In this document: positions 1 through 64,000 of the stretch, one piece after another
How positions within the stretch are numbered: position 1 is the stretch's first letter
Layout: each line of letters opens with the position of its first letter
NCBI GenBank assembly: GCA_011525805.1
Contig: WYBR01000070.1
Coordinates: forward strand, 80,588 to 144,587
Length of the DNA stretch: 64,000 nt
Reading direction: 5' to 3'
Origin: Vicinamibacteraceae bacterium
GTDB taxonomy: Bacteria > Planctomycetota > Phycisphaerae > Phycisphaerales > UBA5793
Notes under the pieces: model-generated
The model's database searches: none
The model's input: only the letters and a program-made list of their open reading frames with translations
Told to the model about the DNA's origin: nothing
Translations under genes and position numbers: made by a program

Positions 1-1
1 G

Positions 2-157
2 GCGTTCCTGAGTTACTTCGTCGATGAAAAAACGCCCTGGGCCCACATCGACATCGCCGGCACAAGCAACATCGACTCCGATCAGTCGCCCTTCGTCGCC
101 GGGCCGACGGGCTTCGGCGTGCGCCTTCTGGCTTCGGTGTTGGAGAACTGGGAGTGA
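2..157 (+). CDS. pepA: Leucyl aminopeptidase (M17 family), C-terminal fragment; the 5' end lies outside the window
   Basis: The frame is open from the window edge and reads AFLSYFVDEKTPWAHIDIAGTSN...GPTGFGVRLLASVLENWE, then TGA at 155-157. WAH-IDIAG and GxTGxGVRLL are typical C-terminal M17 motifs. It is absent from the ORF track because no start lies in the window. Confidence 0.6.
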   Translation, partial: AFLSYFVDEKTPWAHIDIAGTSNIDSDQSPFVAGPTGFGVRLLASVLENWE

Positions 158-160
158 GTC

Positions 161-424
161 GTGCCTCTCAGCGACGACGATTTCGACCCTGAGGAGGAGG
201 GGCCGAGCGAGGCAGACCTCGGCCGCTTCAGCGACAGCACGATTCGATGCCGCGAGTGCGGGGCGATGCTCTACGCTGGAGTGGACCTGTGCAGCCGCTG
301 CGGGGCGGTGCAATTCCACGAACGAGACGCAGGCGGGCTGCGCAACCCCCTCCTGCGGCATCCCTGGCTGCTGCTGGCGGTCGTCATTGTGACGCTCATC
401 GCCTTCGTGCTCATCGTGCTCTGA
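161..424 (+). CDS. Small zinc-ribbon membrane protein (hypothetical)
   Basis: 87-aa ORF with a GTG start 3 nt after the upstream stop. It has a CxxC...CxxC pair (CRECG...CSRCG), a C-terminal hydrophobic helix (WLLLAVVIVTLIAFVLIVL) and GC-rich third codon positions. Confidence 0.45.
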   Translation: MPLSDDDFDPEEEGPSEADLGRFSDSTIRCRECGAMLYAGVDLCSRCGAVQFHERDAGGLRNPLLRHPWLLLAVVIVTLIAFVLIVL

Positions 425-548
425 GACGGAATGGGGGCGGGGCGATAGTCGATCCGCCCTATTCGGGCGTTTCCGACCGAGTTCTCTCGATCCTGATCGA
501 CCGCCCGCGCATAACCTTGGGCGGGTGGAATCCGAAGGGAGCAATGAC

Positions 549-1421
549 ATGAACACCATCAGACCCGTCCTGGGGCTTGGAATGCTGGCCGCGGCCGCAC
601 TGCTGGCCGTGGGCTGCGACCGCAGCGAATCGGCCTCGACCGACTCGACCGCGAAGTCGCCGGAGTTTCAGAGCGCGACGGGGGAAGTTCCGGAGTGCTG
701 TGCGCCGCCGGACACGATCATCCGCCGCACGCCCGGCGAGACCGCGGCTGAGGCTGAGGCGGAGGCGGCATCTGTGGCCGAGGCGGCCGACGAGGCCATC
801 TTCGCCGAGAACACGGCGGACCTCATCGCGAAAATCGGCTCGATCCAGACTTCCGCCGATGCGTCCATCGACGGGACGATCATCGGCCGCAAGGTCAATT
901 TCGATCTCGAGTTCACGAACGAGGATGGGCAGAAGGTCAATCTCGCCAGGGACTACGCGGGTCAGACGCTCGTCATCTCGACGATCTTCACGTCATGTCC
1001 GACGCCGACCGCCTGCCCGCGAATCACGGCGGACTTCGCCGAGATGGCGCGGAACCTGCCGTCCGAGTATGCGGACAAGGTCCGGTTCCTGCTCATCAGT
1101 TTCGATCCTCTTAATGACACGCCCGAGGTGCTCCGGGCGTTCGGGCGCACGCACGGCGTGGACTTCGACCGGGTGGACCTGCTCGTTTCGGACGTGGAGA
1201 CGATCAAGCGGCTGATGGTGCGTGAACTGGAGATTCCGATCTCGATCGACGCGTCGAACGACTCTTTTGCGAACCACGCGCTGATGGCGCACATCGTGAA
1301 CGCGGATGGTTATGTGGTCGTGGAGCGGACGGCGTCGAGCAGCGCGAAGATCGCGATGCTGCTGGACGAAGCGCTCCGTGCGGCGAGGATGCCCTTCACG
1401 CCACCCGATAACGGCCAGTAG
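549..1421 (+). CDS. SCO1/SenC-family thioredoxin-fold copper chaperone-like lipoprotein
   Basis: Lipobox LLAVGC lies near the N-terminus. The core reads LVISTIFTSCPTPTACPRI...FLLISFDPLNDTP...ANHALMAHIVNADGYVV, with an SCO-like Cys pair and a downstream His. The Cys spacing is CxxxxxC rather than the canonical CxxxC. I chose the ATG at 549 (GGGAG Shine-Dalgarno upstream) over the track start at 525. Confidence 0.7.
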   Translation: MNTIRPVLGLGMLAAAALLAVGCDRSESASTDSTAKSPEFQSATGEVPECCAPPDTIIRRTPGETAAEAEAEAASVAEAADEAIFAENTADLIAKIGSIQTSADASIDGTIIGRKVNFDLEFTNEDGQKVNLARDYAGQTLVISTIFTSCPTPTACPRITADFAEMARNLPSEYADKVRFLLISFDPLNDTPEVLRAFGRTHGVDFDRVDLLVSDVETIKRLMVRELEIPISIDASNDSFANHALMAHIVNADGYVVVERTASSSAKIAMLLDEALRAARMPFTPPDNGQ

Positions 1422-1607
1422 GCGCCGTTGATGCCGATGGCGCGGGCTCGCGGGCCTAGGGGGGCTGATCCGCCGGGCGGATGCTAAACCAGACAAACTG
1501 TGCCGCCGATGAACGCCGAGGAGTACCGGCGTCGGGCGACGGCTGCGCGGTGAGCCTGCGCGTGCCGGACGCGGGCGCTGAGCGCGCCGAGATGGAGGCG
1601 GCAGAAG

Positions 1608-2873
1608 ATGGCCCTGGGCTTTTTCAAATCGAGCATCGCGCCGGTGGCGATCGACTTCGGCTATGCCGAGTTGAAGTTGCTCCAGGTGCAGCCCGGTGAG
1701 CCGGCGACGCTCGTCGCCGCGGCGCGCGAGGTCATTCCCGAGGCCGCGCGAAACGACCCCGCCGCCCGCCAGAGTTTCCTCGCCGATCGACTGCCCCGTC
1801 TGATCCGCGACGGCGGGTTCAAGGGCAAGACGGCGATCTGCTCCATCCCGGCGTGGCAGACGTTCGTGCAGCACATGCAGGTCCGCGCGGGCGAAGGGTC
1901 CGACGGCGTGACGAACCAACTCAAGATCCAACTCCAGGCCGTTATCGCCTGCGACCCCAACAACGTCGTGGTCCGCCACGTCGAGGTCGGCGAAGTGTTC
2001 CGCGAGAACCAGCCGATGCTCGAAGTGATCTGCTTCGCGGTGGCGCGCGACGTGGTGATGCGGCAGATTGAACTGCTCAACCGCTGCCGCATGGAGATCG
2101 GCGGCTTCCACGCCGAACCCATCGCCGTCGTCAAGTCCTTCCAGCACCTCTTCCGGCGCGACGGCGATGAACTGACGACGACGCTCTACGTCGATCTCGG
2201 GGTGAGCGGCACCAAGGCGATGATCGCGCACGGGCGCGACATCCGATTCGCCAAGTCAATCCCGGTGGGGGGGCGCCACTTCGACCAGCGGATCGCCGAA
2301 GTGCTCAACTGCGACACCGCGGCGGCGCGGGCGCATCGGCAGGCGGAGAGTCGCGGGGGAGTCGCCGCGCCGGCGACGTCCGTGCCGGTTCGCGCCGGAG
2401 CCGGCGCGTTGCTGACGGCTGCGGCGCCGGCCGCGGCCCGCGGGACCCCCGCCGCCGGCACGATCCACGATCGCCGGGCCGGCAACACGCCCAGGGAGTT
2501 CGCCCCGCTCGCCGGGGGCGCCGACGCGCCGCAGTCGCCCGAGGAGGGCGGCGAGCGCGAGCCGGGCGTGCGCCAGGCGATGCAGCCGCTCGTCGAGCAA
2601 CTCATCGACGAACTGCGGCTGTGCGAGCGGTATCACCACCGCCTCTTCGCCGACCGGCCGGTGGATCGGCTGGTGTTCGTCGGCGGCGAGAGCATGGACC
2701 GCACGCTGTGCCGGATGGTCGCGGAGGCGATGGGAGTGGTGACGTACCAGGGCAATCCGTTCGGCCGGCTTCGCCGGACGGGCGAGGAGCGCTTCGTCGG
2801 CTTCGACGGGACGCACGCGGAGACGGGCTGGTCCGTTGCGCTGGGGTTGTGCGCGTGCGAAGGCGGCGGCTGA
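1608..2873 (+). CDS. pilM: Type IV pilus assembly protein PilM (actin-like ATPase fold)
   Basis: The N-terminus FFKSSIAPVAIDFGYAELKLLQV and the overall length match PilM. It is the first gene of a pilMNO-like block. An Ala/Pro-rich insertion sits around aa 240-320. Confidence 0.75.
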   Translation: MALGFFKSSIAPVAIDFGYAELKLLQVQPGEPATLVAAAREVIPEAARNDPAARQSFLADRLPRLIRDGGFKGKTAICSIPAWQTFVQHMQVRAGEGSDGVTNQLKIQLQAVIACDPNNVVVRHVEVGEVFRENQPMLEVICFAVARDVVMRQIELLNRCRMEIGGFHAEPIAVVKSFQHLFRRDGDELTTTLYVDLGVSGTKAMIAHGRDIRFAKSIPVGGRHFDQRIAEVLNCDTAAARAHRQAESRGGVAAPATSVPVRAGAGALLTAAAPAAARGTPAAGTIHDRRAGNTPREFAPLAGGADAPQSPEEGGEREPGVRQAMQPLVEQLIDELRLCERYHHRLFADRPVDRLVFVGGESMDRTLCRMVAEAMGVVTYQGNPFGRLRRTGEERFVGFDGTHAETGWSVALGLCACEGGG

Positions 2874-2923
2874 GTCGCCGCTGGGGATGACGGGAGAACG
2901 CTCAACGAGGATTGGAGTGACTT

Positions 2924-3739
2924 ATGCCGCATGCCAGTTTCCTTCCTGAGGACTACGTCGCTCAACGGGCTGAGCGGCGCACGAGCCTGCTGAGTCTGAC
3001 GCTCTTCATCGTGGTGATGACGGCGGTGGTCGGCGCGTTCCTCGTCACCAACCGCCAGTGGTCGCGCGTCAAGGTCGAGCAGCAGGAGATCAACGTCCGC
3101 TACACCGAGGCGGCCAAGCGCATCGGCGAACTCGAGGCCCTCGAGCGCCAGAAGCAGCAACTCGTCGAGCGGGCGGAGGTGGCGGCGGCGCTCGTCGAGC
3201 GAGTGCCTCGCTCGATCCTGCTCGCCGAACTCATCAATCGCATGCCCGACGCCGTGAGCCTTCAGGAGTTCGACCTCAAGTCGGAGCGCGAGAAGATCAA
3301 GCGCGTGGCGCCGGCGGCGGCGAAGGTGAAGTCGATCACCACGGCGCCCAAGCCCGGGCGCACGCCGACCAAGGCGGACGAAGCGGAGGAGCGCAAGATC
3401 GAAGTGCCCGTCTACCAGGTGGCGATCGAGATGGAGGGGTACGCGCCGTCGAACCAGCACGTGGCGGAGTATCTCACGAACCTCGGCGCCTGCGCCCTGC
3501 TGCGGGACGTGGAATTGCGCTTCTCGAAGGAGACGAAGGTGGCGGACCAGTCGGTGCGGGTGTTCCGCATCCGGGCTCTGATCGACCCGAAGGCGGACGC
3601 GAAGCAGTTCGAGCCGCTCAAACTCCGCCGCTCGATGCGGGACCCGATGGACAACACGCTGGAGTTCGAGCAGTTCGACCCGAGCCTGATCGAGGTGGAC
3701 CTCGAGGGCGAAGAGCCGCCCACGAACGGGGGGAAGTGA
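2924..3739 (+). CDS. pilN: PilN-like fimbrial assembly protein (bitopic membrane protein)
   Basis: LPEDYV...RR is followed by a single TM helix (LLSLTLFIVVMTAVVGAFLV) and then a coiled region. It sits between pilM and pilO. Confidence 0.6.
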   Translation: MPHASFLPEDYVAQRAERRTSLLSLTLFIVVMTAVVGAFLVTNRQWSRVKVEQQEINVRYTEAAKRIGELEALERQKQQLVERAEVAAALVERVPRSILLAELINRMPDAVSLQEFDLKSEREKIKRVAPAAAKVKSITTAPKPGRTPTKADEAEERKIEVPVYQVAIEMEGYAPSNQHVAEYLTNLGACALLRDVELRFSKETKVADQSVRVFRIRALIDPKADAKQFEPLKLRRSMRDPMDNTLEFEQFDPSLIEVDLEGEEPPTNGGK

Positions 3740-3741
3740 TC

Positions 3742-4305
3742 ATGCGATTCGGAGTGCGTGAAATGCTGTTCATCGTCGTGCTGCTGGCGGTTCCGGTGGC
3801 GGCGTTCTGGTTCGTCTTCAAGCCGCGCAACGAGGACATCGCCGCCGCCCGCGGCGAGATCGCCGCCAAGCGGCAGACCCTCGAACGACTCAACGAGGCG
3901 TCGCTGAAGATCAAGAACCTCGGCGAGGCCATCGAGCGCGGGCAGGAGGCGATCGAGGTGATCGAGGCGAAACTGCCCGCCGAGCAGAGCGTGGACGAGG
4001 TGCTGCGGCAGGCGTCGGAGATCGCCAACCGCCACAACCTGCGCATCAAGTCCGTCACGCCGGAGAAGAAGGTCCCCGCGTCGCAGTACATGGAGTTGCC
4101 CATCAAGTGGGAACTGAGCGGCAACTTCGACGGGTTCTACGAGTTTCTGCTCAACCTCGAGCAGTTGCCTCGCCTGACGCAGATCCGCAACCTGAACATC
4201 AAGCGGACGGAGCAGGACGAGGGAGAGATGACCGCGTCGTTCACGCTGAGCATCTACTTCCAGCCGCGCACCGCGCCGACGACGCTCGTGGAGGTTTCGC
4301 CATGA
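3742..4305 (+). CDS. pilO: PilO-like pilus assembly protein
   Basis: The ATG at 3742 is in frame inside track ORF 3058-4305. An N-terminal TM helix (MLFIVVLLAVPVAAFWFVF) is followed by a coiled coil, then ...ELSGNFDGFYEFLLNLEQLPRLTQIRNLNI, which matches the PilO C-terminal domain pattern. Confidence 0.7.
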   Translation: MRFGVREMLFIVVLLAVPVAAFWFVFKPRNEDIAAARGEIAAKRQTLERLNEASLKIKNLGEAIERGQEAIEVIEAKLPAEQSVDEVLRQASEIANRHNLRIKSVTPEKKVPASQYMELPIKWELSGNFDGFYEFLLNLEQLPRLTQIRNLNIKRTEQDEGEMTASFTLSIYFQPRTAPTTLVEVSP

Positions 4306-4997
4306 CGATGGAGCACTTCAATCCGCAGGCCGGCCACATCCCCGATGCGTCGGGGGTTGAGGGAACCGACGGCGGGCCCCTTGAGCACATCGACCTCGTC
4401 GGCACGGCCTCGTCCAAGCGACGCGTCAACGACGCCACCATCGTCCTCGTCGGGACCCTCGTCGTCGGCGCCGGCATTCTCGGCGGCATGCGCTGGCTCG
4501 GCACCCAGTCGGGCAACCTCGGCGTCGACAAGGCGATCGAGAAAACCGTCAATGAGTTCCTTGGCCGTTCGACGAAGAGTTCCGCCTCCGGTTCCGTGTC
4601 GGGCGCCGCCCTCGACTCCGACGCCATGCTCGCCTCCCTCACGGAGGATCGGACCGAGGCGCAGGTTCCGCTCGATCAGGTCAAGAAAAACCCGTTCGTG
4701 TTGCGCCTGGCACAGTCGGCGACGACGGGCGGCGAGGAGGCGCCGCTCAACGACACGACCGCGGCGCGCGAGGCGGAGCGAATCCGGCAACTCCAGATGT
4801 CCTACGAGCGCGACGTCAAGCGCATGCGGCTGAGTTCCATCATGGGCCAGGAGGGCAAGCGCGTCGCCGTGCTCGACAACCTCGTCGTGCAGGTGGGTGA
4901 CGTCGTCAAAGACGTGTTCTCGGTCCGGGAGATCACGGCCTTCGAAGTGGTGCTCGTTTCCGAGGGCCTGGAGTTCCGTAAGAGCCTCAAGGACTGA
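4302..4997 (+). CDS. PilP/GspB-like pilus assembly protein (hypothetical)
   Basis: The ATG at 4302 overlaps the pilO stop (ATGA). It has one TM helix (IVLVGTLVVGAGILGG). The C-terminus, LSSIMGQEGKRVAVLDNLVVQVGDVVKDVFSVREITAFEVVL, resembles the small beta domain of PilP/GspB-type proteins. Confidence 0.4.
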   Translation: MTMEHFNPQAGHIPDASGVEGTDGGPLEHIDLVGTASSKRRVNDATIVLVGTLVVGAGILGGMRWLGTQSGNLGVDKAIEKTVNEFLGRSTKSSASGSVSGAALDSDAMLASLTEDRTEAQVPLDQVKKNPFVLRLAQSATTGGEEAPLNDTTAAREAERIRQLQMSYERDVKRMRLSSIMGQEGKRVAVLDNLVVQVGDVVKDVFSVREITAFEVVLVSEGLEFRKSLKD

Positions 4998-5023
4998 CGC
5001 CTGGCGCGCCTGAGCAGCGACTC

Positions 5024-7051
5024 ATGGGAAGATTCGATCTCGACAGTCTGCTGACCGAACTGGGCGTGAGGCGCGCGGGCGAAGGCGCTGCGCCCGCGGC
5101 GGCGGCGCCGACCGAGGCGCCGATCGAGCCACCGATCGATTCCGCGAGCGCCGCAGCCGCGCCGGGGCCGCCGCCCGGCGCCGAGCCCGCCGAAGTGCCG
5201 CGCCCCGCCGCAGGCGCGACGAACGCCAAGCCGACCGCGGCGCGCCGGCCCGAGGCGGCTTCGACGGCGAAGCGCGAGGCGCCGCGTCCCGACGCGGATG
5301 ATGCGCTGGGCCTGCTGTGGGGACCGCCCGAGGGCGGCCGGCCGCGGGAGACGCGAGGGCGCGACCTGGGTGCGGAACTGCACGCTGCGGGCGCCATCGC
5401 CGCCGACCAGTTGAGCAGCCTCCGCACCGTGCTGCGCCAAAGCCCCGGGCGGACCGAGCGGGACGTGCTCCTCGAGATGGGCGTGCCGGAGGAGCAGATC
5501 CAGGAGACCGTGGCGCGGCTGTACGGCCTGCCGTTCGAGCGGATCAATCCCGACGACGGGTACCACGCGTCCTACTTCGAGCGGCTCGGGTCGGAATTCT
5601 GCTCGCGCCACCGCGTCATGCCGCTGCGCAAAGACGGGCCTCGCCTCATCCTCGGAACGGTCGAGCCGGACGACGTGTTCGTCGTGGACGAAGTTCGCCG
5701 TGTCCTCGGCGTGTCGGCGATCCGGCAGGTCATCGTCACCCAGTCTGACGTCAACCTCATCATCGAGGTGCAGTCGCAGGGCGAGGAGCAGGAACTCGCC
5801 GTCAACGACATTCTCGCGGACATTGACGAGGGCGACGTCGAGGTCGTGGAGAACGACCAGGAGGACGTCGACTTCGCCAAGCAGGCGGGCGAGTCGCCGG
5901 TCATCCGCTACGTCAACTTCATCATCCAGACGGCGCTCAAAGAAGGCGCGTCCGACATCCACATCGAGCCGGCGGAGAAGAAACTCAAGGTCCGATTCCG
6001 GATCGACGGCATCCTCTTTGACATGATGAACCCGCCGTACAAGATGCACGCGGCGATCATCTCGCGCCTCAAGATTATGGCGAACCTCGACATCTCCGAG
6101 CGCCGCCTGCCGCAGGACGGGCGCATCCGCGCCGTCGTCGCCGGGCGCAAACTCGATCTGCGCGTCTCCACGCTTCCGACGGTGACGGGGGAGAAGTGCG
6201 TCCTGCGCATCCTCGACGCGCGCTCGATCGCGGTGGGCCTCGAGCAACTCGGCTTCGACGAAGAGACCCTGCACATCTGGCGGCGCCAGATCAAGCAGCC
6301 GCACGGCATCATCCTCGTCACCGGCCCGACGGGCTCGGGCAAGACGACGACGCTCTACTCGTCGCTGCGCGAGATGGACACGAAGCGCCTGAACGTCTCG
6401 ACGACGGAGGACCCGGTCGAGTACCACCTCGACGGGATCACGCAGGTGCAGATCCACGACAAGATCGGCATGTCCTTCGCGGCCGCGCTGCGCAGCCTGC
6501 TTCGCCAGGATCCGGACGTGGTGATGGTGGGCGAAATCCGCGACGCCGAGACGGCCCGGATCGCCATTCAGGCCTCGCTCACCGGCCACCTCGTGTTGAG
6601 CACGCTGCACACGAACGATGCGCCCAGTTCGGTGACGCGCATGATCAACATCGGCGTCGAGCCGTTCCTCCTCGGGGCCGCGATCAACGCCGTGCTCGCG
6701 CAGCGCCTCGTCCGCCGCATCTGCTCGCACTGCAAGGCCGAGGAGACGCCCAGCGAGGACGTGCGCGAGTTCCTCATGACGCAGGGCCTCAGCGGCGACC
6801 GCGTGAGCAAAGGCAAGGGATGCGACCGCTGCCGCCAGACGGGTTACGGCGGGCGATTGGGCATCTACGAACTCCTCGTGCTCGACGACGTGACGCGTGA
6901 CGCCATCGCCCGCAGCCCGTCGGTCACCGAGTTCCGCCGCATGTGCGTCGAGCGGGGCATGGTGACGCTGAGGCAGGATGGTCTCGCAAAGGTCGTTCGC
7001 GGACTCACCACGGTCGAGGAAGTGCTGCGCGTGACCGAAGCGACGATCTGA
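5024..7051 (+). CDS. pilB: Type IV pilus assembly / type II secretion ATPase (PilB/GspE family)
   Basis: Walker A GPTGSGKTTT, Asp box, Walker B VVMVGEIRD, His box LTGHLVLSTLHTND and a tetracysteine CSHC...CDRC motif are present. An Ala/Pro-rich extension of about 110 aa sits at the N-terminus. Confidence 0.9.
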   Translation: MGRFDLDSLLTELGVRRAGEGAAPAAAAPTEAPIEPPIDSASAAAAPGPPPGAEPAEVPRPAAGATNAKPTAARRPEAASTAKREAPRPDADDALGLLWGPPEGGRPRETRGRDLGAELHAAGAIAADQLSSLRTVLRQSPGRTERDVLLEMGVPEEQIQETVARLYGLPFERINPDDGYHASYFERLGSEFCSRHRVMPLRKDGPRLILGTVEPDDVFVVDEVRRVLGVSAIRQVIVTQSDVNLIIEVQSQGEEQELAVNDILADIDEGDVEVVENDQEDVDFAKQAGESPVIRYVNFIIQTALKEGASDIHIEPAEKKLKVRFRIDGILFDMMNPPYKMHAAIISRLKIMANLDISERRLPQDGRIRAVVAGRKLDLRVSTLPTVTGEKCVLRILDARSIAVGLEQLGFDEETLHIWRRQIKQPHGIILVTGPTGSGKTTTLYSSLREMDTKRLNVSTTEDPVEYHLDGITQVQIHDKIGMSFAAALRSLLRQDPDVVMVGEIRDAETARIAIQASLTGHLVLSTLHTNDAPSSVTRMINIGVEPFLLGAAINAVLAQRLVRRICSHCKAEETPSEDVREFLMTQGLSGDRVSKGKGCDRCRQTGYGGRLGIYELLVLDDVTRDAIARSPSVTEFRRMCVERGMVTLRQDGLAKVVRGLTTVEEVLRVTEATI

Positions 7052-7228
7052 TGGTCGGCGAGCGGGGGTGCGGCGGGTCCGGAAAACCCGGGAGCCGCGC
7101 GCGGCCAAATCGGGAATCAATGCGGGGTTATGGGTTATCCGGGGGCGTGAAATGACCGATGTAGCGGGCAGCGCCGACCGGCCCGCGGGCCGGACGGGCC
7201 GTCCCGATTCCACGAGGGGTGAGCACCG

Positions 7229-8284
7229 ATGGACTTCAACACGATTCTCAAGACCGCGGCCGAGCACAACGCCTCGGACATTCACATCGTCGCCGGGCAC
7301 CCGCCGCTCATGCGCGTGCACACGATCGTGACGCCGATGGACTATCCGGTCATCACCCCGGAGTCGGCGCAGCGGATTCTCGAGCAGGTGGCGCCGCCCA
7401 ACGCGCTTGAGACGTTCAAGAAGCAGAGCGACTCGGACTTCTCCTACGAGATTCCCGGCGTGGGCCGCTACCGCGTCAACGCGCACATGCAGCGCAAGAG
7501 CGTGGCGATGGCCTTTCGCGCCATCAAGTCCAAGGTGCCGCCGCTCGAAACGCTCAACCTGCCCGACGTGATCGGGCGTCTGACCTACCTGCCGCGCGGC
7601 CTGGTGCTCGTCACCGGCGACACCGGCTCGGGCAAGTCCACCACCCTCGCCGCCATGATCCAGGCGATGAACGAGCGCTACCGCAAGCACATCATCACTC
7701 TCGAAGACCCGATCGAATACGCCTTCGAGTCCAACAAGAGCGTGATCGAGCAGCGGGAACTCGGGGCCGACATGCCGAGTTTCGCCTCGGGCCTCAAGCA
7801 CATCCTCCGCCAGGACCCGGACATCATCCTCGTCGGCGAAATGCGCGACCTCGAGACCACGGCGCTGGCCATCACCGCGGCGGAAACCGGGCACCTCGTC
7901 CTGAGCACCCTGCACACCGTCAACGCGTCGCAGACGGTCGAGCGCATTGTGGACATGTACCCGGCAGACCAGCAGAACCAGATCCGCTCCATGCTCGCGA
8001 ACACGCTCCAGGCGGTCGTCTCGCAGACCCTCTTCAGCCGCATCGACCAGCAGGGCATGGTGCCCGGCGTGGAGATCATGCTCTGCACCCCTGCGGTGCG
8101 CAACATCATCCGCGAGAACCGCTCCTTCGAGATTCCCAACGTCATCGAGACGAACCGCAACCTCGGCATGGTGAGCCTCGACACGTCGATCGGCGAGTTG
8201 TACTTCAACGGCATGATCAGCCGCGAGGATGCGATCGCGCAAGCGGCGTATCCGGACAAACTGGAGCGGGCGCTGGCGGCCTAG
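7229..8284 (+). CDS. pilT: Twitching-motility retraction ATPase PilT
   Basis: ASDIHIVAGHPPLMRVHT, Walker A GDTGSGKSTT, IILVGEMRD, TGHLVLSTLHT and a length of 351 aa are typical of PilT. Confidence 0.9.
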   Translation: MDFNTILKTAAEHNASDIHIVAGHPPLMRVHTIVTPMDYPVITPESAQRILEQVAPPNALETFKKQSDSDFSYEIPGVGRYRVNAHMQRKSVAMAFRAIKSKVPPLETLNLPDVIGRLTYLPRGLVLVTGDTGSGKSTTLAAMIQAMNERYRKHIITLEDPIEYAFESNKSVIEQRELGADMPSFASGLKHILRQDPDIILVGEMRDLETTALAITAAETGHLVLSTLHTVNASQTVERIVDMYPADQQNQIRSMLANTLQAVVSQTLFSRIDQQGMVPGVEIMLCTPAVRNIIRENRSFEIPNVIETNRNLGMVSLDTSIGELYFNGMISREDAIAQAAYPDKLERALAA

Positions 8285-8366
8285 GCGACCGGGCATGCGG
8301 ATCGGATGCGGCGCGTGATCCGCTTGCGTCTTCGCATGTTCCTTCGAGGCGATTGAGGAGGCGGGC

Positions 8367-9593
8367 ATGGCGCTGTATCGATACCAGGCAAAGGGCGGCA
8401 ACGGCGAGGTGCGCTCCGGCACCCTCGCGGCCGACAGCGCCATGATGGCGGCGGCGATCCTGCGCAACCAGGGCCAGCGCGTCGTCAGTCTCTCCCCGAT
8501 CGAGTCGGCGCAGGTCAAGAGCCTCGGCGCCACCTTCAAGAGCCTCAACTACAGCAGCGGCCCGAGCCAGCGCGACGTCCTCGACTTCACCACCCAGATG
8601 GCGGTGATGATCCGCGCCGGCATCTCGATCCGCGCCGCCCTCGAAGGCATCGCCGACCAGGTGCAGAACCCCAAGTGGCGCGAAGTGCTCCGCAACGTCC
8701 GGCAGGACGTCGAGGGCGGCCGGCAGTTCTCCGAGGCCATCGCCAAGTATCCCAAACTTTTCAGCCCCCTCTACGTCAACATGGTCCGCGCGTCGGAGAT
8801 GTCCGGCTCGTTCGCGAAGATGCTCGACCGCATCGCCGCCTACATGAGCCAGCAACTCGAAACGCGCAAGATGGTCATCGGCGCGATGATCTACCCGGGA
8901 ATCATCGGGACCATGGCGGTCGCCGTGACCGTCTTCCTGCTCACCTTCGTCCTGCCGCGCTTCGCCGTCGTCTTCAAGGGCAAGGAGGAGCACCTCCCCA
9001 AGCCGACCGTCTTCCTCATGGCGATCTCGGCCTTCATGGTGCAGTACTGGTACGTGCTCATGATCATCGCCTTCGCCCTCGGCGTCGGACTGTTCATCTT
9101 CATGAGGACGCGCATGGGACGGCTGACCGTCGACCGGCTCAAACTCCGCGTGCCGCTCTTCAAGCGCATGTTCCGCGCGCTCTACATCAACCGCAGCCTG
9201 CACACCATGGGCGAACTGCTCAGCGCCGGCGTGCCCATGCTCGACTCGCTCGCCATCACCGGCGACATCTCGGGCAACTCGGTGTACAAGCAGATGTGGC
9301 GGCAGGTCTACGCCTCGGTCAAGCAGGGCAAGAAACTCGTCCAGCCGCTCCAGAAGTCCGTCCTCCTGCCACGCTCCGTCGTCCAGATGATCGCCGCCGG
9401 CGAGGAGTCCGGCAAGTTGTCGGACGTTCTCCAGGAGATCGCGTCCTATTACTCCAAGGTCCTGCGCGACGCGATAAAGACCGTGACGAGTATGATTGAA
9501 CCGATCATGATCATTGTGATGGGTTCGGTCGTCGGATTCATCGCGATGGCGATCATCCTGCCAATCTTCAAGATGTCCTCGCTCGTTAAGTAG
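8367..9593 (+). CDS. pilC: Type IV pilus / T2SS platform protein (PilC/GspF family)
   Basis: 408 aa with a duplicated GspF-type domain (FTTQMAVMIRAGISI... and ...LHTMGELLSAGVPML), three TM segments and a C-terminal ILPIFKM motif. Confidence 0.9.
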   Translation: MALYRYQAKGGNGEVRSGTLAADSAMMAAAILRNQGQRVVSLSPIESAQVKSLGATFKSLNYSSGPSQRDVLDFTTQMAVMIRAGISIRAALEGIADQVQNPKWREVLRNVRQDVEGGRQFSEAIAKYPKLFSPLYVNMVRASEMSGSFAKMLDRIAAYMSQQLETRKMVIGAMIYPGIIGTMAVAVTVFLLTFVLPRFAVVFKGKEEHLPKPTVFLMAISAFMVQYWYVLMIIAFALGVGLFIFMRTRMGRLTVDRLKLRVPLFKRMFRALYINRSLHTMGELLSAGVPMLDSLAITGDISGNSVYKQMWRQVYASVKQGKKLVQPLQKSVLLPRSVVQMIAAGEESGKLSDVLQEIASYYSKVLRDAIKTVTSMIEPIMIIVMGSVVGFIAMAIILPIFKMSSLVK

Positions 9594-9663
9594 GGAAGGG
9601 TGGAGGGGTTCCAAGCCCTCTGAACCGGGCCTGGACGCTCCGGGAACGAGGAAGGTACGCACC

Positions 9664-10254
9664 ATGCGCCACCCGCAGGACAGGCTCTCAACCCCACAAC
9701 CGGCGCGCGCCCGCCGGGCGCGGCCGACCGGTTTCACCCTCCTCGAAACCGCGCTGGCGATCATCATCGTCGGCAGCGGCGTGCTCGCGATCCTCTACGC
9801 TCAGATGGCCTTCCACCGCCAGAACGACTGGTCGACGCACACCTCGACCGCCACGTTCCTCGCCAACGAGATCCGCGAGATGACCGTGCGCCTCTCGCCC
9901 CACGACCCCGTCACCGGCAGCGTCTACTGGGGGCCCGAGCCGAACGAACTCACTCTCGCCGACTTCGACGATCTCGACGACTTCGACGGCGTCGAGGGGC
10001 TGGGAACCGTCTTCAGCGAAGCCGAGGGCACGGGCCCGGTGAACGCCCAGCGCCTCATCGTCCCCGACATGCCGGGATGGTCGCAGGTCGTGCGCGTCGC
10101 CAAGGTGGCCAAGAACAACATCAGCGGGCCGGAGGATCCCGACCTCGCCCCCGGACTGTACGTGCTGCGCATCGAGGTGGCCGTCTTCTACCAGGGGGCG
10201 AGCGACCCCGAGCCGAGCGAAGTCACCAAGATCGCATGGATCAACGAGGAATAG
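9664..10254 (+). CDS. Prepilin-type N-terminal cleavage/methylation-domain minor pilin
   Basis: The class III signal peptide ...RPTG/FTLLETALAIIIVGSGVLAI has Glu at +5. Confidence 0.7.
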   Translation: MRHPQDRLSTPQPARARRARPTGFTLLETALAIIIVGSGVLAILYAQMAFHRQNDWSTHTSTATFLANEIREMTVRLSPHDPVTGSVYWGPEPNELTLADFDDLDDFDGVEGLGTVFSEAEGTGPVNAQRLIVPDMPGWSQVVRVAKVAKNNISGPEDPDLAPGLYVLRIEVAVFYQGASDPEPSEVTKIAWINEE

Positions 10255-10301
10255 AGATTCGATCGGGCCACGATCGGGCCGGATGGTGAAACGGAGCGGC
10301 G

Positions 10302-12782
10302 ATGAACGGGCGAAACGAACCAAGGGTGCGGAGAATGCGCGATGGTGTCGGCGCTGCGCCGCGCCGGATCGGCGCGGGCGCGTTCCAGCGGCGCCTCGGC
10401 GGACGGCCTCGCGCCCGAGGCGCGCGGCGCCGCGGCGTGGCGTCGGTCCTCTCCATGATGTTCCTGGTCATCTTCGGTTCCCTCGCCGCCGTCATGGCCG
10501 TCGTCGCGCAGGGCAACGTCCGCACGGCCCATTCGCACCTCCAGGTGAACCGGGCGATGAGCGCGGCGGAGACCGGGCTGAGTTTCGCCGGCCGCCGCCT
10601 CACCGGCGCCGCGCAGCGCTTCGTCGTCGAGAAGGGCCTCGTGACCGACGAGTTCGGCGAAAAATTGTGGAACGGAACGTGGGACAGCAGCGACGGCGCC
10701 GTCTCGATCCTCGAACCCGACTTCGTCGAGTCGCCCCCCGCCACCAGCCTCGCGACGGCCCTGCTCAACGCCCACGCCGCCGACGAGCACAACCTCATCC
10801 TCGAACCCCCCGACGAACTCCTCCCCGCCATCGACGAATTCGGCAAACTCGTGGTGCGGCCCATCGCCGTCACCACCGAGGAGCACGCCGCGACGTTCAA
10901 ACTCTCCTACGAGCCCCTCGCCGACGGCCGTTACATCCGCGTCACCAGCGTCGGGCGCGACGGCGAACTGACGCGCACGCTCCAGATGGACTTTCAGATC
11001 GTCAAGCGCCTCGACGCTGCGATCATCTCGCCCAATCGCGTCATGATCGGAAAGAACGTCCACATCGACGGGCCGATCGGAACGCGCTTCGGCGAGGACG
11101 CCGTCGATCTCGAAGACCCCCTCGGCCATCCGATCGTCATGAAGTCCGACTTCCGCCACCTCGACGCGGAACTCGATTCGCGCATCGAGGCGATCATCGC
11201 CTCCATCGGCGAGTTCGACGTCAACGGCGACAACCGCCTCCGACCCGGACACCCGACCGAGTCGGACGGCCTCACCGAGCCATTCATGATCGACGCCAAC
11301 GGCGACGGCTTCGTCGATGACTACGACCTCTGGCTCGATTTCTACGACCAGAACGACGACGGCTGGGTCGTCTACGACCAGGACCTCGCCTACGCCGCCG
11401 GACGCGGCACGCTCAACGTCGAGTTCGCCGGCATCGACGACCAGCTCGCCGAGATGATCGACACCCTCTGCCCCGACCGCAACGGCGACGGCGTCGTCGA
11501 CCTTGAGGACACCGCGCTGGGGTACCTCGACGGCGTCATCGACAACCTCGACGGCTACAGCAAGGTGCGCGGTAACCTCCTCTTCAAGGCCAGCAAGGAC
11601 AACTGGGAGGCCTCAAAGGAAGGCCAGCCCTGGCAGAACTTCGTCAACGGGCCCATTCACGCCGACGTCGAGTACGCCTCCTCCGAGTTCGAAGTGCCCG
11701 ACACGCGGCTCTACGACCTCAGCATCACCGACTTCACCAACGCGCAGAACGCCCTCAAGGCCGTGACGTCCGGCAGCGCCTCGTTCGCCGATCAACTCGA
11801 ATCGCAACTCGGCGGCGACCCCAACTCCCACATCTGGTCCGACCACCCCACCGAGCCGGACTACCTCCGACCCGACCTGGGCGTGTGGGAGCAGATGCCC
11901 CTCGGCTCGCCGGGCTTCTACGACTGGTACCGCCGCCCCATCTACAAGAACATGACCTTCGTCAACGTCGCCGTCCCCGAGGGGATCAACGGCCTGTTCA
12001 TCAACTGCATCTTCATCGGCGGCGTATATGTCAAGACGTACGCCGACAACGACCACGTCAACTGGAACTTCCTCGGCATCAAGGAACTCATCGGCACCGA
12101 GTACGTCGACAAGTACGACTACGAGTCCTGGGAGCCGGTGCTCGAAATCGACGGCAATCCCGTCTACGACACCAAGCCCTTCTCGAACAACGTCCGCTTC
12201 GACTCCTGCACCTTCATCGGGTCCATCGTCTCCGATCCCGCCGACGAACTGACGCACGTGCGCAACAAACTCCAGTTCACCGGCAACACTCGTTTCACAC
12301 TCGACCCGGCGGAGATCGAGAACAGCAACCTCGATCCCCTCGACAAGGAGGCGGCGCTTGAGAGTTTCAACAGCAGTTACGAGCAGCTGCGCCGCAGTTC
12401 GCTCCTCGCCCCGAACTTCTCCGTGGACGTGGGCAACTTCGAGAACGCGGACGAGAAAGTGACGATGCAGGGAACGATCGTCGCCGGCGTGCTCGACGTT
12501 CGCGGCCGGGCCGAGATCATCGGCGCCCTGCTCATGACCTTCAAGCCCGTCATCGGCCAGGGGCCGCTCTTCTACGGCGGCCTCGCCTCCGCCTTCAACA
12601 CCACGCTGGGCTACTTCAGCGTCGAGGAGGGCGACGGCGAAGGCATGGACCCCGATCCCGAGGTCGGCTTCGGAAACATCTACCTCAAGTACGACCCCGA
12701 CATCCCCATGCCCGACGGCATTAACGCGCCCATCAAGGCCGTCCCCGTCAAGGGAACCTACGTCGAAGGAGTCTCGCCATGA
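10302..12782 (+). CDS. Large PilX/GspK-like minor-pilin-associated protein with EF-hand/dockerin-like Ca-binding motifs
   Basis: It has an N-terminal basic stretch plus a hydrophobic helix (VASVLSMMFLVIFGSLAAVMAVVAQG) but no Glu5, as in PilX/GspK-type proteins. It sits between two prepilin genes, and the next start overlaps its stop (ATGA at 12779). DxNGDG-type motifs lie at aa 306-405. The start is uncertain; an alternative ATG is at 10335. Confidence 0.5.
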   Translation: MNGRNEPRVRRMRDGVGAAPRRIGAGAFQRRLGGRPRARGARRRGVASVLSMMFLVIFGSLAAVMAVVAQGNVRTAHSHLQVNRAMSAAETGLSFAGRRLTGAAQRFVVEKGLVTDEFGEKLWNGTWDSSDGAVSILEPDFVESPPATSLATALLNAHAADEHNLILEPPDELLPAIDEFGKLVVRPIAVTTEEHAATFKLSYEPLADGRYIRVTSVGRDGELTRTLQMDFQIVKRLDAAIISPNRVMIGKNVHIDGPIGTRFGEDAVDLEDPLGHPIVMKSDFRHLDAELDSRIEAIIASIGEFDVNGDNRLRPGHPTESDGLTEPFMIDANGDGFVDDYDLWLDFYDQNDDGWVVYDQDLAYAAGRGTLNVEFAGIDDQLAEMIDTLCPDRNGDGVVDLEDTALGYLDGVIDNLDGYSKVRGNLLFKASKDNWEASKEGQPWQNFVNGPIHADVEYASSEFEVPDTRLYDLSITDFTNAQNALKAVTSGSASFADQLESQLGGDPNSHIWSDHPTEPDYLRPDLGVWEQMPLGSPGFYDWYRRPIYKNMTFVNVAVPEGINGLFINCIFIGGVYVKTYADNDHVNWNFLGIKELIGTEYVDKYDYESWEPVLEIDGNPVYDTKPFSNNVRFDSCTFIGSIVSDPADELTHVRNKLQFTGNTRFTLDPAEIENSNLDPLDKEAALESFNSSYEQLRRSSLLAPNFSVDVGNFENADEKVTMQGTIVAGVLDVRGRAEIIGALLMTFKPVIGQGPLFYGGLASAFNTTLGYFSVEEGDGEGMDPDPEVGFGNIYLKYDPDIPMPDGINAPIKAVPVKGTYVEGVSP

Positions 12783-13366
12783 TCGCCCTTCGCCGTTCAC
12801 GCCCCCGCCGCCGCGCCTTCAGCATCATCGAGATGCTCCTGGCCATCTCCATCACCTCGCTCCTGCTCACCTCGCTGCTCGCGGCCCTGAGCGCCTCCTT
12901 CCGCGCCTATCAGGCCACGACGGAGTCCGCCTCGCGCCACACCATCGCCCGCCTCACCATGCACCGGCTGCTGGCGATGATCCGCACCGGGACGCAGTTC
13001 GGGCCCTACCCCGACAACGTCATCACCGACCCCATCATCCAGTCCGACTACCTCGAGTTCGTCGCCGCCGACGGCACCTTCGTGCGCGTCGAGTACCGCG
13101 ACCTCGACGAGTCGCTCTACGTCGTCGTCGATCCGCTCGGCGAGCCGCAGGAGGAACTCCTCCTCACCGGCGTCGCGCCGATCTTCGACGAGAACAACGA
13201 GCGCATCCCGCCCTTCACGCTCCACTACACCCGCGGGCCGCTGCTCTATCGCGCCACCATCGACCTGCTCATCGTCGAAGACAACGAGATCAACCTCGCG
13301 GTCGAAGGCTCGGACGTCCCTCCCCTGCGCATGGTCGCCTCAACCATGCCGCGCAACAACCTCTGA
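12779..13366 (+). CDS. Prepilin-type N-terminal cleavage/methylation-domain minor pilin
   Basis: The class III signal peptide RRRA/FSIIEMLLAISITSLLLTSL has Glu at +5. Confidence 0.7.
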   Translation: MIALRRSRPRRRAFSIIEMLLAISITSLLLTSLLAALSASFRAYQATTESASRHTIARLTMHRLLAMIRTGTQFGPYPDNVITDPIIQSDYLEFVAADGTFVRVEYRDLDESLYVVVDPLGEPQEELLLTGVAPIFDENNERIPPFTLHYTRGPLLYRATIDLLIVEDNEINLAVEGSDVPPLRMVASTMPRNNL

Positions 13367-13378
13367 CGCAGGCGAATG

Positions 13379-13580
13379 CGGGTGCCACTGCACGCTCGCC
13401 ATCGAACTCCGCCCAAAGCGGCGGCGTTCGATGCCACCCAAGCCTTGAACGGGTGCCACTGCACGCTCGCCGCTCTGGGCGAGAGTGCAGTGCGAACGGC
13501 AAGGTTGATCGTCGGTGCTTGGGCGGACGACTGCGCCTGCACGCTCGCCGCTCTGGGCGAGAGTGCAGTGCGGAACGGCA
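13379..13580. repeat. Palindromic repeats (REP-like) between convergent genes: two full copies and one partial copy
   Basis: The shared core CTGCACGCTCGCCGCTCTGGGCGAGAGTGCAGTGCG-AACGGC occurs at 13459-13500 and 13537-13580. A half copy, GGGTGCCACTGCACGCTCGCC, is at 13379-13400. Each full copy folds as a 15-bp stem with one mismatch around the loop GCTCTG. Confidence 0.7.
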
Positions 13581-13609
13581 ACGACGCGCCCCAAGCCGAG
13601 CCCCAAGCC

Positions 13610-15337
13610 TTACTCAATCCTCACCACGTTGCTCGTCTTGCACCGGCTGACATCGACGAGTTGGAGGTATGCGCCGCAGGCGGATCGGGGGATGGTGGTG
13701 ACGAGGCGGCCGGCGCCGAAGTCGCCGGCGGAGCCGATGAAGGCGACTTGCAAATCAAGCGCGCCGAGACCCAGCGGCGTGCCGGCGCAGGGGTTGCCGT
13801 TGGGAATGACAAAGTTGCCGGTGCGCCGGCCGAAGAGAATCGCGATGCGGGCGCGGCGATCCGGCGTGGCCTGGAACCATCTGACTTCAATCTCCCCGCC
13901 CTGCCCGCCGGCGCAGTCGGGAACCTTCTGCAACGTAAGAACCGGCGGCGGACAGTTGCCCGGCTCGCCGGGGTCGAGGTCGAAGGAGTAGACGGCGCCG
14001 ACGGCGTCAATCTGAAGGCCGCCGACGCATTGCGTGGTGTGCGCGCCGATCACGGCTAATGACGCTGACCTGCGATCGCCTAGGGCGACTGTGAACCCGA
14101 ACGCGTCAAGCACATCTTGCTCGGCGCCGTAAAGCGCCTGAACTGCCGACCATTCTCCTGAGGGCCCGATCAGTTCGAAGACATAGACACATCCAGATGA
14201 AACGCCGAAGTCCCTATTCTCGGGTGCGGCGGCAAGCAGTCGCGCTGTCCCTCCAGATTCCAGACATACAGATTGACCAAAGAACATGTCACTCGGGTTT
14301 GCGACAGGCGGAACCAAGTGTGCTTCTTGACGCCATGTACCTTCCGTCGTACGCAGGTAGAGGTATGTCGCTCCCGGACCTGCCGGGAAACCGAAGCCGC
14401 CCTCGTTCGTTCGCCCGACTGCAGCCCGGTGGCTAATGCCCGGAAGGTCAACGACCGGTGCGACCGATACGTCCTGTCCAAAGAGGTCTTGCTCATACGG
14501 ATCTGGCGCCTCGAACTGTGCTTCGAGCATCCATGCATTAGAGACTGAGTCGAATCGGTAGAAATACGCTGCTCCGGGTTGAGTGTTGGGGCCAACATAC
14601 AGGTGTCCTGACGCGCCTACCGTCAGGATGGTCGAACCATCGCTTTCACTCGCCGAGAGTCCGAATCCGAATGCGTCCTCGGGTGATCCGTCGGGCGCCT
14701 GAAGATGAGCCTGCTGCCTCCATGCTCCCAGTCCGTCGCGCTCGAACACGTAGGCAGAACCGATGACGCCCGTCGAATCCGATCCCGGCGCGCCGACGAT
14801 CAGGAAGGTGCGCCCCCCGGCGGTCGCCCAGGCGAGTTCGTTCCCGAACCAGCCGAACGGGACGGAAACGTCCGGGAGCACTTCTCCGTCCTGAACCCAC
14901 TGCATGGAACTGTTCAGCCGGAAAACATAGACCTTGCCAGCGTCGTCGTCGATCAGACTGTTGTATGGGCTGGCACCGGCAAGTAGCCACTCATTGCTAG
15001 ATGAATCGAAGTGGAACGCCACGGCGTTTCCAAAAGCATCGAAGGGGCGCAAGTCGTGGGGGCGAAGATCGGATTCGAAATCCCATTGTTGCGTGATCGG
15101 GTTGAGCACGTAGGTCGAAATGCGGCCGCCGGGAAGGTCGTAACGCCCCACGGCCATGCGGTCGTCGCGCACCGACAGCGACCTCCCGAAGCCGTTGCCG
15201 TCGTTGCAGGGGCTGATGAGACGCTGCAGCTGCGCTGGGGGGCAAGGCGGGGTCTGCGCGACAACTGAGTGCCGCGCGCACATCACGCCGAGCGCGCTGA
15301 GAAGGGCTCCTGAAGCCCGTATGATGATGCGTGCCAT
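13610..15337 (-). CDS. Secreted FG-GAP (integrin-alpha-like) beta-propeller repeat protein with a Cys-containing C-terminal domain
   Basis: Signal peptide MARIIIRASGALLSALGVMCARHSVVAQ, with an AGGGAGA Shine-Dalgarno upstream. FG...GAP-type blades recur (FGNAVAF..AGASP, FLIVGAPGSDSTGVIGSAYVFER, LFGQDVSVA, FFGQSVCLE..LLAAAPENRDFGVSSGCVYVFEL, AFGFTVALGD). Confidence 0.75.
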   Translation of the reverse strand: MARIIIRASGALLSALGVMCARHSVVAQTPPCPPAQLQRLISPCNDGNGFGRSLSVRDDRMAVGRYDLPGGRISTYVLNPITQQWDFESDLRPHDLRPFDAFGNAVAFHFDSSSNEWLLAGASPYNSLIDDDAGKVYVFRLNSSMQWVQDGEVLPDVSVPFGWFGNELAWATAGGRTFLIVGAPGSDSTGVIGSAYVFERDGLGAWRQQAHLQAPDGSPEDAFGFGLSASESDGSTILTVGASGHLYVGPNTQPGAAYFYRFDSVSNAWMLEAQFEAPDPYEQDLFGQDVSVAPVVDLPGISHRAAVGRTNEGGFGFPAGPGATYLYLRTTEGTWRQEAHLVPPVANPSDMFFGQSVCLESGGTARLLAAAPENRDFGVSSGCVYVFELIGPSGEWSAVQALYGAEQDVLDAFGFTVALGDRRSASLAVIGAHTTQCVGGLQIDAVGAVYSFDLDPGEPGNCPPPVLTLQKVPDCAGGQGGEIEVRWFQATPDRRARIAILFGRRTGNFVIPNGNPCAGTPLGLGALDLQVAFIGSAGDFGAGRLVTTIPRSACGAYLQLVDVSRCKTSNVVRIE

Positions 15338-15391
15338 GACTCATCTCCCTTTGTGCGCCCCCGCGTGCTGATTTGACCGAGGGGGGCCGTC

Positions 15392-17151
15392 TCAAAACGG
15401 GATGACATAGACGCCGCCAAGGTCATTCGCGGACCCGTTTCCGTAGTTGGTCGTGTCCCACCCCGGCGCCCCGAACATGATCTCATCGTTATAGTCCTGG
15501 TCGTTGTTGATGTCACCGATGAATATGACGGAGCGACCAAGATACGGGGCTTCGTTGTCGTAGGGGTTTTCGTCGCAGAGAATTTGATAATAACGAAAGG
15601 CACTGCTGGCCGTCCAGGTCTCGTGCCCGCCATTCTCGCCCACGGCCATACTCCCCGAGTACCGGAAGAGATAGGCGAAACCACGGTCGTTTCTGAGCTG
15701 TGGTGGGGTATATGCACAGCTGTTTCCGCGCGGCGCGCCGATCAGGAAGTCGGCGCGGGAGTCGGTTCCCTTGTTCGTGTTGCCGTTGCAGGCCATTGCG
15801 TAGCCGAAGAGGACGTAGTCATCGCCCGTCGGACCGTCGATGATGATGTTGGCGTTCGCCGCCTCCCAGACGTACGGATCCCCGCTCGGCCAGCCTGCGG
15901 AGTAGTTGGGCATGAGAAAGACGTAGACGCGGCCGACATCCGTCCGCGTCGGATTGCCTTCAACATCGTGCAGAAGACTGGCGATGACGATGTCGTTCAC
16001 CCCGTCGCCGTTCAGATCGCCCTGTGAGGCGAGCGATTGGCCCAACTTGTCCTCCGCGTTCTCGCCGGTGAAGATGATCTTCGCGTAGTCGTAGGCCTCC
16101 TGATCTTCCTCCGGATACGTGGAAGCGCCGGCGAAGAGATAGACCGTGCCGACCCGGCAGTCATCCTCCAGTGACTCCGACGTCCAGGGAGGATTGCCGT
16201 CGTACGACCAGTTGAAGTTTTGGCCGGTGCAGCCGCCGGTGTAATTGGTGGACGTGCGGCGCGGAGCGGAGACGATGAAGTCGTCGTAGCCGTCGCCGTT
16301 CAGGTCTCCGACGCTGGCCACGCTCTGGCCGAAGTAGCCCCGCGTCTGCTCGACGGCGGTCCCTGGAACCCAACTCGGTTCGCCACGAATGACCAGTTCG
16401 GCCTCATTGACGTTGCGCCAGTCGGTGGATGTCTCCCAGCCGTCGTGGTCGAAGATGTAGACGGCGCCGGTCCAGTCCTCGACCCATCCCTGATTCTGAA
16501 CGTAGATGCAACCTTCGCACTGGCTCCAGTACCGAGCCCCGACGATGAGGTCGAGGTCGCCGTCGCCGTTGAAGTCGGCGAGAGCGACCGACCAGCCGAA
16601 GTTGTCGCCGAGTTGCCCGCCGTAGGAGGCGTGGCTCTGGAACTTGTGCTTGAGCACGAAGGTCGGCCCGCTCGTGTCGTCATAGTCGAAGATGTAGACC
16701 GCACCGTAGCTTTGCGCGCCAGCGCCGTCGCCGCCCGGCTCGGTCACGATCAGTTCATCCTTGCCGTCGCCATCCACGTCGGCCGCTTCGAGATCCCAAC
16801 CGAAAAAGACGCACACGTTCGGCGTGCCGCTGGGATGAGGGACCGTGATGGGGCTGCTCCATCCGCTGTCGTACTCATAGACGTAGACGTGGCCGCGGCC
16901 TTCGTTATTGCCGAATCCCGTCTCCATGCTCTCGAAGGTTGAGATCGCCACATCGCGTTTCCCGTCGCCGTCGAAGTCGCCTGTGGCCATGGCGTGCCCG
17001 AACTGCGGGCCGTAACCGGAGCCGAGATCAACCCCCGGAATAGTCGGCGTGGTCACCGTCGTCTGCGCGAGCGCTACCCCCCCCCCCCCCCGAGAAGGGC
17101 GACGACCATCGAAGTGACGCGGAGCCACGATGAGTGAGCATTTCCTGCCAT
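15392..17151 (-). CDS. Secreted seven-blade FG-GAP/Ca-binding beta-propeller protein, with the reading frame broken by a G15 homopolymer between the signal peptide and the mature part
   Basis: The mature frame (17077 down to 15392, 561 aa) carries seven FG-GAP blades with DxDGDG loops (GDFDGDGKRDVAIS, ADVDGDGKDELIVT, ADFNGDGDLDLIVGA, GDLNGDGYDDFIVSA, GDLNGDGVNDIVIAS, ...FLIGAP, GDINNDQDYNDEIMFGAP). The ATG at 17151 has GGGAGG 9 nt upstream and encodes MAGNAHSSWLRVTSMVVALLGGGGG, then TAG. That places it one nucleotide out of frame with the mature part. The track ORF extension up to 17551 has no credible start. Confidence 0.7.
17077..17091 (-). repeat. Homopolymer tract, C15 on the plus strand (G15 on the coding strand)
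   Basis: Counted directly: 4 C at 17077-17080, 10 C at 17081-17090 and 1 C at 17091. It lies exactly at the junction between the signal peptide and the mature protein of the FG-GAP gene. Confidence 0.9.
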
Positions 17152-17213
17152 GTGGTCCATCCTCCCGGGCGGGGTTGAGGTGAAAAGGGGCGGGGCCGCA
17201 ATACACGCTATTG

Positions 17214-17241
17214 ATTATCCTGATTTCTGCCCCCTTGTCAA
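17214..17241 (-). promoter_or_regulatory. Candidate sigma-70 promoter for the FG-GAP operon
   Basis: The minus strand reads TTGACA (17241-17236), a 16-nt spacer, then GATAAT (17219-17214). It lies in a locally AT-rich intergenic stretch about 60 nt upstream of the ATG at 17151. Confidence 0.4.
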
Positions 17242-17321
17242 GGGGCTTTTCCGGAATCGCGTGAAGTTCGGCCGCTTTCGGCGGAGGTGGGGCTTTGGCG
17301 TGGGGTGCGGGAGCGGGTTCG

Positions 17322-17975
17322 TCAGCGCGGCCGGGCGGGGATGCCTTGGACGGTGGCGCCGTCGGGGACGTCGCGGCAGACGACCGCGCCGGCGCCGACC
17401 ACGGCCCGGGCGCCGATGCGGCGGCCGGGGAGGATGCGGCAGCCCAGCCCCAGGAGGGCCGACTCGCCGACTTCGACCGATCCGCCGAGCGCAGCGCCGG
17501 GGGCGACGTGGGCCCACGGGCCGATGCGGCAGTCATGCTCGATGATCGCACCGCTGTTGATGATCGCTCCGTCGCCGATGGAAGCGCCCGGGTTGATGAT
17601 CGCGCCGGCGCTGATGAAGACGCCGCGGCCGAGCGTCACGTCGAGGCGGCTGATGATGGCCGTCGGATGCGCCACGAGGGCGAGGCGGTCGGGGCAGCAT
17701 TCGATGATGGGGACGGCGGCGCGGGCGCGTCGGCTGTTGTCGCCCAGGGCGGAGATGAAGCGGCAGCGTGCTTCACAGCGGGTCCACTCGCCCAGCGCGC
17801 CGAGTCGCGGCAGGCCTTCGCGGGCGAGCGCGGCGTCGGGGGCATCATCGAGGAAGCCGGCGATGTTCCAGCCCGAGGCGCGTGCGGCGTCGAGGACGAC
17901 CTTGGCGTGCCCGCCTCCGCCGATGAGCACGAGGGGGGCCGTCGCGTCAGGATGATCGCTCACGCGTGCGTGCAT
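17322..17975 (-). CDS. Sugar O/N-acetyltransferase, NeuD/PglD-like left-handed beta-helix (hexapeptide-repeat) family
   Basis: N-terminal Rossmann-like LVLIGGGGHAKVVLDAARASGWNIAGFLDD is followed by hexapeptide repeats (GVFISAGAIINPGASIGDGAIINSGAIIEHDCRIGPWAHVAPGAALGGSVEVG...). The ATG at 17975 was chosen inside track ORF 17322-18542. Confidence 0.8.
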   Translation of the reverse strand: MHARVSDHPDATAPLVLIGGGGHAKVVLDAARASGWNIAGFLDDAPDAALAREGLPRLGALGEWTRCEARCRFISALGDNSRRARAAVPIIECCPDRLALVAHPTAIISRLDVTLGRGVFISAGAIINPGASIGDGAIINSGAIIEHDCRIGPWAHVAPGAALGGSVEVGESALLGLGCRILPGRRIGARAVVGAGAVVCRDVPDGATVQGIPARPR

Positions 17976-18454
17976 TGCTCTTGCGACTTCGCGGCTTCGA
18001 TCTGACGGATGGGCCGATACTTCTCGCCGATGGCGAGGTCCCACGGCTCGTGAGTCTCGTCGATGACGAGGTCGCGGAACTCGCTGCGGCAACGGTAGCA
18101 GACGAGGCACTGGCCCGTGAAGACATAGATGATGCGATCGACGACGACGGCGGCGAGAAGCAGGAGCATCGCCCAGATGACCTGCCACAGGAAGAGCAGG
18201 AGGACAGCGCCGGCGGCGGTGGCGATGACCAGCGCCAGCCCCAGGCGCTGCGGGAAGTCGTAGCGCTTGAAGATCTCGCGGCAGCCGCAGACCGGGCAAC
18301 GGCGCAGGCGGCCGCGGTCGTCGAGCGCGCCTTCCCATTGGAGGTCGATGCGGCGATCGGAGCCCTCGAGGGCGACGGAGCCCGGGCGGGCATTCTCGTC
18401 GATCGTGACGCGGCCGAGGGGCTCGCGGTGAAGGTCGTTGACGGAGACGCGCAT
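17960..18454 (-). CDS. Zinc-ribbon membrane protein (hypothetical)
   Basis: CPVCGC...CLVCYRC Cys pairs flank two hydrophobic helices (LGLALVIATAAGAVLLLFLW, AMLLLLAAVVVDRIIYVF). Its 3' end overlaps the acetyltransferase start by 16 nt. The opposite-strand ORF 17966-18484 is Asp/Ala-rich antisense-type sequence. Confidence 0.5.
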   Translation of the reverse strand: MRVSVNDLHREPLGRVTIDENARPGSVALEGSDRRIDLQWEGALDDRGRLRRCPVCGCREIFKRYDFPQRLGLALVIATAAGAVLLLFLWQVIWAMLLLLAAVVVDRIIYVFTGQCLVCYRCRSEFRDLVIDETHEPWDLAIGEKYRPIRQIEAAKSQEQCTHA

Positions 18455-18543
18455 GGCTTGAGGTTCCGCGGAGGGAGATCGTAGCGCGGCATGGCGGAGG
18501 GCAGCGGTTGCGCCGGCGGTGGGCGCCGCTACAGTTCCGCACT

Positions 18544-19413
18544 ATGAGCGCTCGACCCGACGGACCGCCCGACGCCCGCCATCGTGTCGGGGTGGTGAGT
18601 TACCTCAACACGCTGCCGCTGATTGACGGCCTGGAGAATCTCGCCGACGTGCATCTCGTGCATGCCGTGCCGAGCCGGCTGATCGACCTGCTGCTGGGCG
18701 GCGAGGTGGAGGTGGGGCTGTGCTCGATCGTGGATTACCAGAGATCGCCCGAGGCGCTCAAGATCGTTCCTGCCGGGCTGCTCGGGTGCGACGGGTCGAC
18801 GATGACGGTGCGGCTGTTCAGCCAGGTTCCTCTCGCACGGCTGACGAGAGTTCACTGCGACACTGAGAGCCACACGTCCGTGATGCTGCTCCGCGTGCTG
18901 CTCGATGCGCAGCACGGCGTGAGGCCGGAACTCGTGAACTACGACGCCGCCGGGCATCGGACCGTGGAGGGGCGCCGCGTGCAGTGGCCCGAAGCGATGC
19001 TCCTCATCGGCGACAAGGTGGTCACGGACGCGACGCCGGCCATCCGCTATCCCTACCAACTCGACCTCGGGGCGGAGTGGAGGGAACTCACCGGCCTGCC
19101 GTTCGTGTTTGCGACGTGGATGGCCCGCCGTGAGACGGACGCCCGTGCGGCCGGCGCCGTGCTCGACCGGCAGCGGCGGCACAACCGCGAGCGGCTCGAC
19201 GCGTTTCTGAGGCGTCAGGCGCCGCGGCACGGCTGGCCGATCGACCTGGCGCGATCCTATCTCAGCGAGATGCTGCGCTTCGAGTGGACGCCGCGCATGG
19301 TGGCGGGAGTCGAGCGCTTCTTCGGGATGGCGCACGACCTCGGGTTGATCGACGAGAACCGGCCGCTGGAGTGGGAGCGCGATGGCGTCGAGGAGTGCGC
19401 CGGCGCGCCGTAG
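18544..19413 (+). CDS. mqnA: Chorismate dehydratase MqnA (futalosine pathway of menaquinone biosynthesis)
   Basis: GVVSYLNTLPLIDGL...VPSRLIDLLLGGEVEVGLCSIVDY...LIGDKVV...YQLDLGAEWRELTGLPFVFATWMAR matches the periplasmic-binding-protein-like MqnA (DUF178) pattern. Confidence 0.75.
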   Translation: MSARPDGPPDARHRVGVVSYLNTLPLIDGLENLADVHLVHAVPSRLIDLLLGGEVEVGLCSIVDYQRSPEALKIVPAGLLGCDGSTMTVRLFSQVPLARLTRVHCDTESHTSVMLLRVLLDAQHGVRPELVNYDAAGHRTVEGRRVQWPEAMLLIGDKVVTDATPAIRYPYQLDLGAEWRELTGLPFVFATWMARRETDARAAGAVLDRQRRHNRERLDAFLRRQAPRHGWPIDLARSYLSEMLRFEWTPRMVAGVERFFGMAHDLGLIDENRPLEWERDGVEECAGAP

Positions 19414-19418
19414 CAGTC

Positions 19419-21101
19419 ATGGCCCGTCCGCCGCGATTCACGATTTCGGCGCTGGCCGACCTCCTTCGGGAACTGCGCTACGCCCCGCCGGAGACGCTGC
19501 ACCGGCAGATGACGACGGCGGAGGCGCTGCTGGGCGAGATCGACCCGGAGCGGAACTACCCGGAAGACTACATCCGTTACCGCATTACGGGTTACCGGGG
19601 CGAATCGGCGGGGGGATCGCTCTTCGTCGGCTCCGCCCTCATCGGCGACCTGGCGATCTTCGTCGAGCGGCTCAGCGCCTCGCTGGCGCTGCCGGTTGCG
19701 GAGTTTGCGCCGCGCCAACCCCTGCTGCCCGAGGAAGTGGCGCGCCGCCTTGGGGTGAGCGCGATCACGCTGCACCGCTACCGCCGGCAGGGCCTGGTGG
19801 CGCACCAGGCGGTGCTGGGCGGCGGCCGGCCGCGGCTGGTCTACTTCACGGATGCGGTGGAGCGCTTCGCCGCTCGGGCGCCGCGGCGGGTGGAGGCGGC
19901 GGGCCGTTTCTCGCGCATCGATCCCGCCACGCGTGAGCGCATGATCCGCCGGGCGCGGCGGTATGCGGCGAGTCTCGATCTTTCGCTCAACGAGGCGGCG
20001 CGGCGGCTGGCCAAGCGCTTCGGCCGCAGCCACGAGGGCATCCGCCGCCTGCTCCAGCAGCACGATCGCCGCCGCCCGGCCGAGGCGATCTTCCACGACG
20101 CCAGGCCGCTGAGCGAGCGCCAGCGCCGCCTGGCTCTGCGGGCGCACGACCGGGCCCTGCCCGCCTCCGAAGTCGCGCAGCGCCTCGGCAAGACGGTCAG
20201 CAGCGTTTACCGCACAACCCTCGAGCAGCGGGCGCAGCGCCTGCGGGCGTGGAACGTCAACGGCCGGGAGTTGCCCACGTTTCGCCTCGAAGGGGCGGGC
20301 GAGGTGATTCTCGCGGCGGATTCGGCGGTTCGCGGTCTGCCGGTCGTGCTCGACGTCGGCGGCGAACTGACCGCGTGGATCGGCGATGCGGCGGCGCTGG
20401 AGATCCGGCGCGAGGTCGAAGAGGCGCAACTCGCCGCGGCGCTGCACTACCTGCTCTGGTCGACCCGCAGGATCATCGACGACCTGCCCCGGCATCAGCC
20501 CCGGGCGGCGGAGATCGACGAGGCGGAGACGAGGCTGCGCTGGGCGACGCGGCTGAAGGTGCGGCTGCTCACGGGGCTCCGGGCCGCGGCGCTCTCGACC
20601 ATCGAGATCCATCTCGGTCGCAAACTGCTTCAGTGTGCGGCGGGGGAGATCGACGCGGCGTACCGGCTCGCGCTCGGCTCGCTCAGCCGCAGCATCGACG
20701 CCTTTGACGCAAGTCGGCAAGGGCGGCTGCGCGCCGTCGCCGTGCATGCGTTGCGCACGGAACTGGCGCGCGGCGGTTCGCGGAGCGGCCCGCCTTCCAC
20801 GGCCCGGGCCCGGCACGATCAACGGTCGCTCGTGCTGCCGGACCTGCCCGCGCTGGTCTTTGCGTGGCGGAGCGTGCTCGAGCCGCGGGCAGGAGCGATT
20901 GCTGCGGCGGAGGCGCTGAGCGAGGAGGACCGGCGGATCCTCGCGGCTCGCTTCGGCTGGACCGGCGGTGCGCCGCAGACGCATGCGGCGATCGCGGCCG
21001 CGCTCGGCCGGCCGGTGCATCGCATTGCCGCGGCGGAGCATCGCGCCCGCCGGCGCCTGGCGCAACAACTGCGCCGGGAGAGTCAAGACGGCGCCCGCTG
21101 A
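19419..21101 (+). CDS. Sigma-70 family protein with an N-terminal extension of about 330 aa carrying three helix-turn-helix-like segments
   Basis: Region 2-like AYRLALGSLSRSIDAFDASRQGRLRAVAVHALRTELAR. Region 4-like LSEEDRRILAARFGWTGGAPQTHAAIAAALGRPVHRIAAAEHRARRRL. N-terminal HTH-like segments: EEVARRLGVSAITLHRYRRQG, LNEAARRLAKRFGRSHEGIRRLL and ASEVAQRLGKTVSSVYR. The ATG at 19419 lies 5 nt after the mqnA stop. Confidence 0.55.
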   Translation: MARPPRFTISALADLLRELRYAPPETLHRQMTTAEALLGEIDPERNYPEDYIRYRITGYRGESAGGSLFVGSALIGDLAIFVERLSASLALPVAEFAPRQPLLPEEVARRLGVSAITLHRYRRQGLVAHQAVLGGGRPRLVYFTDAVERFAARAPRRVEAAGRFSRIDPATRERMIRRARRYAASLDLSLNEAARRLAKRFGRSHEGIRRLLQQHDRRRPAEAIFHDARPLSERQRRLALRAHDRALPASEVAQRLGKTVSSVYRTTLEQRAQRLRAWNVNGRELPTFRLEGAGEVILAADSAVRGLPVVLDVGGELTAWIGDAAALEIRREVEEAQLAAALHYLLWSTRRIIDDLPRHQPRAAEIDEAETRLRWATRLKVRLLTGLRAAALSTIEIHLGRKLLQCAAGEIDAAYRLALGSLSRSIDAFDASRQGRLRAVAVHALRTELARGGSRSGPPSTARARHDQRSLVLPDLPALVFAWRSVLEPRAGAIAAAEALSEEDRRILAARFGWTGGAPQTHAAIAAALGRPVHRIAAAEHRARRRLAQQLRRESQDGAR

Positions 21102-21253
21102 CGGGCTTGCGGAGCGGCGGCTCAGCAGCGATCGCCCGCTCAAATCGAAGACAGACAATGACTTGCGCGCGAAGTGATCCGGCATGGCTGGCTCGGGCAC
21201 GTTCGTTGCTCTTCGCCTCGGCCAACGACGGAGCAGGCAAGGAGTGCCGCATC

Positions 21254-21490
21254 ATGCTCGCCGATCGCACGGAGGCGATTCAGTCAGGGCGCCCGGTTGA
21301 CCGCGAGTCTCGCGGGCGGGAAGTGGCGCGCCTGGTGCTGGATGGCGCGGCCGGCCCGGACCGGCGGCTCGATGAGCGCCTCGGTCGCCGCATTGCCGCT
21401 CTGGCGGCGATGGCGGCCGCGATGCACGTCGGCGAAGCGACGGCACGACGCCGAAGCGCGGCGGGCGACGGCGAAGGGAGCGCGGCATGA
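21254..21490 (+). CDS. Small hypothetical protein translationally coupled to flgF
   Basis: 78-aa ORF with AAGGAG 10 nt upstream of the ATG at 21254. Its stop overlaps the flgF start (ATGA at 21487-21490). The Arg/Ala-rich composition means it could be a chance ORF. Confidence 0.3.
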   Translation: MLADRTEAIQSGRPVDRESRGREVARLVLDGAAGPDRRLDERLGRRIAALAAMAAAMHVGEATARRRSAAGDGEGSAA

Positions 21491-22266
21491 ACTACGGCCT
21501 CTACGTCGCGGCGTCCGGCATGCTCGTCAACATGTATCGCATGGACGTCCTCGGCAACAACCTCGCCAACATCAACACGACCGCCTTCAAGCCGGAGGCC
21601 ACGGCCTTTCACTGGCGCGAGGCGGAGCGACTCGAGGCCGGCCTGACCAACATGCCTCCCAAGCGCCTGCTCGAGCGACTCGGCGGAGGCGTCCATCTCA
21701 GCCCGAACGTCACGCTCTTCAAGGATGGCCAACTTGTCGAGACGGGCAATCCGCTTGACCTCGCCATCCAGGGCGAGGGCCTCTTCAAGTTCGCCAAGGG
21801 CCGCGGCGAGGGCAACGAGCGCCTGCGATTCAGCCGTGACGGCCGCTTCACCATCGGGGCCGACGGCTACCTCACCCATGCGGCCTCGGGGATGCGCGTG
21901 CTGGACGAGGGAGACAACCCGATCCGGCTCGAACCGACCGGCAAGGTCATGATCCAGCCGGACGGCGCGGTGATGCAGGACGGCCAGCGCGTGGCCCGGC
22001 TGGGGGTCGTCGTCCCGCCGCGAATGGACATGCTCGCCAAGGCCGGAGCCAACACCTTCACGCTCAGCAACACCGCCCAGGAGAGCCTCTTGCCCAGCAG
22101 CGCCAACCTCAAGCAAGGCTGGCTCGAATCGAGCGCCGTGGACGGAATGAGCATGATGATGGAACTCGCATCCGCCAACGGCGCCATCGGCGCCAATGCG
22201 CGGATGATCCGCATGCATGATGAACTGATGAACACCGCGATCAACCGCTTCGGCCGCGTGGCCTGA
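21487..22266 (+). CDS. flgF: Flagellar basal-body rod protein FlgF
   Basis: N-terminal MNYGLYVAASGMLVNMYRMDVLGNNLANINTTAFK (rod-protein signature) and C-terminal LESSAVD...ELMNTAINRF. Confidence 0.8.
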   Translation: MNYGLYVAASGMLVNMYRMDVLGNNLANINTTAFKPEATAFHWREAERLEAGLTNMPPKRLLERLGGGVHLSPNVTLFKDGQLVETGNPLDLAIQGEGLFKFAKGRGEGNERLRFSRDGRFTIGADGYLTHAASGMRVLDEGDNPIRLEPTGKVMIQPDGAVMQDGQRVARLGVVVPPRMDMLAKAGANTFTLSNTAQESLLPSSANLKQGWLESSAVDGMSMMMELASANGAIGANARMIRMHDELMNTAINRFGRVA

Positions 22267-22295
22267 TCGCCCGGACGCCAAGGAGGACCAGCCGC

Positions 22296-23105
22296 ATGTC
22301 CGTCACCGCACTGCACTCGGCCGCCACGGGCCTGACCGCGCTGAGCACCGAACTCGACGTGATCGCCAACAACCTGGCGAACCTGAACACGACGGGATTC
22401 AAGGGCAGCCGCGCCAACTTTCAGGACCTGCTCTACATCGAGAAGAAGCAGGCGGGCGTCGAGAACCTCAACGGCGACCAGCGGCCGATGGGCCTCTACG
22501 TCGGCCTGGGCACGCAGGTCTCGGGAACGCAGAAGAACTTCGAGAACGGCCCGGCCGAGGCCACCGGCCGCTCGCTCGACGTCATGATCGAAGACGCGGG
22601 CTTTCTCCAGGTGCGCATCGAGCCCGACCGCGGGCCCGACGGCATCGGCTACACCCGCGCCGGCAACCTGACCATCAACGGCCTGGGGCAACTCGTCCTC
22701 GCCACCGACCAGGGTCGCGTGATCGAGCCGCCCATCACCATTCCCGAGGAAGCGGAGAAGATCTCCATCACGCCGGACGGCCAGGTCCTCGTGAGCCTGC
22801 CTGGCGGACAGGTGGACAACGTCGGCCAGTTTGAACTGGCGACCTTCATCAACCCGGCCGGCCTCAAGGAGATCGGCGAGAACCTCTTCGTGCGCACCGA
22901 CGCCTCTGGCGACGCCATCACCGGCGCGCCGGCGTCGGACAATCGCGGCGCCATCCGCCAGGGATTCCTCGAAGGCTCGAACGTCGAGCCCGTGCGCGAA
23001 CTCGTCCACCTCATCAAGAGCCAGCGAGCGTTCGAACTCAACGGCCAGGTCGTGCGGGCGGCCGACGAGGCCCTTCAGCAGATCAATCAACTCCGCCGGG
23101 GATAG
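22296..23105 (+). CDS. flgG: Flagellar distal rod protein FlgG
   Basis: ALHSAATGLTALSTELDVIANNLANLNTTGFK at the N-terminus, and LEGSNVEPVRELVHLIKSQRAFELNGQVVRAADEALQQINQL at the C-terminus. Confidence 0.9.
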   Translation: MSVTALHSAATGLTALSTELDVIANNLANLNTTGFKGSRANFQDLLYIEKKQAGVENLNGDQRPMGLYVGLGTQVSGTQKNFENGPAEATGRSLDVMIEDAGFLQVRIEPDRGPDGIGYTRAGNLTINGLGQLVLATDQGRVIEPPITIPEEAEKISITPDGQVLVSLPGGQVDNVGQFELATFINPAGLKEIGENLFVRTDASGDAITGAPASDNRGAIRQGFLEGSNVEPVRELVHLIKSQRAFELNGQVVRAADEALQQINQLRRG

Positions 23106-23112
23106 GTGAATC

Positions 23113-24183
23113 ATGAGTAACCGCCGTCATCTCGCGCCGGCCCTTCTCCCACTTGCTCTGCTCGCGGCGCTCCTGGCGCCGGCGGGCGCGGCGGCGGCCG
23201 GCGGCTCGGACTCGATCGACCTGCGGCCGTCGGTGCGGCTCGACGCGGACTGCCTCGTCGTGCGCCTCTCGGACGTGGCGGACCTGGCCGGCCCGCTCGC
23301 TCAGGCGCTCGCGGACTCGGTGGTGTATGAGGCTCCGGCGGCGCCGCTGCGGCCGGTGTCGCTCCACGTGGACGCCCTGCGCCGCCGGCTGGATGGCGAC
23401 GGCGTGAATCTCGGCCTCGTGTCGCTCAGCGGGCGCGAGTGCGTCATGCGCTGGCGTGCCGCAGCGACGCCGGCGCCGCCGGCCGCGGAAAGATCGGCTC
23501 CCGTCGAGAACGGTTCGCCCGCGGAGTTCGCCGATCGGTGGATCGGCCAAGCGACGCTGCGGGGCGTCGTGGCGGACTACCTCGCACGCCACCTCCTCGG
23601 CGCCGACCCCGCCGACGTGCAGTTGCGCTTCCGAGCGGAGGATGCGGCGGCGCTGGATCGGCCGCGGGCGGGATTCGACTTTGAGATCAGGCCGATGGCC
23701 TCGGCGCTCTCGCCGGTGATCCCGCTTGAGGTGAACGTGTACGAGCGTGGCGCGCTGGCGGCCAGGGAGCGGCTGAGCGTGGAAGTGGCGCTTCGGCGTC
23801 CGGTGGTGGTGGCGCAGCGCTATGTGGCGCGCGGCGCGGTCATCGGGGTCGAAGACGTCGTCGAGGAGGTTCGCCTGGTCGAGCCGGGCCTGCGCACCGC
23901 GCCGAGCCGCGCCGCCGAAGTGGTCGGGCGCGAGGCGCGCGGCCGGCTCGTGCCCGGCGAAGCGCTGCGCGACGGCGATGCGCTGGCGCCCGTCGCCATC
24001 ACCCGAAACAGCGAGGTGTGGGTGCGGGCCCGCCACGGACTGTTCGTCCTGCGCCTTCGCGCCCGCGCCCTTGACGAGGGCCGCACCGGCGAGGTCATCC
24101 GCGTCCGCCGCCTCTCCGACCGCGCCGAGTTCACAGGCGTCGTGACTGCGGACGGCGAAGTGGTGATCGAGGTCGGCGGCTGA
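23113..24183 (+). CDS. flgA: Flagellar P-ring assembly chaperone FlgA (long form)
   Basis: Signal peptide, then a C-terminal SAF-like domain (VVVAQRYVARGAVIGVEDV...GRLVPGEALRDGDL) and ...ITRNSEVWVRARHGLFVLRLRARALDEGRTGEVIRVRRL.. as in FlgA. It sits between flgG and flgH. Confidence 0.7.
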   Translation: MSNRRHLAPALLPLALLAALLAPAGAAAAGGSDSIDLRPSVRLDADCLVVRLSDVADLAGPLAQALADSVVYEAPAAPLRPVSLHVDALRRRLDGDGVNLGLVSLSGRECVMRWRAAATPAPPAAERSAPVENGSPAEFADRWIGQATLRGVVADYLARHLLGADPADVQLRFRAEDAAALDRPRAGFDFEIRPMASALSPVIPLEVNVYERGALAARERLSVEVALRRPVVVAQRYVARGAVIGVEDVVEEVRLVEPGLRTAPSRAAEVVGREARGRLVPGEALRDGDALAPVAITRNSEVWVRARHGLFVLRLRARALDEGRTGEVIRVRRLSDRAEFTGVVTADGEVVIEVGG

Positions 24184-24218
24184 GCAGGCATCGCGGCCAG
24201 GCCGCGGGGAGCAATACC

Positions 24219-24971
24219 ATGAACGCGAGAACTCAGAATAAACGAGGTCGCAAGTCCAAGACTCATCATCCCGCCCGGCTGGCGCTCATGTGCGGGGCCG
24301 CGTGGCTGGCGGCGGCGACGGCCGCTTCGGCGCAGACCGGCTCCGTGCTCGCCCAGCGCCGCGCCAATCCCCCGACGCCCCCGCCCGCGGATGTCGATCC
24401 CGCCCTCGCGCTCCAGGCCTATTCCTGGTTCACCGTCCCCCAGCCCCAGCCCGTCGTCTGGCGCAAGCACGATCACGTGCAGATCATCATCCGCGAGACG
24501 AGTACGGCGCGGCTGCAGCAGGGCATCGACACGTCCAAGGAGTACGACCTCAAGGGCGAGATCAAGGACTTCCCGCAACTGACCATCAACGACCTCCTCG
24601 AAGGCGTGCTCAAGGGAAGCGAGAACGCCAACCCCGCCAAACTCGAACTCGAATACGAGAACGAGTTCAAGGGCGACGGCCGCTACTCGCGCACCGACGA
24701 CCTCTCCGCCCGCGTGACGGCCGAAGTGATCGAAGTCTGGCCCAACGGCCACCTCGTGCTCGAAGCGCGCACCGTCATCCAGACCGACGACGAGACCTCG
24801 ACCATCCTGCTCTCGGGCGTCTGCGATCCTCAGCAGGTCTCACCGGCCGGCACGATCCTGAGCAACCAACTCTTCGACCTGCGCGTCATGAAGATGCACG
24901 AAGGGCAACTGAAGAAGACCACGAAGAAGGGGTTCATCCCCCGCGTACTCGAGACCATCTTTGCGTTCTGA
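24219..24971 (+). CDS. flgH: Flagellar L-ring protein FlgH
   Basis: VQIIIRETSTARLQQGIDTSKEYDLKG...GDGRYSRTDDLSARVTAEVIEVWPNGHLVLEARTVIQTDDETSTILLSGVCDPQQVSPAGTILSNQLFDLRV matches the FlgH core. Confidence 0.85.
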   Translation: MNARTQNKRGRKSKTHHPARLALMCGAAWLAAATAASAQTGSVLAQRRANPPTPPPADVDPALALQAYSWFTVPQPQPVVWRKHDHVQIIIRETSTARLQQGIDTSKEYDLKGEIKDFPQLTINDLLEGVLKGSENANPAKLELEYENEFKGDGRYSRTDDLSARVTAEVIEVWPNGHLVLEARTVIQTDDETSTILLSGVCDPQQVSPAGTILSNQLFDLRVMKMHEGQLKKTTKKGFIPRVLETIFAF

Positions 24972-25016
24972 GCGCGGCGCCTCGCGGCCGCGACGCCCTT
25001 CCCCGGAGAGACTGAA

Positions 25017-26156
25017 ATGACACGACGTGCATGGATGGAATACGGACGATCAAGGCGGGCCCTCGGCCTGGCGGCGCCGGCCGTCGCGGCGGCGTGCCTC
25101 GTCGCGGCCGCCGGCGCCTCGGCCAGCGACGTGCAGAGCATGGTCCGCGTCAAGGGACTCGAACAGAACGAACTCAACGGCATGGGCATCGTCGTCGGCC
25201 TGCCGGGCACCGGTGACCAGACCAAGCGCACCCTCCACGTTGCTCGCTACCTGCACGAACTGCACCGCAACAACGGCCTGGGCGTGCAGTCGCCCGTCGA
25301 ACTCCAAGGCTCCGACAGCGTCGCCGTCGTCACCGTGACCTGCACGATTCCCGGCACCGGCGCCCGCGAGGGAGATCAACTTGACGCCGTGGTTTCCGTC
25401 GTCGGCAACGCCAAGAGCCTCAAAGGCGGCACGCTGCTTCAGACCTTCCTGCGCCTCACCAAGGACGGGCCCGCCGACGCCTGGGTCTCCGGCCCCATCG
25501 ACATCGATCCTTCCAACCAGCGGCGCGGCACCATTCGCGGCGGCGTGCAACTGCTCACCGACTTCCGCACCAGCGCCTTTCGCGACGGCTCGCGCGAGGT
25601 CACGCTCATCATCAACCCCGAGTACGCCGGCTACCCCGTCGCCAACATGCTCGCCGACCAGATCACGCAGCAACTTCAGATCGGCGCATCCGGCGGCGAG
25701 GGCCGGGCGGAAGTCCGCTCGCCCAACGAGGTCGTCCTCACCATCAGCGAGTGGGCGTGGGAGCGCCGCGCCGCCACGCTCAACTACGTCCTCACCATGC
25801 CCATCGACCGCAGCCTGCTCGAATTGCCCGCCCGCGTCGTCATCAACCGCCGCGCGGGCGTGATCGTCCTCTCCGGCGACGTGCAGATCTCGCCGGCGGT
25901 GATCTCGACGCGCACGCTTTCAATCACGCGCATCGTGCCGCCCCCGGAGCCGACCCCAGCCGACCCGATCTTCTACACCGATCAACACGTCAAGGTGGGC
26001 ACCGTGGACGACGGCCTGCCGACGACGCGGGCGCGCCTCGCGGACCTCATCGAGGCGCTCGACGCCCTGAAGGTGGACTTCGAGACGCGCGTCGATGTGC
26101 TCTACGAACTGCACCGCATTGGCAAGCTGCACGCCCAACTGGTGGACCTGCCGTGA
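25017..26156 (+). CDS. flgI: Flagellar P-ring protein FlgI
   Basis: VRVKGLEQNELNGMGIVVGLPGTGD..., ...VVINRRAGVIVLSGDVQISP... and LIEALDALKV...DVLYELHRIGKLHAQLV are typical of FlgI. Confidence 0.9.
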   Translation: MTRRAWMEYGRSRRALGLAAPAVAAACLVAAAGASASDVQSMVRVKGLEQNELNGMGIVVGLPGTGDQTKRTLHVARYLHELHRNNGLGVQSPVELQGSDSVAVVTVTCTIPGTGAREGDQLDAVVSVVGNAKSLKGGTLLQTFLRLTKDGPADAWVSGPIDIDPSNQRRGTIRGGVQLLTDFRTSAFRDGSREVTLIINPEYAGYPVANMLADQITQQLQIGASGGEGRAEVRSPNEVVLTISEWAWERRAATLNYVLTMPIDRSLLELPARVVINRRAGVIVLSGDVQISPAVISTRTLSITRIVPPPEPTPADPIFYTDQHVKVGTVDDGLPTTRARLADLIEALDALKVDFETRVDVLYELHRIGKLHAQLVDLP

Positions 26157-26650
26157 TCACCCTCGACGTCGCGCCGGCGCCCCATCCCTTCGCTGCGGCG
26201 GATCCGACGCGGCGATTCGACGCCGCGGAACTGCTCCGCGCCGCCCCCGCCGAGGCGGCGCCCGACTCCGCCGAGGCGGATCGCGCCGCGGATGCGCCCG
26301 CGTCCTTCGCCCGCATCCTCAGCCAGCGCATGAAGTCGGACCTTTCCCCGCAGCGCCGCCGCGAGCAGGTGTACCGCAACGTCGAGGAACTCGTGGCCCA
26401 GACGCTCGTGGTGCCGGTGCTCGAGCGGCTGGGCAGCGATCCGCTCAACAGCGGCCTGTTCGAGCGCGGCGACGCCGAGAAGGCGCTGCGGCCGCTGCTC
26501 GAGGCGGAGGTGTCCAAGAAGATCGTCGCGGGAATGCGAACGCGGCTGGTGGATCACATGGCGCGCCGTTTGCTCGCCAGCGCGCAGGCAACGGGCGCGC
26601 CGCCGACCGCGGGCGCCGCCGAGCCCCAGCAGAGGTTGAATCATGCCTGA
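26153..26650 (+). CDS. Rod-binding protein (FlgJ N-terminal-domain-like, no muramidase domain)
   Basis: The GTG at 26153 overlaps the flgI stop (GTGA). ...VEELVAQTLVVPVLERL....GLFERGDAEKALRPLLEAEVSKKIV resembles the Rod_binding pattern. The position after flgI matches flgJ in proteobacterial clusters. Confidence 0.5.
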   Translation: MITLDVAPAPHPFAAADPTRRFDAAELLRAAPAEAAPDSAEADRAADAPASFARILSQRMKSDLSPQRRREQVYRNVEELVAQTLVVPVLERLGSDPLNSGLFERGDAEKALRPLLEAEVSKKIVAGMRTRLVDHMARRLLASAQATGAPPTAGAAEPQQRLNHA

Positions 26651-27173
26651 ATTGCGCACAGGAAACTCGGTGCAGGTCTGCGTGCATCGAATCGAGCAGA
26701 TTCTGCGCGAAGCGACGAACCTGAACCGCGACCTGCTCGCGTGCATCACGGAATCGCAGCAGTGTCTGCGCAACGCCGACACGCCGCGCCTGGCGGCGTG
26801 CCTGAAGCGCGAGCGCGACCTGGTGAACACGATCGACGGCCTGGAGCAGCGGCGCAAGGTGGTGGCGGCGACGCTCGCCACGGCGCTGGGCCTCGCGTCG
26901 GAGGGCGAGATCCGCCTGGGACATCTCGCCGAGGCCCTCGGCGAACCCAGCCGCTCGCGCCTGCTCGAACTCGGCGAAGACCTGCGCGCGGGCATCGTGC
27001 AGGTGCGCGAGGCGGGGGGCGTGCTGCGCGAGAGTTGCGAGGCCCTGCTCGGCCACGTCTCGGGGCTGCTCCAGTCGATCCACGCCGGGCTGAGCCGGAC
27101 CAAGGTGTACGGGCGGGACGGGCGGATCGGACTCGGCGCGGCGACGTGCGGCGGACTGGACCTGCGGACGTGA
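26643..27173 (+). CDS. flgN: FlgN-like flagellar export chaperone
   Basis: All-helical 176-aa protein lying directly upstream of flgK/flgL. NRDLLACITESQQCLRNADTPRLAACLKRERDLVNTIDGLEQRR fits the FlgN family pattern. It overlaps the previous gene by 8 nt. Confidence 0.5.
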   Translation: MPELRTGNSVQVCVHRIEQILREATNLNRDLLACITESQQCLRNADTPRLAACLKRERDLVNTIDGLEQRRKVVAATLATALGLASEGEIRLGHLAEALGEPSRSRLLELGEDLRAGIVQVREAGGVLRESCEALLGHVSGLLQSIHAGLSRTKVYGRDGRIGLGAATCGGLDLRT

Positions 27174-27183
27174 GGAGGCCGGC

Positions 27184-28890
27184 ATGGGCTTGACGAGCGC
27201 GCTTCAGATCGGCCGGTCCGCCCTGCACTACGCCCAGGCGGCGCTGCAGGTGACCGGCAACAACATGGCCAACGCCACTACGCCGGGATTCACGCGGCAG
27301 ACCGCCATCGCCTCGCCGCTGCGCGGCGAGCGCCTCGGGGCCGCCTCCTTCACCGGCGGCGGCGTCATGCTCGCCGCCATCCAGCGCCACGTCGATGAAG
27401 CCATCAACACCCGCATCCGCAACGCGCTCGGCGACGAGCGCCACGCCCTCACGCGCCAGAATCTCTTCAGCCAGATCGAGTCAATCCAGAACGAACTTAC
27501 CGATGCCGACCTCTCCAGCGCCCTGACGCGATTCTTCAACGCCTGGTCCGAACTGGCGAACAACCCCGGCGACCTTTCGGTGCGGACGCTGGTGATCGAA
27601 GAGGGCGTGAGCCTCGCCGGGCGGCTGCGCGACGTCCGCGGGGAGTACACGACGGTGCGCGACCAGATTGACCGCGACGCGGCGCTCCAGGTCGGCCGGG
27701 CGGACGAACTGCTCACCGAGGTCGCCGCGCTCAACCTCTCGATTGCCCAGGCGGAGCAGGGGCAGGGGACTGCTTCGTCGCTGCGCGACCAGCGCGACCA
27801 GTTGATCGACGAACTCGCCGGGATCATGGACCTCACCGTCGTGGCGCAGGAGTCCGGCACCGTCGATCTCTTCGTCGGCTCGACGCCGATCCTCCTCGGC
27901 TCGACGTCGCGCGGCATCACGATGCGCACCATCTCCGAGAACGGCGAGCCGCGGCTGCTCATCGAGACGCGGGTGGACGGATCGGACCTCAATGTCACCA
28001 CCGGCAGCCTCGGCGCCCTCGTCACGGCCCGCGACGACATCGTCAGCGGCGTCATCGACGATCTCGACCAACTCGCCGCGTCGCTCATCTTCGAGGTCAA
28101 CCGCATTCACTCGCAGGGGCAATCGGGCAAGGGATTCGAGAGCGTGGAGGGAACGTACCGCGTCGTCGATCCGGCTGCGGCGCTCAACAGCGCCGCCGCA
28201 GGCCTGCCCTTCACCATCGTCAACGGCAGCGTGCAGATCCACCTCACCCACGCCTCCACCGGCGAGCGCACGACGTGGCAGATCGACGTCGATCTCGACG
28301 GCGTCGGCGCGGACATGAGCCTCAATGACCTCGTCAACGCGATCAACACGACCATCGGCGCCGGCAACATCACCGCCGCCGTCACGTCGGACGGACGGCT
28401 GAGCCTCGCGGCCGCGGACGGCTTCACGCTTTCGTTCAGCGACGACACCGCGGGCGTGCTTGCGGGCCTGGGCGTGAACACCTACTTCACGGGCGAGGAC
28501 GCCTCGGACATCGGAGTGAACGAGATTCTCGTGGCCGACGCCGGCTTCCTCGCCGCCGGGAGCGATCACCTCCAAGGCTCAAACGGCACGGCGCTGGGAA
28601 TCGCCGATCTCAAGACGCGGGCGCTCGATTCGCTCGACGGGCGCACGCTCATCCAGGTGTGGACCTCGAGCGTCGAGTCGCTGGCGATCCGGTCGCGCAC
28701 CGCGATCGGGCAGGCGGCCTCGTCGCGCCTGGTGCGCGAGAGCCTCGAAGCCCAGCGAGCCGCGGTGAGCGGCGTGAGCCTCGACGAGGAGGCGGTGAAC
28801 CTCCTCAACTTTCAACGGCAGTACGAAGCGGCGGCGCGGTACATCAGCGCCGTCGATGAACTCATGCAGGTGCTGATCTCGATCGTGTGA
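27184..28890 (+). CDS. flgK: Flagellar hook-associated protein 1, FlgK
   Basis: N-terminal GLTSALQIGRSALHYAQAALQVTGNNMANATTPGFTRQ and C-terminal GVSLDEEAVNLLNFQRQYEAAARYISAVDELMQVL. Confidence 0.85.
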   Translation: MGLTSALQIGRSALHYAQAALQVTGNNMANATTPGFTRQTAIASPLRGERLGAASFTGGGVMLAAIQRHVDEAINTRIRNALGDERHALTRQNLFSQIESIQNELTDADLSSALTRFFNAWSELANNPGDLSVRTLVIEEGVSLAGRLRDVRGEYTTVRDQIDRDAALQVGRADELLTEVAALNLSIAQAEQGQGTASSLRDQRDQLIDELAGIMDLTVVAQESGTVDLFVGSTPILLGSTSRGITMRTISENGEPRLLIETRVDGSDLNVTTGSLGALVTARDDIVSGVIDDLDQLAASLIFEVNRIHSQGQSGKGFESVEGTYRVVDPAAALNSAAAGLPFTIVNGSVQIHLTHASTGERTTWQIDVDLDGVGADMSLNDLVNAINTTIGAGNITAAVTSDGRLSLAAADGFTLSFSDDTAGVLAGLGVNTYFTGEDASDIGVNEILVADAGFLAAGSDHLQGSNGTALGIADLKTRALDSLDGRTLIQVWTSSVESLAIRSRTAIGQAASSRLVRESLEAQRAAVSGVSLDEEAVNLLNFQRQYEAAARYISAVDELMQVLISIV

Positions 28891-28997
28891 TGCGCCTGGA
28901 TGTGACGGCGCAAGCGGTCTCGGAGGGTTTTTCAGATTCGATAGTGCAGCGCTTCAACGCCTCGATCCCCTGATGCCTTGATCTCTCATTCTCTCCC

Positions 28998-30989
28998 ATG
29001 AGCGCCATTCCCAGCAATCTCGCACGCGTTCCCGTCTCACTCTCCTCGCAGGCGATGCTCAGCAACCTGACCCGGACGAGCGCGCGGCTGCTCGAGGCGC
29101 AGGTGCAACTGGCGTCGGGGCGGCTGGTGAACAAGCCCAGCGACAACCCCATCGGCGCCTCGCTGATGCTCGGCCTGCAGCGATCGATGGACATCCGCGA
29201 GCAGCGGTTCATCAACTTCGACCGGGCCGAGTCCCTCATGAACGTGGCGGACGCGGCCATGGGCGAGGCGACGGACATTGTCCTCCAGGCCCGCGACATC
29301 GCCTCGCAGATGATCGGCATCGGCGGCGACCCCGAGACTCGCCGCAACCAGGCCGAAGTCATCAACGCCATGATCAATGAGATGGTCGATCTCGCCAACA
29401 CGAAGTTCGGCGACCTCTATCTCTTCGGCGGCGCGCAGACCGGCCGCGCCCCGGTCGAGGCGACGCTCGGTGGATATCGATACACCGGGGCGGACTACGG
29501 CCTGAGCCTCGATCTCGGCGTCGGCGAGCCGCTGGAAGTCACCCTCCCCCTCGATCGCGCCTTCGGCGCCATGTCCACCCGCGTCGAGGGCGATCGCGAC
29601 CTCAATCCCGACCTCGTCGGCGCCACGCGCGTCAGCGACCTCAACGGCGCGCGCGGCCTGGGCGTAACGCTGGGCACCGTCAGCATCGACGTCGGCGGCG
29701 TCGGGTCGATCGACGTCGATCTCACCTCCGCCGACAGCGTGCAGGACGTCATCGACCTCATTGACGACGCCATCGCCACCCTTGAAGCCGACACAAGCAC
29801 GGCGATCCTCGGCCCAGGACGCGTCAGCATCAACTCGACCTCGAACGGCCTGGCGCTGGATGTGCTCCCCGGCCTGACGGTGACCTTCAGTGACGTCGGC
29901 GCCGGGACGGCCGCGGCGGACCTGGGACTCTCTCAGGCGTCGTTCACCAGCGCCACGCCCGACGGCGCGGACGTCGACTCCCGCCTGACGATGCTCACCG
30001 CGATCGCCGACCTCCCGGGCGTCAGCCCGCTGGGCGACTTCGTCATCACCAACGCCGGCCAGACGCGCACGGTGGACACGACCGGGGTCACGACCCTCCA
30101 GGACCTCGCCAACGCCATCGCCCGGACCGGCATCGGCGCCCGCCTGACCATCTCGAACAACGGGGAGCGCATCAACGTCGTCAGCGAGTTGTCCGGTACG
30201 GCCATGTCGATCTCGGAGACGGTCGGCGGCACGAGCGCGACCGACCTGGGCATCCGCTCCTTCACCGGCTCGACGCGCCTCGACTCGTTCAACAACGGCC
30301 GGGGCGTTCACATCCTCAGCGGCTCCATCGATCCGCAGACGGGCCTGCCCGATCCGACGCTCGACATCGACTTCCGGGTTCACCTCAGCGACGGGACGTT
30401 CTTCGACGTCGACCTGGCGGGAGCGGAGACGGTGCAGGACGTGATCGACATGGTGACGACCGCGGCGCCGCCCGGTACGCTGACGATCGCGCTCACCGAC
30501 GGCCCGAACGGGCTGACGCTGACCGACCTGACGGGCGGCGCGGGGACGTTCCGCATCGAGAGCCGCAACGGCTCACGGGCGGCGGAGGACCTGGGCATCC
30601 TCATGGAGTCGGCAGGCGCAATTCTTACCGGCGAAGACCGCGCGACGATCGAGGTGGACAGCGTTCTCACGCATCTCGTGCGCCTTCGCGAGGCGCTTCT
30701 CGCGGATGATTCGCTTGGCATCACGTTTGCTGGGGAGGCGTTGACCGCCGACGTCGATCGTCTGGCGCAGGCCCGGGCGGTGCTCGGGCAGAGATCCAAC
30801 CGCGTGTCGGCGATCCGCACGCGCGAGGAGGACCGACAGTTGCTGGACCAGAGCCTGATGAGCCAGATTCGAGACCTGGACTACAACGAAGCGACGATCC
30901 GCTTCACGAGCCTTCAGGCGCAGTTGCAGGCGGCGATGTTGACCACGTCTCAGTTGGGGAGCCTGAGCCTCTTTCGATTCCTTGGTTGA
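28998..30989 (+). CDS. flgL: Flagellar hook-associated protein 3, FlgL (long, 663 aa)
   Basis: Flagellin-like termini: LSNLTRTSARLLEAQVQLASGRLVNKPSDNPIGAS at the N-terminus and DLDYNEATIRFTSLQAQLQAAMLTTSQLGSLSLFRFL at the C-terminus. It follows flgK. Confidence 0.75.
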   Translation: MSAIPSNLARVPVSLSSQAMLSNLTRTSARLLEAQVQLASGRLVNKPSDNPIGASLMLGLQRSMDIREQRFINFDRAESLMNVADAAMGEATDIVLQARDIASQMIGIGGDPETRRNQAEVINAMINEMVDLANTKFGDLYLFGGAQTGRAPVEATLGGYRYTGADYGLSLDLGVGEPLEVTLPLDRAFGAMSTRVEGDRDLNPDLVGATRVSDLNGARGLGVTLGTVSIDVGGVGSIDVDLTSADSVQDVIDLIDDAIATLEADTSTAILGPGRVSINSTSNGLALDVLPGLTVTFSDVGAGTAAADLGLSQASFTSATPDGADVDSRLTMLTAIADLPGVSPLGDFVITNAGQTRTVDTTGVTTLQDLANAIARTGIGARLTISNNGERINVVSELSGTAMSISETVGGTSATDLGIRSFTGSTRLDSFNNGRGVHILSGSIDPQTGLPDPTLDIDFRVHLSDGTFFDVDLAGAETVQDVIDMVTTAAPPGTLTIALTDGPNGLTLTDLTGGAGTFRIESRNGSRAAEDLGILMESAGAILTGEDRATIEVDSVLTHLVRLREALLADDSLGITFAGEALTADVDRLAQARAVLGQRSNRVSAIRTREEDRQLLDQSLMSQIRDLDYNEATIRFTSLQAQLQAAMLTTSQLGSLSLFRFLG

Positions 30990-31153
30990 GGAGAGAGATG
31001 AGTGAGAGCATCCGGGCGTGCCTCGGCCGCACCTCCGGAGAAGTCATGGACGAGGGGCCTGCGACGCTCGGACGCGAGACGGGCCCCGTACGCCGGTTCA
31101 AGGAGTGGACCGGTGCGACCAGGATGGTTCGGCCGAACAAGTGGAGCGTTCAC

Positions 31154-31600
31154 ATGAACGTGAAGACGAGTCGTTTTGGCACCGTGGAGATCGATGCCGA
31201 TCGCATCATCACCTTCAAGTCGGGTCTGCTGGGCTTCGCGAACCAGACGCGCTTCGCGCTGCTCCAGCCGAATCCGGAGGGCGTGTTCTACTGGCTTCAG
31301 GCCGTGGACGCTCCGGATCTGGCTTTTGTGGTGACGGATCCGAGCCTGTTCGTGACGGGCTACGAAGTGCCCATTCGCGACGACCAGGCGGCGGCGCTGG
31401 GTCTCAAGTCGCTCGAAGAGGCGCAGGTGCTGGTGATTGTGAACCGGTACGGCGAGAGCCTGACGGGCAACCTCCAGGGCCCGCTGGTGATCAACGTGGA
31501 CAGCCGCGTCGGGGAGCAACTCGTGCTCGCCGACCAGCGCTGGTCCACGCGGCACCGGCTCGTGGACGTCGGCGCAGCGGCGCACGCGGCGTCGGCCTGA
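31154..31600 (+). CDS. fliW: Flagellar assembly factor FliW
   Basis: VKTSRFGTVEIDADRIITFKSGLLGFANQTRFALL...FYWLQAVDAPDLAFVVTDP...NLQGPLVINVDSRVGEQLVL matches FliW. The ATG at 31154 was chosen inside track ORF 30986-31600. Confidence 0.85.
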   Translation: MNVKTSRFGTVEIDADRIITFKSGLLGFANQTRFALLQPNPEGVFYWLQAVDAPDLAFVVTDPSLFVTGYEVPIRDDQAAALGLKSLEEAQVLVIVNRYGESLTGNLQGPLVINVDSRVGEQLVLADQRWSTRHRLVDVGAAAHAASA

Positions 31601-31712
31601 GGGCCGCCGGCCCGGGCCGCGCAGGGCGCCCGGCCGCGAGGCCTGGCGCATGTGGGTTGGAATGCTGGCGATTCGGCGCAGGGAGTGCGCCCGGATCCAA
31701 CGGAGCAACGGA

Positions 31713-32030
31713 ATGCTTGTGCTCTCACGTCAGCGCGATGAAACGATCATGATCGGCGACCACATCGAGGTCACCGTCGTGGATGTGCGGGGAGACAAGG
31801 TGCGCCTGGGCATCAACGCCCCCACCAGCGTCGCCGTCCATCGCAAAGAAGTCTACGACGCCATCAAGAGGGAGAACGAGGAGGCCGCCCGATTCGACCA
31901 GCGCCAACTCGAAGGGCTGGCCGTCCGGCCCGCGACGCCCCAGGGAGGGCGCGCCGCCGGCCCCTCGAAACGAACCAACCGTAACCCCCGCGCTTCAGGA
32001 CTCGAAGCGCTCAGATGCAGGACCGCATGA
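31713..32030 (+). CDS. csrA: Carbon storage regulator CsrA with an extended C-terminal tail
   Basis: MLVLSRQRDETIMIGDHIEVTVVDVRGDKVRLGINAPTSVAVHRKEVYDAIKREN is a near-textbook CsrA core. It is followed by a tail of about 50 aa rich in Arg, Pro and Gly. Confidence 0.85.
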   Translation: MLVLSRQRDETIMIGDHIEVTVVDVRGDKVRLGINAPTSVAVHRKEVYDAIKRENEEAARFDQRQLEGLAVRPATPQGGRAAGPSKRTNRNPRASGLEALRCRTA

Positions 32031-32119
32031 ACCTCGCCTCGCGCCGCACGACGGCCGCGACGCCCCGCGCCCCGGAACGGGCGCCACTCGACCAGTAGCC
32101 TCAATCAAGGAGGATTGTC

Positions 32120-33589
32120 ATGGCTCGGATCAACACCAACATCGCTTCCATGATCGCTCAGGCGAGCCTCAGTCGATCCTACCAGGATCTCAACATCAGG
32201 CTCGAACGGCTCTCGACCGGCCTGCGAATCAATCGCGGCGCCGACGATCCCGCGGGACTCATCACCTCCGAGCGGCTGCGCAGCGAGATGTCCGCCATCG
32301 GCAAGGCCGTCTCCAACTCGGAGCGGGCCGCCTCCGTGATCGCCACGACGGAAGGGGCGCTGAGCGAAGTTTCCGAACTGCTCAACTCCATCAAGGGCCT
32401 CATCATCGAGGCGTCGAACACCGGCGGCATCTCCCCGGAGGAACTCGAAGCCAACCAGTTGCAGATCGACTCCGCCATCGATGCGATCACCCGCATCAGC
32501 AACACGGCGAGTTTCGCCGGCCTGCAACTGCTCAACGGCACCCTCGACTACCTCACCTCCGGCGTCCCGACCTCCGCCATCGCCAACGCGAAGATCCTCG
32601 GCGCGAGTTTCGGCACCGCGAGCAACGTCCCCGTGAACGTCCAGGTGCTCGGCTCGGCGCTCACCGCCGAGATCACCCTCACCGCCGACTACCCCGGCAC
32701 GACCAACGACGGCACCCTGCTCAGCAGCATCACCCTCGAAATCGCCGGCAGGGACGGCGTGACCGTCATCCAGTTCACTTCCGGAACCTCGATCTCCGAC
32801 GTCGTCACCGCCATCAACAGCCGCCGCGACACCACCGGCGTCGAGGCGAGCCTCGTCAGCGCGGGCGACCTGAGTTCGGGAATGGTCTTCACGAGCATCG
32901 AGTACGGCTCGAACGCCTTCGTGAGCGTGAAGAAACTGGGCAGCGGCGGCGAGTTCTTCGACTCGCGCATCAGCGCCCAGCGCGAGACGGGTCAGGACGT
33001 GACGGCCATCGTCAACGGCGTCCTCGCCACGGGCAAGGGCCTCGAGATCGCCGTCAAGTCCCCGGCGCTCAACATCGAGATGCTCCTCACCGCCGACTAC
33101 GCGCAGGACACGACCAACGTCAAGACCTTCTACATCACCGGCGGCGGCGCCAAGTTCCAACTCGGCCCGGCCGTCAACGTCAACCAGCAGATCAACTTCG
33201 GCGTGCGCTCCGTCGCGGCCTCGCGCCTCGGGGCCACCTACATCAGCGACGAACTCCAGTTCCTCAACTCAATCCAGTCGAGCGGGAACAACAGCCTCAA
33301 CTCCGGCAACTTCCTCAACGCCAGCAAGATCATCGACTCGGCCATCGACGAGGTCGCGGTCCTGCGCGGTCAACTCGGCGCCATCGAACGCAACACGATT
33401 CAGCCGAACATCCGCTCGCTCAACGTCGCGCTCGAGAACATCACCGCCGCCGAGTCGAAGATCAGGGACGCGGACTTCGCGCTGGAGACGAGCCAGTTGA
33501 CGCGAGCGCAGATCCTGGTGCAGGCGGGCACCGCGGTGCTGGCGACGGCGAACAGCAACGCCCAGAGCGTGCTCCAGTTGCTCGGGTAG
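32120..33589 (+). CDS. fliC: Flagellin (489 aa), copy 1
   Basis: MARINTNIASMIAQ...LERLSTGLRINRGADDPAGLITSERLRSEM at the N-terminus and IRDADFALETSQLTRAQILVQAGTAVLATANSNAQSVLQLL at the C-terminus. The Shine-Dalgarno context is CAAGGAGGA. Confidence 0.92.
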   Translation: MARINTNIASMIAQASLSRSYQDLNIRLERLSTGLRINRGADDPAGLITSERLRSEMSAIGKAVSNSERAASVIATTEGALSEVSELLNSIKGLIIEASNTGGISPEELEANQLQIDSAIDAITRISNTASFAGLQLLNGTLDYLTSGVPTSAIANAKILGASFGTASNVPVNVQVLGSALTAEITLTADYPGTTNDGTLLSSITLEIAGRDGVTVIQFTSGTSISDVVTAINSRRDTTGVEASLVSAGDLSSGMVFTSIEYGSNAFVSVKKLGSGGEFFDSRISAQRETGQDVTAIVNGVLATGKGLEIAVKSPALNIEMLLTADYAQDTTNVKTFYITGGGAKFQLGPAVNVNQQINFGVRSVAASRLGATYISDELQFLNSIQSSGNNSLNSGNFLNASKIIDSAIDEVAVLRGQLGAIERNTIQPNIRSLNVALENITAAESKIRDADFALETSQLTRAQILVQAGTAVLATANSNAQSVLQLLG

Positions 33590-33684
33590 CGCTGATAGAG
33601 AAGGATGGTGAAGGCGCCGCCCTTGTGGTGACGCTGCCGAATCCCGCTTGCGTCTTCGCCTCACGGCCTGGTCCGCGTAACTCG

Positions 33685-33692
33685 GCCGATAA
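33685..33692 (+). promoter_or_regulatory. Sigma-28 (FliA)-type -10 box candidate, GCCGATAA
   Basis: This is an 8/8 match to the enterobacterial/Bacillus sigma-28 -10 consensus, in the 400-nt spacer between the two flagellin genes. No TAAA-like -35 lies at the expected 15-nt spacing, and a strong hairpin follows it, so the function is uncertain. Confidence 0.25.
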
Positions 33693-33716
33693 CTCCACAC
33701 TCACGAAGAGCCCCGC

Positions 33717-33768
33717 GCGGCTCCCGATAATCCGGGAGCCGCCATTCGTTTTGGCGGCCGACCGCCAA
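33717..33768 (+). terminator. Tandem hairpins downstream of flagellin 1 (candidate intrinsic terminator)
   Basis: GCGGCTCCCG-ATAATC-CGGGAGCCGC (10-bp perfect stem, 33717-33742) is followed by CATTCGTTTTGG. A second hairpin, TTGGCGG-CCGA-CCGCCAA, follows. Confidence 0.5.
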
Positions 33769-33989
33769 GGGCGCAGGATTCGGAAAGCGCAAGGAAAACG
33801 ATGTTCCGGATCAATGGACTTAACCCGGTTGCCATAGCGGACGATAGCAGTGCGTGGCCGATCTGGGTGGATGCCCGCAGTGGGCGCAAGACGGCTGACG
33901 CATCTGACCGGCTTCGAAGGAGCGAGGTCGATTAGAGGCCAACAAGCAAACGCCCCGAGAAGGGCACACTTCCAGTCACGGAGGATGGC

Positions 33990-35459
33990 ATGAGTCGCAT
34001 CATCACCAATGTTCCGTCTCTGATCGGACAGCGCAACCTCGGGTTGCAAAACCGGTCCCTCAACACCACGCTCGAACGGTTGAGCACCGGCTTGCGCATC
34101 AACCGCGGCGGCGACGATCCCGCTGGCCTGATCGCGTCGGAAAACCTGCGCGCCGAGATGAAGGCGATCTCCGCCGCCATCAAGAACGGCGAGCGGGCCG
34201 AGCAGGTCGTCAACGTCGCCGAGGGCGGCCTCCAGGAAATCAGCAACCTCCTGCAGGAACTCCAGGGCCTCGTCGGCCAGTCCGCCAACGAAGCCGGCCT
34301 GAGCACCGAGGAACGCGAAGCGAACCAGCAGCAGATCGACTCGATCCTGCAGACGATCGACCGCATCAGCAACGCGACGTCCTTCCAGGGCACCAAACTG
34401 CTCAACGGCAACTTCGACTACACGACCTCCGCCGTCAACAGCACGCTGCTCTCCGACGTCACGATCAACTCGGCCAAACTGCCCACGACCTCCGGCGCGT
34501 ACCTCACCGCGACCGTGGACGTGCTCACTTCGGCCCAGACGGCGGAAGTCTACCTCTCGACCGCGGCCAACCTCGACGGCAACGGCGGCTCCTACACCAT
34601 CGAGATCACCGGCAACGTCGGCACGCAGCAGATCACCGTCGCCTCCGGCACCAGCCAGGCGGACATCATCTCCGCGATCAACCAGTTCAAGGATGTCACC
34701 GGCGTCTCCGCCGCACAGAGCGCGACGAACACCGCCCGCATCGAGTTCCGCTCGGCCGGCTTCGGCAGCGACGCCTTCGTCCGTGTGAAGGAACTCTCCG
34801 GCAGCACCTCAGACCTCATCTTCGACGCCGCGTCGGGAGGCACGGCCCGATCCGACTACAAGGACACGGGTCGAGACGCGACCCTCCTGATCAACGGCAT
34901 TCAGGCCACTACGAACGGCCTGACGGCCCGGGTCTCGAGCGACGGCTTCGACGTCTCCGTCACCATCGATGGCACGAGCGCGGTCAACACCACCAACGGC
35001 ACGACCTCGTTCTACATCACCGGCGGCGGCGCGACCTTCAGCCTCAACCCCGACGTCAACCTCGCCGGCAAGGTCAGCCTCGGAATCAAGTCCGTCTCCT
35101 CGGGCAACCTCGGAGACGCCGTCACCGGCTACCTCGCCGACCTCAAGTCGGGTCAGACCGCCAACGTGACCACCGGCGACATCGACAAGGCCCAGACCAT
35201 CATCGACACCGCGATCAAGCAGGTCTCCGGCCTGCGCGGCCGCCTCGGCGCCTTCCAGTCCAACACCGTCGGCGCCACCGTCCGTTCGCTGGGCATCTCC
35301 TTCGAGAACACCGCTGCGGCGGAAAGCCAGATCCGCGACACCGACTTCGCCGCGGAAACGGCCAACCTCACCCGGTCGCAGATCCTCGTCCAGGCCGCGA
35401 CCACGGTGCTCTCGCTCTCCAACGCCCAGCCCCAGGCCGTCCTGGCGCTGCTCGGCTAA
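33990..35459 (+). CDS. fliC: Flagellin (489 aa), copy 2
   Basis: MSRIITNVPSLIGQ...LERLSTGLRINRGGDDPAGLIASENLRAEM at the N-terminus and IRDTDFAAETANLTRSQILVQAATTVLSLSNAQPQAVLALL at the C-terminus. The central region differs from copy 1. Confidence 0.92.
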   Translation: MSRIITNVPSLIGQRNLGLQNRSLNTTLERLSTGLRINRGGDDPAGLIASENLRAEMKAISAAIKNGERAEQVVNVAEGGLQEISNLLQELQGLVGQSANEAGLSTEEREANQQQIDSILQTIDRISNATSFQGTKLLNGNFDYTTSAVNSTLLSDVTINSAKLPTTSGAYLTATVDVLTSAQTAEVYLSTAANLDGNGGSYTIEITGNVGTQQITVASGTSQADIISAINQFKDVTGVSAAQSATNTARIEFRSAGFGSDAFVRVKELSGSTSDLIFDAASGGTARSDYKDTGRDATLLINGIQATTNGLTARVSSDGFDVSVTIDGTSAVNTTNGTTSFYITGGGATFSLNPDVNLAGKVSLGIKSVSSGNLGDAVTGYLADLKSGQTANVTTGDIDKAQTIIDTAIKQVSGLRGRLGAFQSNTVGATVRSLGISFENTAAAESQIRDTDFAAETANLTRSQILVQAATTVLSLSNAQPQAVLALLG

Positions 35460-35540
35460 GCGAGGGCGCTCCTCCGGCGGGCCGGGGGTCTCCCCGACTC
35501 CGCCCACCGCCCCCAAGGGCGAGTTTCCTCCGTGACTTCG

Positions 35541-35576
35541 AGCGCGGCGGCCGAAAGGCCGCCGCGCTTCCTTTCC
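35541..35576 (+). terminator. Intrinsic terminator after flagellin 2
   Basis: GCGCGGCGGCC-GAAA-GGCCGCCGCGC is an 11-bp perfect stem with a GNRA-type loop (35542-35567). It is followed by TTCCTTTCC. Confidence 0.6.
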
Positions 35577-35604
35577 AGCCGACGTCGACGAATAGGATTC
35601 CCCC

Positions 35605-36720
35605 ATGCACCCGCCCAGGGAGTTCGAGTCGTTCTACTGCGGCCTGCCCGTCCTCGTGACCGGCGGCGCCGGGTTCATCGGCTCGCACCTCGTCCGCGCC
35701 CTTGCCGGCCTCGGCGCCGCCGTCCGCGTGATCGACGACCTCTCGGGCGGCACGCTCGACAACCTGGCGCCCCTGCGCGTTGAGGAGGCGAAGACGCAAC
35801 CGGGCGCGGGGGATGCGCCTCCTTCGCGTGGGTCTTCGCCTTCGCGATCACCGGCGTCGCATGCCTCTTCGCCTGCCGCGATTCAGTTCTTCCGCGCGTC
35901 GATCCTCGACGCCGACGCCCTGGCGCGCTGCTGCCAGGGGGTGGCGGTGATCTTTCACGAGGCGGCCCTTGCCTCCGTCCCCGCCAGCATCGAGCAGCCG
36001 CGGCGCTACCTCGAGGTCAACGTCCTCGGGACGCAGCAGGTGCTCGAAACGGCGGTCAACTGCGGCGTCAAGCGCATCGTCTTCGCCTCCTCGAGCAGCG
36101 TCTACGGCGACCAGCCGGCCCTGCCGAAGGTCGAGACGCAACTGCCCGATCCGCTCAGCCCCTACGCCCAGCAGAAACTCACCGGCGAGCACCTGATGCG
36201 CGTCTGGTCGCTGTGCTACGGCCTGAGCACGGTGTGCCTGCGATACTTCAATATCTTCGGGCCGCTCCAGCGCGCTGACTCCGCCTACGCCGCGGTCGTG
36301 GCCGCCTTCGCCAAGGCGCTGCTGAGCGGGCGGCGACCTCGCATCTTCGGCGACGGCTCGGCCTCGCGCGACTTCACCGCCGTCGACGACGTCGTTCAGG
36401 CGAACCTGCGCGCGGGGGCGATGCACGGCCTCGACGCTCGGCCACGGGACATCCCCCAACTCGCCGGACAGGCAATCAACATCGCCCGCGGCGAGCGCGT
36501 GACCGTCCTCGAACTGGCGCGCCTCATGGCCGAGATCGTCGGCATCGACGCGCCGCCGCTCTTCGAGCCGCCCCGGGCTGGCGACGTGCTCCACAGCCTC
36601 GCGGACATCACCCGTGCGCGGCAGTGGCTCGCGTACGAACCGCAAACCCCGGTGCGCAGCGGGCTGGAACAGACGATCGCGTGGTACCGCGAGGCCCTCG
36701 GACAGCGGGAAGCGCGCTGA
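35605..36720 (+). CDS. NAD-dependent sugar-nucleotide epimerase/dehydratase (extended SDR family)
   Basis: VLVTGGAGFIGSHLV Rossmann motif and the YAQQK catalytic YxxxK are present. A low-complexity Ser/Pro insertion of about 35 aa (aa 59-92) follows the second beta strand. Confidence 0.85.
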   Translation: MHPPREFESFYCGLPVLVTGGAGFIGSHLVRALAGLGAAVRVIDDLSGGTLDNLAPLRVEEAKTQPGAGDAPPSRGSSPSRSPASHASSPAAIQFFRASILDADALARCCQGVAVIFHEAALASVPASIEQPRRYLEVNVLGTQQVLETAVNCGVKRIVFASSSSVYGDQPALPKVETQLPDPLSPYAQQKLTGEHLMRVWSLCYGLSTVCLRYFNIFGPLQRADSAYAAVVAAFAKALLSGRRPRIFGDGSASRDFTAVDDVVQANLRAGAMHGLDARPRDIPQLAGQAINIARGERVTVLELARLMAEIVGIDAPPLFEPPRAGDVLHSLADITRARQWLAYEPQTPVRSGLEQTIAWYREALGQREAR

Positions 36721-36762
36721 GCCGCACGCCCCGCCCCGCCGCGTTCGCGTACAATCCGGGCG

Positions 36763-38055
36763 ATGAACGCCGCGCCGCCGAAGATCGACCGAAGCGCCCG
36801 CATCCTGAGTGCGGCTGCGATCCTGCTGTGGCTCGCGTCTCCGGTTCCGCCAGCGCTGGCTCAGGACGCGGCGGGCGGCGGCGCCGCTCCGGCGACCGTC
36901 GCGCCGGACTTCGATCGCTCAGTCGATGGCGTCTCGCGCGGCAACGCGCTCTTCGAGGCCGTGATGGACGTCTACCGCAAGGCGCCGGCCATACGCGACA
37001 AGGCGACGGTCATCGTCCGCACCGTGTTGGATGAGCCGGGCCCCGAGCAGCGCGCCGAAGTGCCGCTGATCATCAGCCGCCAGGGCACGCGAGTCGTCCT
37101 CCAGGACCTCACCTTCACCGCGATCGACGGCACGCTCTATGGCGAATACGGGCCCAAGCCCGACCGCCTCTACGCCGAGGACTACGATGGCCCGCTCTCG
37201 GCCGGCCTCTTCACCACGCAACTTTCCATCTTCGCGCTGCCGCACTTCGGCCTGTGCCTCTCGACGCATCCCATCGACGACCTCTTCTTCTTCTGCTTTG
37301 ACGCGCGCATCGTCGGGCACCGCGCGCTGACCGACCCCGACCTCGGCCCCGTCGAGCAGATCCGGATCGAATCGACCACCGACGGCGCGCCCTGCACGCT
37401 CACCATCGACCCGGCCACGAAACTCGTGCGCCGGTTTCAGTCCGAGGTCCGCGACCTGCTCGACCCCACACGGGGCTGGGACGTCATCACTGACATGAAC
37501 CCGCAGATTCTCGACGAATTCCCCCACGAGGAGTTCGTCGTGCGCACGGAGGATCGCAAGGAGGTTCCCTCGATCGGGTTCCTCACGGCCGAGTCGGTAA
37601 CCTCCGACCTCATCGGCGCCGCCGCGCCGGACTTCTCTTTCTCCGATCCTCAGGGAAAGGCCATCACGCTGGAGGGCTGCTTCGGCAAGGCCGTCGTGCT
37701 CGTCTTCTGGTGGATCCCCTCCGAAGCGCAGTTCCCGATACTCGACATGCTCAAGGAGATTGAGTCGTGGGTCGCACAGGAGGAGTTGAACGCGCTGGTC
37801 GTGCCCGTAAACTGCGGCGACCGGCCGGAAGACCTCGACCTCTACCTTCAGGGCCGGAAGATCGAAGTGTCGCTGTGGCGCGATGAGGGCGGGCGCGCGT
37901 CGATCGAGGACTTTCACGCGCCGATCTGGCCGACGACGGTGGTCATCTCCCCGGCCGGCAAGGTGACGCACGCCTTCATCACGACCGACCCCGGCGCCAC
38001 GTTCGTCGAGCGCGTGCGCAACGCCGTGAAGCGGTCGCTGCAAGAGGATCTGTGA
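36763..38055 (+). CDS. Secreted two-domain protein with a C-terminal thioredoxin-fold (TlpA/AhpC-like) domain lacking the CxxC motif
   Basis: Signal peptide ILSAAAILLWLASPVPPALAQ. The C-terminal APDFSFSDPQGKAITLEGCFGKAVVLVFWWIPSEAQFP aligns with the TlpA/ResA pattern, but WCxxC is replaced by WIPSE. Confidence 0.55.
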   Translation: MNAAPPKIDRSARILSAAAILLWLASPVPPALAQDAAGGGAAPATVAPDFDRSVDGVSRGNALFEAVMDVYRKAPAIRDKATVIVRTVLDEPGPEQRAEVPLIISRQGTRVVLQDLTFTAIDGTLYGEYGPKPDRLYAEDYDGPLSAGLFTTQLSIFALPHFGLCLSTHPIDDLFFFCFDARIVGHRALTDPDLGPVEQIRIESTTDGAPCTLTIDPATKLVRRFQSEVRDLLDPTRGWDVITDMNPQILDEFPHEEFVVRTEDRKEVPSIGFLTAESVTSDLIGAAAPDFSFSDPQGKAITLEGCFGKAVVLVFWWIPSEAQFPILDMLKEIESWVAQEELNALVVPVNCGDRPEDLDLYLQGRKIEVSLWRDEGGRASIEDFHAPIWPTTVVISPAGKVTHAFITTDPGATFVERVRNAVKRSLQEDL

Positions 38056-38080
38056 CGCACGAGCGCCTGGCGCGCCGGCC

Positions 38081-41000
38081 ATGACCTCCACTTCCCTTCC
38101 CGTCATTCCGACGCCGGACGCCGAACTGATGCGGCACGCGGAGGCGCTGCGGTCCCTCGTGCGCGGCGAGGTGCGCTTCGGCCGCCACGACCGCATGCTC
38201 TACTCCACCGACGCGAGCATCTATCAGGTCGAGCCGCTCGGCGTCGTCGTCCCCGCGGATGAGGACGATGTGGCAAAGGTGATCGGCTATGCGCGCGAGC
38301 ACGCCCTGCCGATCCTGCCGCGCGGCGGAGGCACAAGCCTCGCCGGCCAGTGCGTGAACCGGGCCATCGTCATCGACACGTCGGTGAACCTGCGCGGATT
38401 GGGGTGGATTCATAAGCCGACGAAGGCGTGCTACGCCGCCGCCGGCACGACGATCGACGATCTCAACGATGAGTTGCGTCCGGAGGGATTGTTCTTCGCT
38501 CCCGATCCCGCGACGTCGCGGCAGGCGAACATCGGCGGATGCATCGGCAACAACGCCGCGGGAACGCGGTCGATCAAGTACGGCCGGACGGTCGAGAACG
38601 TCGAGGCGGTGCATGTCACGCTCTCGACTGGCGAGCAGGTGACACTCGCAAAGGGCGACGCCTCCGACGTTCACTTCCGAGGAGTCGCTATCCCTGAGCC
38701 GCTCATACCGCGCATCGAAGGTCATCGCGCCATCATCCGTCGCCTCACGGAAGGCGTCATCGATATCGTCCGGCGCCACGAGCGCCTCATCCGCGAGCGC
38801 TACCCGAAGACGCTGCGCCGCAACGCGGGTTATGCGCTCGACATGATTCTCGCCGATCTCGACGAGGCGCAGGCTAAGGGCGTCGATCCCCTCGAAGTCG
38901 TAGACCTGTCGAAACTGATCTGCGGCTCGGAAGGCACGCTCGCGTTCGTGACGGCCGCGACGCTCTGGCTGCATCCGATCCCGAAGGCGACGGGGCTGGC
39001 GGTGCTCGGTTTCGCCTCGCTCGAAGAGGCGATCGACGCGGTTGTGCCCCTGCTCACGCTTAGCCCATCGGCCGTCGAACTGCTCGATGATCTCATTCTC
39101 AGCCTGGCGAACGAGAACGCGGAGTACCGGCAGTACGTGCAGTTGATGCCGCGCCCGGGTCGGGCTGAAGATGCGAACCCGCCGCCGCTCAAGGCGGTGC
39201 TGTACGTCGAGTTCCAGAGCGAGCACGGCCGCGACGAGATCGAGGAGCGTTTCGCGGCGCTGCGGGCGCTCGCCGCGTCGCATTTCCCGGGTGCGGCGCT
39301 GGCGGCCTACAGCGACCAGGCTGCGATCCTCCAGGCGCTCAAACTCCGAAAGGCCGGCGAGCCACTTCTTCACGGCATTCCCGGCCGGCGCAAGCCCGTC
39401 GGCTTCGTCGAGGACAACGCCGTGCCCGTCGAGCGCCTCAGCGAGTTCGTGAGGCAATTCAGAGGCATCGTCGAGTCACGCGGCACCATCGCCTCCTTCT
39501 ACGCCCACGCCTCGGTGGGTGTGCTGCACGTGCGGCCGCTGCTGGACCTGCGCGACGGGCAGGACCGCCGGCGCATGGAGGAGATCGCGATCGAAACGGC
39601 CGACCTCGCCCGCTCCCTTGGCGGCGTCATGTCCGGGGAGCACGGCGACGGACGCGCCCGCGGCCCGCTGCTCGAACGCTTCTACGGGCCGGAACTCATG
39701 AACGCTTTCCGCGAGGTCAAGGCCCTCTTCGACCCGCACAACATCCTCAACCCCGGCAACATCGTCGCGCCGGGGCCGATCGCGTCGATTCACGAGCACA
39801 CGCGCGTTTCGCAGGCGCGTTTTCCGGATGATGCGGCGATTCGTGACGAGACGTTCTTTGATTACACGCGCGAAGGCGGGTTCGATCATGCCGTCGAACT
39901 CTGCAACGGCGCCGGCGTCTGCCGCAAGAAGAGCGGCGGGACGATGTGCCCCTCCTACATGGCCACCCTCGACGAGCGCCACAGCACCCGCGGCCGCGGC
40001 AACGCCCTGCGCCTGGCGATCTCCGGGCAGTTCAGCGGCGCGGGGCGGCCGGACTGGAATGAGGCCGAAACCCTCGCCACGCTCGACCTGTGCCTGAGTT
40101 GCAAGGCGTGCAAGACCGAGTGCCCGAGCAACGTCGATATCAGCAAGTACAAGGCGGAGTATCTCGCGCAGTCGCACCGCGCCTCGGGGCGCATCCCTCT
40201 GAGCGCCCGGCTGCTCGGCCGCGTCGATCGACTCAACCGCCTCGGTTCGTTCTCCCCGGCGTTCAGCAATGCAGTGGCGAATCTTCGCCCCGTGCGGGGG
40301 CTGCTCAATCGGCTGCTGAGTCTGGCGCCGCAGCGCTCGCTGCCTCGCTTCGAGCGATCGCTCTTCAAGCAGGCGCGTGGGTTCAGACCGACCGTGGCGG
40401 CGGATGCGCCGTCCGTCCTGCTCTTTGGCGACTGCTTCACCGCGTTCAACGAGCCGCACGTCGGCTTTTCGGCGCTGCGCCTGCTCGATGCGTTCGGGTA
40501 CCGCGTGATCGTCGCCGACGCCGGCTGCTGCGGGCGCGCCATGGTCTCGACGGGCCTGCTGCCGCAGGCACAGAAAACGATTGCGCGCACGGTGGATCGG
40601 CTCGCGTCGCTGGTAAAGGAGCATGAGGCGCGCGCGGTGCTCGTGTGCGAGCCAAGTTGCCTCGCAAGCATGCACGATGAATGGCAGACGCTGCGGCTGG
40701 ATGGGGCTGGCGCCTCCAACGGGCGGGCCGCCCGTTCCACCTTCGACGGGCGAGACGCCCGTTCTCCGACGGCGGCACTGGCAGAGCGCGCCTGGCTTGT
40801 CGAGGACTTCCTCGCCAGATTCTTCGATCAGCATCCGCGATCGCCGCAGTGGCGGGCGAACCTGCACAGTTTTGACGCCGGGCGGATTCTCCTGCACGGG
40901 CACTGCCACCAGAAGGCGCTGTGGGGCGTGGACACCTCGGCCGCGCTGCTGCGGCGGCTGTACGGCCCGCGCATGCGCATCCTCGACACGGGCTGCTGCG

Positions 41001-41209
41001 GCATGGCGGGCTCGTTCGGCTACGCCGCGCACCGCTACGACCTCTCGATAAGGATCGGCGAACTGGCGCTCTTCCCCGCGGTGCGCGGCCGCGGGGAGGG
41101 GGATGTCATCCTCGCGCCGGGAACGAGTTGCCGCCACCAGGTGCGCGACGGAACCGGCGCCGCGGCGCTGCATCCTGTGGAATTCCTCGCCGCTTCGCTG
41201 CGCCAATAA
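38081..41209 (+). CDS. FAD-linked oxidase fused to 4Fe-4S and CCG (cysteine-rich) domains (GlcD/GlcF-like, D-2-hydroxyacid dehydrogenase-type)
   Basis: FAD_binding_4-like PRGGGTSLAGQ is present. Ferredoxin-type CxxCxxC motifs occur in the middle (LCLSCKACKTECP, and CNGAGVCRK...MCP). C-terminal CCG repeats (GDCF...DAGCCG, HGHCH...TGCCGMAG) follow. Confidence 0.85.
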   Translation: MTSTSLPVIPTPDAELMRHAEALRSLVRGEVRFGRHDRMLYSTDASIYQVEPLGVVVPADEDDVAKVIGYAREHALPILPRGGGTSLAGQCVNRAIVIDTSVNLRGLGWIHKPTKACYAAAGTTIDDLNDELRPEGLFFAPDPATSRQANIGGCIGNNAAGTRSIKYGRTVENVEAVHVTLSTGEQVTLAKGDASDVHFRGVAIPEPLIPRIEGHRAIIRRLTEGVIDIVRRHERLIRERYPKTLRRNAGYALDMILADLDEAQAKGVDPLEVVDLSKLICGSEGTLAFVTAATLWLHPIPKATGLAVLGFASLEEAIDAVVPLLTLSPSAVELLDDLILSLANENAEYRQYVQLMPRPGRAEDANPPPLKAVLYVEFQSEHGRDEIEERFAALRALAASHFPGAALAAYSDQAAILQALKLRKAGEPLLHGIPGRRKPVGFVEDNAVPVERLSEFVRQFRGIVESRGTIASFYAHASVGVLHVRPLLDLRDGQDRRRMEEIAIETADLARSLGGVMSGEHGDGRARGPLLERFYGPELMNAFREVKALFDPHNILNPGNIVAPGPIASIHEHTRVSQARFPDDAAIRDETFFDYTREGGFDHAVELCNGAGVCRKKSGGTMCPSYMATLDERHSTRGRGNALRLAISGQFSGAGRPDWNEAETLATLDLCLSCKACKTECPSNVDISKYKAEYLAQSHRASGRIPLSARLLGRVDRLNRLGSFSPAFSNAVANLRPVRGLLNRLLSLAPQRSLPRFERSLFKQARGFRPTVAADAPSVLLFGDCFTAFNEPHVGFSALRLLDAFGYRVIVADAGCCGRAMVSTGLLPQAQKTIARTVDRLASLVKEHEARAVLVCEPSCLASMHDEWQTLRLDGAGASNGRAARSTFDGRDARSPTAALAERAWLVEDFLARFFDQHPRSPQWRANLHSFDAGRILLHGHCHQKALWGVDTSAALLRRLYGPRMRILDTGCCGMAGSFGYAAHRYDLSIRIGELALFPAVRGRGEGDVILAPGTSCRHQVRDGTGAAALHPVEFLAASLRQ

Positions 41210-41279
41210 TCACCGCCGATGCAAAGACGCATGCGGTTGAGGCGATGGCGCAAGTGGTCTCGGATGTGCAAGGATCAAA

Positions 41280-42623
41280 ATGGACCAGTTCAATTACCGT
41301 GACGGGCGGCTGCACTGCGAAGAGGTGGCGGTCGAGGAGATCGCGGCCGCGGCGGGCACGCCGGTCTACATCTACAGCGCCGCCACGATCACCGATCACT
41401 ACCGCAAACTCGTCGCCGCGTTCAAGCGCGTCGATCCGCTCATCTGCTACTCGATCAAGAGTTGCTCGAACCTCTCGATCCTGCGCCTGCTCGCCGACCT
41501 CGGCGCGGGGATGGACGTCGTGAGCGGGGGCGAACTCTTCCGCGCAGGACTGGCGAAGGTTCACGGCCACCGCATCGTCTACGCCGGCGTGGGCAAGACC
41601 GACGAGGAGATTATCGAAGCGATCGACTACAGCCCCGACGGCTCGACGCGCCACGGCATCCGCCTCTTCAACATCGAGTCCGAGGCGGAGTTCGAGAACA
41701 TCGCCTCGCTGGCGCGGGCGCGCGGCGTGATCTGCGAAGCAACGTTGCGCGTCAATCCCGATGTTGATCCGAAGACCCACGTCTACACGACCACGGGCAA
41801 GAAGGAGACGAAGTTCGGCGTCGATCTGGAACGCGCCCGCGCCTTCTTCCGCAAGTACGGCCGCAACGAGCACTGCCGCCTCACCGCGATTCACCTGCAC
41901 ATCGGCTCGCCGGTTTACACCGTCGAGCCGTACATTGAAGCGGTGAAGCGCGCGCTGGCGCTGATTGACGAAATCGCCGCGGAGGGCTTCAAGGTCACCG
42001 CGCTCAACCTCGGCGGCGGCTTTGGCGCGGACTACACCTCGTCCCAGTCGCCGCTCGCCGCGGACTATGCCTCGGCGATCGTGCCGCTGCTCCAGGGCCA
42101 CGTCGATCGCGGGCTGAAGATCATCCTCGAGCCGGGGCGCAGCATCATCGCCAACGCCGGGATTCTCCTGACGCGCGTGCAGTACCTCAAGAAGTCGGGA
42201 CAGCGCCACTTCGTCATCATCGACGGGGGAATGCACACGCTGATCCGCCCGGCGCTGTACGGCTCGTTCCACTTTATCTGGCCCGCGCGGGTGGCGCGGA
42301 TGCACGTGCCGGCCAAGCGCGAGCAGGAGATGGACCTGCCGGGCCTGGACCTGTGCGACGTGGTCGGCCCGATCTGCGAGAGCAGCGACTTCCTGGCCAA
42401 GGACCGCCGCCTTCCTCCCCTGGTGCGCGGCGACCTGCTCGCGGTGTTTTCCGCCGGGGCGTACGGGATGGTGATGGCGAGCCACTACAACTCGCACCCC
42501 CTGCCGGCCGAGGTGCTCGTGAGCGGATCGCGGGCCACGACGGTGCGGTCGCGCGAGACGTATGATGACCTGGTGGGCCGCGAGCGGGAGGCGACGCTGC
42601 TTCTCGGCCGCGAAGAGGACTGA
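41280..42623 (+). CDS. lysA: Diaminopimelate decarboxylase
   Basis: GTPVYIYS..., YSIKSCSNLSIL (PLP Lys), HLHIGS, LNLGGGFG, EPGRSIIANAG and CESSD are the fold-III decarboxylase motifs, in LysA order and length. Confidence 0.9.
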   Translation: MDQFNYRDGRLHCEEVAVEEIAAAAGTPVYIYSAATITDHYRKLVAAFKRVDPLICYSIKSCSNLSILRLLADLGAGMDVVSGGELFRAGLAKVHGHRIVYAGVGKTDEEIIEAIDYSPDGSTRHGIRLFNIESEAEFENIASLARARGVICEATLRVNPDVDPKTHVYTTTGKKETKFGVDLERARAFFRKYGRNEHCRLTAIHLHIGSPVYTVEPYIEAVKRALALIDEIAAEGFKVTALNLGGGFGADYTSSQSPLAADYASAIVPLLQGHVDRGLKIILEPGRSIIANAGILLTRVQYLKKSGQRHFVIIDGGMHTLIRPALYGSFHFIWPARVARMHVPAKREQEMDLPGLDLCDVVGPICESSDFLAKDRRLPPLVRGDLLAVFSAGAYGMVMASHYNSHPLPAEVLVSGSRATTVRSRETYDDLVGREREATLLLGREED

Positions 42624-42629
42624 GAGGCC

Positions 42630-43448
42630 GTGAACGATCATGCCGGGTCAGAGCGCTGCGGTTTGGTGCAGGTGCTGCACACGCTGCCGCTGTCGCCGGC
42701 CCATCCGTGCGCCTATCTGCCCGGCCGGGCGGCGCGAGACCGCGGCTTCATCGTGAACCACATGGAGCCGGCGACATGGGAGGCGCTCCTGAGCGAAGGC
42801 TGGCGCCGATCGGGCATGACGATCTACCAGCCGGCGTGCGCGTTCTGCACCGCCTGCCGTTCGCTGCGCCTGCCGGCGGGAGAGTTGCGGCCGGACCGCA
42901 CCATGCGCCGCCTTCTGCGCCGCAACGCCGACCTGTCGGTGCGCCTCACGCCGGTCACGATCGACGAGGAGCGCTACGACCTTTACCGCCGCTACATCAC
43001 GCGAAGGCACGACGGGATGATGAGCGGCTCGAGGCGTGAGTTCGAACTCTTCCTCGGCCAGTCGCCCGTCGACACTTGCGAACTGGAGATGCGGCTCGAC
43101 GGGCGGCTCTTGTCGATCGGCACGATCGACCGCGTGCCGGGCGGATGGAGTTGCGTCTACTGCTACTACGACCCCGACGAGCCGCGCCGCTCGCTCGGCA
43201 CGTTCAACATTCTCACGGCGGCGCAGTGGTGCGTGCGGCACAGCGCGGCGGGGCGCGAGGCGCGCCTCTACCTCGGCTACTGGGTCGATGGGTCGAAGAC
43301 GATGGCGTACAAGGCGCGATTCACGCCGCACGAGGTCCTTCAGCCCGACGGGCGCTGGCGCCGCGAGTCGTCGCTCATCCGCAGCGAGCCGCCGCGTCCT
43401 CGCGGCGCGGTCGCGCACAACGTTCACATCCCGCGTACGCGCAGTTGA
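42630..43448 (+). CDS. bpt: Arginyl/leucyl-tRNA-protein transferase family (ATE/Bpt, N-degron pathway)
   Basis: CAYLPGRAARDR...EGWRRSGMTIYQPACAFCTACRSLRL...YDLYRRYITRRH...SCVYCYYDP...SLGTFNIL...LYLGYWV matches the ATE_N/ATE_C pattern. GTG start. The last 22 codons or so lie inside a repeat element. Confidence 0.8.
   Translation: MNDHAGSERCGLVQVLHTLPLSPAHPCAYLPGRAARDRGFIVNHMEPATWEALLSEGWRRSGMTIYQPACAFCTACRSLRLPAGELRPDRTMRRLLRRNADLSVRLTPVTIDEERYDLYRRYITRRHDGMMSGSRREFELFLGQSPVDTCELEMRLDGRLLSIGTIDRVPGGWSCVYCYYDPDEPRRSLGTFNILTAAQWCVRHSAAGREARLYLGYWVDGSKTMAYKARFTPHEVLQPDGRWRRESSLIRSEPPRPRGAVAHNVHIPRTRS
43383..43442 (+). repeat. Composite palindromic repeat, copy A (3' end of bpt, next to the der stop)
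   Basis: AGCGAGCCGCCGCGTCCTCGCGGCGCGGTCGCGCACAACGTTCACATCCCGCGTACGCGC. It contains the hairpin CGCCGCG-TCCT-CGCGGCG and the palindrome CGCGTACGCG. It is repeated at 45011-45097. Confidence 0.7.
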
Positions 43449-43455
43449 CGCGTGC

Positions 43456-44994
43456 TCACGCGACGGCGCCCGGCGTATCCTCGTCTTGAAAACGGTCGGG
43501 CACTTCGCCCTCGATCTCTTCCAACTCGTCGAAGGCGTCATTCCCCTCCGCCGCCTCGACGGACGGCAACTCGCCGCGTCGCGGTCCGTGCTTGAGGTCG
43601 TGCAGCGCCTTGCGCTTGCGGTCGCGGAAGATCAGCCGGATCGGCACCTCGCTGAAGGGCAGTTCCTCGCGCAGACGGTTGAGCAGGTAGCGCTCGTACT
43701 GCCCGTCGAAGAGTTCAGTGCGGTTGACGACGAGCACGATCGTCGGCGGATGGACGGCGATCTGGCTGACGTAGAAGATGCGGGCCTGGCGTCCGAGGCG
43801 GCTGCTCGGGCCGCGCGCTTCGAGGATGCGCTGAAAGGCCGCATTGAGCGACCCGGTCGTCTCGCGGTGCCCCGCCTGCTGAAAGAGGTTGAACGCCATC
43901 GCCGCCGCGTCGCGCACCCCTTCGCCCGTCGCGGCCGAGATGAACACGCACGGCGCGTAGTCCAGCCCGCCGAGTTCCTTCGTGAGATAGTCGAGATAGT
44001 CCTCCGGTGTGATCGGCTCGCCCTTGCGGTTGGTCTTCCCGGCCGTGAGGTCCCACTTGTTCACGACGATGACGCAGGGCTTGTAGTGGGTTTGGATCTC
44101 CTGCGTGAGTTGCTTGTCCACCTGGCTGACCGGAACCGTCGCGTCGATGAGCAGGGCGACGACATCCGCCCGGCGGATCGAGCGCAGGGCGCGGTGCTGC
44201 GAGTAATACTCGACGTCGCTCTGGAGGCTCTTGCCCTTGCGCACACCGGCGGTGTCGATGGCGGTGAAAGCCCGGCCGTCGATCTCGAAGCGGACGTCGA
44301 CGCTGTCGCGCGTCGTGCCGGGAATCTCGGAGACGATGACGCGCCGCTCGCCGGCGAGGGCGTTGATAAGCGTGCTCTTGCCCGCGTTGCGCTTGCCGAC
44401 GATGGCGACCTTCATCTCCGGCTCGCGCTCCTCGGGCGCCTCGGGGACGAGGTCGTAGAGCATCTCGAAGAAGCGGCGGCGGTTGTAGCCGTTGAGTGCT
44501 GAGACGGGCATCGCGGGGCCGAAGCCCAGCGCGGCCGCCTCCGCCGCGTGAACCTCCCACGACTCGGCATCGACCTTGTTGGCGATGAGGCGCACGCGGT
44601 CGGAGGCGCCCTGACGGCGGAGCAGTTCGGCGACGGTGCGGTCCAGCGGCGTCAGGCCGCTCTGGGCATCGAGGACGAAGAAGATGAAATCGGCCTTGGC
44701 GATGGCCTGGCCGATCTGGAACTCGACATCGCCGATGAGGGCCTTCGAGTCGGCGTCGTCCTCCTCGCCCGAGTAAATGCCGTACCCCCCGGTGTCGATG
44801 ATCTCGACTTTCCGGGCCGGCAGGCCGTCGCGCCGGTCGGTGGGGGGCTGGAGGTCGACGATGACGGAGATGCGGTCGCGCGTGACGCCGGGGGTGGGAT
44901 CGACGATCGCGACGCGGTGGCGTGCGATCATGTTGAGCAGGCTGCTCTTGCCGACGTTGGGCCGGCCGACAATGGCGATGCGCGGAAGTGGCAT
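43456..44994 (-). CDS. der: Ribosome-associated GTPase Der (EngA), double G-domain
   Basis: Two G domains are present: IAIVGRPNVGKSSLLN...DTGG...NKVD, and VAIVGKRNAGKSTLINAL...DTAG...NKWD. A KH-like C-terminus and an acidic tail follow. The ATG at 44994 was chosen; the track ORF start at 45111 runs into a repeat. Confidence 0.9.
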   Translation of the reverse strand: MPLPRIAIVGRPNVGKSSLLNMIARHRVAIVDPTPGVTRDRISVIVDLQPPTDRRDGLPARKVEIIDTGGYGIYSGEEDDADSKALIGDVEFQIGQAIAKADFIFFVLDAQSGLTPLDRTVAELLRRQGASDRVRLIANKVDAESWEVHAAEAAALGFGPAMPVSALNGYNRRRFFEMLYDLVPEAPEEREPEMKVAIVGKRNAGKSTLINALAGERRVIVSEIPGTTRDSVDVRFEIDGRAFTAIDTAGVRKGKSLQSDVEYYSQHRALRSIRRADVVALLIDATVPVSQVDKQLTQEIQTHYKPCVIVVNKWDLTAGKTNRKGEPITPEDYLDYLTKELGGLDYAPCVFISAATGEGVRDAAAMAFNLFQQAGHRETTGSLNAAFQRILEARGPSSRLGRQARIFYVSQIAVHPPTIVLVVNRTELFDGQYERYLLNRLREELPFSEVPIRLIFRDRKRKALHDLKHGPRRGELPSVEAAEGNDAFDELEEIEGEVPDRFQDEDTPGAVA

Positions 44995-45010
44995 GAGGGA
45001 GGATGGTAGG

Positions 45011-45097
45011 AGCGAGCCGCCGCGTCCTCGCGGCGCCGTGAGCCGCCGCGTCCCCGCGGCGTGGTCGCGCACGACGTCCACGCCGCGCGTACGCGCC
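45011..45097 (+). repeat. Composite palindromic repeat, copy B (upstream of der), with its first module duplicated
   Basis: AGCGAGCCGCCGCGTCCTCGCGGCGCCGT|GAGCCGCCGCGTCCCCGCGGCGTGGTCGCGCACGACGTCCACGCCGCGCGTACGCGCC. It has the same orientation as copy A at 43383-43442. Confidence 0.7.
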
Positions 45098-45146
45098 ATT
45101 GCCCGTCGCACGCGACCGCGCGTCGAGGGCGACGCGGCTCGCGGGA

Positions 45147-46364
45147 TTACGACGGCGCCGACGTCGCCGCGTATTCGCCGCAGATTTCGCGCAGGGCGTC
45201 GCAGAGCACATCCACTTCCGCCTCGCTGTTGAAAGCGCCGAAACTGATGCGAGTCGTCCCGCCGAGGCGGTCCGTCCCGAGCGTGCGGTGCGCCAGCGGG
45301 GCGCAGTGGAATCCGGCGCGCGTCAGCACGCTGAACTCGTCTTCGAGGATGGCGGAGAGTTCGTTCGGCTCGATGCCGTCGATGACGATCGAAAACACGC
45401 CGCAGCGGTTCTGGAAGTCGGGCGGGCCTACGAGGCGCAGGCCGGGCATGTCATCTTCATCCAGGCGCTGGAGCATGTGGTTGATGAGTTCTTCCTCGTG
45501 CTCCCAGAGGTGCTCGACGCCCTGCTCGAGAATCCACTGGACCCCGGCGCTCAGGCCCGCGACGCCGATGGCGTTCTGGCTGCCGGCCTCGAACTTGTCG
45601 GGCATGTTGAGCGGCTGCACATCGCTCTCGGAGAGACTTCCCGTGCCGCCCTCGCGCATGGTGCGCATCTGCTCTTCGAGGCCCGGTCGAATGTAGAGCA
45701 CGCCGGTGCCCAGCGGGCCCATGAGGCCCTTGTGGCCGGGCATGGCGAGCAGATCGATGTTCATCTCGCGCACGTCGATGGGAACGTGCCCCGCCGTCTG
45801 GGCGGCATCGACGAGCAGCGGCACGCCGCGCTCCCGGCAGATCGCGCCGATCTCGCGGAGGGGCATGAGCGTCCCCGAGACGTTGGAGCCGTGAACGATC
45901 GCGACGAGTCGGGTGTGCGGTGTGATGGCGCGGGCGATGTCGTCGGGATCGACCAGGCCGGTCTTCGGATCGCAGGGCAGGCGCGTCTGCTCCATGTGGC
46001 CGCGCTCGGCGAGGGCGTTGAGGGGGCGGAGGACGGAGTTGTGCGCCATCCAGGTGGTGATCGCGTGATTACGCATGCCCTGGATGACCAGGCCCTTGAT
46101 GGCGATGTTGAGCGAATCGGTCCCGTTGAGCGTAAAGACGACGTGGTCGGGCGAGGCGCCGTTGATGAGGCGATTGATTCGTTCGCGGCACTCGTGCATG
46201 AGGCGCCCTGCCTCGCGCGCCTCGGCGTAGCCGCCACGGCCGGCGGAGGCGTCCACGTCGGTGGCGAAGCGCATCATCGCCTGGTACACCTCGACCGGCT
46301 TGGGATGGCTGGTCGCGGAATTGTCGAGGTAGATTCGAGCGCGAGTTGGACGTTCAGTCTTCAC
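45147..46364 (-). CDS. Class V aminotransferase, cysteine desulfurase / selenocysteine lyase-like
   Basis: IYLDNSATSHPKP, HGSNVSGT, the PLP-lysine context MPGHKGLMGP and the C-terminal RAGFHCAPLAH (catalytic Cys loop) are present. Confidence 0.8.
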   Translation of the reverse strand: MKTERPTRARIYLDNSATSHPKPVEVYQAMMRFATDVDASAGRGGYAEAREAGRLMHECRERINRLINGASPDHVVFTLNGTDSLNIAIKGLVIQGMRNHAITTWMAHNSVLRPLNALAERGHMEQTRLPCDPKTGLVDPDDIARAITPHTRLVAIVHGSNVSGTLMPLREIGAICRERGVPLLVDAAQTAGHVPIDVREMNIDLLAMPGHKGLMGPLGTGVLYIRPGLEEQMRTMREGGTGSLSESDVQPLNMPDKFEAGSQNAIGVAGLSAGVQWILEQGVEHLWEHEEELINHMLQRLDEDDMPGLRLVGPPDFQNRCGVFSIVIDGIEPNELSAILEDEFSVLTRAGFHCAPLAHRTLGTDRLGGTTRISFGAFNSEAEVDVLCDALREICGEYAATSAPS

Positions 46365-46420
46365 TGAGACATTGTATCACCCGCCCGCTGGGGCCACGGC
46401 ACGCTCGGGTGAATTCCCGA

Positions 46421-49400
46421 TCACGACGGGGCAGCCGCCCAGCGGCGCTCGCGCGGGGCCGGCTCGGGGACGCCGCCGGCCGTCACCGTACACGCCCCCT
46501 CGCCGATCGTCTCGCGGAGGAAGCCCAGCAGCGATTCGCTCGCCGCCACTCGCAGACGCGAAGGCTCCAAGATGACGTGCCGACGGTCGGCGTAGAGGTG
46601 AAGCCGCACGGGCACGGGCCGGCCGCCTGAGCCATTGAGCCGCGCCTGGCGCTGGAGTTCGCCGTTGAGAAGGGCGAGAGTCGCTTCGGCCTGCTCGCCT
46701 TCGTCGAGGTGAATCTCGATCGAGCCGGCGAGTTCAGACGCGGCACGGTTCATCGGAATGACGCGATCGATCTTGATGCTCGCCGCGCCGCGCGACTTGT
46801 CCACCTGCCCGACGATGAAGATCATCGCGTGGTCCGTGAGCGCCTCGCCGCACTCGGCGAACGTGTCGGCGAAGAGCACGCCGTCGATCTGCCCGTGCAG
46901 GTCCTCGATCGTGATCATCGCCATCTTCTGCCCGGCGCTGCGGCCGTTGCGCACGAGCAGCGGGCGCACGCGCGTGAGCATGCCGCCGATGACCACGGGC
47001 TTGTCGTGATCGAGTTCGGCCGCTTCGAGCGTCGTCGCCGAGCCAAACGTCTCGATCTGCGCGCGGTAGCGCTCGAGCGGATGGCTGGAGACGAAGAAGC
47101 CGAGAACTTCTTTCTCGTTCATGAGCGCCTGCTGAACGTCCCACGGCGCGGTGCGGGGAAGGGGCGTCTCGGCGGCGTTCTTCTCCTCGGCGGGAACCGC
47201 CTCGCCGAGACCGAAGAGCGAGCCCTGACCCGAAGCGCGATCGGCGGCGAGGGACTGGCCGGCGCGGACGGCCGCGTCGATCGCCTCCACCATCGCCGCG
47301 CGCTGCGCCATGCCGTGAACCGAATCAAACGCCCCGGCCTTGATGAGCGCCTCGATCGTCGCCTTGTTGACATGGCTCAGCGGCACGCGCTCGCAGAAAT
47401 CGAAGAGCGAGCGGAACGCCCCGCCCCGGCGCCGCTCCTCCACCACAGCCGAAATGGCCTTGTCTCCCGCCCCCTTGAGCGCCCGCAGGCCGAAGCGCAC
47501 GTGCCCGTGGTTGTGATCGCGCGGCTCGTCGGGATCGAAAACGACGGAGAAATCGGCTGCGGAGAGATTGATGTCCGGCGGCTTGACGTCGATGCCCGCG
47601 TGCCCGTCGGGAAAGAGGGCGCGGCGGCAGTCTTCGAGGTACGCGATCCAGTCCGAGACCTTCTGCGCCTGCGATTCATAGGTGAGCACCGCGGCCATGT
47701 ACTGGTTCGGGAAGTACGTCTTGAGGTACGCGGTCTGGTAGGCGACGATGGCGTAGCCCGTCGAGTGGCTCTTGTTGAAACCGTACCCCGCGAACTTGAG
47801 GATGAGATCGAAGAGGTCCTCGGCCTTGCGGCGATCCAGCCCCTGGCGGGCGGCGCCCTCGATGAAGACGGGCCGCTGCTCGTTGATGACCTTCTCCTTC
47901 TTCTTGGAGATGGCCTTGATGAGTGTGTAGGCGGCGCGGAGCGGGATGCCTCCCAGTTCGTGGCAGATCTGCATGACCTGCTCCTGGTAGACCATCACGC
48001 CATACGTCTCGGCCGTGAAGCGATCGACGATGGGATGGACGGTTGGAACCTCTTCCTGTCCGTGTTTGCGGCGGTTGTAGTGGGGAATGAGGTCCATCGG
48101 GCCGGGGCGGTAGAGCGCGTTGGCGGCGATGAGGTCTTCAAGCCGGTCCGGCTTCATCTCCATCAGGAGTTTGCGCATCCCGCCCGACTCAAACTGGAAC
48201 ACACCCGCCGTGTCGCCGCGCGCAAACAACTCGAAGACGCGCGGATCGTCATACTCCAGGCGTTCGAGATCAAGCGGGTCGCGGCTCGGATCGTCAACGC
48301 CCAGCGCCGCGCGGATCGCCTCTTCGCCGAGCGATTCGCGGATGAGTTGCCTGGCCCGTTCGATGATCGAGAGCGTGCGCAGGCCGAGGAAGTCCATCTT
48401 CAGCAGGCCGAACTTCTCGACCGTCGGCCCGTCCCACTGCGTGAGCGCTTCGCCTTCCCCGGCCTTGGCGCCGGTGGGGCGGCAGAGGGGGATGATGTTG
48501 TCGAGCGGCTGTGTGGCGATGACGACGCCCGCGGCGTGCACCCCCGCGTGACGAACCTGACCCTCCAGCGCCCGGGCCGTGTCGATGAGCGTGCGGATCT
48601 CCTCGCGCGAGTCGTACTCCTTGCGGAGGTCCGGCTCCTTTTCGAGGGCATCATCGATGGAGACGTTGAGCCCCTCGGGCACCATGTTGGCCAGGCGCTG
48701 CGTCTCGCCGGGCGTGAGGCCGAAGACGCGGCCGACGTCCTTGATGGCCGCACGAGCCTTGAGCGTGCCGAAGGTGATGATCTGCGCCACGTGGCCGTAC
48801 TTGTGGCGGACGTACTCGATGACGGCGGCGCGGCCGTCCTGGCAGATGTCGATGTCGATGTCGGGGTACTCACTGCGGTCGGGATCGGTGAAGCGCTCAA
48901 AGAGCAGGCCGTAGCGCACCGGGCAGGCGTTGGAGAGACCGAGCACGTAGCCCACCATCGTTCCCACGCCCGAGCCGCGCGCGTTAGCGGGAATGCCCCG
49001 CTGCCGCGCCCAGTTGACGAAGTCCCACACGATCAGGAAGTACGCCGAGATCGACTTGTCGGCGAGGATGCGCAGTTCGCGGTCGAGGCGGGCGCGGATC
49101 TCCTCCGTCACGCCGTCGGCGCCGTAGCGCCAGATGAGACCGGCTTCGCTCAGTTCGCGCAGGGCGCGGTCGCAGCGCTGCTTGAGTTCCCCGGGCGTCT
49201 CCTGGTCGCGGGTGGCGTCGAAGGGCTCGAGGTCGTAGCGGGCGCAGAACTCGGTGTACCACTTCGTCCGGTCCCCGCCGTTGTATTCGAGCCGATCGGC
49301 CGGAATGACCGGCTTGACGACCGGGGCGTGATTCTGCCCCGCGGGCAACTCGACGTTGCAGCGCTGGGCGATGTGGATCGTGTTCTCGATCGCCGCGGGC

Positions 49401-50227
49401 AGGTCGGCGAAGAGTTCCGCCATCTCCTGCGGACTCTTGACGTAGACATCTTTCGGATAGCGCAGCCGGTTCGCCTCCGTCTTGCCCTTGCTCATCGAGA
49501 TGCAGCAGAGCGTGTCGTGGGCGTCGTAGTCTTGAGCGCGCATGAAGTGGGCGTCGTTGTCGCACACCAGCGGCAGATCGAGGAGGCGCGCCAGGCGAAC
49601 GAGGTGCGGATTGATCGCCTCCTGCTCCGGCACGCCGTTGCGCTGCACTTCGACGTAGAAGCGCGGCTCGCCCTTTTCATTGCGGCCGAAGGTCTCGGCG
49701 TGCCACTTCGCCTCCTCCACCGCTGCATCCCAGTGCGACGTCGTCTCGGGGTTCTGGACGAACCGGAGGAGGTGATGCGCGAGGCTCGAACCGAGGTGCC
49801 CGTTTATCGCGATCAGTCCCTCGCACCACTGCGCCAGCGTGCTCTTGTCCATGCGCGGCTTGAAGTAAAAGCCGTTGCGGTACGAGTCGCTGGTGAGTTT
49901 GAGGATGTTCCGCCAGCCCCGGTCATTCTCGGCGAGGAGGACGAGGTGAAAGCCCCCATCCGCCACGCCGGTGTACTGCCGGTCGCCGCGGTGGCCGGGG
50001 GCGACATACGCCTCGATGCCGAGGATCGGCTTGACGCCCGCCTCGCGCGCCAGCGCGTAGAACTCGACGGCCCCGAAGACGTTGCCGTGGTCCGTCATCG
50101 CCACCGCATCCATGCCGAGGGCCCTGACGTGCTGCATCAGCGCAGGGATGCGATTGCCCCCGTCGAGCAGGCTGTACTCGGTGTGGAGGTGGAGGTGGAC
50201 GAATCGGGGCTGGGTCTGTTCGGTCAT
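46421..50227 (-). CDS. dnaE: DNA polymerase III alpha subunit
   Basis: PHP domain FVHLHLHTEYSLLDG, polymerase core (...GRPGPMD..., FNKSHSTGYA), OB-fold and C-terminal tail are present. About 1268 aa if the ATG at 50227 (MTEQTQPRFVHLH) is used. Alternative starts lie at 50236 and 50281. Confidence 0.95.
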   Translation of the reverse strand: MTEQTQPRFVHLHLHTEYSLLDGGNRIPALMQHVRALGMDAVAMTDHGNVFGAVEFYALAREAGVKPILGIEAYVAPGHRGDRQYTGVADGGFHLVLLAENDRGWRNILKLTSDSYRNGFYFKPRMDKSTLAQWCEGLIAINGHLGSSLAHHLLRFVQNPETTSHWDAAVEEAKWHAETFGRNEKGEPRFYVEVQRNGVPEQEAINPHLVRLARLLDLPLVCDNDAHFMRAQDYDAHDTLCCISMSKGKTEANRLRYPKDVYVKSPQEMAELFADLPAAIENTIHIAQRCNVELPAGQNHAPVVKPVIPADRLEYNGGDRTKWYTEFCARYDLEPFDATRDQETPGELKQRCDRALRELSEAGLIWRYGADGVTEEIRARLDRELRILADKSISAYFLIVWDFVNWARQRGIPANARGSGVGTMVGYVLGLSNACPVRYGLLFERFTDPDRSEYPDIDIDICQDGRAAVIEYVRHKYGHVAQIITFGTLKARAAIKDVGRVFGLTPGETQRLANMVPEGLNVSIDDALEKEPDLRKEYDSREEIRTLIDTARALEGQVRHAGVHAAGVVIATQPLDNIIPLCRPTGAKAGEGEALTQWDGPTVEKFGLLKMDFLGLRTLSIIERARQLIRESLGEEAIRAALGVDDPSRDPLDLERLEYDDPRVFELFARGDTAGVFQFESGGMRKLLMEMKPDRLEDLIAANALYRPGPMDLIPHYNRRKHGQEEVPTVHPIVDRFTAETYGVMVYQEQVMQICHELGGIPLRAAYTLIKAISKKKEKVINEQRPVFIEGAARQGLDRRKAEDLFDLILKFAGYGFNKSHSTGYAIVAYQTAYLKTYFPNQYMAAVLTYESQAQKVSDWIAYLEDCRRALFPDGHAGIDVKPPDINLSAADFSVVFDPDEPRDHNHGHVRFGLRALKGAGDKAISAVVEERRRGGAFRSLFDFCERVPLSHVNKATIEALIKAGAFDSVHGMAQRAAMVEAIDAAVRAGQSLAADRASGQGSLFGLGEAVPAEEKNAAETPLPRTAPWDVQQALMNEKEVLGFFVSSHPLERYRAQIETFGSATTLEAAELDHDKPVVIGGMLTRVRPLLVRNGRSAGQKMAMITIEDLHGQIDGVLFADTFAECGEALTDHAMIFIVGQVDKSRGAASIKIDRVIPMNRAASELAGSIEIHLDEGEQAEATLALLNGELQRQARLNGSGGRPVPVRLHLYADRRHVILEPSRLRVAASESLLGFLRETIGEGACTVTAGGVPEPAPRERRWAAAPS

Positions 50228-50308
50228 TGTCAGCATCGTAGGCGGGGTGGTGGGAAGACGAACGCCGCCGCGGCGACCCACCAGATATGGGAGCGGGGAC
50301 CAGACTTG

Positions 50309-50339
50309 ATACTATGACTGGAGTTGATTAGTCTGTCAA
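50309..50339 (-). promoter_or_regulatory. Candidate sigma-70 promoter upstream of dnaE
   Basis: The minus strand reads TTGACA (50339-50334), a 17-nt spacer, then CATAGT (50316-50311), with the overlapping TAGTAT. The site is locally AT-rich and about 80 nt upstream of the dnaE start. Confidence 0.35.
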
Positions 50340-50489
50340 GGTGCGAACAGGTTGTCCACACCCTTCCCACGGCCGGGGCACGGCAAAGCGCTTCGCGCCA
50401 GCGAAGCGCACGAGCCGCGCCTGTGAGGAAGCGGTGCTCGCCGAACACCAGCGCGGCGCCGCCCCGGCAGCGCGATCGCGCTGTCATCG

Positions 50490-50625
50490 CCTCCCTCCCC
50501 CGGCTCTGCGGGGAGGGCTGGGGTGGGGGTGCTTCGCCGACACGTTCGTGGCGCACTCGTCGAATGCCTCACATCATACCGTCGCCCCCACCCCTTCCCC
50601 TCCCCCGCAAAGCCGGGGGAGGGGC
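50490..50625. repeat. Inverted pair of G/C-tract palindromic elements
   Basis: Copy 1 (50490-50531) is CCTCCCTCCCCCGGCTCTGCGGGGAGGGCTGGGGTGGGGGTG. Copy 2 (50584-50625), read on the other strand, is GCCCCTCCCCCGGCTTTGCGGGGGAGGGGAAGGGGTGGGGGC. Each has an internal CCCTCCCC...GGGGAGGG hairpin. Confidence 0.7.
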
Positions 50626-50715
50626 ATGCAAACTCACGCTTTCGCGAATCGTGATGGCCCTGACAACCCTGCGAATCGCGACAATCCGCCGCGCGGCAAT
50701 CCCTATGATCCATCG

Positions 50716-51009
50716 ATGCGAGTCGAGTTCCGAACGTTGAACGCCCAGCGCCTGCGGCAGGTCCGCGAGCGCATCGCCGCCCAACCCAACTGGGTCGTCC
50801 GGGCGGCGGCGCTGACCTTCGCGATCATCGTCCTTCTCCCAGTGGTCCTGCTCGTGGCCGTCGCGTTCGTCCTGGCCGCGCTGGTGCTGCTCGCACTGGG
50901 GCTGGTCAATCGCGTGGCCGGTCTGTTCGCGGGCCGGGCGGACGGTCTGTGGCGCGGCCGCGACCCGCAGGGCCGGCGCAACGTCAAAGTCCTGCCGCGC
51001 GAGGGGTGA
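50716..51009 (+). CDS. Small membrane protein (hypothetical)
   Basis: The ATG at 50716 lies inside track ORF 50341-51009. It encodes MRVEFRTLNAQRLRQVRERI... followed by a long hydrophobic stretch (AAALTFAIIVLLPVVLLVAVAFVLAALVLLALGLV). The upstream part of the track ORF crosses repeat elements and is rejected. Confidence 0.4.
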   Translation: MRVEFRTLNAQRLRQVRERIAAQPNWVVRAAALTFAIIVLLPVVLLVAVAFVLAALVLLALGLVNRVAGLFAGRADGLWRGRDPQGRRNVKVLPREG

Positions 51010-51038
51010 GGCGCCTTCGGGCTTCCGCCTCCTCACAT

Positions 51039-52406
51039 TCAGCGCCTCAGAAGCACCGCCTGGCCGGTGGTGAGTCGGATCGGCCGCACACCGCTGCCGG
51101 CGGCGAACTCATCCACCGCCTGCCGCGCGCCCGGGCACGTCAGAAACCCGTCATCATCGATGATGATGATCCCGCCGGGAGTGAGGCGAGGGTAGAAGAA
51201 CGCGAGCGCAGCGCGCGTCGGTTCGTAGAGATCCACATCGACGTGGACGAAAGCGAAGCGCGCCTCGCACGCCGCCTCGAAGCACGCAGGGATCCAGCCT
51301 TGATGAAACGCCAGGTCGCTCCAGCGCGCCAGGGCGGCCCGCACATCTTCAATTCCCCATCTCATGTCGCCCGGCCGCCATGGTCTCACTCCCGGCTCGG
51401 GGCGGTCGGCGGGCGTCGGCGTCGAGAGGCCCGCGAAGGAGTCGAAGAGGTGGTGGGCGTAGGCGGCGTGGCGCGGCAGCATCTCGGCGTAGCGGCGGAT
51501 GATCCACGAGCCGAGGCCGCGGTAGACGCCGCACTCGGCCGTGTCGCCGTCGAGCCGGCCCAGCGAGAGCAGGCATTCCTTGATCGTGTAGTAGCGGTCG
51601 CGCGGCCCGGGGCCGCAGAGCGCTTCGCCCTCGGCGCAGATGCGGTTGAACTCCTCCTCGCGCGGCCAGTAGAGCAGATCGTCGCGCAACTTCGCCGCGC
51701 CGCGCGCCGCCTCGGGCTGGTGCGTGTCGATGGGAGTCGTGATGATCGAGACCTCTTCACGCTTGCGCGCCGCGAAGAGAAGCAGCGTGTATTCGCGCAG
51801 CGAGTCCGTCTGGAAGGGCGCTTCGAGGCAGCCGATCGCTTCGATCTCACCAAGGCGCAGCGAGCCGCTGCGGGGCAGGCGGGCCAGCCAGCCTCCATCG
51901 ATCTCGAAGCCGTTGGCGCGATAGAACTGGTCGAGCACGCGGGGCTGCAGGGAGTAGAAGCCGTGGTTCTCCCAGCCGGCGACGGGTGAGACATGCAGGA
52001 CGGTCCCGCCGGTTCGGAGCATCGCGACGATGCCGCGAAGGGCCGCGGGAATGTCGAAAATGTGCTCAATCGTTCCGCCGTCGATAATCAGATCGAAGCG
52101 GCCGCGCCACGGCTGCGGCGGAGGCTGCGAGAGGTCGTGGAGGATCGAGGCGCCTTCGCCGCCGAACAGATCGAGCGCGTGATACTCCCGAAAGCCCAGG
52201 AGAGAGAAGAAGCGATCCGCGGCAACGCCGGATCCCGGCGCGAGCGCCTGGATCGGCGCGGCGACGGGCCGCCCCTCGAGCAGGTCGCGGACCTCCGACT
52301 CTGTGGCGCCGATGTCCTGCACGCCCAGCGTGAGCACCGACCTCCCCGGCGCGCGGGCACGCTGCCGCTCGATGAGCCAGCGGACGATCGGCAGCGCCAG
52401 GCCCAT
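51039..52406 (-). CDS. Two-domain methyltransferase: N-terminal class I SAM-MTase-like domain plus C-terminal TylF/MycF-type O-methyltransferase domain
   Basis: The N-terminal half has VLTLGVQDIG...ASILHDL...FDLIIDGGTIEHIFD...GGTVLHVSP. The C-terminal half has DTAECGVYRGLGSWII...LFDSFAGL...FAFVHVDVDLYEPTRAALAFFYPRLTPGGIIIIDDDGF, the macrocin-O-methyltransferase family pattern. Confidence 0.7.
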   Translation of the reverse strand: MGLALPIVRWLIERQRARAPGRSVLTLGVQDIGATESEVRDLLEGRPVAAPIQALAPGSGVAADRFFSLLGFREYHALDLFGGEGASILHDLSQPPPQPWRGRFDLIIDGGTIEHIFDIPAALRGIVAMLRTGGTVLHVSPVAGWENHGFYSLQPRVLDQFYRANGFEIDGGWLARLPRSGSLRLGEIEAIGCLEAPFQTDSLREYTLLLFAARKREEVSIITTPIDTHQPEAARGAAKLRDDLLYWPREEEFNRICAEGEALCGPGPRDRYYTIKECLLSLGRLDGDTAECGVYRGLGSWIIRRYAEMLPRHAAYAHHLFDSFAGLSTPTPADRPEPGVRPWRPGDMRWGIEDVRAALARWSDLAFHQGWIPACFEAACEARFAFVHVDVDLYEPTRAALAFFYPRLTPGGIIIIDDDGFLTCPGARQAVDEFAAGSGVRPIRLTTGQAVLLRR

Positions 52407-52442
52407 CAGCGACTCCCCTCCATCACGCGCGAATGTCCTCGT

Positions 52443-53975
52443 TCAGGCGGTGCGGGGGCACTCATGCGCCGCTTTGCTCCACCGAGAGGGCGGGTCATAG
52501 ATCTGCTTGAAGGGAAGGTCATCGCGGTAGAAGCCCAGTGACGCAACGCGCCACCGTCGCAGCAACTGATCGGCCGGAGTGAAGTGCCGCGCCTTGGGTG
52601 CGATGCCCACTCCCACATGGTACTTGCCGTCGCACAGGAACAGCCTCGGGAACTCGACGCGGAAGACCTGCCGGCCGCGCCGGAGGTTGAGACGCTGCGG
52701 CGAGGGTCGCCCCGTCTCGTTGAGTTGTGTGAGGTTCGTCGAAGTGAGCACGTGAATGTCCGCCTCGTTGAAGATCTGCACGCCGATGGCGACGTTGTCC
52801 TTGCGCACGCTGCTGTCCACGGTGATTTCGACCGTCACGGGCTCGCCGGTGTGGAAGCGGTCTCGCGGCTCGCCCGTGGCGTCCAGCACGCGCACCGAGG
52901 CGAGGCGGACGAGATTGAGATGCAGGATCGGCGGGCAGCGGTCTTCGGGATCGTCAAGCAGCGCCTGCACCTCCGGCGACAGCGGCGGCACCGAAGGATC
53001 ATCCTCATCAACGGGCGGCGCGCCGCGAGCCGCGGCGTCCTCGTCGCGGATCGCCCCCGAATCACCCAACGCCCCCGCCGCCCTCGCCCCAGCCACCCCC
53101 GCGCCGCGCCCCTTCGTCGTCTTCGCAAACTCCGCGAGCAGTTCCTTCTCGTACATCTGCGTAATCTCACGGCTCGGGCCGTCGGCCGCGAGTTCGCCTC
53201 GCCGCAGGTAGAGCGAGCGCGAGCAGAGCGTCTCGATGAAGAACATGCTGTGCGAGACGACCAGCGCCGTCGCCCCGCCGGTGCACAGGTCAAGGATGTG
53301 GTTCGTACACTTCTGCTGAAAGGCGAGATCGCCCGTCGCCAGGGCTTCATCGACGATGAGAATGTCCGGTCGGCGGCAAAAGGTGACGGCGAAAGTAAGG
53401 CGAGACTTCATCCCGCTGGAATACGTGCGAAACGGCTGGTCGATGACGTGCCCCAGGCCGGAAAAGTCGATGATCCAGTCGATCGACTCTTCAATCTCGG
53501 CCTTGGTGTAACCGAGGCAGTAACCGCCCATGAAGATGTTCTCGCGGCCGGTGTACTCCTCGTGGAAGCCGGTCCCGAGTTGGAGAATGGCGCGGAGGTT
53601 GCCGGCGATGCGGAACGAGCCTTGAGTGTGGTCGAGCGTGCCGGCGAGGATGCGCAGGAGCGTGCTCTTGCCCGCGCCGTTGGCGCCGACGACGCCGACG
53701 ATCTCCCCGCGCTTCACCGTGAACGACACGTCGCGCAACGCCCAGTGCGGCTTGTAGAGCGGGCGGCGGACGATCAGTTCCTTGAGAATCTGCGAAGGGC
53801 TGGAGTAGATCTTGTAGAGTTTGGAGAGGCCGCTCACGGCAATCGCGGCGCGAGGCTCGGGGCTTGAGGACTGAGAAGCAGCCTGCGGCGGGAGCCGCAG
53901 GTTGACGGCCGAAGCCCCCGTCGCGGACGCGGCGACTTCAACGGGTTGGCGCGATGGAGTGAGCACTTCCGTCAT
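52443..53975 (-). CDS. wzt: Wzt/TagH-type polysaccharide-export ABC transporter ATP-binding protein with a C-terminal beta-sandwich (Wzt_C-like) domain
   Basis: Walker A GANGAGKST, signature YSSGMKSRLTFAV and Walker B ILIVDEALATGD are present. After an Ala/Gly/Asp-rich linker, the C-terminal 160 aa or so (VRLASVRVLDATGEPRDRFHTGEPVTVEITV...LCDGKYHVGVGI) fit the carbohydrate-binding domain pattern of Wzt proteins. Confidence 0.85.
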   Translation of the reverse strand: MTEVLTPSRQPVEVAASATGASAVNLRLPPQAASQSSSPEPRAAIAVSGLSKLYKIYSSPSQILKELIVRRPLYKPHWALRDVSFTVKRGEIVGVVGANGAGKSTLLRILAGTLDHTQGSFRIAGNLRAILQLGTGFHEEYTGRENIFMGGYCLGYTKAEIEESIDWIIDFSGLGHVIDQPFRTYSSGMKSRLTFAVTFCRRPDILIVDEALATGDLAFQQKCTNHILDLCTGGATALVVSHSMFFIETLCSRSLYLRRGELAADGPSREITQMYEKELLAEFAKTTKGRGAGVAGARAAGALGDSGAIRDEDAAARGAPPVDEDDPSVPPLSPEVQALLDDPEDRCPPILHLNLVRLASVRVLDATGEPRDRFHTGEPVTVEITVDSSVRKDNVAIGVQIFNEADIHVLTSTNLTQLNETGRPSPQRLNLRRGRQVFRVEFPRLFLCDGKYHVGVGIAPKARHFTPADQLLRRWRVASLGFYRDDLPFKQIYDPPSRWSKAAHECPRTA

Positions 53976-53998
53976 GATCGGCAGCGCGCCGGGCGCGG

Positions 53999-56900
53999 CT
54001 ACGCTCCTCCCACCAATCGTCTCACGAACGATCCGATCCCGCGGCGCCGCTCGAAGGACTCGGTCGGGGCGGGCTGCGCGGTGCGGCGCACGAAAATGCG
54101 ACTCGAAAGCACGAGCAACTGCTCATCGCTCATCGCCGCGAAGCGGGCCGAGAGCAGAGGCCGGACCGCCGCCAGTTGCTCCCGCGTCCCCAGCAGGTTC
54201 TCATCCACGCGATCGATCGAGAACCCGGCGCGGCGGAAGTCCTCCACGAGTTCGTGCGAGCGCACTCGGTTGCCGTTCTCGTTGCGGCTGCGCAGGAAGA
54301 TGCGGCGATACTCCTCGTCGTCGTAACGGAGGAAGTCGTAGGGGCGGTCGAAGTTCTGGTGGTCGCGGAAATCGACCTGGTGAACGCCCAGGCCGCCGCC
54401 CCTTGTGAGACGCGCCAGTTCGCACGCGGTCAGGTACGTGTCGCCGACGTGTTCGAGCACGGCGTTGGAGACGATGACGTCAAACGAGCTGTCCGGCAGG
54501 TCGCTCGGCGGCGCGGCGAGGTCGCAGGCGTGCTGGGCGATCGTCTCTCTGAGGTGCCGCCCCGCGGCGACGATCGCGGCCAGCCCGTCCCACTTCGCGC
54601 GCGGCAGGCGCCTGGCCGCCGCCGCCCTCAGGCCCGCGTAGAAGCGCGGATGATACGACGGATCCCACTTCGCGAGATACTTGTCGAGCACCGCGACGCG
54701 CGCGCCCAGCGCCTGGCAGATGAGCATGCTGCCGAAGTTGCGCCCGGGGCCGAGTTCGAGCACGCTCAGGCCCGTGAGATCGGGAATGTCGTCAAGCACG
54801 GTCACCTTGGCGAAGTCGGGCAGTTCGCCGGAAAAGCGGCCGAAGTGCCGGCCGATGCAGTAGGCGTAGTCGATCGCGTTGCGCAGGCAGTAGCCGACCT
54901 GGTCGTTGAGGACGTCGGTGAACTCGTCGCCGTCGGTGCCCGCCGCGGCTGCGGCGGCCTCATCCGCGCGCGGCTGGGCGAAGACGCGCGCGATGGCGTC
55001 GTCGGCGCCCGCCCCCTGCTCCGCGCCGCTTCGCCGGACGAAGAAGCGGGCGCTGACGATCATCAACTGCTCATCGCCCATCGCGGCAAAACGGTCGATG
55101 AGGTGCGCCCGGACTTCGGCGAGATGCTCGGGCGAAGCGAACATGTTGGGCTCGACGCTCTCGACGACGAACCCCGCCGCGGCGAAGTCCGACGCCAGTT
55201 CGTGCGGGCGCACCCGGTTGCCCTGGCTGTTGCGCGATGTGAGAAACGTCTGCGCCGCGCTCTCTTCCGGAATGGTGAGGAAGGTCAGCGGACGATCCTG
55301 CGCGCGGTGGTCTCGGAAGTCGACCTGGTGGACGCCGACGCCGCCGGGCCGCGTCAGCCGCGCGAGTTCACCCGCCATCGCGGCCGTGTCGCCGATGTGC
55401 TCAAGCACGGCGTTGGAGACGATCGCGTCGAAGGAGGCGTCGTCGAAGGAGCAGGGAGGCTCGGCGAGGTCGCCGGCGGCGGCGCGGACGATCGACTCAT
55501 CGTGCCGCGACGCCCCGATGATCCGGTCGAGGCCCGACCAGTCGGCGTAGGGAAAGTGCGACTCGCACTCGCGCTTGAGGGCGCGATAGAAGTGGGGGTG
55601 ATACTTCGCGTCCCACTGCGCGAGGTACTTGTCGAAGACGGCGACCTGGGCGCCGCAGGCGCGGCAGAGGAGCATCGTGCCGAAGTTCGGCCCGGGGCCG
55701 AGTTCGAGAATCGACAGGCCACGCAGGTCCGGCAGCACGCCGTAGCGCTTGGAGTAGTGATCGCTCGACCCCGGCATCGCGCCGCGCCCGAACTGCTGCG
55801 CCACTGCCGAGGCGTAGTACACGCCGTTGACGATCGCGTAGCGCACGTGCTCGTCGAGGGCGCCCTCGACGGCCCAGCGGTCGTCGGTCAGGTCGATGGC
55901 CGCCACCTTCTTGGCGATCGGCCCCTCGCCGAGGCGCTTGAGAAAGAAGCGGCCGCTCACCACCGCCAGTTGCGCATCGCTCAGCGCGGCGAACCGGGGC
56001 TGCAACCGCGGCCGGACCTCGGCGAGGTGCTCGGCCGGCGCCCAGATGTTGGCGTCAAAGCGCCTTATCTCGAAGCCGCTGCGCCGGAAATCCTCCCCCA
56101 TCGCCTCGTGGCGCACCCGGTTGCCGTTGCCGTTCATCATCTCGTCAAAGAGCCGCCGGTACGCCTCGTCGGGCATGGTGAGGAACTCGAGCGGGCGCGA
56201 AAAGTCTCGGTGGTCGCGGAAGTCGACCTGGTGGATGTTGATCCCGCCCGGCGCGGTCAGGCGCGCCATCTCCGCCGCCGTTTTGGGAACGTCGCCCACG
56301 TGCTCGAGCACCGCGTTGGAGACGATCACGTCAAACGACGCGTCGGCATAGCCGCTGGGCGGCTCGGCGAGGTCGGTCCGATCCTGCGCGATGATGTCGG
56401 GCAGGTGGTCGGCTGCATTGATGATGCGGTCGAGCGAAGACCAGTCGCGCCGCGGCCACTTCGCCCCCACCGCCTCGCGCAGGAAGCGGTAGAAGCGCGG
56501 GTGATAGACCTCGTCCCAGTCGGCCAGGTACTTGTCGAGCACGGCGACGCGCGCGCCGAAGGCGTGGAGGATCAGCGGCGTGCCGAAGTGCCGGCCGGGG
56601 CCGAGTTCGAGCAGGCGCAGCCCCGCCACTGAATGGACACTATCGGCCCTCGACGTTGAACGGTCTCCGCGTCCATTCAATGGCGGGGCGAGCGGCATCG
56701 CCTCATCGCTGCGCCGGCCCAGTTCGCCGCAGATGAGTTGCACGTACTCATCCGCCACGCGCACGGCATACTCGACATCTTCGCGCACCTGCGCATCGGT
56801 GATCGCGCGGAGGTAGAAGCGGCCGCTGATGGGACGCAACTGCTCATCGCGCATCGCGGCAAAGCGCGGCGCCAGCCGAGGCCGCAGCGACGCCAGATAG

Positions 56901-57658
56901 CCCTCTTCGGCGAGCAGGTTCGGCCCGAAGTGCTCCACGCGGAATCCCACCTTGCGGAACAGGTCGCGCATCTCGTCGGGACGCAGCCGGTTGCCGCGCG
57001 TCCAGCGACCCGCCGCCCGCTCCTTCGCGACCGCTTCGTCCGCGAAGGTAAGGAACTCGAGTGGCCTGGCGTAGTCGCGCGAGTCACGGAAGTCGACCTG
57101 ATGGATGCCGAAGCCGTTGGGCCGGGTGATGCGGCACAACTCCGGCAGCAGGCTCGGCAGGTCCACCTGGTTGAGGATCGCGTTGCTCACGATGCAGTCG
57201 AACGAAGCGTCGTCGATCGCCAGCGGACCGGAGAGCGAGGCGATCGTGTGCAGCGCCAGCGCCGGCGATTCGTACGAACCGGCAGCGAGAACGTCATCGA
57301 TGAAGGACCAGTCGGCTTCGGGATACTCCTCCGCCCCGACGCGGGCCAGCGCGCGGAGACAGGCCGGGCTGCCCTCGCTCCACTTCACGAAGTGCGTATT
57401 GATCGCGGCGATCTCCGCGCCGAAGGCGCGGCAGACGAGCATCGGGCCGAAGCGATTCGGCGTGCCCAGTTCCGCGATGCGCAGCCCCGAGAGGTCGGGG
57501 AAAGGGTGCATCCGCCGCGCGAGGTGGTTCGCCATCGTCTTGGCGCACTCAAAGCCGTTGTCGATCGCGTATCGAACCTCCGCGAGCGCGGCGGGATCAA
57601 GGGGCGCATCGACGGCCAGAGCGTGGGTGGAAGCGTGGTGCATCGTCTGCGACATCAA
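53999..57658 (-). CDS. Tetra-modular SAM-dependent methyltransferase (four tandem paralogous MTase modules in one 1219-aa protein)
   Basis: Modules of about 290-315 aa repeat four times. The anchors are L(E/A)ELG(P/T)GxxFG (aa 63, 351, 652, 968), ASFD.IVSNA.L(E/N), HQVDFRD (aa 186, 476, 777, 1093), GNRxR..E....F...GF and RFAAM.DEQL...S.RFF..R. Confidence 0.8.
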   Translation of the reverse strand: MMSQTMHHASTHALAVDAPLDPAALAEVRYAIDNGFECAKTMANHLARRMHPFPDLSGLRIAELGTPNRFGPMLVCRAFGAEIAAINTHFVKWSEGSPACLRALARVGAEEYPEADWSFIDDVLAAGSYESPALALHTIASLSGPLAIDDASFDCIVSNAILNQVDLPSLLPELCRITRPNGFGIHQVDFRDSRDYARPLEFLTFADEAVAKERAAGRWTRGNRLRPDEMRDLFRKVGFRVEHFGPNLLAEEGYLASLRPRLAPRFAAMRDEQLRPISGRFYLRAITDAQVREDVEYAVRVADEYVQLICGELGRRSDEAMPLAPPLNGRGDRSTSRADSVHSVAGLRLLELGPGRHFGTPLILHAFGARVAVLDKYLADWDEVYHPRFYRFLREAVGAKWPRRDWSSLDRIINAADHLPDIIAQDRTDLAEPPSGYADASFDVIVSNAVLEHVGDVPKTAAEMARLTAPGGINIHQVDFRDHRDFSRPLEFLTMPDEAYRRLFDEMMNGNGNRVRHEAMGEDFRRSGFEIRRFDANIWAPAEHLAEVRPRLQPRFAALSDAQLAVVSGRFFLKRLGEGPIAKKVAAIDLTDDRWAVEGALDEHVRYAIVNGVYYASAVAQQFGRGAMPGSSDHYSKRYGVLPDLRGLSILELGPGPNFGTMLLCRACGAQVAVFDKYLAQWDAKYHPHFYRALKRECESHFPYADWSGLDRIIGASRHDESIVRAAAGDLAEPPCSFDDASFDAIVSNAVLEHIGDTAAMAGELARLTRPGGVGVHQVDFRDHRAQDRPLTFLTIPEESAAQTFLTSRNSQGNRVRPHELASDFAAAGFVVESVEPNMFASPEHLAEVRAHLIDRFAAMGDEQLMIVSARFFVRRSGAEQGAGADDAIARVFAQPRADEAAAAAAGTDGDEFTDVLNDQVGYCLRNAIDYAYCIGRHFGRFSGELPDFAKVTVLDDIPDLTGLSVLELGPGRNFGSMLICQALGARVAVLDKYLAKWDPSYHPRFYAGLRAAAARRLPRAKWDGLAAIVAAGRHLRETIAQHACDLAAPPSDLPDSSFDVIVSNAVLEHVGDTYLTACELARLTRGGGLGVHQVDFRDHQNFDRPYDFLRYDDEEYRRIFLRSRNENGNRVRSHELVEDFRRAGFSIDRVDENLLGTREQLAAVRPLLSARFAAMSDEQLLVLSSRIFVRRTAQPAPTESFERRRGIGSFVRRLVGGA

Positions 57659-57670
57659 GGTCTCCAGCGG

Positions 57671-59707
57671 TCAGGTGCGCACGGGTTGGGCGGCGATGGT
57701 GTGGATCGCGGGCGGGCCGTCGTCGCTCGCGGCCGGCGCTGCCTCGGCGCTTGGCGCGCGGCTGAGGGTCCGGGCGGGCGTTTCGATCCGCGCACCGCCG
57801 CCGCGCAGCGCCGTTTCGTAGACGCCGCAGGTCAGGTCCACCATCCGGTCGAGGTTGAAGCGATCATCGACGTACGCCTGCGCCGCGCGGCCGAAGCGCT
57901 CGCGCAGCCCGGAGTCCTGCAGGAGTTTCTGGAGGCTGATGACCAGCCCGGCCACGTCATCGACGCCGCAGACAAAGCCAGTCTCGCCGTGGGCGACGGC
58001 GTCGGGCGTGCCGCCGGCGTCGGTCGCGACCACGGGGATGCCGACGTGCTGGGCCTCGAGCGCGACGTTGGGACAGCCCTCGTAGCGGCTCGTGAGCAGC
58101 AGAACGTCAGCGGCGCTCATGATCTCGACGACGTTGTCCACGCGCCCCAGCAGGGCGATGTTCCGCGCCAGGCCACGCCGCGCGATGATGGCGCGGACGT
58201 CGGCCTCGAGCGGGCCGCTCCCCGCGACCGCGACGCGCAGGCCCGGCAGCCGTTCGCGAAGCAGGGCGATGACCTTGAGCATCAGTTCCGGCTGCTTCTC
58301 CTCATCGAGACGGTTGACGACCGCGACGACCGGCGCCTCGGGCGGCAGGCCCAGCCGCCGCCGCGCCGCGAGGCGCTGTGCCGGCGTCGGCCGGTCAAAG
58401 TGCTCGCGGAACAGGCCGTTGAACACGATGTGAAAGCGCGACTCGTCCAGCCCGACGTACTCGGCGTAACTCGCCGCGCCGCGATGCGAGTTGGCCATCC
58501 AGTGAATGCGCCGGCTCGGCGCCGCGACGCGGTACCAGTCCACGAAGGGCGAGTAAAAGCGCGGAAAGTGCGTCGGGTTGTAGTTGCGCGTGCTCAGGAT
58601 CACGCTGGGCACGCCCGCCGCGATCCCCGCCAGGCCCGCGATCACATTCGGATGATCGAGCCATGCGTGCAGCACGTCGGGCCGGTGCGCGGCGAGTTCG
58701 AGCGCGAGGTTGGCGACGTAGGAGCGAATCGCGTCCGGGGCCGCGGCGATGAGGTCCCACCGGACGCGCTCCAGCGCCGCGGCATCGACGCGCAGGCCGC
58801 TCCCGGCGCGCCGGGCGTCAACGCCCGCCCGGCTCAGCAGCGGCAGGTAGTGCCCATGCTGGCCGACGAGATCGTGCTGCGTGCGCACCAGGCACTCATG
58901 GCCGCGCTGCACCAGGCCCAGCGCGGTGTTGCACAATTGCCGCTCCGCCCCGCCGCTGTAGAGGCAACCGGTGTATTGAATGATGCGCAGAGGCCGCTCC
59001 GGAAGCGCCGCCGCCGGCTTGAACGAAGCGTTGTCGCGCTCGATGAACTGCCTCCACGCCGACTCGGCGTCGCCGCCGCGCTTCGACGCGATCGGATGCA
59101 CGATCACTTCGCCCTCGGGCAAGGCGGGCGCCGGCTCGGCGCGGCGCAGCCAGCGGCCCAGGCCCGCGGCGGCTTGCTCGTGGTCGATGAGCAGGCCGGG
59201 GAAAAGGCGGCGAAGCAGCGGCTTGATGCGCCGGCGCGCCAGCAGGTCGGCGAGCACCTCGGCCACGTGTACGCGCACCCAGCCGCGATCGTCGAGAAGC
59301 CACAGGTCCGTCACCCCGGCGCGGCGGAGCCACATCATCGCCTTGATGGAGAGATTGGCTCGCGACGTCGGAACGACCGCCGTCAACTCACCCGGCGGCA
59401 GCGGCGCCAGGCGCGTCAGCGACGGCAGCGGGCCGGAGACGTCCAGTCGCCACAGCGGCGCGTGGCTGCCGATCGGCCGCGCCCCGCACGCCGCCACCTG
59501 CGCCAGCACGAAGGCGCTGAAGAGATCGAGCCAGGGGCCGGCCGCCAGCGTGCCGGAATGCACCGCCACGCCGCCTTCGTCGTGCCACTGGCGCACCGCC
59601 AGCGCCAGCGCATCGAGGTCGGCCGCGCCGGCCATGCCGGCGGGGGACGGAACAGAGGCATCGGCGCCGCGGCCTTCAGGGCCGGCGATCGAGGGCGGAA
59701 GCGTCAC
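57671..59707 (-). CDS. GT4-family glycosyltransferase with an uncharacterised N-terminal extension of about 270 aa
   Basis: The C-terminal two-thirds has RIIQYTGCLYSGGAERQ...(GT-B N domain) and LLTSRYEGCPNVALEAQHVGIPVVATDAGGTPDAVAHGETGF (the EX7E-type GT4 motif). The GTG at 59707 overlaps the upstream stop (GTGA). An alternative ATG is at 59635. Confidence 0.75.
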   Translation of the reverse strand: MTLPPSIAGPEGRGADASVPSPAGMAGAADLDALALAVRQWHDEGGVAVHSGTLAAGPWLDLFSAFVLAQVAACGARPIGSHAPLWRLDVSGPLPSLTRLAPLPPGELTAVVPTSRANLSIKAMMWLRRAGVTDLWLLDDRGWVRVHVAEVLADLLARRRIKPLLRRLFPGLLIDHEQAAAGLGRWLRRAEPAPALPEGEVIVHPIASKRGGDAESAWRQFIERDNASFKPAAALPERPLRIIQYTGCLYSGGAERQLCNTALGLVQRGHECLVRTQHDLVGQHGHYLPLLSRAGVDARRAGSGLRVDAAALERVRWDLIAAAPDAIRSYVANLALELAAHRPDVLHAWLDHPNVIAGLAGIAAGVPSVILSTRNYNPTHFPRFYSPFVDWYRVAAPSRRIHWMANSHRGAASYAEYVGLDESRFHIVFNGLFREHFDRPTPAQRLAARRRLGLPPEAPVVAVVNRLDEEKQPELMLKVIALLRERLPGLRVAVAGSGPLEADVRAIIARRGLARNIALLGRVDNVVEIMSAADVLLLTSRYEGCPNVALEAQHVGIPVVATDAGGTPDAVAHGETGFVCGVDDVAGLVISLQKLLQDSGLRERFGRAAQAYVDDRFNLDRMVDLTCGVYETALRGGGARIETPARTLSRAPSAEAAPAASDDGPPAIHTIAAQPVRT

Positions 59708-61983
59708 GAGGCGGGACTCCCGTTGCGGTGGGGACTCACGGCCGGTCGGTCCAGGCCATCCTCCAGATCGTAGACCTTTCCCTCGACCGTCAAACACCGG
59801 CGATCGACCTGTTCGAGCGACTGTTCCAGCAGCGACTCGATCCGTCGGAGAAGTTGGCGCCGGTCGTCGTCGAGGCGGGCCGAGAGGCGGCTGATCTGGG
59901 CCGTCAGTTCCGTGTGCATCTGCTCGCGGCGGCGCTGCTCGGCCTCGCGCTCAGCGAGGTGTTCGGCCGCAGTGGTTTCAAGGCGCAGGCGGAGGCGCTC
60001 GTTTTCCGCGCTCAGCCCGGCCGCCCGCGCTTCCGCGGCAGCGAGGGCGGCGCGGCCTTCGGCGTCCTGCACTCGCAGCGATTCGAACCGGGCGGCCGCC
60101 TCGCGCAGCGCCGCTTCCTGTCGCGCCGCCTGCCCGCGCGCCGCTTCGAGATCGCGCGTCAGGTGCTCCAGGCGCTCCGCCAGGCGCTGCTCGCCGGACT
60201 GCCGCTCGGCGAGCGCCTGCTGCGCGGCCCGGAGTTCGCCGGCCGTCTCGCTTCGCTGCCGCTGCGCCTCGTTGAACACGTTGGCGTGGTGGTTGATCTC
60301 CTTGAGCCAGTTGGCCGCCTCGCGCTCGCGCTGGGCTCGGGCGGCCGCGAGTTCCGCGGCGATCGCCTCGACGGCCGCCTGCGTCTGGTCGAAGCGCTGC
60401 TGCAGCGCCGCGACCTGCTCGTCGGTCTTCACCCGGCCGCGCCACTGCTCCGTCTCGCGCTTCGCCGCTTCCAGACCCGCGTTCACCTCGTGCAACTGAC
60501 CCTCGAGGGCGTTGGCGCGGCTCCACCATTCGAATCGCTCCTCGCGCACGCGGCGCTGCAGCGCCGTTTCGTCGCGGCGAAGTTCGAGAATGCGATCGGA
60601 CTGGCTGGTATGGAGGCGAAGTTCCGACAGCAGCGCCGCGGCTTTCCTCGCTCGCAAGCGACCCTTGCCCCTCGCGCCGGCCTTGGCGCACACCGCCATG
60701 ATGACCTGCGGCCCCGCCGCCTCGACGGACCACGGCCGTTGAACCTCGAAACGGCCTCCTCCCGGCGCGCTTGAAGCCTCCTCCTCGAAAACGAGCGAGC
60801 CCGTAACGTCCGCCTGCCGCAGCCAGCGAATCGAATCGAAGCGATCGAGCCACTGCCCAAGTTCCTCGCGCGACGGGATGTGGAGGTGGAACGCGTTGCG
60901 GTGCTGGTTGATCCGGTCCCACGACGTCTCGAAATCTCGATCCGGCACGGAGATCAGCAGCAACCCGCCGGGCGAGAGCAGGCGATCAAACTCCGCGATC
61001 GCCTCGCGCTGGCCGCTGAGATGCTCGAGCGCTTCGAGGCAGACGATGAGATCGAAGGCGTCGTCATCGAAGGGGAGCGGTGTTTCGTTGAGATCCCACT
61101 GCACGAACTCCGCCCGTTCATCGTCACCGAGGCGCTCGCGGCCGAGCCTGATCGCCTCGGGCGATATGTCCAAATTGACGACGTGCTTGGCCCCCGCCTT
61201 GAGATACTCCTCCGCCCCGAGCCCCGCCCACCCGCCCGCGTCGAGCACGCGGCGGCCCTTCGCCAGCGCGGCGGCAATGTCCAGCCGCGCCCGGCAATGG
61301 GCCATGATCGTCGCATCGTCGAGCACCGGGTGGTCCGACATCGGCGCCGAAAGGCGCACGAGACTCAACCCCGCCAGCGCCGCTGCGGCAGCGGAATTGT
61401 CCGGCGGGCGCACGCCGAATCCCACGGCGACGGCGGCTTGTTCGATCCTCCGCAGCGCCGCCTCAACATCCGCATCGCTCTCGCGCGGCACGATCTCGAT
61501 CGACGAACTCCACTGCGTGCGCCCGTGGATCAGCCGGAGCATCGCCTCGGGGTCGCGGCCGAGGCGCGCGAGGCCGTCGAAGATGACGATCTCGACGGGC
61601 CCTTCGATCTGATCGGAGAGACCCTCGTCGGTCCCGTGGAGATACGCGAAGCCCCAGCGGCGGTGGTAGTTGTCGTGCTGGAGGCCGTCGAGGGGGTGGG
61701 TGAGGAGGCGCGGCTCGCGCTGAACGATGGCGTCGCGCAGCGCGGGCATCAGGGCGTCGTCGCGCGGCCGGACCCACGGCCGCTCATCGGGGCAGCACAC
61801 CTGCACCTGAGAGCCGGCGCAGGCAAACCACAGGCCCAGCGCGAGGTCGGCCGGCTCATCCTGGATGATGGTGAGGCGCTGCCACAGCGACCGCCCGCAG
61901 CCGCCCGGCCAGCGAGCAATGATCCCCTCCGCTCGACCGATGATGTTGCGGGCCGCTGCGCCGCTCTCCGGGCCAGCAGGCAT
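59704..61983 (-). CDS. Methyltransferase with an N-terminal unknown domain and a C-terminal coiled coil of about 280 aa (WbdD-like chain-terminator/ruler architecture)
   Basis: Class I MTase motifs are RVLDAGGWAGLGAEEY...VVNLDIS...DAFDLIVCLEALEHL...LLSPGGLLLISVP (aa about 235-350). From about aa 450 to 730 the sequence is continuous Ala/Arg/Glu/Gln/Leu-rich and heptad-like (ALQRRVREE...LEAAKRETEQW...LAERLEHLTRDLEAARGQAARQEAALREAAARFESL...). Confidence 0.75.
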   Translation of the reverse strand: MPAGPESGAAARNIIGRAEGIIARWPGGCGRSLWQRLTIIQDEPADLALGLWFACAGSQVQVCCPDERPWVRPRDDALMPALRDAIVQREPRLLTHPLDGLQHDNYHRRWGFAYLHGTDEGLSDQIEGPVEIVIFDGLARLGRDPEAMLRLIHGRTQWSSSIEIVPRESDADVEAALRRIEQAAVAVGFGVRPPDNSAAAAALAGLSLVRLSAPMSDHPVLDDATIMAHCRARLDIAAALAKGRRVLDAGGWAGLGAEEYLKAGAKHVVNLDISPEAIRLGRERLGDDERAEFVQWDLNETPLPFDDDAFDLIVCLEALEHLSGQREAIAEFDRLLSPGGLLLISVPDRDFETSWDRINQHRNAFHLHIPSREELGQWLDRFDSIRWLRQADVTGSLVFEEEASSAPGGGRFEVQRPWSVEAAGPQVIMAVCAKAGARGKGRLRARKAAALLSELRLHTSQSDRILELRRDETALQRRVREERFEWWSRANALEGQLHEVNAGLEAAKRETEQWRGRVKTDEQVAALQQRFDQTQAAVEAIAAELAAARAQREREAANWLKEINHHANVFNEAQRQRSETAGELRAAQQALAERQSGEQRLAERLEHLTRDLEAARGQAARQEAALREAAARFESLRVQDAEGRAALAAAEARAAGLSAENERLRLRLETTAAEHLAEREAEQRRREQMHTELTAQISRLSARLDDDRRQLLRRIESLLEQSLEQVDRRCLTVEGKVYDLEDGLDRPAVSPHRNGSPAS

Positions 61984-62158
61984 ATGGGTTCCCTTGCGGT
62001 CTGCTCCGCTTTTCCCAGCCGAATCTAAGGATTCCGTCGCCGGCCAGTCAACACGAACCCGGCGAAAGTGGACATCCGCCGCCAGCGCGTCATGATGCTG
62101 GGAAAGGGGCCCTCGCCCCGGACCGCCCCGTGGACACGATCTGAGGAGGTTCCCTTCG

Positions 62159-64000
62159 ATGAAGGCGCCCCGTCCCCGCGATCGCCGGAACTTCGTCCTG
62201 GCCCGCGGCCCGGCGCTTCATCCGCGGCCGCGCTTCGAGGCGCTCGAGAAACGGGCGCTGCTCTCCGCCGCTGTTCTCGGCGGCGACCTGCGGCGATTCG
62301 AGTTCCACGACGCCGACGGCGATACGGTTCTCGTACGGCTCATCGGCCGCGGTACGGCCGAACTCACTCTCTCCAATGATGCGGCCGACTTCGCAGACCT
62401 TGAACGCGTCGAGTTGCGCGGCGTAGATGCGGGCACGACACTGCGCATCGACGTACTCCGCGACCACGAGGGAGACGAGGCAACGACCCTCGGCTCGCTC
62501 ACCGCCGATGGGGCGCTCAATCGACTCGATCTGCGCCGCGTCACGCTCATCGGCGCGGGCATCGACGTCAACGGCCCGCTCAATCGACTCGATCTCGCCG
62601 CAGTCCGCGGCGAACTCAGCGATCGCACGGCAATGAGCATCCGCGGCGACCTGGGCCTCGCGCGATTCCTTGGCGACGTCGTCGGGGCCGACGTGGCGAT
62701 CGCCGGCGCCGCCGGCGCCATCATCATCCGCTCGGGCAATCTCGCTTCGAGCGCGATCACCGCCGGCGGAGACCTCGGCCGCTGCATCACGCTTGATCGC
62801 GGCGGCCTGGCCGGTCTCATCCTCGACACCGAACTCGTCATCGGCGGCTCAATCGAAACATGGCGGACGCAGGGACTCTCAAACGTCTCGGGACGGATCG
62901 GCGGCGATCTCGCTCGCCTTGGTGTCACCGGCAACCGCACCGAGACTTTCGGCACAATCGATCGAACGCGCCTTGCCGTCGAAGGTGAACTGACGCACCT
63001 GCGCCTCGGACGCGACGTGCAGGCCGACTCGATCCTCGCGGCAGAGCGCGGCTTCGGACGCATCACCATCAAGGGCGGCGTCCGCGACTCGATGATCCTC
63101 GCGGGCGCGGCCCTCGATGCGGACCTGTCTCTCGACCATGCGACCTTCGCCGTCGCGCCCATCGGCAGCGGTCGCATTGGCGGCGACCTGCTCGACTCCA
63201 TCCTCGCCTCGGGAGGCGATCCCGGCGAAGACGGCCTCTTTCGCAACCACGAGATTCTCGAAGGCGGCTCCATCGGGCGACTGACCATCGGCGGCTACGT
63301 CGCCGGCGTCCACAGCGAGCATCCGAATCCCGGCGTTTACGCGGCGCAGATCGATCGCCTCAGCGTGCGCGGCTGGCGCCTCGACGGCAAGAGCGATGAC
63401 CTGCGCGCGGGGATTCTCGGCACGGCGGTGATCGATCCCCTGCCCGATGCCGCCGCAGCGCTGACCGAACTTGACGTGCGGCAGATTCTCGAACAGATGA
63501 TCGCCCGCGCGACGCAACTGGGCGTGAACGCAACGCTCGCCGTGACCGACCGCGAGGGCAACATCCTTGCCGCCGTGCGCATGACCGACGGCTCACTCGC
63601 GCCCGACCCCGGCACATCGACGATCACCGGCGGGGGCAGCGGCGGACTTGAAGGCGTGACCGTCGCCTCATCCATCACGGCCGTGACGAAAGCGGGCACC
63701 GCCGCGTTTCTCTCGACGACGGGCAATGCGTTCACGACGCGCACGGCCGGTCAGATCATCCAGCCCAACTTCCCGCCGGGCGTGCGCTTCCAGGATTCCG
63801 GGCCGCTCTTCGGCGTGCAGTTCTCCTCGCTGCCCACGAGCGACATCAACCGCCTGCCGCTGGGCTTGTCGGCCGATCCCGGCGGCGTGCCGCTCTACCG
63901 CAACGGGCAACTCCTCGGCGGCGCGGGCGTTGAACTCGACGGCACGTACACGTTTGACCCCAGCCCGATCGGCGGGCGGGCGACGCTCGAAGAGCGCATC
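62159..64000 (+). CDS. Secreted repeat protein with a C-terminal GlcG/DUF336 (haem-binding-like) domain; the 3' end lies outside the window
   Basis: GAGGAGG lies 9 nt upstream of the ATG at 62159. I translated 614 codons to the window edge and saw no stop. The N-terminus MKAPRPRDRRNF...RPRFEALEKRALLSAA has the LExRxLLSA-type motif. The middle has Gly/Leu/Asp-rich repeats (GRIGGDL..., GRLTIGG...). From about aa 455, LTELDVRQILEQMIARATQLGVNATLAVTDREGNILAAVRMTDG...GGVPLYRNGQLLGGAGV matches DUF336. It is absent from the ORF track because it has no stop in the window. Confidence 0.65.
   Translation, partial: MKAPRPRDRRNFVLARGPALHPRPRFEALEKRALLSAAVLGGDLRRFEFHDADGDTVLVRLIGRGTAELTLSNDAADFADLERVELRGVDAGTTLRIDVLRDHEGDEATTLGSLTADGALNRLDLRRVTLIGAGIDVNGPLNRLDLAAVRGELSDRTAMSIRGDLGLARFLGDVVGADVAIAGAAGAIIIRSGNLASSAITAGGDLGRCITLDRGGLAGLILDTELVIGGSIETWRTQGLSNVSGRIGGDLARLGVTGNRTETFGTIDRTRLAVEGELTHLRLGRDVQADSILAAERGFGRITIKGGVRDSMILAGAALDADLSLDHATFAVAPIGSGRIGGDLLDSILASGGDPGEDGLFRNHEILEGGSIGRLTIGGYVAGVHSEHPNPGVYAAQIDRLSVRGWRLDGKSDDLRAGILGTAVIDPLPDAAAALTELDVRQILEQMIARATQLGVNATLAVTDREGNILAAVRMTDGSLAPDPGTSTITGGGSGGLEGVTVASSITAVTKAGTAAFLSTTGNAFTTRTAGQIIQPNFPPGVRFQDSGPLFGVQFSSLPTSDINRLPLGLSADPGGVPLYRNGQLLGGAGVELDGTYTFDPSPIGGRATLEERI

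Follow-up and report, generated by a model that had tools for sequence, protein, structure and literature searches.

The 64,000-nt window analyzed here, to which all positions refer, comes from a genome of the Phycisphaerae (Planctomycetota) and carries on its minus strand an operon that opens with a gene for a 759-aa protein (P0001; open reading frame and translation at 59704..61983, minus strand; GC3, 0.84). In order, this protein consists of an N-terminal domain with a methyltransferase (MTase) fold, a class I SAM methyltransferase, a coiled coil, and a conserved C-terminal tail. Its N terminus, MPAGPES, is kept among homologues. The protein is predicted to be cytoplasmic, with no transmembrane segment and no hydrophobic segment in the 759 aa (maximum 19-residue Kyte-Doolittle hydropathy, 1.32). 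A promoter-like site, for which the evidence is weak, was noted ahead of the gene at 62051-62022 (minus strand).

The coiled-coil MTase gene is followed by genes for a GT4 glycosyltransferase, a protein with four MTase modules, a Wzt with a Wzt_C domain, and a TylF-type MTase, with spacings of 12 to 36 nt or a GTGA overlap. The GT4 gene (57671..59707, minus strand) encodes a TviE-like enzyme with an N-terminal domain of ~250 aa and matched Pfam Glycos_transf_1 (E = 1.9e-36) and NCBIfam TviE (E = 1.2e-48, below the family cutoff). As the sole glycosyltransferase of the operon, it is presumed to be the polymerase. The GT4 gene begins with a GTG that overlaps the stop codon of the coiled-coil gene (GTGA), as read directly from the sequence; the two genes are translationally coupled, and an overlap of 1 to 4 nt is kept in four relatives. 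An upstream GTG at 59797 was rejected as the GT4 start in favor of the GTG at 59707, based on the lengths of homologues and the conserved overlap.

The third gene (53999..57658, minus strand) encodes a 1,219-aa protein with four tandem methyltransferase modules (Pfam) that presumably modifies the glycan; the close family keeps it, and in distant relatives its place is taken by one or two MTases with a single module each. The Wzt-type ABC transporter ATPase (52443..53975, minus strand) matched Pfam ABC_tran (E = 1.5e-22) and contains a C-terminal Wzt_C carbohydrate-binding domain (40.8 bits versus a cutoff of 30.4). The last gene (51039..52406, minus strand) encodes a 455-aa TylF-type O-methyltransferase (Pfam TylF, E = 6.1e-18) with a second, weak MTase signal and is also conserved in the close family. 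The locus contains five or six MTase modules besides the coiled-coil MTase. The wzm gene belongs to the cluster in relatives, and here the half that includes wzm is found on contig C117. The possibility of an orphan ATPase was rejected, given that wzm (72% identical to the gene of relatives) and other upstream cluster genes are present on that contig. The cluster is kept down to 32 to 35% identity and comprises wzm, a radical-SAM gene, a small ORF, an asnB-like gene, the coiled-coil MTase, the GT4, one or more MTases, and wzt with Wzt_C.

Methyltransferase head and coiled coil of the 759-aa protein

The N-terminal domain (aa 1 to 215; 61339..61983, minus strand) had been left as a domain of unknown function when read from the sequence only. 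It indeed had no match in Pfam, but its fold could be assigned as that of a divergent class I methyltransferase. An AlphaFold2 (AF2) model of aa 1 to 225 was obtained with a pLDDT of 88.3 and a pTM of 0.86, and the best 50 Foldseek matches of this model against the PDB were all SAM-MTases (probability, 1.0; TM score, 0.37 to 0.57). Alignment to the protein's own MTase domain with hhalign was significant in local mode only (P = 3e-4; 140 columns in register), with nothing recovered in global mode. After beta-1, where a Gly-rich SAM-binding loop would read xDxGxGxG, the sequence is QDEPADLA, without any Gly; because the Gly-rich loop is absent, the domain was classified as MTase-like and probably noncatalytic.

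The second domain (aa 216 to 445; 60649..61338, minus strand) was annotated as a class I SAM-dependent methyltransferase by matches above the Pfam cutoffs to Methyltransf_11 (E = 2.1e-18; aa 247 to 344) and Methyltransf_23 (E = 9.6e-18). It has the fold, motif I, the acidic residue after beta-2, and the motif III D/N of class I SAM-MTases, and D248, G250, G254, D272, and D297 show no variation within the close family. Motif I reads LDAGGWAG, in which an invariant Trp (W252) takes the place of the central Gly in the close family; the wider family has GGGTG, with Gly at this position. An aromatic residue also occupies this place in enzymes of the COMT and TylF types, and the Trp was therefore regarded as tolerable. 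The nearest solved relatives of the domain are MitM, RebM (3bus), and the D-glucose O-methyltransferase AtmM (6uv6), of which RebM and AtmM are sugar O-methyltransferases. When the full-length model was used, the best 50 Foldseek matches were headed by two-domain MTases, such as PMT-2 and RlmKL. Structurally, the head as a whole was matched best by nematode PMT-2, RsmC, and RlmKL, enzymes with tandem MTase folds, one of which has lost catalytic function; their substrates and contexts are unrelated, and none has a coiled coil.

The sequence-only reading had placed a coiled coil of about 280 residues C-terminal to the methyltransferase, at 59794-60636 (minus strand). This interval encodes aa 450 to 730 of the 759-aa ORF, and the coil was confirmed by a test of hydrophobic periodicity, the absence of Pro, and the AF2 monomer model. 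The rod comprises about 260 to 285 residues. The Fourier power of L/I/V/M/F/Y/W at a period of 3.5 across aa 446 to 730 was 1.52, a value reached by 0 of 2,000 shuffled sequences, in agreement with the heptad-like pattern that had been proposed. The region is Pro-free between aa 441 and 746 and has 8 Gly in aa 446 to 730, matching the earlier description of no Pro and few Gly; the description of the same region as almost entirely Ala, Arg, Glu, Gln, and Leu was somewhat overstated, although the bias is real (A, 19%; R, 16%; E, 15%; L, 12%; Q, 9%; total, 71%). A relationship to SMC proteins was rejected, as the NCBIfam SMC matches (~20 to 22 bits versus cutoffs of 567 to 729) reflect coiled-coil composition alone. 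The full-length AF2 model (monomer; 11-sequence alignment; mean pLDDT, 60.7) contains helices at aa 462 to 517 and 521 to 726, with one break. The coil was modeled with moderate confidence (pLDDT, ~55 to 78), and aa 727 to 759, which contain 3 Pro and had been described as a short nonhelical tail, were indeed modeled as nonhelical (pLDDT, <50). A single unbroken heptad register spans aa ~561 to 684, with seven Leu, two Phe, one Ile, and two Ala at position a and five Leu and five Ala at position d. These residues (L/F/I at a and L/A at d) are compatible with more than one oligomeric state, and a parallel oligomer is assumed below. Fully extended, the coil would measure roughly 36 to 42 nm.

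Alignment of homologues divided the coil into three parts. The linker and conserved N-terminal part (aa 446 to 577; 60253..60648, minus strand) has a length of 132 aa in 10 of the 11 close homologues, with a mean identity of 62.5%, and contains an (F/Y)xWWxxxN anchor at aa 484 to 491 that fused and distant relatives retain as well. Every large insertion or deletion falls in the variable central part (aa 578 to 685; 59929..60252, minus strand), which was defined by identity, an indel table, and a register map. This part ranges from 59 to 122 aa among close homologues, where its identity averages 40% with a minimum of 19%, and its heptad register is unbroken. The C-terminal helical part (aa 686 to 730; 59794..59928, minus strand) is again conserved (79% identity), and its periodicity moves toward 3.6 to 3.67 (Fourier power, 2.15 at 3.67 for the window from aa 684). 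It is amphipathic at this periodicity and not cationic, and it ends at the RRC of a family-wide motif, RRCLxxE(S/G)(R/K)VYDLED, which is kept in relatives of 32 to 39% identity. The C-terminal tail proper (aa 731 to 759, LTVEGKVYDLEDGLDRPAVSPHRNGSPAS; 59707..59793, minus strand) shows the highest conservation in the whole protein, with 88% identity among close family members; its xYDLED and distal NG(S/G) were seen again in distant relatives. Conservation at this level indicates that a specific partner exists, the identity of which is not given by conservation; the tail is proposed as a candidate docking or recruitment peptide for the GT4 polymerase.

Coil length variation and fusion proteins in the family

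Within the close family, the head is 68% identical and the tail 88% identical, against 40% for the middle of the coil. The distance between the conserved anchors is 197 to 257 aa in the close family and 120 to 289 aa in the wider family. Of the checks proposed in the sequence-only reading, structure prediction gave long helices in the monomer model, and comparison of coil lengths among homologues gave coils of 120 to 289 aa. Taken modulo 7, every net difference in length within the close family is 0 or 4, which corresponds to heptads plus a stutter. Heptad periodicity is retained in 21 of 22 family members despite differing composition, including relatives from lower-GC genomes, in which the coils are rich in E/K/Q/N. 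Such a pattern, with fixed ends around a coil middle free to change in both length and sequence, is typical of a spacer.

Fusion proteins of 1,123 to 1,355 aa were found in which the head runs directly into GT4, and both the long coil and the tail motif are missing. In one of these (P0023), residues 27 to 513 align with aa 11 to 496 of the query (35% identity) and residues 523 to 1098 align with aa 75 to 661 of the GT4 (42% identity). As Rosetta-stone evidence, such fusions tie the head physically to GT4 and place the coil of the split proteins exactly between the two. They also suggest that the head, kept beside GT4, may act during polymerization as a modifying enzyme. A Wzt_C domain was present in all five of the coil-bearing loci examined and in neither of the two coil-less fusion loci, one of which has a 270-aa ABC ATPase lacking Wzt_C and the other no ATPase within 10 kb; this correlation is based on seven loci in all, only two of them with fusions.

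All family members come from metagenome-assembled genomes or metagenomes. The wider family and the fusions were recovered by an exhaustive search of representatives; a word-indexed search with the family alignment had added just three distant members to the family. A scan of 401 Planctomycetota genomes with a stricter first look returned no other full-length member and three MTase-only matches, and a search of GTDB species genomes with a single peptide pattern returned four full-length relatives along with many unrelated MTases. The rarity of the family is therefore a lower-bound impression, these genome scans having been strict or based on a single pattern.

Proposed role in glycan chain termination and length control

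WbdD is the chain terminator and coiled-coil molecular ruler of an ABC transporter-dependent O-antigen pathway (PMC3482155, PMC5082667, PMC11231755). Insertions and deletions in its coil move the modal chain length (PMC5082667), and an extended coiled coil, with the terminating enzyme at its distal end, has been called "a characteristic marker" of terminators in this type of pathway (PMC11231755). The class compared here, the coiled-coil glycan chain terminators, includes WbdD, WbbB, Klebsiella pneumoniae O4 ORF7, and O7 ORF6; the terminating module in this class is a methyltransferase, a kinase-methyltransferase, or a Kdo transferase. As in these proteins, a catalytic module (the predicted class I SAM-MTase at aa 216 to 445) and a coil are found in one polypeptide; the extended coil would place the catalytic module distal to the polymerase, the head being N-terminal and the C-terminal end adjoining GT4 according to the coupling and the fusion junction; and a wzt encoding a C-terminal carbohydrate-binding module is in the same operon, with wzm in the cluster of relatives and on contig C117 here.

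The protein resembles WbdD in having a separate GT4-family polymerase (WbdA there and the TviE-like GT4 here), in its linkage to wzm and to a wzt encoding a C-terminal glycan-binding domain, and in being cytoplasmic without a transmembrane segment. Unlike WbdD, in which the MTase is followed by a kinase, which in the O9a type is eukaryotic-like and precedes the coil, it has a degenerate MTase fold N-terminal to the active MTase; its helix of about 262 to 285 residues (about 36 to 42 nm) exceeds the ~20 nm of WbdD, the coil of which is a parallel trimer; and where WbdD has a membrane-binding amphipathic C terminus with a site for polymerase recruitment, no hydrophobic segment was seen and a conserved RRCLxxE(S/G)(R/K)VYDLED tail is present. 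The polymerase also differs from WbdA in being a single GT module with an N-terminal domain without an assigned fold. The earlier observation that a recognizable kinase domain is lacking proved correct (none in Pfam or NCBIfam at E ≤ 0.01), but the contrast to WbdD drawn from it did not hold. WbdD of Escherichia coli O9a and K. pneumoniae O3 is a methyltransferase-kinase (PMC3482155, PMC5082667, PMC11231755), and WbdD of E. coli O8 and K. pneumoniae O5 adds a methyl group only (PMC3482155, PMC11231755), so lacking a kinase is no ground for separating the 759-aa protein from WbdD-type terminators. Orthology to WbdD was rejected, as no sequence similarity was found beyond the class I MTase superfamily: WbdD was absent from phmmer matches to the PDB at E ≤ 0.01, from the 60 listed matches of a 26-sequence profile against all PDB chains (generic MTases only), and from the best 50 Foldseek matches of the full-length model.

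A second parallel is provided by K. pneumoniae O7 ORF6 and O12 WbbB, in which terminator, coiled coil, and polymerase GT modules share a single polypeptide and whose orthologues either stop after the coil or run on into GT modules (PMC11231755). Here, too, a coiled coil separates the terminating module from the polymerizing GT, and split and fused forms occur. The O7 and O12 fused proteins, however, keep a coil between terminator and GT, whereas the fused forms of the present family have no long coil, and the modules differ (MTase-kinase or beta-Kdo transferase and GT2 there; MTase and GT4 here).

Based on these analogies and on genomic context, the 759-aa protein was interpreted, with a probability of about 0.6, as the chain-terminating and length-setting subunit of an ABC transporter-dependent surface glycan pathway of the O-antigen or capsule type, and it most likely acts in the manner of E. 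coli WbdD, capping a sugar chain and restricting how long it becomes. The head, a noncatalytic methyltransferase-fold domain and an active SAM methyltransferase, would be carried on the tip of a parallel coiled-coil rod. At the opposite end of the rod, its conserved C terminus and the tail peptide would keep the protein attached, at the membrane, to the TviE-like GT4 polymerase. A lipid-linked chain would grow until its nonreducing end reaches the head, which would O-methylate the terminal sugar and block further extension. The Wzt_C domain would then recognize the methyl cap, and the transporter would export the finished chain. With the head at the far end of the rod capping any chain end that reaches it, coil length would set the modal chain length. 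Given the five or six other MTase modules at the locus, the methyl cap would have to differ from internal methylation. The molecular ruler put forward by the sequence-only reading is thus favored by the operon with Wzt_C, the coupling to GT4, coil variation between fixed ends, and the coil-less fusions; the side remarks of that reading on the kinase contrast and on the N-terminal domain needed correction.

The coil could instead be a scaffold that oligomerizes the protein or organizes a complex of GT4, MTases, and transporter. In that case, the MTase would modify residues along the chain, as is presumed for the fused forms, and length would depend on something else, for instance, the polymerase-to-transporter ratio. 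Fused relatives do place the same head directly beside GT4, the abundance of other MTases makes internal methylation a major theme of the locus, and the WbdD coil is itself needed for trimerization and kinase function (PMC3482155). A coil of 240 to 300 residues, however, far exceeds what oligomerization needs, the spacer signature is evident in its middle, and the Wzt_C cap-binding domain in every coil-bearing locus examined implies a terminal signal, which together make a scaffold unlikely. Still less likely is a tether that measures no length: the rod would attach the head to something besides the polymerase (the transporter, for instance, a polar or cytoskeletal structure, or the membrane by way of an adaptor) and would determine where in the cell the glycan is modified. 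The protein does appear to lack a membrane anchor of its own, and its conserved tail points to a specific partner without saying which; against this, the translational coupling to GT4 is conserved in all loci, and the fusions join the head to GT4 and to no other protein.

The sequence-only reading had itself raised the case of a low-complexity, disordered tail. An Ala/Arg/Glu-rich segment without a structural role might arise from high G+C content, and the genome (65 to 72% G+C) and the 71% share of A/R/E/L/Q would fit. This explanation was essentially refuted, and is considered extremely improbable, by a heptad periodicity above that of all 2,000 shuffles, its retention in lower-GC relatives with E/K/Q/N-rich coils, the continuous AF2 helices, the absence of Pro over about 300 residues, and net insertions and deletions that keep the heptad phase.

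Under the terminator and ruler interpretation, a more far-reaching possibility, put forward tentatively and considered doubtful, is that nature has produced, within this family, a series of alleles of one glycan ruler: head and GT4 stay the same, and what joins them is either nothing or a coil of ~120 to 289 residues ending in a conserved docking peptide. Such a ruler would be anchored on the polymerase and not on the membrane, would be the longest described at ~36 to 42 nm, and may have passed from a copolymerization modifier to a terminator through a gene split, insertion of a coil, and a Wzt_C cap reader.

Coiled-coil rulers are the accepted means of length control in ABC transporter-dependent polysaccharide pathways, and the evidence for them comes from a small number of proteins of enterobacteria into which insertions and deletions were engineered. 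To our knowledge, the surface glycans of Planctomycetota are almost unstudied; a literature search combining Planctomycetes, Wzt, and O-antigen retrieved no paper, and the candidate described here is the first coiled-coil terminator or ruler that we could find for this phylum in a comparison separate from specialist surveys of terminators and Wzt carbohydrate-binding modules. The strategy is a known one in a new protein, and a coil in a terminator would be expected by specialists. The family would offer the same ruler logic in a protein unrelated to WbdD, and it adds a new head architecture (pseudo-MTase and MTase) and a candidate polymerase-docking peptide. Natural constructs with identifiable anchors already exist in this family, as coils of 120 to 289 residues and as coil-less fusions, and these coil alleles make the relation of coil length to product, and the origin of a terminator from a modifying enzyme, directly testable.

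Domain architecture of the 759-residue protein

The 759-aa product of window positions 59704 to 61983 (minus strand) contained a class I SAM-methyltransferase domain at aa 230 to 382 (Pfam Methyltransf_11, E = 2e-18), with no Pfam match for aa 1 to 215. No kinase-like domain was found in the protein with Pfam or NCBIfam, as the sequence-only reading had stated. The N-terminal domain, modeled on its own with a 26-sequence alignment (pLDDT 88.3, pTM 0.86), resembled SAM-dependent methyltransferases in 50 of its top 50 Foldseek PDB matches (probability 1.0, TM 0.37 to 0.57). It also aligned in register with the protein's own methyltransferase domain (local profile-profile alignment, P = 3e-4, 140 columns), and the best structural matches of the full-length model were two-domain methyltransferases. 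Because this methyltransferase fold carries QDEPADLA at the loop expected to hold the Gly-rich SAM motif, the domain is considered degenerate and probably non-catalytic. The active domain retained D248, G250, G254, D272, and D297. The central Gly of motif I was replaced by Trp in the close family (GGGTG in the wider family), which was not taken as evidence of inactivation because COMT- and TylF-type enzymes have an aromatic residue there. No transmembrane or strongly hydrophobic segment was detected in the protein (maximum Kyte-Doolittle score of 1.32 over 19 residues).

The proposed coil at 59794 to 60636 (minus strand) corresponded to aa 450 to 730. Residues 446 to 730 comprised 19% Ala, 16% Arg, 15% Glu, 12% Leu, and 9% Gln, and the reported scarcity of helix breakers was confirmed, with no Pro between residues 441 and 746 and 8 Gly in aa 446 to 730. 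A heptad-like pattern was likewise recovered: large hydrophobic residues recurred with a period of 3.5 residues (Fourier power, 1.52 versus 0.05 to 0.26 at neighboring periods; matched by 0 of 2,000 shuffles). A register scan identified a single unbroken heptad frame at approximately 561 to 684 (a positions, L7/F2/I1/A2; d positions, L5/A5), flanked by regions with several register shifts. Full-length AlphaFold2 modeling (11-sequence alignment, mean pLDDT 60.7) placed helices at 462 to 517 and 521 to 726, separated by one three-residue break, and left aa 727 to 759 as the short non-helical tail that had been described. Based on the periodicity, the register frame, and the modeled helices, the coiled coil is real. 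At 0.1485 nm per residue, its ~262 helical residues would span ~39 nm. Near the extreme C terminus, downstream of a YDLED motif, most family members carried an NG(S/G) element (such as HRNGSP, SGNGGG, SDNGG, and AANGESG), located in the query protein at aa 748 to 758 (59707 to 59740, minus strand).

Operon and cluster context

The coiled-coil methyltransferase was the first gene of a tightly packed minus-strand operon, followed by genes for a TviE-like glycosyltransferase (GT4; 57671 to 59707), a 1,219-aa methyltransferase of four tandem modules (53999 to 57658), a Wzt ABC ATPase bearing a Wzt_C domain (52443 to 53975; 40.8 bits versus a cutoff of 30.4), and a TylF-type methyltransferase (51039 to 52406). 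The GTG start of the GT4 gene overlapped the coiled-coil gene's stop codon (GTGA). As the sole glycosyltransferase of the operon, GT4 is the presumed polymerase. No family could be assigned to its extra N-terminal domain of ~250 aa, which is conserved, with GPWLD and WLRRxGV motifs, among both the split and the fused relatives and is the evident candidate to receive the coiled-coil tail. In distant cluster relatives, one or two single-module methyltransferases occupied the place of the four-module enzyme, and contig C38 of the source genome encoded a single-module paralogue (~39% identity to each module).

No wzm was found within the window. In relatives, the contiguous cluster read wzm, radical-SAM/SPASM, small ORF, (methyltransferase), asnB-like, coiled-coil methyltransferase, GT4 (overlapping start), methyltransferase(s), and wzt with Wzt_C. 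In the source genome, an unknown 441-aa gene, wzm, radical-SAM/SPASM, a small ORF, and an asnB-like amidotransferase lay outside the window on another contig (C117:29004-37576), and since that contig runs on into other, unrelated genes, the cluster is split. A divergently transcribed 1,302-aa gene with three HbpS-like (GlcG/DUF336) stretches (62159 to 64000, plus strand, running to C50:146654) replaced the asnB-side neighbors found in relatives and marks the rearrangement breakpoint. A second paralogous pair outside the window (C95:206408-210121), with 47% (asnB-like) and 40% (TviE-like GT4) identity to a relative's cluster genes, may be part of another, related glycan system.

Elsewhere in the window, a flagellar block (21487 to 35459, plus strand; flgF/G-like rod genes, flgA, flgH, flgI, flgN, flgK, and flgL-like) followed by two 489-aa flagellin paralogues was unrelated to the methyltransferase. 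An NAD-dependent epimerase/dehydratase (GDP-mannose 4,6-dehydratase-like; 35605 to 36720, plus strand), located 15 kb away from the operon, might conceivably be a source of a sugar precursor.

Coil variation and fused relatives

Phycisphaerae-type MAGs and metagenomes were the source of ten close homologues (57 to 97% identity, 706 to 769 aa). Averaged over these homologues, identity to the query protein was 68% in each head domain, dropped from 62.5% over the 132 residues that open the coil region to 40% in the coil middle (minimum, 19%), and rose again to 79% over the final 45 residues of the helix and 88% in the tail of 29 residues. Every large insertion or deletion mapped to the coil middle, giving total coil lengths of 239, 281, 285, 292, and 299 residues. 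Net differences were all 0 or 4 modulo 7, which is only suggestive of heptads plus a stutter because the events were few and the classes were picked after the data were seen.

An exhaustive search recovered a wider family of the same architecture (32 to 39% identity), in which (F/Y)xWWxxxN at the coil start and RRCLxxE(S/G)(R/K)VYDLED at the coil end were kept throughout. Compared among these relatives, as had been suggested, coil length was variable (inter-anchor distance, 120 to 289 residues). Heptad periodicity was significant in 21 of 22 members despite a change in composition from Ala/Arg/Glu to Glu/Lys/Gln/Asn. In one metagenomic relative (P0024), the anchors were joined by a linker of 91 residues that contained 5 Pro and lacked heptad periodicity; this may be a "broken ruler" or another kind of linker, and the sequence may be N-terminally truncated.

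The same search recovered fusion proteins (1,123 to 1,355 aa) joining the head (the N-terminal domain and the methyltransferase domain) to GT4. In one of these (P0023), residues 27 to 513 corresponded to query residues 11 to 496 (35% identity) and residues 523 to 1098 to GT4 residues 75 to 661 (42% identity). The fusions lacked exactly the long coil and tail motif, and in the split form the coil sits exactly between head and GT4. A Wzt_C-bearing exporter was present at every coil-bearing locus examined. Wzt_C was not found at two fusion loci, both with asnB-like and methyltransferase genes; one had a 270-aa ABC ATPase without Wzt_C, and the other had no ABC ATPase within 10 kb.

Proposed ruler model and alternatives

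Terminators in ABC-transporter-dependent glycan assembly are described as characteristically marked by an extended coiled coil, at whose distal end the terminating enzyme sits (PMC11231755). The coil of the Escherichia coli terminator WbdD, about 20 nm, acts as a ruler, as shown with insertions and deletions (PMC5082667), and the E. coli O8 enzyme is methyltransferase only (PMC3482155). The 759-aa protein may work analogously. Homology to WbdD was rejected: WbdD was missing from the phmmer PDB matches (E ≤ 0.01) and was not among the 60 profile matches listed, and neither a kinase nor a membrane-binding C terminus was detected in the protein. Unlike WbdD-type terminators, the protein has a pseudomethyltransferase-methyltransferase head, a rod roughly twice the length of the WbdD coil, a conserved, putative docking-type C-terminal peptide, and coil-less fused relatives. 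The fused proteins of Klebsiella pneumoniae O7 and O12 retain the coil, whereas the fused relatives here do not. No paper describing such systems in Planctomycetes was found; a survey by Mann et al. (2019) might already list similar architectures.

Fusion and translational coupling indicate that head and GT4 are in physical association and work on one and the same glycan. The same evidence speaks against the rod as a tether to another partner, which is improbable. The fused forms and the many other methyltransferases would suit a scaffold or oligomerization role with internal methylation; this explanation is unlikely, as it leaves coil length, the pattern of variation, and Wzt_C unexplained. 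A disordered low-complexity tail was rejected as extremely improbable, being contradicted by the periodicity, the AlphaFold2 model, and a heptad pattern conserved across differing compositions.

Constrained ends and a middle free in sequence and length are as expected of a rod functioning as distance. This spacer pattern and the Wzt_C exporter in every coil-bearing locus make a WbdD-type model the simplest. In such a model, the tail would dock on the GT4 polymerase at the membrane and the rod would keep the methyltransferase at a distance of about 36 to 42 nm. Once a chain had grown far enough to reach the head, it would be methylated at its nonreducing end, probably on the hydroxyl required for extension, and the methyl cap would be read by Wzt_C for export. 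The coil of the sequence-only reading was borne out; its ruler role, though unproven, is plausible and draws good support from context. The family is chiefly valuable for its natural range of coil lengths, through which the ruler model can be tested.
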